A stretch of 27,237 bases of DNA from a virus. How positions within the stretch are numbered: the stretch's first letter is position 1; the number at the start of each line of letters is the position of its first letter. Shown piece by piece: positions 1 to 27,237 of this stretch. The notes below the pieces were generated by a model that did not search any database, was not told where the DNA came from, and was given only the letters and a program-made list of their open reading frames with translations. The position numbers were made by a program, and so were the translations under genes. The stretch lies in the IMG/VR virus record IMGVR_UViG_3300025137_000229, positions 1 to 27,237 of that record. One strand, 5' to 3'.

Positions 1-241
1 TGACACAGGATCAGAAAGCAATGTAGAGAAAGACAAAGGACACGTATCAGATGCTTTTAAAAGAGCTTGTGTTTCTTGGGGTGTTGGTAGGTTTTTATAT
101 AGGTTGCCTATTCAAACTTTGAAAACTAAAAAACATACTAATGGAAGAGAATATCCTTATGCACCTGAAAAAGACAAGATTATTTTTGATGGAGATACAC
201 TAACTAAATATATAAATTGGAAAATAAATAATAATAAATAA
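1..241 (+). CDS. Rad52/Sak-type single-strand annealing protein, C-terminal part (continues from 26985..27237 across the circular junction)
   Basis: The frame starting at nt 2 reads DTGSESNVEKDKGHVSDAFKRACVSWGVGRFLYRLP. This carries the SDAxKRA..WGxGRxLY signature of Rad52/Rad22-family phage annealases. Stop TAA at 239-241. Nt 1-29 duplicate 27209-27237. Confidence 0.85.
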   Translation, partial: DTGSESNVEKDKGHVSDAFKRACVSWGVGRFLYRLPIQTLKTKKHTNGREYPYAPEKDKIIFDGDTLTKYINWKINNNK

Positions 242-251
242 TAAATAAACT

Positions 252-581
252 ATGGAAATTAATGGAAAGATCGTAAAAGTATTACCTGAAAGCGGAACAA
301 CTAATGCAGGTAAAGAATGGAAAAAGATTAATGTAATATTATTACAGCCTGGAGAATATGGTAAAGAAGTTTGTATTACAGTTTTTGGTGATAAAGCCTA
401 TGAATCATTTAATGGATTTAAAGTAGGTGATACAGTAGATGTATCTGTAAACGTATCAAGCAGAGAATTTAATAACAAATACTACACAACTTTAGATGGT
501 TGGAGATGGGCTAATAAGAACTCCGAAGTTCACCAAGATGATTTTGTTACTTCAGAAAATGATGAAAACTTACCATTTTAA
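252..581 (+). CDS. DUF3127-like OB-fold single-stranded DNA-binding protein with an SSB-like acidic C-terminal tip
   Basis: ATG at 252. MEINGKIVKVLPE..GKEWKK..VFGDKA..GD.V.V...SREF..KYYT.L..WRW matches my recollection of DUF3127 proteins of Bacteroidota and their phages. The C-terminus SENDENLPF resembles the bacterial SSB DDDIPF tip. The gene lies directly downstream of the annealase. Confidence 0.75.
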   Translation: MEINGKIVKVLPESGTTNAGKEWKKINVILLQPGEYGKEVCITVFGDKAYESFNGFKVGDTVDVSVNVSSREFNNKYYTTLDGWRWANKNSEVHQDDFVTSENDENLPF

Positions 582-583
582 TT

Positions 584-1093
584 ATGACTGAAGAAAATAA
601 TTTTAAGGCTATATGCGGTATAGCTACTAGTATTTTAGGTATGCCGCAAGGCACTTTATCATTAAAGACTAGAAAAAGACCTATACAAGTAGCAAGAGCA
701 GCATCAGCATATATTGCTATGAATGAAGATAACATACATAGAAGTGTTATAGCAAAGGTGTTAAATAGAGATAGAGCAGTAACTTATCATTATCAATCTA
801 TGCACAAAAAACTATATGCCACTTGCCTTGTTTATCGTAATACATTCCTTAAAATATACAAAGCTTATAAGGATATAGATGGAGCAAAAGAAATATTTGT
901 AGATAAAGATTTTATGAAATCATACTTATTAAAAAATGGAGTTAAGGAAATTTTAAATTCTGATGTTTTATTAGAGATAAAAAGCGGAGAAGTAACGTGT
1001 AAAATAAAAACTTCTTACTTTGATTTTTCTAATCAAGTAGAAAATGTTAAACTTGCAATGCAAAATTATCACTATACAGTCAAGATTATATGA
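584..1093 (+). CDS. DnaA domain IV-like helix-turn-helix DNA-binding protein
   Basis: TRKRPIQVARAASAYIAMNEDNIHRSVIAKVLNRDRAVTYHYQSMHKKL parallels the DnaA C-terminal pattern (R...aRqiaMyL.r....s...Ig..f.rdHtTV.h). It sits in the replication module. Confidence 0.6.
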   Translation: MTEENNFKAICGIATSILGMPQGTLSLKTRKRPIQVARAASAYIAMNEDNIHRSVIAKVLNRDRAVTYHYQSMHKKLYATCLVYRNTFLKIYKAYKDIDGAKEIFVDKDFMKSYLLKNGVKEILNSDVLLEIKSGEVTCKIKTSYFDFSNQVENVKLAMQNYHYTVKII

Positions 1094-1737
1094 AACACCT
1101 TTTAAGTAGTTCAGCATTTTTAGTATTGAATAAAGAATTAGCAAGGCAAATAGGATTGAAAGAATCAGTCCTACTTGCTGATCTAATAAGCAAAGAAGAA
1201 TATTTTATAGTAAACGGAATGACTGATGGCTGGTTTTTTAATACTGAGGCTAATATTCAAAAAGACACTACACTAACACCATTTCAACAAAGAAAGTGTA
1301 TTAAAACACTTAAAAAGCATCAAATAATAGAAACTAAACGTAAAGGTGTACCTGCTAAACAATACTTTAAAATAAATGAACAACTAGTTGTGAAGTTTCT
1401 TAACAACTTGTCATTAACAAAATGCACAACTATTAATAAGAATAAAGTAATAACAATACATAATAAATATTTTATTAAGCCAACGAATTTAGAAGTTCAA
1501 GATTATTGTAAACAAAGGAATAATAATATAGATGCAGAAGCTTTTATAGATTTTTATGAATCAAAAGGTTGGATGATTGGTAAAAATAAAATGAAGGATT
1601 GGAAATCAGCAGTAAGAACTTGGGAAAGAAAAGAAGTAAAAAAGCCAAAATCAATGAGTAAAATACATCAGCATTTACAAAAAAATATGAATGTAAAAGA
1701 AAAACTAAAAAAACAATTAAAAAATGAGATTAATTAA
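1090..1737 (+). CDS. Putative replication initiator/replisome organiser (N-terminal winged helix, C-terminal FIDFYESKGW..DWKSAVRTW module)
   Basis: ATGA overlap with the upstream gene. The N-terminal region (FLVLNKELARQIGLKESVLLADLIS...GWFF...IQKDTTLT..QQRKCIKTLKKHQIIETKRKG.PAKQYFKIN) looks like phage DnaD/organiser-type wHTH domains. The C-terminal W-rich module recurs in phage replication proteins. Iteron-like repeats lie in the interdomain linker. Confidence 0.5.
   Translation: MKHLLSSSAFLVLNKELARQIGLKESVLLADLISKEEYFIVNGMTDGWFFNTEANIQKDTTLTPFQQRKCIKTLKKHQIIETKRKGVPAKQYFKINEQLVVKFLNNLSLTKCTTINKNKVITIHNKYFIKPTNLEVQDYCKQRNNNIDAEAFIDFYESKGWMIGKNKMKDWKSAVRTWERKEVKKPKSMSKIHQHLQKNMNVKEKLKKQLKNEIN
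1380..1431. repeat. Three ACAACT(A/T) repeats at exact 23-bp spacing (1380, 1403, 1426) followed by an AT-rich tract; candidate origin iterons
   Basis: Read directly: gaACAACTAgttg, taACAACTTgtca, gcACAACTAttaa. The first copy is part of a perfect 10-bp palindrome CAACTAGTTG (1381-1390). An A/T-rich run follows at about 1431-1490. Confidence 0.4.
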
Positions 1738-2092
1738 AACAATGACAAAAGAAGATTTGCTGATGTGTTCAGTAGATTTAGTTAGCAAGACTTACATAGG
1801 TTTAGGACAAAACAATGTAGAAGAAGATACAATAATGATAATGTCAAAAGACTTAGCCAAAGATTTAGAAAGAATTTATAAAAACTTTTATTTTGAAGAT
1901 GCTGAAAATGCTTTTTATGAGGGGATAAGAGCAGACATAAAAACTGATTTTATACACTTTAATATTCCTATTTATATTAGATGGTTAAAAAGTCATAAAT
2001 CATTAATATGGGAAGCTAGAGCTCAGTTTGATAGTGGTGAAGATCCTAAGCAAATTTTATATTATAGACCTGAACCAAAACTATTAAAATGA
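1724..2092 (+). CDS. Hypothetical early protein
   Basis: Long + strand ORF in a tightly packed operon. ATG at 1724, with an alternative ATG at 1742 just after the upstream stop. No family recognised. Confidence 0.7.
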   Translation: MRLIKTMTKEDLLMCSVDLVSKTYIGLGQNNVEEDTIMIMSKDLAKDLERIYKNFYFEDAENAFYEGIRADIKTDFIHFNIPIYIRWLKSHKSLIWEARAQFDSGEDPKQILYYRPEPKLLK

Positions 2093-2403
2093 AAACAAAA
2101 GAAATTGTAAGAGAATTACTAAAAACTAAACCATCTTTGAAAGATGATGATAATAGATTGACTACTCATATATGGTTTAGAGAATTGCAAGAATTAGGAA
2201 TTGATCCTCATAATACTCCTATTACTGAATTTTTAAAAAAATATGCAGATAATAAAATAACTGTAGCTCCTACATTAACTAGAATTAGAAGAAAACTTCA
2301 GGAAGAAGAACCTGAATTTAGAGGTGAAAAATATTATTTAAGAAAAGGAACTTATCAAAATGAATGGCGTAAAAAACTAGGATATGAAGAAAACAATAAG
2401 TAA
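2089..2403 (+). CDS. Hypothetical early protein
   Basis: ATGA overlap with the upstream gene. Codon usage is consistent with its neighbours. No family recognised. Confidence 0.7.
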   Translation: MKTKEIVRELLKTKPSLKDDDNRLTTHIWFRELQELGIDPHNTPITEFLKKYADNKITVAPTLTRIRRKLQEEEPEFRGEKYYLRKGTYQNEWRKKLGYEENNK

Positions 2404-2791
2404 ATTAAAAAAAGAACTAGACAAATGGTTTAGTCTTTACATCAGAATCAGAGAAGCAACAGATGAAGGATTATGTCAATGTTTCACTTGCGGAAAGGTA
2501 TTGCATTACAAACAAATGCAAAATTCTCACTTTCAAAGTCGTAAGCATCATTCAACTAGATGGAATGAACAAAATTGCCAAAATGGTTGTGTAAAATGTA
2601 ATGTTTTTAATTATGGCGAACAATGGAAATTCGGTCTTAATTTAGATTTAAAATATGGACAAGGAACTTCAGAAGATTTAGAACTTTTATCTAGATCAGT
2701 ATTTAAAAAAGCAAGATGGGAATATGAAGATGATATAAGTTATTATAAAAATATTGTTAATAATTTAAAATTAGAAAAAGGATTAGAGTAA
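2384..2791 (+). CDS. ninG: NinG/Rap-family recombination endonuclease
   Basis: CQCFTCGKVLHYKQMQNSHFQSRKHHSTRWNEQNCQNGCVKCNVFNYGE carries the Cys/His arrangement (C.C..CG....q..H......STRw...N...C..CN...G) I associate with lambda NinG-family proteins. Confidence 0.7.
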   Translation: MKKTISKLKKELDKWFSLYIRIREATDEGLCQCFTCGKVLHYKQMQNSHFQSRKHHSTRWNEQNCQNGCVKCNVFNYGEQWKFGLNLDLKYGQGTSEDLELLSRSVFKKARWEYEDDISYYKNIVNNLKLEKGLE

Positions 2792-2812
2792 ACATTTCTA
2801 TTAATTTTGAAT

Positions 2813-3172
2813 ATGCTTAAACCTATATATTCCAGTCAAGAGCATAAGGCTATTGTAGAACTATATATTAATATGTGTAAGGAGTTCGCTAAAGATGTTA
2901 GCAATAAGCATAAATACCATAATTTTTTAGATGTGATAGACACAATAATAGAGTACCATAATAACTATGGAAAAGGAATGAGAGAAGAAGGAAATTTTTA
3001 TGATTGGATAATGATTATACCAATAAATCTATCAGTAGCTATAAATGGGTTTTTTGCAGGATTAGAAACAAAAAGAAATGCAGCCACTATTAGAAGTTAT
3101 AAAGTTATATTGGAACAACTTTTGTATGAATCAGTAGAAAAGATAGATAATATAGAACCTACAAATGACTGA
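2813..3172 (+). CDS. Hypothetical early protein
   Basis: The ORF track starts at TTG 2807. The first ATG is at 2813. No family recognised. Confidence 0.65.
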   Translation: MLKPIYSSQEHKAIVELYINMCKEFAKDVSNKHKYHNFLDVIDTIIEYHNNYGKGMREEGNFYDWIMIIPINLSVAINGFFAGLETKRNAATIRSYKVILEQLLYESVEKIDNIEPTND

Positions 3173-3740
3173 TATATATACTGAAATATCTAAATTGACT
3201 GATAAATTTAGAACAATGTGTTTTGGCATAACTACTGATGAAAACAAAATACATAATGCAGTACAAGAGTTAATGCTGTATTTTTTACAAATGAATCCTG
3301 ATACATTAAAAAGTATATGGGAAAAAGATGGAAAGACAGGGATAATACGTTATGGAGCAGTAGTTTTAAGAAGAGCTTTAACAAGTCCAAGAAGTAATTT
3401 TTACTATAAGTATGAAAAATATTATAAGCATATTGATAGTTTTAATAGTAATGCTAGTCAGTCTATCACTAATATTGATTATGGAGGTGATGCTATTTAT
3501 TATAAGAATCTATCAAATATTTCTGAACAACAAGAAGAATATCATTGGACAAAATTAGAAGAGATAGATTTAATTTTAGACAAACAAACGTGGTATGATA
3601 AGAAGATATTTGAATTATATTATTCAGGAGAAACATTAGATAGTTTAGCTAATAAAACAAAGATAAGTAGAAACAGTTTATTCACAACAATAGATAAAGT
3701 AAGAACAATATTAAAAAAAGAATTAAATGAAGATATATGA
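3165..3740 (+). CDS. Sigma-70/ECF-like transcription factor (region 2-like N-terminus, region 4-like HTH C-terminus)
   Basis: The C-terminus WYDKKIFELYYSGETLDSLANKTKISRNSLFTTIDKVRTILKKEL fits the sigma region 4 pattern (vf.L.y..g.s..eiA...gis..tv...i..ar..lkk.l). The N-terminus HNAVQELMLYFLQ...GIIRYGAVVLRRALTSPRS is region 2-like. Confidence 0.55.
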   Translation: MTDIYTEISKLTDKFRTMCFGITTDENKIHNAVQELMLYFLQMNPDTLKSIWEKDGKTGIIRYGAVVLRRALTSPRSNFYYKYEKYYKHIDSFNSNASQSITNIDYGGDAIYYKNLSNISEQQEEYHWTKLEEIDLILDKQTWYDKKIFELYYSGETLDSLANKTKISRNSLFTTIDKVRTILKKELNEDI

Positions 3741-3803
3741 TCCTGTAAAAAATGATAGCTTTGTGATGATGTTTGGCTTTAAAAGTCCTAATTGGTAAAA
3801 GAA

Positions 3804-4208
3804 ATGAATAGGTTTTTTGTAGAAAATGAAGTCTATGAAGATAGAATAGAAATCTGTAAAGGATGTACTTACTATTACAAGCCAACAGGTAGCTGTAAGA
3901 TATGTATGTGCTTTATGAAAATCAAGGCACGTATAGCTAACCAATCTTGTCCTCAAAAGTATTGGCATAAAACATCAGAGGTTATGAAAGCTCCTGATGA
4001 TTTACCTCAAGAGATAATAGATGAAATATTAGATATGTGGAAAGACTTAAAAACAGGTAGAGCTAAAGATGTACAAGCCAAGAAAAAGATGATAGAAACA
4101 TACAACACAATTTACAACACTAATTATCAAACAGGTACTAATTGCGGTTCTTGTATATCTACTTGTTTTGATGGAATTAAAAAACTATATAAAAAATACA
4201 GCGAATGA
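3804..4208 (+). CDS. Cysteine-rich (putative zinc-binding) protein
   Basis: The track starts at TTG 3792. The first ATG is at 3804 (MNRFF). Cys cluster CKGCTYYYKPTGSCKICMCFMKIKARIANQSCPQKYW, plus C-terminal NCGSCISTC. Confidence 0.65.
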   Translation: MNRFFVENEVYEDRIEICKGCTYYYKPTGSCKICMCFMKIKARIANQSCPQKYWHKTSEVMKAPDDLPQEIIDEILDMWKDLKTGRAKDVQAKKKMIETYNTIYNTNYQTGTNCGSCISTCFDGIKKLYKKYSE

Positions 4209-4420
4209 GTTATTTAGCACACTTAAAGAGAACAAAGATGCACCACTCAGAAAGGTGGATAGTAAAAACAAATGAAGATGGTTTAGTTAGGGAAGTGAAA
4301 TTAATTTACAGTCCTGAAGAATATAGAAAGTTTAAAAAAGCTAGACCTTTACATACACAAAATGGTTTAATAAAAATACTAGAAAATGACAAAGAAAGAA
4401 GATTACAAAAAAAGTCCTGA
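4205..4420 (+). CDS. Hypothetical protein
   Basis: ATGA overlap with the upstream gene. 71 aa, basic. Confidence 0.6.
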   Translation: MSYLAHLKRTKMHHSERWIVKTNEDGLVREVKLIYSPEEYRKFKKARPLHTQNGLIKILENDKERRLQKKS

Positions 4421-4649
4421 ACCAAGCTATTACACAGGAAAGCTTTATGGTTATTCAGCAAAGAACATTGTAGATGATTTTCAACTTAGTGCCTGGACAT
4501 CACAAGCAGTACAATACATATTAAGAGCAGGTAAAAAAGAGGGAAACTCACCTGAGCAAGATATACAGAAAGCAATCAATGTACTACACTTTGAATTAGA
4601 CAAACTCTATGAACAAAGCAAAACAAGAACAGGAGGATTAGCACAATGA
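4386..4649 (+). CDS. DUF3310-family protein
   Basis: YYTGK..GYSAKNIVDDFQLSAWTSQAVQYILRAGKKEG..PEQDIQKAINVLHFEL matches the DUF3310 pattern (HY....e.i..i.......f..gNaiKYi.RaG.K.......dl.KA..yl). Confidence 0.7.
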   Translation: MTKKEDYKKSPEPSYYTGKLYGYSAKNIVDDFQLSAWTSQAVQYILRAGKKEGNSPEQDIQKAINVLHFELDKLYEQSKTRTGGLAQ

Positions 4650-4876
4650 TTAGTAAAGATACAATAGAACTTGTAAGTTGGAAACAAGTAGTAAAAAGAT
4701 ATAATTATAAAGAAAGCAAAAACAAAGGCACTAGATTTGGTTTAAAATTAGAACTAAATGGAATGAACGATATTCAATTCATTTGGTGTGAAACTAATTT
4801 AGAAAGAAGAAAGTTGTTTAAAACTATAATTAGAATAGCTAAGGATGAAGGTAGAGATTTAAAGATAATAGAATGA
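4646..4876 (+). CDS. Hypothetical protein
   Basis: ATGA overlap with the upstream gene. 76 aa. Confidence 0.6.
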   Translation: MISKDTIELVSWKQVVKRYNYKESKNKGTRFGLKLELNGMNDIQFIWCETNLERRKLFKTIIRIAKDEGRDLKIIE

Positions 4877-4877
4877 T

Positions 4878-5135
4878 ATGACACTATACAAATGTAAATG
4901 CGGTAATGAAGAAGAGATAGGAAAAACTACAATAGCTTTAAGAGATGGTAGATGGAGAACTATACAGGCTAAATGTATTTGCGGTTTATGGATGGAAAGT
5001 GAACCTGAAGAGGGTATGCCAAGTATAAGAAGAACAGAAGGATCATTAAGTAAAAAGAAGCAAGGAAATAGACTTTGGGATAGTGCTAAAGAAAAGCTAG
5101 TAGGAGAACGAGGAATTAATGAATCATTTGATTAA
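4878..5135 (+). CDS. Small zinc-ribbon-like protein
   Basis: Two Cys pairs (CKCG ... CICG) in 85 aa. Confidence 0.55.
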   Translation: MTLYKCKCGNEEEIGKTTIALRDGRWRTIQAKCICGLWMESEPEEGMPSIRRTEGSLSKKKQGNRLWDSAKEKLVGERGINESFD

Positions 5136-5518
5136 TGAACTTTGTAGTAAACACAACACAAGACAAGCAGACATTATTCAGCTACTTAAAAGAGTTAGGA
5201 ACTGATTATATAGTAAAGGTAAAGAAACAAAGAAACAATAGAAGCAATATGCAGAACAATTACTATTGGGCTTGTATAGTACAGCCATTAGCATCAGAGC
5301 TAGGTTACTTTCCTGATGAAATGCACGATACACTTAAAGTAAAGTTTGCTAGTGAATGGCAAAGCATAGAGATAAACGACAAACAGATAGGACTTCAAAC
5401 AGTAAACAGTACGGCAAGAATGAACACAAAAGACTTTGAGGTGTATGCAGATCAAATAAGGATATGGGCTTTAACAGAACTAGGTGTAAGACTAATGCTA
5501 CCAAATGAATTCAAGTAA
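5135..5518 (+). CDS. ninB: NinB/Orf-family recombination mediator
   Basis: VKVKKQRNNRSNMQNNYYWACIV aligns by eye with lambda NinB VTIQERNRSLDQNRKLWACLG. STARMNTKDFEVYADQIRIWALTELGV aligns with lambda STSRMRVGEFAELLELIQAFGTERGV. Confidence 0.7.
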   Translation: MNFVVNTTQDKQTLFSYLKELGTDYIVKVKKQRNNRSNMQNNYYWACIVQPLASELGYFPDEMHDTLKVKFASEWQSIEINDKQIGLQTVNSTARMNTKDFEVYADQIRIWALTELGVRLMLPNEFK

Positions 5519-5534
5519 TTTCTATTATATAGTA
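5502..5534 (+). promoter_or_regulatory. Late motif copy 1: CAAAT-N14-TCTATTATATAGTA
   Basis: CAAAT at 5502-5506 and the core at 5521-5534. It lies 27 nt upstream of ATG 5562. Confidence 0.55.
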
Positions 5535-5561
5535 CAGCTTGATTAATCAAATTATTTCAAA

Positions 5562-5822
5562 ATGAATACACACGGAGGTAAAAGAACAGGAGCAGGTAGA
5601 AAGGCAAAAGCAGAAGAACAAAAGCTAATAGAGAATTTAACACCTATGAATGAAATGGCTTTAGATTCATTAAAAAAAGGATTAGAGAAAAAGGAACAAT
5701 GGGCAGTTAAGTTATTCTTTGAATACTTCTATGGTAGACCTCAGCAAAGAGTTGATGTTACAACTAATGAAGAAAGTCTTAATATGCCACTTATAACATT
5801 TATAGACCCTGAAACTGAGTAA
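5562..5822 (+). CDS. Small terminase-like protein (GGKRxGAGRK N-terminus)
   Basis: 86 aa, immediately upstream of and overlapping the TerL reading frame. The basic N-terminus MNTHGGKRTGAGRKAK is common in small DNA-binding proteins encoded next to TerL. Confidence 0.4.
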   Translation: MNTHGGKRTGAGRKAKAEEQKLIENLTPMNEMALDSLKKGLEKKEQWAVKLFFEYFYGRPQQRVDVTTNEESLNMPLITFIDPETE

Positions 5823-7011
5823 GAAATATAATCCACTATTCCAATCTGATGCACGTTATTTTATAATAACAGGTGGTAGAGGATCAGGTAAGTCTTTTGC
5901 AGTAACAGTCTTTCTTACTTTACTTACAATGACAGAAGGCATAAGAATACTATTTACAAGGTACACAATGACTTCAGCTCACTTATCAATCATTCCTGAG
6001 TTCCTGGAAAAGATAGGGTTATTAGGATATGAAGATGTATTTAACATAAACAAGTCTGAAGTAGTAAACACTAAAAACAAAAGTGATATACTATTTAGAG
6101 GTATTAAAACATCAGCAGGAAATCAGACAGCTAGTTTAAAATCATTAACAGGAGTTTCTAATTGGATTCTTGATGAAGCAGAAGAACTTATTGATGAAGA
6201 TATTTTTGACACAATAGACTTAAGTATTAGAGAAAAGAACATACAGAATAGGATTATACTTATACTGAATCCTGTTACAAAAGAACATTGGATATACAAT
6301 AGATTCTTTCAGAACAAAGGTGTAGAAGCAGGTTTTAATGGATTTAAAGACAATGTATGCTATATACATAGTACATACCTAGACAACAAAGATAATCTCT
6401 CTAAGAGCTTCTTAGAACGTATTAAAGACATAAAGCATAGAAACTTTAAGAAGTATCAGCATAAGATATTAGGGGGGTGGTTAGATAAAGCAGAAGGTGT
6501 TGTGTTTGAGAATTGGAGTATAGGAGAATTTAATCCTAATAACTTACAAACATCTTGCGGAATGGATTTTGGTTTCTCAGTCGATCCTGATAGTCTTGTT
6601 GAAGTAGCTATTGATAAAAAGCATAAGAAGATATATTTAAAAGAACATATATATAAGAATGGTTTAAAATCACACGATTTAGCTAAGATAGTTTTAGATA
6701 AGGTAGGTGATAAGCTTATAATAGCAGATTCAGCAGAACCAAGACTAATAGAAGATTTAAGACATTTAGGAGTTAACATAAAGCCTGTAAAGAAAGGAAC
6801 TATTGAAAGCGGAATAACAAGGATGTTAGATTATGAGTTAATAGTAACTCCTGAATCAACAAACATAGCTAAAGAAATGAATAACTATATATATGCAGAT
6901 AAAGGCTCTAAGTTATATGTAGACAATTACAATCATTCAATTGATGCTATCCGTTATAATTGCATATACCATTTAGATAATCCTAATGCTGGTAAATATT
7001 TTGTACAATAA
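5806..7011 (+). CDS. terL: Terminase large subunit (PBSX/Terminase_3-like); true start unresolved
   Basis: Walker A GGRGSGKS at 5872-5895 lies upstream of the first in-frame ATG (5929). Nuclease motifs are present: GMDFGFSVDPDS, ADSAEPRLIEDL, HSIDAIRY. The frame opens at 5806, after TAG at 5803-5805. There is no ATG/GTG/TTG before the Walker A box. Confidence 0.85.
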   Translation, partial: TLKLSKKYNPLFQSDARYFIITGGRGSGKSFAVTVFLTLLTMTEGIRILFTRYTMTSAHLSIIPEFLEKIGLLGYEDVFNINKSEVVNTKNKSDILFRGIKTSAGNQTASLKSLTGVSNWILDEAEELIDEDIFDTIDLSIREKNIQNRIILILNPVTKEHWIYNRFFQNKGVEAGFNGFKDNVCYIHSTYLDNKDNLSKSFLERIKDIKHRNFKKYQHKILGGWLDKAEGVVFENWSIGEFNPNNLQTSCGMDFGFSVDPDSLVEVAIDKKHKKIYLKEHIYKNGLKSHDLAKIVLDKVGDKLIIADSAEPRLIEDLRHLGVNIKPVKKGTIESGITRMLDYELIVTPESTNIAKEMNNYIYADKGSKLYVDNYNHSIDAIRYNCIYHLDNPNAGKYFVQ

Positions 7012-7046
7012 AAAAAGGGTGGTAATAAATACACACCCCCTTTTTG
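7011..7046 (+). terminator. Putative intrinsic terminator after terL
   Basis: A-run, then GGGTG (7017-7021), a loop, CACCC (7034-7038), then CC and TTTTT (7041-7045). Confidence 0.5.
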
Positions 7047-7085
7047 CAAGATTCACAACTAAAACGTGGCAAATATAAACATTTT

Positions 7086-7119
7086 AAACTAAATATCAAC
7101 TTTTTCTATTATATAGTAT
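7086..7119 (+). promoter_or_regulatory. Late motif copy 2 (core TCTATTATATAGTA 7105-7118; upstream half degenerate)
   Basis: The core is identical to the other copies. The upstream element reads AAACT rather than CAAAT. ATG 7120 follows the core after a single nt. Confidence 0.5.
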
Positions 7120-7764
7120 ATGAAGGTCAAAATTAAGAAGCAGGGCAAAGTAAAAGAGTTCAAGCTAATCAATAAGTGGTCAGATGTAACTCTTGAAAAA
7201 TGGTTAAAATTAATAGACTTTCATAATGGAAGTAAGAGTAGTGAAGCAACAGAAACAATAGCAGCTTTGTCTGATATTCCTAAGAAGCTAATAAAGCAAC
7301 TGGAATTAAAAGATGTAGCAGTTATAATGGGTAGAGTTGCTGAGTTACAACAGAAGCAGAATAGTTCTTTAAAAAAGATAATAGAGGTAGAGGGTAAAGA
7401 GTATGGGTTTCATCCTGATTTAGATAGTATAACATTAGGAGAATATGCAGATATAGAAACATTTATTAAGAATGATATTCAAAAGCATTTACCTGAATTG
7501 ATGGCAATACTTTATAGACCAATAACAGAACGTGGAGAAAATGGTGTATATACTATTGCAGCCTATGATGGTAATATACGGATTAGGACAGAGCAAATGA
7601 AGAAAATGTCAGCAGAGCAAGTGCAAAGTGCACTGGTTTTTTTTTATCATTTAGGGAACGTATTGTTAACGACTTTGCCATCATATTTGATGGATCGGCT
7701 CAAGGAAATGAAGATGCAGTCGCAACAGAATCCTTTGCAGAAAAATGGGGTTGGTTTGGAGTAA
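7120..7764 (+). CDS. Virion-assembly protein of unknown family; 0-frame product of a possible recoded gene
   Basis: 214-aa ORF, first gene of the long late operon. It contains a T9 run (7637-7645) at codons 173-176, where a long open -1 frame begins. Confidence 0.7.
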   Translation: MKVKIKKQGKVKEFKLINKWSDVTLEKWLKLIDFHNGSKSSEATETIAALSDIPKKLIKQLELKDVAVIMGRVAELQQKQNSSLKKIIEVEGKEYGFHPDLDSITLGEYADIETFIKNDIQKHLPELMAILYRPITERGENGVYTIAAYDGNIRIRTEQMKKMSAEQVQSALVFFYHLGNVLLTTLPSYLMDRLKEMKMQSQQNPLQKNGVGLE

Positions 7765-7901
7765 TGTATAGATTGACAAATGGTGAAATAGTAAACTTAG
7801 AAAGAATAACAAATCTTAGCTTGTTAGAATGTTTAACCTGGCTAAGTTATGAAACAGATTTAAACTCACAAAATAAAGTAAAATATGGCAGTAAGCAATA
7901 A
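7599..7901 (+). CDS. -1 frame extension of gene 7120 (100 open codons; first ATG only at 7764)
   Basis: The frame is open from 7599 to TAA at 7899-7901. It translates as ...GFFLSFRERIVNDFAIIFDGSAQGNEDAVATESFAEKWGWFGVMYRLTNGEIVNLERITNLSLLECLTWLSYETDLNSQNKVKYGSKQ. It is reachable from the 7120 frame by a -1 slip on G_GTT_TTT_TTT_A. Confidence 0.5.
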   Translation, partial: EENVSRASAKCTGFFLSFRERIVNDFAIIFDGSAQGNEDAVATESFAEKWGWFGVMYRLTNGEIVNLERITNLSLLECLTWLSYETDLNSQNKVKYGSKQ

Positions 7902-8433
7902 GACATATAATAACGTAGTTAATACAATAGCTAGACTAGGGCAATACCACGAACAAATATCTACAGTATCTATTGGAGATATATACGATATTAACTTAGA
8001 AAAGTTAGAGAAGTTTCCTTTGCTTCATATAAATCCAATAAGCGTAACAACAGGAGATTCACAGTTAGTATATAACTTTCAACTATTTATAATGGATATG
8101 GTAAGTGAAAAGAATGATTGGCAGACTAAACAACATTCAGAATTAACTAAGTTAATAGACACTAAAAGTAATGAGCAAGAAGTATTTAATCAATGCTTAG
8201 ATATAGCAACAGATTTTATAGGAATGTTAAGACATAGTTCAAGGCAATCACAAGAGGGTACAAATGATATTAATGCACCATTATACTTTACACAAGATCA
8301 GTTTACCATAGAGCCTTTCCAAGAAAGGTTTGACAATCTTTGTTGCGGTTGGGTGTTTCAAATAGGGGTTAAGGTTATGAATGACTTTGATACTTGTATA
8401 ATTCCTGTAACTGATTTAGGAGCAGGGTACTAA
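7885..8433 (+). CDS. Hypothetical virion/structural-module protein
   Basis: 182 aa with an ATGGCA start after an A-rich leader. No family recognised. Confidence 0.7.
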   Translation: MAVSNKTYNNVVNTIARLGQYHEQISTVSIGDIYDINLEKLEKFPLLHINPISVTTGDSQLVYNFQLFIMDMVSEKNDWQTKQHSELTKLIDTKSNEQEVFNQCLDIATDFIGMLRHSSRQSQEGTNDINAPLYFTQDQFTIEPFQERFDNLCCGWVFQIGVKVMNDFDTCIIPVTDLGAGY

Positions 8434-8500
8434 TGAAATTTAGAATAGGTAAATATAGAATAGAAATAGGATTTTTTAAAATAACAATAAAAATATAATT

Positions 8501-8950
8501 ATGGCAGATTTAGTAACAACCTTATCAGAAAGTGTAACCTTAAATGGTTCTGTAAGAGGTTCATCAAACTCAGTAACAACAACAGGAATAGTAGATGTAT
8601 TTGAAAGGATATTAACTTGTACCCATTCACAAACAACAACTGTAGCGGTTTTTAATTCAACACCTCACGGAGCAGCAGGTGCTTTAGATGTAGAAAATTG
8701 TAAGTATTTAAGGATAACAAATTTAAGTACAGATCAAGATATGAAAGTGGCTTTAGTTACTGCTAACACAAATTATCAAGTAACTGTAAGAGCAGGTGGT
8801 TCACATATACTTTTTCAAGCAGAAGAAGCATTAATAGGAGAAACAGATGCAAGTCCTGCTTTTCCAACATTAGAAGATATAGTTACTGTGCAAGTAAGAC
8901 CAGCAGCAACAACTGATGTGCAAGTAGAAGTGTTTGCAGGTCTTGTATAA
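8501..8950 (+). CDS. Hypothetical beta-rich structural protein
   Basis: 149 aa, Thr/Val-rich, with an ATGGCA start after an A-rich leader, which suggests high expression. Confidence 0.7.
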   Translation: MADLVTTLSESVTLNGSVRGSSNSVTTTGIVDVFERILTCTHSQTTTVAVFNSTPHGAAGALDVENCKYLRITNLSTDQDMKVALVTANTNYQVTVRAGGSHILFQAEEALIGETDASPAFPTLEDIVTVQVRPAATTDVQVEVFAGLV

Positions 8951-9477
8951 TGAAAACCGCTAATATAGAAAGGTACTTAAATAGCTTTGGTAAGCAAGTA
9001 GTAAATAGAGCAAAAGGCAATGTTCAAAAAGCTAAAGGAGGTGGAACGGCTTTAGAACAGTCTATACGTTTTGAAATTGTTACTGATAATGATGGCTTTA
9101 CAGTACAATTCTATATGGCAGATTATGGAACATTTGTAGATAAAGGTGTTTCAGGAAATAAACAACAACAAAAATTTAAAGATTATAAAGGCAAAGTTAT
9201 TACAAGTCCTTATAAATATACTACCAAACAACCACCACCAGGATTATTAGCTAAGTGGATAAGTAAAAAAGGAATAAAAGGAAGAGATAAAAAGTCAGGC
9301 AGATTTATAAGCAATATGTCTTTAGCTTTTATAATAGGTAGAAAAATTAAAAGAGATGGAATTAAAGGAATTAGTTTCTTTCAAAAACCATTAGGATTAG
9401 GACTTAAACAATTTGGAAAGGATTTATTAAGTAATGTAAAAGAAGATATAATAGAAGGTTTAACAACAGTAAAATAA
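8950..9477 (+). CDS. HK97 gp10-like head-tail joining/tail-completion protein (tentative)
   Basis: FGKQVVNRAKGNV.KAKGGGTALEQSIRFEI......V.FYMADYGTFVDKGVSG resembles the gp10-family pattern (ak.nap..tG.L..sI......v.....Ya.fvE.G). Confidence 0.45.
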   Translation: MKTANIERYLNSFGKQVVNRAKGNVQKAKGGGTALEQSIRFEIVTDNDGFTVQFYMADYGTFVDKGVSGNKQQQKFKDYKGKVITSPYKYTTKQPPPGLLAKWISKKGIKGRDKKSGRFISNMSLAFIIGRKIKRDGIKGISFFQKPLGLGLKQFGKDLLSNVKEDIIEGLTTVK

Positions 9478-10898
9478 TGGCATATTCAAATTCAACAATA
9501 GAACAACAACCACTTTACCAACAATTACCTGTTGGTCAAGAAATAATATTTGTAGTTTCTAACGTAAGTTTAGTATCTAATGAAACAAAAGTTAAGTTTT
9601 GTGCTGAAGTACATATAAGTGATTCTACACCACCAAATCCTAGTGTTGCTACACATTTAGTAGGAACATTTAAAACAACACCTAATAATGCAGGTGTTGG
9701 AATGTTTGACTTTAGAAATATTATTGAAAATTATGTATCAGCAGATAATCTAGCATCACAAGGAAGTTCTTATAAAGGAACAGTAGTTACACAAGTAAGT
9801 CCAAGACCTATACATATAGTAGATAAATATTCATTAAGCAATAACACAACTAGATATATGACTATGCAGTTATATGCGGAATATTTAGGGGCAGACCCAT
9901 TAAGACCAACAGTAGTTAGTAGAGCAACAGGTACTTCTGTTAATTCAGATTTATTTACTTTGTTTAATGGTTACTTAAAATATACAGATATACTCACTAT
10001 GGGTGGCACTAATAATCCTGCTGATTTTGGTTATAGCTTAAGCACTTTTAATTTAAGTTCGCAGACAGATAAGTTTCTTTCTAATGCACCTCAAACTCAA
10101 GAATGTCTTATTAATGATTATGGAACATTATCTTTTTTAGCCCCTAATGCTAATGTAGAACTAATATCTTTAACTTACAAAGATGTATTAGGAGATGTTA
10201 TTGGTACAGAAACTGTAAATAGAACAGAAGAAAATGGTGCTTATGATATTTTTACTTCAGATGTTGCAAATCAAATAATTCACTTTGGATGTTTTCCAGC
10301 AAACTTACAAAATTGGTCTACCCTATTTAACTCCTCAACTATTATAGATCATATTGAGGGAGGTTCTATAGAAGTACAAGCAAAAGACTTATCAGGAGGG
10401 AGAGAATCAGCAAGATATACTATTAATGTAAATTGTCCTAATCTTAAAGGTTATGAATCAATTAGACTTTGTTGGCTGAACCAATGGGGTGTTTGGGATT
10501 ACTATACATTTACTCAAAAATCAATAAGAAGTTTAACTACACAAGGAACTACATTTGAGCAATTAGAGGGTAGTTGGAATGAAAGCAGATATAGAATAGA
10601 TAGCTATAAAGGCGGAAAGAAAGCATTTAGAGTTAATTCTACCGAACGTATTTCTATGAATACAGATTTTGTTAGTGCAGACTTCAATACTATGTTTGAA
10701 GAATTAATTAACAGTCCTGAAGTTTATATGTTAGATGGTTATCAATCAGACACTTTATCTTCAGCTTTAAATCAATATGTAACTCCTGTAAGGCTTACAA
10801 CATCAAGCTTTACAAGAAAGACAATAGCCAATGACAAACTAATACAGTACACATTTGAAATAGAAAAGAGTAAAACACTAAGAACACAAGCGGTATAA
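9477..10898 (+). CDS. Virion structural protein (tail/baseplate-like, family unknown)
   Basis: 473 aa with a TAATG overlap. Ser/Thr/Asn-rich composition typical of tail proteins. Confidence 0.6.
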   Translation: MAYSNSTIEQQPLYQQLPVGQEIIFVVSNVSLVSNETKVKFCAEVHISDSTPPNPSVATHLVGTFKTTPNNAGVGMFDFRNIIENYVSADNLASQGSSYKGTVVTQVSPRPIHIVDKYSLSNNTTRYMTMQLYAEYLGADPLRPTVVSRATGTSVNSDLFTLFNGYLKYTDILTMGGTNNPADFGYSLSTFNLSSQTDKFLSNAPQTQECLINDYGTLSFLAPNANVELISLTYKDVLGDVIGTETVNRTEENGAYDIFTSDVANQIIHFGCFPANLQNWSTLFNSSTIIDHIEGGSIEVQAKDLSGGRESARYTINVNCPNLKGYESIRLCWLNQWGVWDYYTFTQKSIRSLTTQGTTFEQLEGSWNESRYRIDSYKGGKKAFRVNSTERISMNTDFVSADFNTMFEELINSPEVYMLDGYQSDTLSSALNQYVTPVRLTTSSFTRKTIANDKLIQYTFEIEKSKTLRTQAV

Positions 10899-13546
10899 TG
10901 AGCATACAACTAATAGTTTACCCACAAAGTTTTGATGGTTCACCTAATCCTATAACAGGTTCATCATCACAATTTATAGTAGATGGAATTAATTTTGCAA
11001 CAGTAAATACATCAACATCTTCTTTAAGTTTACCTGCACCTACTTTTACATCAGCTATAAGCAATATGTCAGTTATTCCTATTAATAGTTGGTATAGGTT
11101 TAGTGGAGATGGTTCAGCAGTTACAGAATCATCAGGAGCAATTACAATTGGAGCTTCAAAAGGTATCATACAACAAGTATCTAATTTATCAGTTGGAGTA
11201 ATGTATGATTTTACAATAGATGTTGGTACTTATGCTTCAACATTAGAATTACAACAATATACAGGAACAGTATTAAAAGCAACTTTTCCAATATCATCAT
11301 CAGGAATTACCACTATACAATTTGAAGCACAATCTACTGCTGATACACTTTTAATTTATAGCACAGCAACCAATGTTATAAATAGTATATCTGTATTAAA
11401 CTCATCAATACAACCATCAGGTGCTATACAGTTTTTAGGAAATGGTCAAGTTATTTGCGATTTATATGAAGATGAAGATATACCATTAAGTCTAAGTGTA
11501 GATGATTTTAAAAATGTAACTGAAAAAGTACAATCATATTCTAAAGCATTTAACTTACCAGGAACAAAAAGAAATAATAAAATATTTGACAATCTATTTT
11601 CAATAACAAGGTCAGATGATGGTGTTATTTTTAACCCTTATGTAAAGACACAATGTAAATTAAAGCAAGATGGCTTTATATTGTTTGAAGGCTATCTAAG
11701 AATGATAGATATACAAGATAAGCAAGGTGAAATAAGTTATAATGTAAACTTATATTCAGAGGTTGTAGCATTAGCAGATGTTTTGCAAGATAAAACATTT
11801 GATGAATTAAATTTTGATGAATTAGAACACGGCTACAACAAAACACAAATAAAAAATAGTTGGAATGATTCAGGAACCCCAATAACTTGGACTAATTCAG
11901 GAACTTCAGGTTTTAGAAATTTTGCCACATTAAAATATCCTTTTGTAAATTGGACTAATCAATGGGTTATAGCAAATAATCCTGGCGGCACTTCTGGTGC
12001 TACTGACCTTAATCCTCAACTTATATCTTTAGAACAAGCCTTTAGACCTTTTATAAATATTAAATATTTAATTGATAGAATATTTACACAAGATGAATTT
12101 CCTTTTAGTTATGAAAGCACTTTTTTTGAAACTGATGATTTTAAAAAATTATATATGGATTTCAATTGGGGTGGAAATGCAATGCCTTCTACTGAAAATC
12201 AGTATAATGGATTATGGCTATCAACAGGGAATAATGGTACAGGTTCTTTTAAAGAATTGAGATTACAACCAACATCATTATTAGGTCTAGCTAATTCTAC
12301 AGTTCCACCTAATTACAATACAAGTACATATATTATTACAGCTACAACAGATAATGAAATATATGATATTAGTTATAATTTTAAATTAGAAAACACAAAT
12401 ACAGGAATAGTTACAACTGTAGCTTGTAGGTGGATTCTTAATAGTACTACAGTAATAAATTTAATACCTTCTATTGCAGGTACATCCACTATAACTTATG
12501 CAGGTTCTTTTCAAATAGCACTTCAAACAGGAGATACTTTAGCTGCACAGTTTGATGCAACGGCACTTGTTAGACAACATCAAACCCTTGCAAGTTCTGT
12601 TGTTTTTGTTCAATCTAATAGTACAGTAACATCAGGAACATTAAAAACATTAAGAGGAGCATTAGGGCAATGGGAATTTTTAAAAGGGATAACTACTATG
12701 TTTAACTTAGTAAGTATTCCTGACAAAAGCAATCCTAATCATATTACGATAGAACCATATAATGATATATTTTTAGAAAACACGGATAGTAAGCAATTAA
12801 ATTGGACAGATAAAATAGATGTAAAAGAAATGAAGTTAGAGCCATTAACTGACTTGAATAAAAATACTATATTCAAATTTGTAGAAGATGATGATGATTT
12901 TGCATTTCAAAATTACAAACAACAAGTGCAAGGACATTTATACGGAAGTCAGAAATGGAACGCAGGTTCAGGGTTCACAATTTTGTCAGGTGAAAAAGAA
13001 ATAGTAGCAGAGCCTTTTGCAGCTACATTAATAAAACCATTAGCAGAACAGTTCTCAGGTTTTATAGTTCCTGCTATTTATTCTTATAATTCTGATGATG
13101 GAACTTCAGAGGGGTTTGACAACAGTCCTAGAATTATGTTTAATAATGGCATTAAAGAATTAGCTTCTTCTACTTATTATATACCTGCACAAAATGGGTT
13201 ATCTAGTGAAAACCAACCTGAATTTTTGCAATTTAGTCATTTAACAGATATACCTACTGTTGCAGGTACTACTATAGATTTTCATTTTGGAATTTGTCAA
13301 TTAATACAACCTATTGGGGTTTCTGTAACTGACAATTTATTTAATTTATATTGGCTACCTTATTTTGGAGAGCTATATAATGCAAACACAAGGACAATGA
13401 CAATTAAAGTTAACTTAACTCCTGGAGATATATCTACGTTTAGGTTTTATGATACAGTTATAATTAAAAATAGAGAATTTAGAGTTAATCAAATAGACTA
13501 TAAGCCAAACGACTTAGCAACAATAGAATTTATACTTATACCATAA
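10898..13546 (+). CDS. Large tail protein (882 aa; tail tip, hub or fibre-like)
   Basis: The largest ORF. TAATG overlaps on both sides. Ser/Thr/Asn/Gly-rich beta-type sequence. Confidence 0.6.
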   Translation: MSIQLIVYPQSFDGSPNPITGSSSQFIVDGINFATVNTSTSSLSLPAPTFTSAISNMSVIPINSWYRFSGDGSAVTESSGAITIGASKGIIQQVSNLSVGVMYDFTIDVGTYASTLELQQYTGTVLKATFPISSSGITTIQFEAQSTADTLLIYSTATNVINSISVLNSSIQPSGAIQFLGNGQVICDLYEDEDIPLSLSVDDFKNVTEKVQSYSKAFNLPGTKRNNKIFDNLFSITRSDDGVIFNPYVKTQCKLKQDGFILFEGYLRMIDIQDKQGEISYNVNLYSEVVALADVLQDKTFDELNFDELEHGYNKTQIKNSWNDSGTPITWTNSGTSGFRNFATLKYPFVNWTNQWVIANNPGGTSGATDLNPQLISLEQAFRPFINIKYLIDRIFTQDEFPFSYESTFFETDDFKKLYMDFNWGGNAMPSTENQYNGLWLSTGNNGTGSFKELRLQPTSLLGLANSTVPPNYNTSTYIITATTDNEIYDISYNFKLENTNTGIVTTVACRWILNSTTVINLIPSIAGTSTITYAGSFQIALQTGDTLAAQFDATALVRQHQTLASSVVFVQSNSTVTSGTLKTLRGALGQWEFLKGITTMFNLVSIPDKSNPNHITIEPYNDIFLENTDSKQLNWTDKIDVKEMKLEPLTDLNKNTIFKFVEDDDDFAFQNYKQQVQGHLYGSQKWNAGSGFTILSGEKEIVAEPFAATLIKPLAEQFSGFIVPAIYSYNSDDGTSEGFDNSPRIMFNNGIKELASSTYYIPAQNGLSSENQPEFLQFSHLTDIPTVAGTTIDFHFGICQLIQPIGVSVTDNLFNLYWLPYFGELYNANTRTMTIKVNLTPGDISTFRFYDTVIIKNREFRVNQIDYKPNDLATIEFILIP

Positions 13547-14406
13547 TGCCAACAATACCATATTTAAACGGATATTCCATAAAGCCTAAAACAGTTTCAG
13601 CAACAGGCACAGTTACATTTACGGATGGAACTAATGATATTATACCTAATCAACAGCAATGTGAGGTATATGGATTTACTTATGATAAAGCAACAGGTAC
13701 TTGTATGGCATATCAATATAATACAAATATAAATAGAAGTGTTGTTGATGAAAACAATAACATTCAAGGTTCAGATAATATAGTTCAGACAGGAACTAAT
13801 AACACCTATATAATGGGTGAAAATAATACTGTTAAAGGATTATCAAGGAATAATATAATTGCAGGAGTAAATAATGAGATAGAAAATAGTATTAATAATA
13901 CAGCAGTATTTGGTGTTGGTGGGCAAAGTATATTTAATAATGCTATGATTTTTGGTGGTAATAATCAAGATGATAGAGCAGGAACTAGACAAACAATAAA
14001 ATTAATGTATGGATGTCAAACAACTAACAATTCAACTACGGATAGCTTTCCAAACAACTCAGTAAATACAGAAGTATTTTTTAAGCCACAAGTCAATAGA
14101 GTTTATTATTTCCAATCAGAAACACTAGCTGTTAGAGTAGGAGGTACAAGTGCTTCAGGTGCAGTTGGAGATTTTAAGGCTTGGGTAGAACGAGGTGTTG
14201 TAAAGTGTAATGGAGTTGGTACATTAAGTATAGAAAGATCAAGAACATCACCTGCTAGTAGTGGAACAGTATCAGGGTGGAGTCCAATTAATGCAGTAAA
14301 TGTTGCAGATTTTAGACAAACAGTAAAAGGAGCGAATAATATGACAATAGAATGGGTAAGCACAATAAGATTTATGCAATTATTTACAGGGGTTACATTA
14401 CCATAA
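13546..14406 (+). CDS. Tail fibre/spike protein with Asn-rich beta-helix-like repeats
   Basis: Repeated N.I.G.NN motifs (NNIQGSDNIVQTGTNNTYIMGENNTVKGLSRNNIIAGVNNEIENSINNTAVFGVGGQSIFNNAMIFGGNNQ). Confidence 0.55.
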   Translation: MPTIPYLNGYSIKPKTVSATGTVTFTDGTNDIIPNQQQCEVYGFTYDKATGTCMAYQYNTNINRSVVDENNNIQGSDNIVQTGTNNTYIMGENNTVKGLSRNNIIAGVNNEIENSINNTAVFGVGGQSIFNNAMIFGGNNQDDRAGTRQTIKLMYGCQTTNNSTTDSFPNNSVNTEVFFKPQVNRVYYFQSETLAVRVGGTSASGAVGDFKAWVERGVVKCNGVGTLSIERSRTSPASSGTVSGWSPINAVNVADFRQTVKGANNMTIEWVSTIRFMQLFTGVTLP

Positions 14407-14419
14407 AAAAAATAAAGAT

Positions 14420-15835
14420 ATGGCAGATAAAATAGTAGTAGAAGCAGAAGTTAAATCAAATATAGGTGAAATATCAGAAGATGCAAGTTCATTAGCAGGA
14501 GAGTTTAAAATAATGGGTGTTTCTTTAAATTCTGTTAAAGCAGGATTTGTATCAATTGGCAAAACAGCAAAAGCATCATTTGCAACTATAAAGGCAGGTA
14601 TTGCTTCAACAGGAATAGGGTTTTTAGTAATTGCTTTTGGTTCCTTAGTAACATTTTTTACTAAGACTAAAAAAGGAGCTGAAATATTAGAAGTAGCATT
14701 TGCAGGGTTAGGAGCAGCCGTAAGTGTTATAGTAGATAGAGTATCTAAATTTGGAGGTGCTATTGTAAAGCTGTTTCAAGGTGATGCTAAAGGTGCTTTA
14801 CAAGATGTTAAAGGAGCATTTACAGGTATTGGAGATGAAATTGCGAATGATACAAGACAAGCTATTGAATTAAAAAAAGCATTTCAAGATTTAAGAGATA
14901 GCGAAAGAAGCTTAAATGTAGAAACTGCACAAAGAAGGGCAGAAATAGAAGCATTAAAATTAATAGCAGAAGATGTAAGTAAATCAGAAGAAGTCAGATT
15001 AAAAGCAGCACAAGATGCTTTTGCAATAGAAAATAAATTATTAGCTGATAGAGTAGCTAATGCAGAAGAAGCAGTAAGAATACAAAAAGAGCAAAACGAA
15101 ATAAATCAAAGTATGGATGTTGATTTAGATGCTCTAGCACAAAAAGAAATAGATTTAGCAAACATAAAAGCAGAATCTACTACAAAACAAATTGAACTAA
15201 ATAATAAAATCAATGCAATTCAAGCGGAATCAGCAGCAACAAGACTTGCAGAATTAGAAGCCTTAAAAGAAGCAGATGCTATAAGAATGGGTGAACTTAC
15301 AGAAATGCCTAGATTAGCAACTGAAGTCAATGACCAATTAATACAAGCTGATGAAAATTATACTAATATTGTTATGGGTAATGCTAAGAAAAGAACAGAT
15401 TACAATAAACAATTACAAAATCAACAGTTAGCTGCAACAGCAAGTTTTGCAGGAGCATTAAGTTCATTAGCAGGACAAAATAAACAGTTAGCAGCAGCAG
15501 AAGCTTTAATTAATACATATTTAGCAGTACAGCAAACTATGGCAGATAAGGCTATACCATCAACTGCAATAAAATTCTTAACAGCAGGAACAGTATTGGC
15601 TAGTGGTTTAGCTAATGTACGTAGAATATACTCTACTCCTGTGCCTGGCGGTGGCGGAGGTGGTGGTGGTGTAGTTGCTGCTGAAACTCAAACTCCTGCT
15701 CCTCAAATGATGTCAGGAGCATTTGAATTAAGTGGAGGTCAAGCACCTGAACCATTAAGAGCTTACGTATTAACTGATGAAATGACTAACAGTCAAAACC
15801 AATTAGCAAACATAAGAAGAAGAGCAACAATTTAA
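14420..15835 (+). CDS. Tape-measure-like or internal virion protein (hydrophobic segments, long coiled coil, Gly8 linker)
   Basis: Hydrophobic stretches (GIASTGIGFLVIAFGSLVTFF, AFAGLGAAVSVIV). Ala/Glu/Lys/Gln-rich helical middle. PGGGGGGGV encoded at about 15652-15675. Confidence 0.45.
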   Translation: MADKIVVEAEVKSNIGEISEDASSLAGEFKIMGVSLNSVKAGFVSIGKTAKASFATIKAGIASTGIGFLVIAFGSLVTFFTKTKKGAEILEVAFAGLGAAVSVIVDRVSKFGGAIVKLFQGDAKGALQDVKGAFTGIGDEIANDTRQAIELKKAFQDLRDSERSLNVETAQRRAEIEALKLIAEDVSKSEEVRLKAAQDAFAIENKLLADRVANAEEAVRIQKEQNEINQSMDVDLDALAQKEIDLANIKAESTTKQIELNNKINAIQAESAATRLAELEALKEADAIRMGELTEMPRLATEVNDQLIQADENYTNIVMGNAKKRTDYNKQLQNQQLAATASFAGALSSLAGQNKQLAAAEALINTYLAVQQTMADKAIPSTAIKFLTAGTVLASGLANVRRIYSTPVPGGGGGGGGVVAAETQTPAPQMMSGAFELSGGQAPEPLRAYVLTDEMTNSQNQLANIRRRATI

Positions 15836-15839
15836 AAAT

Positions 15840-15872
15840 CAAATAAATATTAATTTAATCTATTATATAGTA
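15840..15872 (+). promoter_or_regulatory. Late motif copy 3: CAAAT-N14-TCTATTATATAGT followed directly by ATG
   Basis: CAAAT at 15840-15844. The core starts at 15859. The A of ATG 15872 completes the 14-nt core. Confidence 0.55.
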
Positions 15873-16594
15873 TGCCTTGTGAAAAATGTAAAGATGGAAA
15901 AGTAAAATGGGGAAAGACAGGAAGCTGTGAGTATGACACAATAGCTGAATGTGAAGAAGCCAATAAAGACTATTATGAAAAGACTACTTCTATTGTAGAA
16001 TTAGTTATTAATGATGATAGTCAAGAATTAGCGATAGATGCAATTAGTTTAGTGTCATCACCTGCTATTGAACAAGACTTTGTGTTCTTTGGTAAAGAGA
16101 AAAACAACTTGACTTTTGCTAAAGTAGATGAAGAAAAGAGAATGTTAGTATCACCTGCTTTAATACCAAACAAACAGATATTTAGATATGATCCTAATAC
16201 TGATTCAGAATACTATGTTTACTTTAGCCCTGAAACAGTAAAAAAATCTTCTGAACTTTATTTAAAACATAACAATCATCATAAAGCTACATACGAACAC
16301 AACGAAAGAGTTTCAGGTGTATTAACAACTGAGAGTTGGATAATTGAAGATCCTAAAATGGATAAGTCAAGACTTTATGGCTACAACTTACCAAAAGGTA
16401 CTTGGATGGTTTCTATGAAAATAAATAATTCAGATTTATGGAATAAGATAAAAGCAGGGGAATTAAAAGGTCTTTCTATAGAAGGTTACTTTACTGATAA
16501 AATGGAAAAGATGTCAGAAAAAGAACCAACTGATGAAGAAATACTATCAGCACTTAACGAAATAATAAACGAAAATCAAACAAACTCAAAATAA
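15872..16594 (+). CDS. XkdF-like prohead serine protease
   Basis: LVSSPAIEQDFVFF...EKRMLVSPALIPNKQI.R........YYVYFSPETVKKSSELYLKH......T.EHN......V...ESWIIED...DKS......PKGTWMVSMKI.N.DLW..IKAGELKGLSIEG matches my recollection of the XkdF/Peptidase_S78_2 family. It lies just upstream of scaffold and capsid. Confidence 0.75.
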   Translation: MPCEKCKDGKVKWGKTGSCEYDTIAECEEANKDYYEKTTSIVELVINDDSQELAIDAISLVSSPAIEQDFVFFGKEKNNLTFAKVDEEKRMLVSPALIPNKQIFRYDPNTDSEYYVYFSPETVKKSSELYLKHNNHHKATYEHNERVSGVLTTESWIIEDPKMDKSRLYGYNLPKGTWMVSMKINNSDLWNKIKAGELKGLSIEGYFTDKMEKMSEKEPTDEEILSALNEIINENQTNSK

Positions 16595-16607
16595 ATCTAT
16601 TATATTA
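16577..16607 (+). promoter_or_regulatory. Late motif copy 4 (variant): CAAAC-N14-TCTATTATATTA
   Basis: CAAAC at 16577-16581 and the core at 16596-16607. It lies 11 nt upstream of ATG 16619. Confidence 0.45.
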
Positions 16608-16618
16608 AAAAAGAAACT

Positions 16619-17332
16619 ATGGACATTAAAGAAAAAATCTTAGTAGCACTTGGTCTTAATAAAGGCGAAGATGAAATTAAATTAGCTTGGCAGGGAAAAT
16701 CAGATGATGGAACAATTTTTGTTTCTACTGCTGAAGAATTAGAATCAGGTGTGGATTTTTCGGTACTCACCGAAGATGGCACGACTATACTTGCTCCCAT
16801 CGGAACATATCGTTTGGAATCAGGTGTATCAGTAAGAATTTCTGAGGAAGGAGTAGTTGCTGAAGTTATTGAATCAGAAACTGAAGAAGAAATTGAAGCG
16901 ACTGAAGAAAAAGAAGATATGGCAGATGCTTTTAGTTTTGCATTTCCTGAAACAGATGCAGAAAAAGCTGATTGGGCTAAGTCTTATGAAGAAATGAAAG
17001 ACAAAGTAAATAATTTAATTGATGCAGTTGCTGATCTAAAAAGAGATAAAGATGGTGGTGATGATGAAGTAGAAGAAATGGCTGAAGAAGTAGTAGAGTC
17101 ATCAGATAAACCTAAAACAATTAAGACTACTGAAGTAGTTGAATTTTCAGCAGATGAAGAAATTGAAAAATTAAAAGCTGAGAATGAAGCATTAAAAACG
17201 GAATTAGCAGAAACTCCTGCTGATGCTCCAATTAACACAAATAAATTTAGTTCAGATAGACCAACACTAAATAGAACACAATACAACAAACTTTCTAAAC
17301 AAGAAAGATTTTTATACAATTTAAACAAATAA
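16619..17332 (+). CDS. Scaffolding protein
   Basis: Highly acidic (Glu/Asp-rich) with coiled-coil segments. It lies between the protease and the capsid gene. Confidence 0.7.
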   Translation: MDIKEKILVALGLNKGEDEIKLAWQGKSDDGTIFVSTAEELESGVDFSVLTEDGTTILAPIGTYRLESGVSVRISEEGVVAEVIESETEEEIEATEEKEDMADAFSFAFPETDAEKADWAKSYEEMKDKVNNLIDAVADLKRDKDGGDDEVEEMAEEVVESSDKPKTIKTTEVVEFSADEEIEKLKAENEALKTELAETPADAPINTNKFSSDRPTLNRTQYNKLSKQERFLYNLNK

Positions 17333-17361
17333 ATTAAACAATAACTTAAAAATAAAAAATT

Positions 17362-18291
17362 ATGGCAATAGCAGTAACTAGTTCATATGCGGGGAAAAGC
17401 GCTGGATTCTATATCGCAGCCGCTTTAAAAGAAGCAAAATCATTAGACTTTTTAACGCAAATGAATAACGTGCGTTTTAAGAGTGCAATCCAAACTATGG
17501 CAAACTCAGGTTTCGTTAGAAATGCAACTTGTGATTTCACAGAGAACGGAACACTTACGATGAACGAAAAGGTGATTGAAGTAAAACCACTACAAATTAA
17601 TATTGATTTGTGCAAAAAATCTTTAGTGAGCAGCTGGGAATCGCTAGAGATGAGAGGAGCTTATGGTAATCCTCCTGTTTCATTCACTGATTATGTAATA
17701 TCGTATATGGGAAGCATTATCGCTGATGCAACTGAAACAGGTGTATGGCAAGATAATAATGGTAATGGAGAATTAACAACATCATTCTTACAAGCAGCAG
17801 GTTTATTATTACCTGGTACTGATGCAACAGTTATTCAATCAGCAGCATCAGGAGCTTATACAACAGCTAACATTATAGCTAACTTACAAACTTTAACAGC
17901 AGATATGGCAACTAATGTTCCTGCAATATTAGGAAAAGAAGATACTCATATTTATATGAACTCTAAAACATATGCTCTATATATCTCAGCAGTATCTACA
18001 TTAGGATATGTTAATGCTTACAATATGAATGGTGATTATGAGCCTGTATTTGAAGGATACAAAATTGCAGTTTGTCCAGGAATGATTGACAATCAATTAG
18101 TAGCAGCTCAAAAATCTAATTTATTCTGGGGGACAGATTTAGTTTCTGATTTAGGAACAGATGGAACAGGACCTTCTATAAAAATTATGGATATGTCAGA
18201 TCTTGATGGTTCAGATAATTTAAGATGTGTAGCTCGTTATTCTGGTGCAGTTCAAACAGGAATTGGAGCTGATATTGTAAGACAGTCGTAA
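17362..18291 (+). CDS. Major capsid protein
   Basis: 309 aa, directly after the scaffold. It has a strong A-rich leader (aaaaataaaaaattATGGC) and is followed by a hairpin terminator. The HK97-like fold is inferred from context only. Confidence 0.7.
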   Translation: MAIAVTSSYAGKSAGFYIAAALKEAKSLDFLTQMNNVRFKSAIQTMANSGFVRNATCDFTENGTLTMNEKVIEVKPLQINIDLCKKSLVSSWESLEMRGAYGNPPVSFTDYVISYMGSIIADATETGVWQDNNGNGELTTSFLQAAGLLLPGTDATVIQSAASGAYTTANIIANLQTLTADMATNVPAILGKEDTHIYMNSKTYALYISAVSTLGYVNAYNMNGDYEPVFEGYKIAVCPGMIDNQLVAAQKSNLFWGTDLVSDLGTDGTGPSIKIMDMSDLDGSDNLRCVARYSGAVQTGIGADIVRQS

Positions 18292-18306
18292 TAAATTAAT
18301 TCAAGA

Positions 18307-18335
18307 AGCAGGGGTGTAAAAACCCTTGCTACTTT
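18307..18335 (+). terminator. Putative intrinsic terminator after the capsid gene
   Basis: An 8-bp stem AGCAGGGG/CCCTTGCT (one G-U pair) with an 8-nt loop. The downstream T tract is weak. Confidence 0.5.
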
Positions 18336-18357
18336 AACCTTTAAAAAATAAAAAATT

Positions 18358-18942
18358 ATGGCTTGTACAGCACTTACAAAAGGTAGAGGACTTGATTGTA
18401 ATAGAATCAGTGGAGGAGTAAAGAAGATATTCTTTTCTGTATTTGATGAAGATGTATCTTATACTTATGATGCAACACATCCTTTAGAAATTGATGCAAT
18501 TGATTGGAACGCTACTACTATATATGAGTATGTTATGCCACTTGGTGTAGCTTCAGTTACCGATACTATTACAGGTAGTAGAGAAAATGGAACGATTTTC
18601 TACACTCCACAGGTAAATATTATGCTTAATAAACTTACAAAAGCAGATCAAAACGAGGTTAAGCTTTTAGGAAAAAGTAAAGTAAGGATCTTTGCTCAAT
18701 TAAATCAACAACTAGCTAATGGACACGATGTGTTTATTGCATTAGGAATGGCAAATGGATTAGAACTTAACGCAGGTACTATGGATTCAGGAGCAGCGTT
18801 TGGAGATAGAAATGGGTACACTCTTACATTTGATGGGCTTGAAGCATTGCCTTTCGCTTTCTTAGAAGATTACACTACAACACCTTGGGATCAAAGTGGA
18901 TTTATTAATGAAGCAGGAACTTTTCCAACTGTTGGAGCTTAA
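18358..18942 (+). CDS. Abundant structural protein, possibly major tail/tube protein
   Basis: 194 aa with the same 19-nt leader as the capsid gene (aaaaataaaaaattATGGC). It is bracketed by two terminators, implying high independent expression. Beta-rich. Confidence 0.5.
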   Translation: MACTALTKGRGLDCNRISGGVKKIFFSVFDEDVSYTYDATHPLEIDAIDWNATTIYEYVMPLGVASVTDTITGSRENGTIFYTPQVNIMLNKLTKADQNEVKLLGKSKVRIFAQLNQQLANGHDVFIALGMANGLELNAGTMDSGAAFGDRNGYTLTFDGLEALPFAFLEDYTTTPWDQSGFINEAGTFPTVGA

Positions 18943-18976
18943 TATTTCTTAGTAGTTTTCATATATTTCTTAGATT

Positions 18977-19005
18977 AGGGTGGGCATTGTCCACCTTTTT
19001 CTTTT
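18977..19005 (+). terminator. Intrinsic terminator
   Basis: GGTGG (18979-18983), 7-nt loop, CCACC (18991-18995), then TTTTTCTTTT. Confidence 0.75.
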
Positions 19006-19011
19006 AATAAG

Positions 19012-19044
19012 CAAATAAAAACAGACTTTTTCTATTATATAGTA
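19012..19044 (+). promoter_or_regulatory. Late motif copy 5: CAAAT-N14-TCTATTATATAGT followed directly by ATG
   Basis: CAAAT at 19012-19016. The core starts at 19031. ATG at 19044. Confidence 0.55.
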
Positions 19045-19523
19045 TGATACAAGCAATTACTGAAACTAATTTAACGACTTATCTTCAAACAGAGGACAAT
19101 CGTATAGACACTTCAGTTAGTTCTGACAAGATAAGATACTTAGTAAAATTCACTAATGATATGGATAAGTCAATACAATATGCTTATTCAACAGTTCATT
19201 TAATATACAACAGATACACTAAGTTTGTGTTTGATTATAATGCTACTCCTGATGTTTATACAGGCAAAGTTAATTTTTTACCTGCGGGATTTTGGAAATA
19301 CGAAGTTTATGAAGTAAGTTGGACTGGAGCAGTGGCTATAAGCTCAGGAAACGCACCTGTAACAGAAGATGATGTTTTACCAATAGGAGCTACCCACGGA
19401 GTAGTTCAAGGGCTTGTAACAAAAGGAAAAATGTATGTAGCAGAGAAGTCAGGAACAGAACAAGTACAATACACACAAAGGCAAGAGCCAAGTGGCACAA
19501 ATTATATATATTACGGACAATAA
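19044..19523 (+). CDS. Hypothetical structural-module protein
   Basis: 159 aa, first gene after late motif copy 5. Confidence 0.65.
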   Translation: MIQAITETNLTTYLQTEDNRIDTSVSSDKIRYLVKFTNDMDKSIQYAYSTVHLIYNRYTKFVFDYNATPDVYTGKVNFLPAGFWKYEVYEVSWTGAVAISSGNAPVTEDDVLPIGATHGVVQGLVTKGKMYVAEKSGTEQVQYTQRQEPSGTNYIYYGQ

Positions 19524-19534
19524 AAAATTAAAAA

Positions 19535-19819
19535 ATGGCAATAGAAAACGTACAACAATTATTAACTGAGCAACTAGGTAAAAACAGATGTGATGTAATA
19601 GCAACAACAGCAATGACAGGGAAAGACTATTATGCAGCTTTTTTTCCTGTTGAAAGTGTTATAGCTTCAATAACAGCAGCTAATGCAACAACAGCAACAG
19701 GATCAGCAATTGCAAACTTACATACAACAATACCTGCGGGAACTACAATCTTTTTAAACATAACTGCAATAACTTTAACAAGTGGTGTTGCTTTATGTTA
19801 CTATGAACAAGTTCTATAA
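19535..19819 (+). CDS. Hypothetical structural-module protein
   Basis: 94 aa, Ala/Thr-rich, with an ATGGCA start after an A-rich leader. Confidence 0.6.
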   Translation: MAIENVQQLLTEQLGKNRCDVIATTAMTGKDYYAAFFPVESVIASITAANATTATGSAIANLHTTIPAGTTIFLNITAITLTSGVALCYYEQVL

Positions 19820-19986
19820 TGAAATTAGCATTAGGAACATCATTAAGCTCTAATAATCCTGGAGGAGGTAGGTCTACTGCTTTAATAGTAGATGCCTTTC
19901 AAAGAAGAGTAGTATCAAGAGGTGGAGTTTTTGAAGCAAAGTCTTGTTTGACTACACAATTAAATGCACTAAAAAATATAGCGTAA
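19819..19986 (+). CDS. Small ORF (55 aa) not in the ORF track; possible fibre-associated protein
   Basis: TAATG overlap with the upstream stop. It translates as MKLALGTSLSSNNPGGGRSTALIVDAFQRRVVSRGGVFEAKSCLTTQLNALKNIA and fills an otherwise non-coding gap before the fibre gene. Confidence 0.5.
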   Translation: MKLALGTSLSSNNPGGGRSTALIVDAFQRRVVSRGGVFEAKSCLTTQLNALKNIA

Positions 19987-19987
19987 T

Positions 19988-21625
19988 ATGAGTTTATTAG
20001 ATGATGTAAGTTTAATGATAACCCCTAATGGGGTGAAGGCAAATGTATTATTTGGAGTATTACCTACACCAACAATAGGCAATGAACTTATAACAAATGG
20101 AGATTTTGCTACAGATAGTGATTGGACAAAACTAAATGGAAGCACTATAAGTGGTGGAGTAGGAAATGTTGTTGCAAATGGGGCTCTTTCTTCCACAGGT
20201 GCAAATTGGAGTTTGTATCAAGAAAATGTATTTACTCCTTCAACAACTTATAAGATAAAATTTAGAGCAAGACAAACAAGTGGAGTAGGGTCTTTTCAAG
20301 TGGCTTATAGTTATGCTTATATATTCAACCAAGTTATTACTAGTAGTTTTGTAGATTATTCTATTGATTTTACTACTAATTCTTCAGGGTGGCATTATTT
20401 ATCTTTTGGTGGTGGAGTAATAGGTAATACTTTTGAAGTGGACAACGTATCAGTAAATGAATACACATCAGCAGATATGGACTTCACTAGAGCAACTACT
20501 GCTACAAAAGTTAATTCAGCAGGATTAGTAGCAAGTGTTGCAACAGGAGTACCTAGACTAGACTATACAGGTGGTGGATGTCCTCATATATTAGCAGAAC
20601 CACAGAGAACTAATACTTTAACATATTCTCAAGATATAGATAATTCTGATTGGGCAAAATCTGATGTTACTGTTGTAGCAAATTCTACCACAAGTCCTGA
20701 TGGCACAACTAATGCAGAAAAAGTAACAAAAGATGGCAATAGTGTAAATGATAGAATAAGTCAAGTAGTGTCAGGTGGTGTAACTAGTTCCAGTAAATAT
20801 TCTGTAAGTGCTTTTGTAAAAAATAATGACAATGCAACAGGAGCTAAAACTACACTTGCAGCTAAAGTTACAAGTGCTACATTATTTAGATTGACTTTTG
20901 AATGGACAGGAAATATTTTAGCAATATCAACAGGGCATAATTCAGGAACAAGAACAAATGAATTTTGTGAAGATTATGGTAATGGATGGTATAGAATAGG
21001 ATTTAATTATGAAGCAGATGGAACTGCTTCAACTTATAGATTAGATGTAGATAGAACAAATGCTAGTGCTACAACAGGAATTTTTGTTTGGGGATGTCAG
21101 CACGAAGCAGGTTCATACGGAACATCATACATACCAACAGTTGCAGCATCAGTAACAAGAAATGCAGAAACATTTACAAGAACAGGTATAGCAGATTTAA
21201 TTAATGATAGTGAAGGGGTATTGTATGTAGAAGCAAAAACAACTTATGATAGTTCAAAATCAAGAAGAATAAGTTTGTCAGATGGGACTATCGGTAATAG
21301 AGTTTCTTTAGAATTTGATGATTCAGTAGAAAATAAAATAAAAGCATTTATATCTCTTAATGGCACAAATCAAATACTAGAATATACTGCTCCAAATTTA
21401 GCACAATTTAATAAAATTGCTATAAAATATAAAGTAAATGATTTTGCTGTTTGGTTTAATGGAACAGAAGTGGTTACTGATACTTCAGGAGATGTTCCAA
21501 CAGGAATGACTCGGCTAGGGTTTGATGGCGGAAGTGGGGGAGATGACTTTTTTGGAGAAGTAAGAAATATACAAGTATATAAAACAGCATTAAGTGATAC
21601 TCAATTAGATGATTTAACATCATAA
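19988..21625 (+). CDS. Receptor-binding tail fibre protein with CBM-like N-terminal and LamG/concanavalin-like C-terminal domains
   Basis: ELITNGDFATDSDWTKLNG is typical of CBM4_9-type sugar-binding modules. The C-terminal FFGEVRNIQVYKTALSDTQLDDL matches the usual end of LamG (Laminin_G_3) domains. Confidence 0.6.
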   Translation: MSLLDDVSLMITPNGVKANVLFGVLPTPTIGNELITNGDFATDSDWTKLNGSTISGGVGNVVANGALSSTGANWSLYQENVFTPSTTYKIKFRARQTSGVGSFQVAYSYAYIFNQVITSSFVDYSIDFTTNSSGWHYLSFGGGVIGNTFEVDNVSVNEYTSADMDFTRATTATKVNSAGLVASVATGVPRLDYTGGGCPHILAEPQRTNTLTYSQDIDNSDWAKSDVTVVANSTTSPDGTTNAEKVTKDGNSVNDRISQVVSGGVTSSSKYSVSAFVKNNDNATGAKTTLAAKVTSATLFRLTFEWTGNILAISTGHNSGTRTNEFCEDYGNGWYRIGFNYEADGTASTYRLDVDRTNASATTGIFVWGCQHEAGSYGTSYIPTVAASVTRNAETFTRTGIADLINDSEGVLYVEAKTTYDSSKSRRISLSDGTIGNRVSLEFDDSVENKIKAFISLNGTNQILEYTAPNLAQFNKIAIKYKVNDFAVWFNGTEVVTDTSGDVPTGMTRLGFDGGSGGDDFFGEVRNIQVYKTALSDTQLDDLTS

Positions 21626-21627
21626 TT

Positions 21628-21954
21628 ATGAATATATATAAATTACATTATACAGATAAAGCAGTAGGAGATGCTGACTTACTAGCAAAAGGAGTCTATG
21701 AAGTTATAGATGGTGAAAATGTTTATACTAACGGAACACAGGCAGTATGTTATATAGGTAAGATTGTAGAAGTTCCTGCAACTTACAATCCTGATGGCAC
21801 GATATTAACTCCTGCTATTTATTTTGATGGGGTGTTTTATGATGTAATGACAACTGAAGAAATAGATTTTTCACCTAATGAAGTATATCCTGATCATTAT
21901 GTTCATACATTTGCAGGTTACCCAACACATCCTGTAATAGAAGAAGAAATATAA
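21628..21954 (+). CDS. Hypothetical protein
   Basis: 108 aa, between the fibre and portal genes. Confidence 0.6.
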   Translation: MNIYKLHYTDKAVGDADLLAKGVYEVIDGENVYTNGTQAVCYIGKIVEVPATYNPDGTILTPAIYFDGVFYDVMTTEEIDFSPNEVYPDHYVHTFAGYPTHPVIEEEI

Positions 21955-21964
21955 AATATAAAAT

Positions 21965-23968
21965 ATGAAAGACAATATTATTAACATTAACTTAGAAACT
22001 AGCACAAGTCCAATAGTAGCTGAAGTAAGAGGAAGAGATTGGATAGAATATGGTACAGAAGATTGGAGAAACCTCTACCCTCAGTTTCTTATAGACTTAT
22101 ACTATTCTAGTTCTATCTCAGCAGCTATTATAAATGCAACAGCAGAGATGATCGCAGGAGAAAATCTTATTATAGAAGATGAAGAAGATAGAGATTTAGA
22201 AGCAAGAGTTAAATTGCAGAACTTTATGGATAGAGCAAACGGGAATGAGAGTTTGCACGAAGTCTTAAAAAAAGTGGCTTTTGATTTTAAATTACAAGGA
22301 GCTTTCGCACTTAATATTGTATGGAGTAAGGATAGAACACAAATTGCTGAAATATACCACGTAGCAGTAGAGAAAATAAGATGTGCTAGACCTGATGAAT
22401 TTGGTAAGACTAAAGGCTACTACATCTCAGCAGACTGGTCAAATACTAGACAAAACAAACCTTATTATGTTCCTGCCTTTAATGCTAATGATAGAACTTC
22501 AGCAAATCAGATAATGTATACAGGTCTTTACAGTCCTAATATGAACTCTTATTATACCCCAGATTATGTAAGTTGTAATAACTGGGCTTTAATTGATTCA
22601 AGAGTTTCTGAATATCATCTTAATAATATTAGCAATGGTTTTGCAGGTAGCTTTATGATTTCCTTTGCAAATGGTGTTCCAACACAAGAGGAGAGATTTC
22701 AGATAGAACAAAGTCTTACTGAAAAATTTTGTTCAGAAACCAATTCGGGTAAATTTGTGCTTACATTTAGTGATGATAAAACTAGAACACCTGAAATAAC
22801 TCCTATAAGTACAAGTGATCTTGACAAGAGCTATATCGCACTTCAAGAATTACTCACTAGCAACATTCTCAGTGGGCATAGGGTTACTTCTAAGACACTT
22901 ATGGGTATTGATAGTACTAATGGGTTCTCAAGCAATACAGATGAGCTTATAAACGCAGCGGATTTTTATAGACAAACTGTTGTAAAACCCTACCAGGACC
23001 ATATTGTTAAAATGCTTAGAAAAATATTCCAAGTTAATAATATGGATATGCCTGTAAACTTTGTACAACTTAAGCCAATTACTGTTCAGTTTGATTCTAA
23101 AACAATCAGAGAAGTTATGACTACTGATGAAATTAGAGAAGAACTAGGGTTAGAACCTTTAGATACTGAAGATGTTGTTGTAGAAGATGAAACAAGACAA
23201 GATTTTAGTAAAGTAGGGATGATAGATGGTAAACCTGTTTTTAGCACAATAGAAGAAGCTGAAGCACACGCAAAGACTTTAGGGTGCGAGGGGTATCACG
23301 AACACGAATATGAAGGTAAAACGGCTTATATGGCTTGTAAAGACCATTCAGAAGCAACAGAGCTATCTAAGTTCATAACTGAGTTTGGAGAAGATATTTC
23401 TGAAGATTGGGAATTAGTAGATGAAGAAGTTGTAGATGGAGAACATCAAGATTTTAACTTTGAAACAGAACTTAATGATTTAGTTAATGAAAAATTAGAA
23501 TTAGCATCAACAGGAACAGCAAGACCTAATGCTAGAAGTAGCCAAGATGGAACAAACAAGTCTGACAATGACTTTTACAAAGTTAGATATGTTTATACTA
23601 AAGATAACTTTCTAAGTCAAGAAGGAGAAACTAGAGAGTTTTGCAAATTAATGACATCAGCTTCTAAAGTTTATAGGAAAGAAGATATTTTACAAATGAC
23701 TGATAGAGCAGTCAATCCAGGTTGGGGACCTAGAGGTGCTGCTACATATTCAATATGGTTATATAAGGGTGGTGGCAACTGCCATCATTTCTGGCTTAGA
23801 AGAATTTACAAAACTTCTTTAAGAGGAGCTAAAAGTAATATTAAGCCAAGTGAAGCAATCTCTTATACTAAGGCATTATCAGAAGGATTCACAGCAGAAA
23901 AGAACGATAATTTAGTTGCAAGACCACCAAAAAGAATGAAGAACCAAGGATTTTTAGAACCAAGATAA
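21965..23968 (+). CDS. Portal protein fused to a C-terminal MuF/SPP1 gp7-like head-morphogenesis domain
   Basis: The portal-like core includes FANGVPTQEERFQIEQSLTEKFCSETNSGKFVLTFSDDK...DLDKSYIALQELLTSNILSGHRVTSKTLMGI. It is followed by an acidic linker, then LGCEGYHEHEYEGKTAYMACKDH. The C-terminus GETREFCKLM...NPGWGP...YKGGGNCHHFW resembles MuF-type domains. Confidence 0.7.
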   Translation: MKDNIININLETSTSPIVAEVRGRDWIEYGTEDWRNLYPQFLIDLYYSSSISAAIINATAEMIAGENLIIEDEEDRDLEARVKLQNFMDRANGNESLHEVLKKVAFDFKLQGAFALNIVWSKDRTQIAEIYHVAVEKIRCARPDEFGKTKGYYISADWSNTRQNKPYYVPAFNANDRTSANQIMYTGLYSPNMNSYYTPDYVSCNNWALIDSRVSEYHLNNISNGFAGSFMISFANGVPTQEERFQIEQSLTEKFCSETNSGKFVLTFSDDKTRTPEITPISTSDLDKSYIALQELLTSNILSGHRVTSKTLMGIDSTNGFSSNTDELINAADFYRQTVVKPYQDHIVKMLRKIFQVNNMDMPVNFVQLKPITVQFDSKTIREVMTTDEIREELGLEPLDTEDVVVEDETRQDFSKVGMIDGKPVFSTIEEAEAHAKTLGCEGYHEHEYEGKTAYMACKDHSEATELSKFITEFGEDISEDWELVDEEVVDGEHQDFNFETELNDLVNEKLELASTGTARPNARSSQDGTNKSDNDFYKVRYVYTKDNFLSQEGETREFCKLMTSASKVYRKEDILQMTDRAVNPGWGPRGAATYSIWLYKGGGNCHHFWLRRIYKTSLRGAKSNIKPSEAISYTKALSEGFTAEKNDNLVARPPKRMKNQGFLEPR

Positions 23969-23970
23969 CT

Positions 23971-24531
23971 ATGGCATACGTATTATTTATATCAGAAGAA
24001 AAACTTAAAGACTCAACAGCAATCAATTTGAATGTTGATGTTAACCTATTACTACCTTATGTAAGACAAGCACAAAAGCTTTATGTAGAGCCTAAGTTAG
24101 GTACTGACTTATATGAAGCATTAAAAACTAAAATTACAGGAGGTACATTAACAGGAGCTTATAAGACTTTAGTAGATGACTATATAGGTGATATGCTACC
24201 TAATTGGGCATTTTATCACGCAATACCTTTTCTAAGATTTAAGATAGAAAATGGTAATATTTACTCAAAAACATCAGAAACTGGCAGTCCATTAAGCACG
24301 GAAGAAAGTCAGCATTTAAGAGAAGAAATAAGAAATACTGCTGAGTATTATACAGAAAGAATGATAGAATATGTAACTAATAATACTACTGACTTTCCTG
24401 AGTACAATACAAATAGTGGTGCTGAAATTTCTCCTGATAGAAATGCATACTATAACGGAATGAATCTTGAAAGACCAACACCACAAGGTAGTAAATTAAC
24501 ATTAAGAAACTTTTTAACAGCAGGAGAATAA
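23971..24531 (+). CDS. Head-tail connector/adaptor-like protein (tentative)
   Basis: 186 aa directly after the portal. The pattern ISEEKLKDSTAINLNVD..LLLPYVRQAQKLYVEPKLGTDLYEAL resembles gp6-like connector N-termini. Confidence 0.4.
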   Translation: MAYVLFISEEKLKDSTAINLNVDVNLLLPYVRQAQKLYVEPKLGTDLYEALKTKITGGTLTGAYKTLVDDYIGDMLPNWAFYHAIPFLRFKIENGNIYSKTSETGSPLSTEESQHLREEIRNTAEYYTERMIEYVTNNTTDFPEYNTNSGAEISPDRNAYYNGMNLERPTPQGSKLTLRNFLTAGE

Positions 24532-24612
24532 TGAAGAAACATTATAAACCTAAATTAATAAACATAACAAAGCTAAAATCCTACTTGGATAAGAAGCCAA
24601 AACAAAAAACAA

Positions 24613-24771
24613 ATGACAGATCTAAAAGACACAATACAAGTAGGAGTAGCTAATGCTTCAGCAATTGGAGTATCATTAGTAGAAGCAAATGAATTACTAA
24701 CTTTTGTTTCATTAATATTAGCAATAGGGTTTACTGTCTATAAATTTATCAAATTTGAAACTAAAAAATAA
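24613..24771 (+). CDS. Small membrane protein (52 aa), holin/antiholin candidate; not in the ORF track
   Basis: MTDLKDTIQVGVANASAIGVSLVEANELLTFVSLILAIGFTVYKFIKFETKK has a hydrophobic helix and a charged C-terminus. It lies immediately upstream of the putative lysin. Confidence 0.5.
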   Translation: MTDLKDTIQVGVANASAIGVSLVEANELLTFVSLILAIGFTVYKFIKFETKK

Positions 24772-24897
24772 ATGGCTAATAAAACTGCTTCAAGTTCTTA
24801 CAAATCTTCTAAGAAGAAAAGAAAAGGAATCCACTCCAAAAATGCTTCTAAAGGACAAAATGGTTACAAAAAAACATACAGAGGTCAAGGGCGTTAA
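24772..24897 (+). CDS. Very basic 41-aa ORF overlapping the start of the lysin gene (uncertain)
   Basis: MANKTASSSYKSSKKKRKGIHSKNASKGQNGYKKTYRGQGR. Its ATG directly follows the stop of the upstream ORF, with an A-rich leader and the ATGGC context used by the abundant late genes. Confidence 0.3.
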   Translation: MANKTASSSYKSSKKKRKGIHSKNASKGQNGYKKTYRGQGR

Positions 24898-25294
24898 TCT
24901 TTTAATATTAAGAGATACGTTTACTGATGAGTCTACAGTAGGTAGTCTTTATATAGATGGTGAAAAATTCTGTGATACATTAGAACTACCTTATAGAGAT
25001 AACCAAAGAAGTATATCTTGTATTCCAATAGGTCAATATAAGGTAAGATTAAGAACCGCAAAAGAAAGTGCAACAAGAGATTATTTGCACTTATTAGTAA
25101 AAGATGTAAAAAATCGTTCTCACATATTATTTCACAAAGGAAATACAGCTAAAGATACAAGGGGTTGCATCCTAGTAGGTCAAGGAAGTCAACACAATAT
25201 TGTTCAAAATTCTTCTTTAGCAATGTCATTACTGATGAAAGAGATAATACATTTGGGGGGTGAAAATATTAATTTAATAATCAAAAACAAATAA
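24842..25294 (+). CDS. DUF5675-like protein with a YkuD-like His/Cys motif; putative peptidoglycan-acting lysin
   Basis: The track starts at TTG 24755. In-frame ATGs are at 24842 and 24860. LLILRDTFTDESTVGSLYIDGEKFCDTLELPYRDN....CIP.G.Y.V matches my recollection of DUF5675. HILFHKGNTAKDTRGCILVG resembles the L,D-transpeptidase H.G....(S/T).GC catalytic motif. Small membrane proteins flank it. Confidence 0.6.
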   Translation: MLLKDKMVTKKHTEVKGVNLLILRDTFTDESTVGSLYIDGEKFCDTLELPYRDNQRSISCIPIGQYKVRLRTAKESATRDYLHLLVKDVKNRSHILFHKGNTAKDTRGCILVGQGSQHNIVQNSSLAMSLLMKEIIHLGGENINLIIKNK

Positions 25295-25296
25295 TT

Positions 25297-25488
25297 ATGA
25301 AATTTTTAGAAAAGTATTTAATTGGACAAATGGTAAAATCAAAAAAGTTTTGGTATGCTATTAGTTCAGTAGTTGTACCTGCATTAGTAACTTATTTAGG
25401 AGTAGATGAAATGACTGCTAATAACTTATACTATGCACTATTAGCTTTAGTTCTTGGACAAGGAATAGCTGACATTGCTAAAAAATAA
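25297..25488 (+). CDS. Two-TM small membrane protein, holin candidate
   Basis: 63 aa with hydrophobic segments FWYAISSVVVPALVTYLGV and LYYALLALVLGQGIADI and a charged C-terminus. Confidence 0.55.
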   Translation: MKFLEKYLIGQMVKSKKFWYAISSVVVPALVTYLGVDEMTANNLYYALLALVLGQGIADIAKK

Positions 25489-25531
25489 TAGATATAGATT
25501 AAAGCCGCACGAAATAGTGGCATTAGAAAAG

Positions 25532-26197
25532 ATGCGAGAAGCTGACACTAGGAATGTCCTAGTTGTTGGCGACTTGCACGAACCCTTTTGTCTTGATGGA
25601 TATTTAGAATTTTGCCAAGAACAATACGATACTTATAATTGTAATCAGGTAATTTTTATTGGAGATATTTTAGATAACCACGCATTTTCATATCACGAAC
25701 CTGATCCTGATGGAATGTCAGCAGGTAATGAATTACAAAAGAGTATAAAAAAAATCCATAAATGGTATAAAGCTTTTCCTGAAGCAGATGTTTGTATTGG
25801 AAATCACGATAGAATGGCAGCACGTAAAGCAATGACAGGTGGAATACCATCAGCCTGGATTAAGTCTTATAATGAAGTCTTAGGAACTCCTAATTGGAAT
25901 TGGGTAGAGTCAGTAGTGTATGATGATGTTCTTTATGAACACGGAGAAGGAGGTCAAGCAAAAAGCAAAGCAAAATCAAATTTAATGTCATCAATTTGTG
26001 GGCATACACATACGGAAGCCTATTGTTTATGGTATGTCGGCAAAAGATATAGAGTATTTGGAATGCAGGTAGGCTGTGGTGTAGATAGTTCTACTTATGC
26101 AGCTGCTTATGCTAAAAATTTTAAAAGACAAGCAATAGGATGTGCTGTTGTCCTTAATAATGGTACACTACCAATTAATCTTTTAATGCCTTTATAA
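25532..26197 (+). CDS. Calcineurin-like metallophosphoesterase
   Basis: Ordered motifs GDLHEP, GDILDNH, GNHD, GHTH. The track start is TTG 25475, overlapping the holin. The first ATG is at 25532 (MREADTRNVLVVGDLHEPF). Confidence 0.8.
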   Translation: MREADTRNVLVVGDLHEPFCLDGYLEFCQEQYDTYNCNQVIFIGDILDNHAFSYHEPDPDGMSAGNELQKSIKKIHKWYKAFPEADVCIGNHDRMAARKAMTGGIPSAWIKSYNEVLGTPNWNWVESVVYDDVLYEHGEGGQAKSKAKSNLMSSICGHTHTEAYCLWYVGKRYRVFGMQVGCGVDSSTYAAAYAKNFKRQAIGCAVVLNNGTLPINLLMPL

Positions 26198-26274
26198 TGA
26201 AGCTAAAGGACTCTACAAAACTAACTTTGTTTTACTTATTACTTATAATCATAGTTCTAGTAATTACCCTATAA
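26197..26274 (+). CDS. 25-aa hydrophobic peptide ORF (uncertain)
   Basis: TAATG overlap with the phosphoesterase stop. MKLKDSTKLTLFYLLLIIIVLVITL has a single TM-like helix. Confidence 0.25.
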   Translation: MKLKDSTKLTLFYLLLIIIVLVITL

Positions 26275-26405
26275 TTTACTACCCCTTTAGTTGTTTTAAG
26301 CACTTTTAGAACTTTTTAACGGTAATATACTAGACAGTACTTAAATCAGCTAATCTAGTCAAAACACTATTAACACTTATTTTGTTAATAACTTTGTAAA
26401 TAAAG

Positions 26406-26436
26406 TTGTGTATAAAATCAAATTTGTATATCTTTG
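26406..26436 (+). promoter_or_regulatory. Bacteroidota-type host promoter (TTG -33 / TAtcTTTG -7) for the early operon
   Basis: TTG at 26406-26408, a 20-nt spacer, then TATCTTTG at 26429-26436. This lies about 30 nt upstream of ATG 26468. A second TAacTTTG at 26389-26396 has no clear -33 element. A 6-bp inverted repeat AACTTT-N6-AAAGTT (26390-26407) overlaps the region. Confidence 0.55.
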
Positions 26437-26467
26437 CTTCATTATTAACTAAAACATTAAAAACAAG

Positions 26468-26716
26468 ATGTCAAATTTTAAAATGAAGGAAGCAGTAGAT
26501 GTAAAAGAAGCTAAAATCTCAATACTTGATGTAATGGAAGAAAATCCATTATGGCTTAACAAGGTAACAGATAGTCTATCTATATTGATAAAAAATATAG
26601 AACCTGAACACAGAAAATTTTTATTAGATAAATCAATAGATGAGCAGGTAATAGATTTATTTGTTAAGATTAAAACTGAATACTATAACTTTAAAGACAA
26701 TACACAATGGAGTTAA
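26468..26716 (+). CDS. Hypothetical immediate-early protein
   Basis: First ORF after the early promoter. 82 aa, acidic. No family recognised. Confidence 0.65.
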   Translation: MSNFKMKEAVDVKEAKISILDVMEENPLWLNKVTDSLSILIKNIEPEHRKFLLDKSIDEQVIDLFVKIKTEYYNFKDNTQWS

Positions 26717-26988
26717 TTTGCGAATCTTTTTACTTCTACAATAATGGAGTATATAAAACAATAGAGAACTACTCACCTGATGGATGGTTTACAGACTTAA
26801 AAAGAGTAGAGCCTAGTATTAAAATATTTGGTACTAGAAAACAAATAGACAAAGCATTAGATGATTACATTGCATTAACAGGACTAAATTTAGATGAAGT
26901 CTATGATTATGAAGATAAAGAAATGCTTAAAGTATATAAAGAAAAATATGATAAACTAAATAATAAAGCACTAATAACAACAATATGA
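26707..26988 (+). CDS. Hypothetical immediate-early protein
   Basis: 93 aa. It overlaps both neighbours. Confidence 0.65.
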   Translation: MELICESFYFYNNGVYKTIENYSPDGWFTDLKRVEPSIKIFGTRKQIDKALDDYIALTGLNLDEVYDYEDKEMLKVYKEKYDKLNNKALITTI

Positions 26989-27237
26989 AAATAAAAGATT
27001 TAACTAAAGAACTACCTTATAAATGGAGGGTACAGTCTACAAAGTATGGTAAAACCACTTGTGTAGCTTATATAGATGCAAGAGATTGTCAGGACTTACT
27101 AGATAGTGTAGTGGGTGCTGAAAATTGGCAGACTATATATTATGAAGAAAATGGATTGTTATTTTGTAAAGTAGGAATATTTACAGGGAAAGATTGGGTT
27201 TGGAAATCTGACACAGGATCAGAAAGCAATGTAGAGA
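26985..27237 (+). CDS. Rad52/Sak-type single-strand annealing protein, N-terminal part (continues at nt 30 of the window)
   Basis: ATGA overlap at 26985. MKIKDLTKELPYKWRVQSTKYGKTTCVAYIDARDCQDLLDSVVGAENWQ fits the Rad52-family N-terminal pattern (W.vq......a.c.aYidaR.v.d.LD.v.G..nWq). The frame runs off the window end into the duplicated 29 nt. Confidence 0.85.
   Translation, partial: MKIKDLTKELPYKWRVQSTKYGKTTCVAYIDARDCQDLLDSVVGAENWQTIYYEENGLLFCKVGIFTGKDWVWKSDTGSESNVE
27209..27237. repeat. 29-nt terminal overlap identical to nt 1-29 (circular closure of the contig)
   Basis: TGACACAGGATCAGAAAGCAATGTAGAGA occurs at both ends. The annealase reading frame is continuous across the join. Confidence 0.95.

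Follow-up and report, generated by a model that had tools for sequence, protein, structure and literature searches.

Five copies of a family-specific bipartite motif as predicted late promoters for a phage-encoded sigma factor in uncultured marine phages

Results

Genome organisation and gene content

The window, by which we mean the whole 27,237-nt stretch of DNA that was analysed, carries the same 29 nt at both of its ends (positions 1-27,237) and therefore represents a complete, circularly closed genome of 27,208 bp. Its G+C content is 30%, all genes are on the + strand, and no Shine-Dalgarno sequences were seen in the whole genome. A megablast search with 25 kb of the window against 50,697 phage records returned no match. 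When the portal protein was searched against annotated phages by tblastn, the Nonlabens (Persicivirga) phages P12024S and P12024L were the only matches, at ~32% identity. IMG/VR contains at least 597 relatives with portals 73-97% identical to that of the window, mostly on contigs of 27-30 kb. The window and its relatives form an abundant uncultured marine phage family that is distantly related to Nonlabens phage P12024S. The family fits the 'group 1' putative Flavobacteriaceae phages of Nishimura et al. (PMC5332604).

ORF family searches and gene content were used to divide the genome into an early and a late region. The early genes encode a Rad52-family protein that spans the junction, an SSB, a replication-initiator-like protein, homologues of NinG and NinB and several small proteins of unknown function. 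The late genes encode a TerS-like protein, TerL, a long tail/structural block, an XkdF-type prohead protease, scaffold-like and capsid-candidate proteins, a tail protein and the portal. The regions and the individual genes referred to below are as follows.

26468, across the junction, to 5518, + strand: early region
3165-3740, + strand: candidate phage sigma factor, 191 aa, ECF-like, from remote homology and predicted structure
3792-4208, + strand: Cys-rich small early protein (DUF6171), conserved, from family search and relatives
4878-5135, + strand: small early protein, conserved in relatives
5562-26197, + strand: late region
25297-25488, + strand: weak holin-family match (PHROG E 4e-4)

Five copies of a bipartite motif precede the late gene blocks

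The exact 14-mer TCTATTATATAGTA is present four times in the window, starting at 5521, 7105, 15859 and 19031 and always on the + strand, compared to none in 100 dinucleotide-preserving shuffles. When two mismatches were allowed, nine matches were obtained against 4.4 expected, which is no longer above chance, and the signal therefore resides in the exact copies. A fifth copy with one mismatch, TCTATTATATTAAA, starts at 16596 on the + strand. An earlier note on this DNA, made from the sequence alone, had given the letters and coordinates of all five copies correctly, together with CAAAT located 19 nt 5' of the core at 5502, 15840 and 19012 and CAAAC at 16577. The upstream element of the copy at 7086 had been called weak in that note; it reads AAACTAAA, the form in which 60 relatives conserve this site. 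All five copies are intergenic and each precedes a late gene block. As had been proposed, the gene map places them before the TerS-like/TerL pair, the 7120-15835 block, the protease, the scaffold and capsid genes and the 19044-26197 block. Both the word 'late' and the statement that the copies head every transcription unit are drawn from this gene content. A generic scan of the window for sigma-70 promoters and terminators performed no better than on shuffled sequences. The five copies, read as predicted promoters, are listed here; the predicted start points are explained below.

5502-5534, + strand: predicted late promoter copy 1, with an A-rich -35-like element at 5503-5509 and the core TCTATTATATA at 5521-5531; predicted +1 at A 5534, next gene TerS-like (ATG 5562) and then TerL, leader 28 nt
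7086-7118, + strand: predicted late promoter copy 2, with AAACTAAA at 7086-7093 and the core at 7105-7115; predicted +1 at A 7118, ATG at 7120 (2-nt leader), heading the 7120-15835 structural/tail block
15840-15872, + strand: predicted late promoter copy 3, with CAAATAAA at 15840-15847 and the core at 15859-15869; predicted +1 at the A of ATG 15872 (leaderless), next gene the prohead protease (Peptidase_S78_2)
16577-16609, + strand: predicted late promoter copy 4, with CAAACAAA at 16577-16584 and the variant core TCTATTATATT at 16596-16606; predicted +1 at A 16609, ATG at 16619 (10-nt leader), heading the scaffold-like and capsid genes
19012-19044, + strand: predicted late promoter copy 5, with CAAATAAA at 19012-19019 and the core at 19031-19041; predicted +1 at the A of ATG 19044 (leaderless), heading the 19044-26197 block (tail protein, portal and lysis genes)

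The motif is conserved at orthologous places in relatives

For the analysis of conservation, 160 loci that surround the portal and TerL genes were taken from relatives; together with the window they amount to 1.66 Mb. In this set, the exact 11-mer TCTATTATATA was found 243 times on the + (coding) strand compared to 14 times on the - strand. The + strand sites fall in the same five orthologous gaps as in the window, with varying flanks and spacer, and one nearly complete relative has exactly five exact copies in the same five places. Relatives also have a sixth site, before a small gene encoding MKQQVK..., which is absent from the window. Every close relative examined carries the motif before the orthologous genes, as the earlier note had asked of a real promoter class. 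Removal of identical contexts left 228 distinct sites; since the loci are related, these are counts of non-independent events, uncorrected for phylogeny. With one mismatch allowed, 263 matches were found on the - strand of the relatives. They and the 14 exact - strand cases were set aside, since they arise either where a true site is palindromic, wholly or in part, and is read in reverse, or from coding sequence that related loci have in common.

Positions within the site are given relative to the first nucleotide of the core. Across the 228 sites, core-18 is A in 224 and core-17 is A in 225, core-16 is A or C, core-15 is T or C, and core-14 to core-12 are A. This A-rich element is followed by a spacer that has no conserved letters and then by TT directly before the core. 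On the 3' side, core+11 is free, core+12 is T in 181 of the 228 sites and core+13 is A in 209. The conserved unit is thus the 11-mer with T/A at +12/+13 rather than the full 14-mer that had been taken as the core. Since the core columns were chosen by the search itself and the flanking columns were not, the independent evidence lies in the latter; the flanking columns and the contrasts between clades are the only evidence that is free of search bias. The alignment suggests AA[A/C]YAAA-N11-TCTATTATATA-N-YR as the promoter matrix of the family. Of the sigma-70-like -35/-10 geometry that had been suggested for the window sites, the bipartite arrangement stands, and an ECF-type assignment, with AA(A/C) at core-18 to -16, N16 and CTA at core+1 to +3, fits better.

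The distance to the start codon is characteristic of each place. Copy 1 has orthologues in 27 distinct relatives; with one exception, 40-43 nt separate the core start from the ATG. Of the 60 distinct orthologues of copy 2, 35 place the ATG at core+15 and eight at core+13. For copy 3 the ATG is at core+13 in 26/29, and the MPC..C codons are conserved. The 28 orthologues of copy 4 have either the A form or the T form at core+10. The 49 orthologues of copy 5 have the ATG 13-16 nt from the core start (32 sites) or 26 nt from it (12 sites) and always encode M-I-Q. Taken together, conservation at five orthologous places argues for the dedicated middle/late promoter class that the earlier note had proposed.

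Transcription is predicted to start at core+13

Among orthologous sites the distance from the core start to the ATG ranges from 13 to 46 nt and is never below 13, and core+13 is the most frequent ATG position. Four sites that seemed to have the ATG at core+10 or core+11 were register artefacts or chance matches of the one-mismatch search. A distance that varies in this way speaks against a translation signal with a fixed position relative to the start codon. In 95 sites the ATG lies 19 nt or farther from the core start; of these, 93 have a purine at core+13 and 80 a pyrimidine at core+12. Pyrimidine-purine at -1/+1 is the usual preference of bacterial polymerases, and the presence of a purine at core+13 even where the ATG is distant places +1 at core+13. 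The first codons after the ATGs show protein-level conservation with synonymous changes (MPC..C in the protease and MIQ in the gene at 19044) and no alternative starts were found upstream, which indicates that these ATGs are the real starts. Transcription would then begin on the AUG or at most 2 nt before it at copies 3, 5 and 2, so that the messages from copies 3 and 5 (0-nt leader) and copy 2 (2 nt) are predicted to be leaderless or nearly so. In Flavobacterium psychrophilum, leaderless messages make up only 5.5% of mapped mRNAs (PMC9723704), and leaderless late messages would be out of the ordinary for this group of hosts, should the prediction hold. Because host flavobacteria so seldom use them, their efficient translation in a flavobacterial host is assumed here.

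Predicted terminators and a host-type early promoter at the boundaries of the proposed units

The following features lie at the boundaries of the proposed units.

18977-19005, + strand: intrinsic terminator, a hairpin followed by TTTTTCTTTT, ending the capsid unit (folding z = -4.1)
7013-7046, + strand: weaker terminator-like hairpin (A-tract, stem, T-tract), after TerL and 5' of copy 2 (-11.9 kcal/mol, z = -1.8)
~26406-26436, + strand: host-type (Bacteroidota sigma-A) early promoter, TTG-N20-TATCTTTG, from consensus match

Two copies had been described as lying just downstream of hairpin terminators. This holds well for the strong hairpin at 18977-19005, which ends 7 nt 5' of the -35-like element of copy 5, and less well for the one at 7013-7046. 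Before copy 5, the terminator is present in 24 relatives, in which the stem sequences differ, the pairing is kept and the T-tract is conserved. With a strong, conserved terminator at this place, upstream transcription is expected to stop and new initiation is needed. The early promoter is located in the 270-nt gap at 26198-26467, which has three TAnnTTTG boxes (the others at 26222 and 26389), one of them with TTG at a 20-nt spacer; its -7 box starts 39 nt 5' of the first early ORF (26468). The Bacteroidota primary-sigma consensus consists of TTG at -33 and TAnnTTTG at -7, ~19 nt apart (PMC9723704). This combination was found at none of the five late sites, and a host-type promoter was rejected there. 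The late motif is thus unlike the Bacteroidota promoter of the early gap, as the earlier note had observed.

ORF 3165-3740 encodes a probable divergent sigma factor

Two other ways of switching to late transcription were considered and rejected. For a T7-like single-subunit RNA polymerase, no ORF matched an RNA polymerase family; just one ORF has a suitable size (882 aa), and it belongs to the tail block and can be aligned with a portion of the P12024S tail-region protein. A T4-type late system does not agree with the fixed upstream element, and PHROG scans of all ORFs gave no sigma factor, co-activator or clamp.

The phage sigma-like gene that had been postulated has a candidate in ORF 3165-3740, homologues of which are present in 20/20 relatives covering the region. 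More than 2,000 metagenomic homologues were found, several of them named 'sigma-70 family' or 'sigma24' by JGI. Pfam and PHROGs searches with the protein of the window gave no match, Sigma70_r2 and r4 included, and a sequence search of the PDB with a narrow, closely related profile gave noise and no sigma factor. In the AlphaFold model, residues 1-86 and 130-186 form two helical domains, and a linker of ~40 residues with pLDDT < 50 connects them. In a Foldseek search of the whole model against the PDB, the best ~33 matches were all sigma factors, mostly of the ECF type (SigL, RpoE, SigH, SigW, AlgU), with a best E of 7e-3, probability up to 1.0 and TM-scores of ~0.3, which are low because the two domains are freely placed in the model. 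The predicted structure thus has the overall two-domain fold of a sigma factor. The N-terminal domain modelled alone (pLDDT 83) gave best TM-scores of 0.5-0.6 to ECF sigma-2 domains, at non-significant E of 4-9.

Sequence comparison through homologues gave a similar picture. Sub-threshold Pfam matches were obtained to Sigma70_r4 in 21/30 homologues (best E 7e-4) and to Sigma70_r4_2 in 18/30 (best E 1e-4). A broad profile that included distant homologues from a search of 1.84 billion proteins matched the RpoE chain 9n9q_C over both domains (E 0.007); ten distant homologues from that search were all below the Pfam thresholds. The N-terminal 47 residues align to P12024S gp33, which is annotated with PF04542 (hhalign E 2e-4, probability 47%). 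Each of these tests is weak and they are concordant, suggesting that ORF 3165-3740 probably encodes a divergent ECF-like sigma factor.

The motif changes together with the sigma-like gene

In P12024S, the core TCTATTATATA is absent. P12024S and its relatives instead have AAAC-N17-CGTTAATATA-nn-ATG before orthologous late genes, the protease homologue included. The P12024S gp33 gene, annotated as Sigma-70 region 2, is syntenic with ORF 3165-3740. The motif of this clade has textbook ECF geometry (AAC, ~17 nt, CGT), and the ATG lies 12 nt after the C in P12024S as in the window (C at core+1, ATG at core+13).

Co-variation of motif and sigma was analysed in 50 loci encoding more distant sigma homologues. 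The exact core was present in only 2/50 (L312 and L313), directly before ATGs, and the sigma of these loci is 55% identical to that of the window. It was absent from the 48 loci whose sigma is at most 47% identical. One clade of the latter has ACAAATAA-N8-TTATATTTATTAGTA-ATG before a tail-block gene, as judged from upstream regions read by eye, and no clear motif was recognised in a P0143-like clade (L292, L304). K-mer counting for the motifs of the distant clades was too noisy in DNA of 30% GC. These contrasts suggest that the motif tracks sigma factors of the 3165-3740 type across clades.

The full bipartite pattern was also used to scan IMG/VR and 185,579 cellular genomes. Among the IMG/VR matches listed there were at least 117 new loci, of which 111 belong to this family, and many had two same-strand copies. 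The cellular genomes had single scattered matches in unrelated A/T-rich taxa and no locus with more than one copy. Three family matches among them were phage contigs binned into unrelated MAGs and were discarded as clues to the host. The enrichment in the phage family and the scattered cellular singles indicate that the motif belongs to the phage lineage and not to a host regulon.

Alternative explanations of the motif

The main alternative is that the five sites are promoters read by a host sigma factor, primary or ECF, perhaps together with a small phage activator or appropriator, and that the product of ORF 3165-3740 is otherwise employed. The conserved small early proteins encoded at 3792-4208 (DUF6171) and 4878-5135 could be such activators, the sigma call on ORF 3165-3740 is weakly supported by each single test, and the P12024S-clade motif resembles an ordinary flavobacterial ECF promoter of the form AAC-N17-CGT. 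However, the late motif lacks TTG/TAnnTTTG, the scan of cellular genomes yielded neither a multi-copy locus nor a host regulon, and variation of the motif clade by clade with the phage sigma-like gene would be unexpected for a host factor. We consider this explanation unlikely.

The core could also be the operator of a dimeric phage repressor or activator instead of a polymerase recognition element. In some relatives the site is indeed a perfect 16-bp palindrome, TCTATTAT·ATAATAGA, which explains part of the - strand matches. However, the copies in the window itself are non-palindromic, and conservation is one-sided, with the left 11 bp invariant, +11 free and +12/+13 conserved only as pyrimidine-purine. 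The second element at a fixed offset and the start codon pinned at +13 suit a promoter better, and an operator is improbable.

Still less probable is a motif that acts in RNA, as a processing site or translation enhancer, with the late genes transcribed by read-through from the early promoter. Such a role would suit the core abutting the ATG at 3/5 sites in a genome that has no Shine-Dalgarno sequences. It does not sit well with a core-ATG distance that varies from 13 to 46 nt among orthologous sites, an A-rich element at constant DNA distance with a spacer of non-conserved sequence in between, the conserved terminator between copy 5 and upstream transcription, or regions that do not fold. That the repeats are other DNA signals (packaging sites, origin iterons or recombination hot-spots at module boundaries) is hardly credible, since five dispersed, co-oriented copies before gene starts are unlike a single pac/cos or clustered iterons and the start-codon offset has a sharp lower bound at +13, even though the sites coincide with module boundaries.

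Discussion

A model for late transcription in the family

The motif lies at five orthologous places with two elements at a fixed spacing, and it occurs together with a sigma-like gene. We consider it probable that the five sites are late promoters of one family-specific class read by the phage's own sigma factor. In the model that we propose, host polymerase with the host primary sigma would start at the TTG/TAnnTTTG promoter near 26430 and transcribe the recombination and replication genes and ORF 3165-3740 as early genes. The product of this ORF would bind host core polymerase and direct it to the bipartite sites. There, its C-terminal helix-turn-helix domain may read the A-rich AA(A/C)YAAA at core-18 to -12, and its N-terminal domain may read and open the invariant (T)CTATTATATA. 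The first transcribed nucleotide would be the conserved core+13 purine, which follows the C of the core by ~12 nt, and the protease, tail-block and portal-block messages would be leaderless or nearly so, with +1 on the A of the ATG or 2 nt earlier. The promoter function, the factor that reads the sites, the start point and the timing are all predictions from sequence comparison. Against a reading by the phage sigma, the CTA and AAA/AAC letters differ from the canonical AAC/CGT of ECF promoters, and an invariant stretch of 11 bp is more than ECF sigmas usually need.

Comparison with known systems

It is well known that a phage-encoded sigma factor can switch host polymerase to a few late promoters (T4, SPO1, phiEco32). 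Phage sigmas that redirect host polymerase to near-identical late promoters include T4 gp55 and SPO1 gp28 with gp33/34. T4 late promoters have TATAAATA at -10 and no -35 element, and are read by gp55 with gp33 and the sliding clamp. They resemble the window sites in that an A/T-rich, highly conserved element in the -10 region, unlike the host consensus, marks late genes; the window sites differ in having a fixed upstream element. Leaderless mRNAs with a -10 element directly 5' of the ATG are found in Actinobacteria and Deinococcus and in the lambda cI message from PRM. As in these systems, the start codon is at the predicted +1 and the promoter element at a fixed short distance 5' of it. In contrast, the host group here is rarely leaderless (5.5%), and leaders of 0 to ~30 nt would occur within one promoter class.

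The gp36 sigma of phage phiEco32 reads middle/late promoters whose consensus, TAATGTATA, was established by experiment according to PMC4331800; phage 7-11 is related. The proposed scheme is similar in that a host-type early promoter would be followed by a divergent phage sigma working with host core polymerase, and in that a handful of near-identical A/T-rich sites precede the later genes. The hosts differ, Enterobacteria there and Bacteroidota here, and the motifs are unrelated. To our knowledge, neither a fixed upstream element nor a start codon at +1 has been reported for phiEco32.

Motif SM6 of Flavobacterium psychrophilum has a CGT box at -10 and is of the ECF (group 4) type AAC-N16/17-CGT (PMC9723704). 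Like ECF promoters, the window sites are bipartite with rigid spacing, AA(A/C)-N16-CTA, and would have their start ~12 nt downstream of the first -10 base; two elements at a rigid spacing were seen throughout the 228 sites. The candidate sigma resembles ECF sigmas in its two domains and ~190 aa. The sites differ from ECF promoters in having CTA instead of CGT, in AAA being commoner than AAC and in an invariant 11 bp that reaches -3, and the factor differs in being phage-encoded, with no anti-sigma partner identified. The sites in the window have AAA(T/C) or AAAC together with CTA, and the canonical AAC-N17-CGT occurs in the P12024S clade only.

P12024S shares with the window the gene order, the orthologous late genes, a sigma-like gene a few genes 5' of TerL and a layout in which the ATG lies 12 nt after the C of the -10 element. 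It differs in a portal that is ~32% identical, a sigma of 159 aa that lacks the long linker, another core sequence and a spacer 1-2 nt longer. As far as we searched, the literature that mentions P12024S describes no promoters of this phage, and a full-text literature search for the core sequence gave no relevant paper. What is new here is the phage lineage, the motif and the apparent position of +1 on the start codon.

Implications for marine flavobacterial phages

Marine Flavobacteriaceae phages are ecologically important and mostly uncultured, and we know of nothing on the timing of their gene expression. The sigma candidate, the promoter matrix and the predicted start nucleotide together make up a model of regulation that can be tested in a family known from hundreds of metagenomic genomes. 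For annotation, true start codons could be placed at core+13 and late genes recognised in fragments. The sigma and its promoters are also a candidate orthogonal pair for use in a phylum where the usual expression tools do not work, and the predicted leaderless late messages are of interest to translation specialists. A broader proposal is speculative: that the family and its P12024S-like cousins couple their own sigma factors to promoters with +1 on the start codon, and so make much of the late proteome from leaderless messages. If true, these messages could reach the ribosome by a route of their own, in a host phylum without Shine-Dalgarno pairing that seldom uses leaderless mRNAs, and Bacteroidota genetics would gain a compact, portable sigma/promoter pair.

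Genome ends and early genes

The first and last 29 nt of the window (1-29 and 27209-27237) are identical (TGACACAGGATCAGAAAGCAATGTAGAGA). This terminal identity indicates that the window is a circularly closed assembly and that the complete genome is 27,208 bp. One ORF spans the junction:

~26984 across the junction to ~240: ORF of the Rad52/22 family (Pfam E 1e-9)

The family also conserves three early proteins other than the product of ORF 3165-3740, the probable ECF-like phage sigma factor that would read the bipartite late motif; these three are the obvious alternative candidates for the regulator:

584-1093: early protein, part of which looks by eye like the C-terminal helix-turn-helix of DnaA
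3792-4208: small Cys-rich early protein, DUF6171
4878-5135: small Cys-rich early protein with a CxC...CxC pattern

Probable TerL start codon and other possible signals in the late region

The terminase gene TerL follows the TerS-like gene. Its Walker A motif (GGRGSGKS) and the rest of its N-terminus are encoded upstream of the first ATG (5929), within window 5806-5931. The frame is open from 5806, and no ATG, GTG or TTG precedes 5929. A CTG at 5809 overlaps the 3' end of the TerS-like gene and is kept in relatives, some of which have TTG at this position. When TerL was begun at CTG 5809, the full Terminase_3 match was regained (profile positions 2-200 of 201). Hence TerL probably starts at the CTG, coupled to the upstream TerS-like gene.

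In the gap between TerL and the first gene of the tail block (7120), a host-type TTG-N19-TATATTTG was observed on the minus strand (window 7047-7077), directed back into TerL. It might serve as an antisense promoter or be no more than a chance match. Further downstream, a short G+C-rich hairpin (GCAGGGGTGTAAAAACCCTTGC; window 18305-18330) lies just 3' of the capsid-candidate gene (17362-18291), inside the predicted unit of that gene, and may act as a partial terminator or as a stabiliser that raises the level of the capsid message.

Variation of the motif among relatives

In many relatives the motif occurs a sixth time, immediately 5' of a small gene (MKQQVK...) located after the early genes and ahead of the TerS-like gene (e.g. 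L002:19728, L088:917 and L091:8185); this small gene is absent from the window. Some relatives have at the motif site a 16-bp palindrome, perfect or nearly so (TCTATTATATAATAGA; e.g. L098:2131 and L005:8296), of which only the left 11 bp are conserved family-wide.

Contigs of this phage family (29 and 36 kb) were also found deposited within MAGs labelled Methanobacteriota archaeon and Pseudooceanicola sp. (L263, PBGL02000003.1; L276/L279, PAPR01000004.1). Almost certainly they were placed there by a binning artefact, and they do not constitute evidence of host.

Nonlabens phage P12024S (L161: 167, 3019, 5400, 23949, 25189) and its relatives (L163-L168) have a bipartite motif, AAAC-N17-CGTTAATATA-nn-ATG, ahead of late genes. 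Its layout is the same as that of the window motif, and its letters are those of a classical ECF promoter. P12024S gp33 is annotated as containing Sigma-70 region 2, and no description of the P12024S motif was found in the literature searched or inspected.

The clade of L292 and L304 encodes a sigma homologue ~35% identical to that of the window. TCTATTATATA was absent from this clade, and no cognate motif for the homologue was identified there. GGAG-like sequences precede many of the clade's genes, so these phages may infect a different host group.
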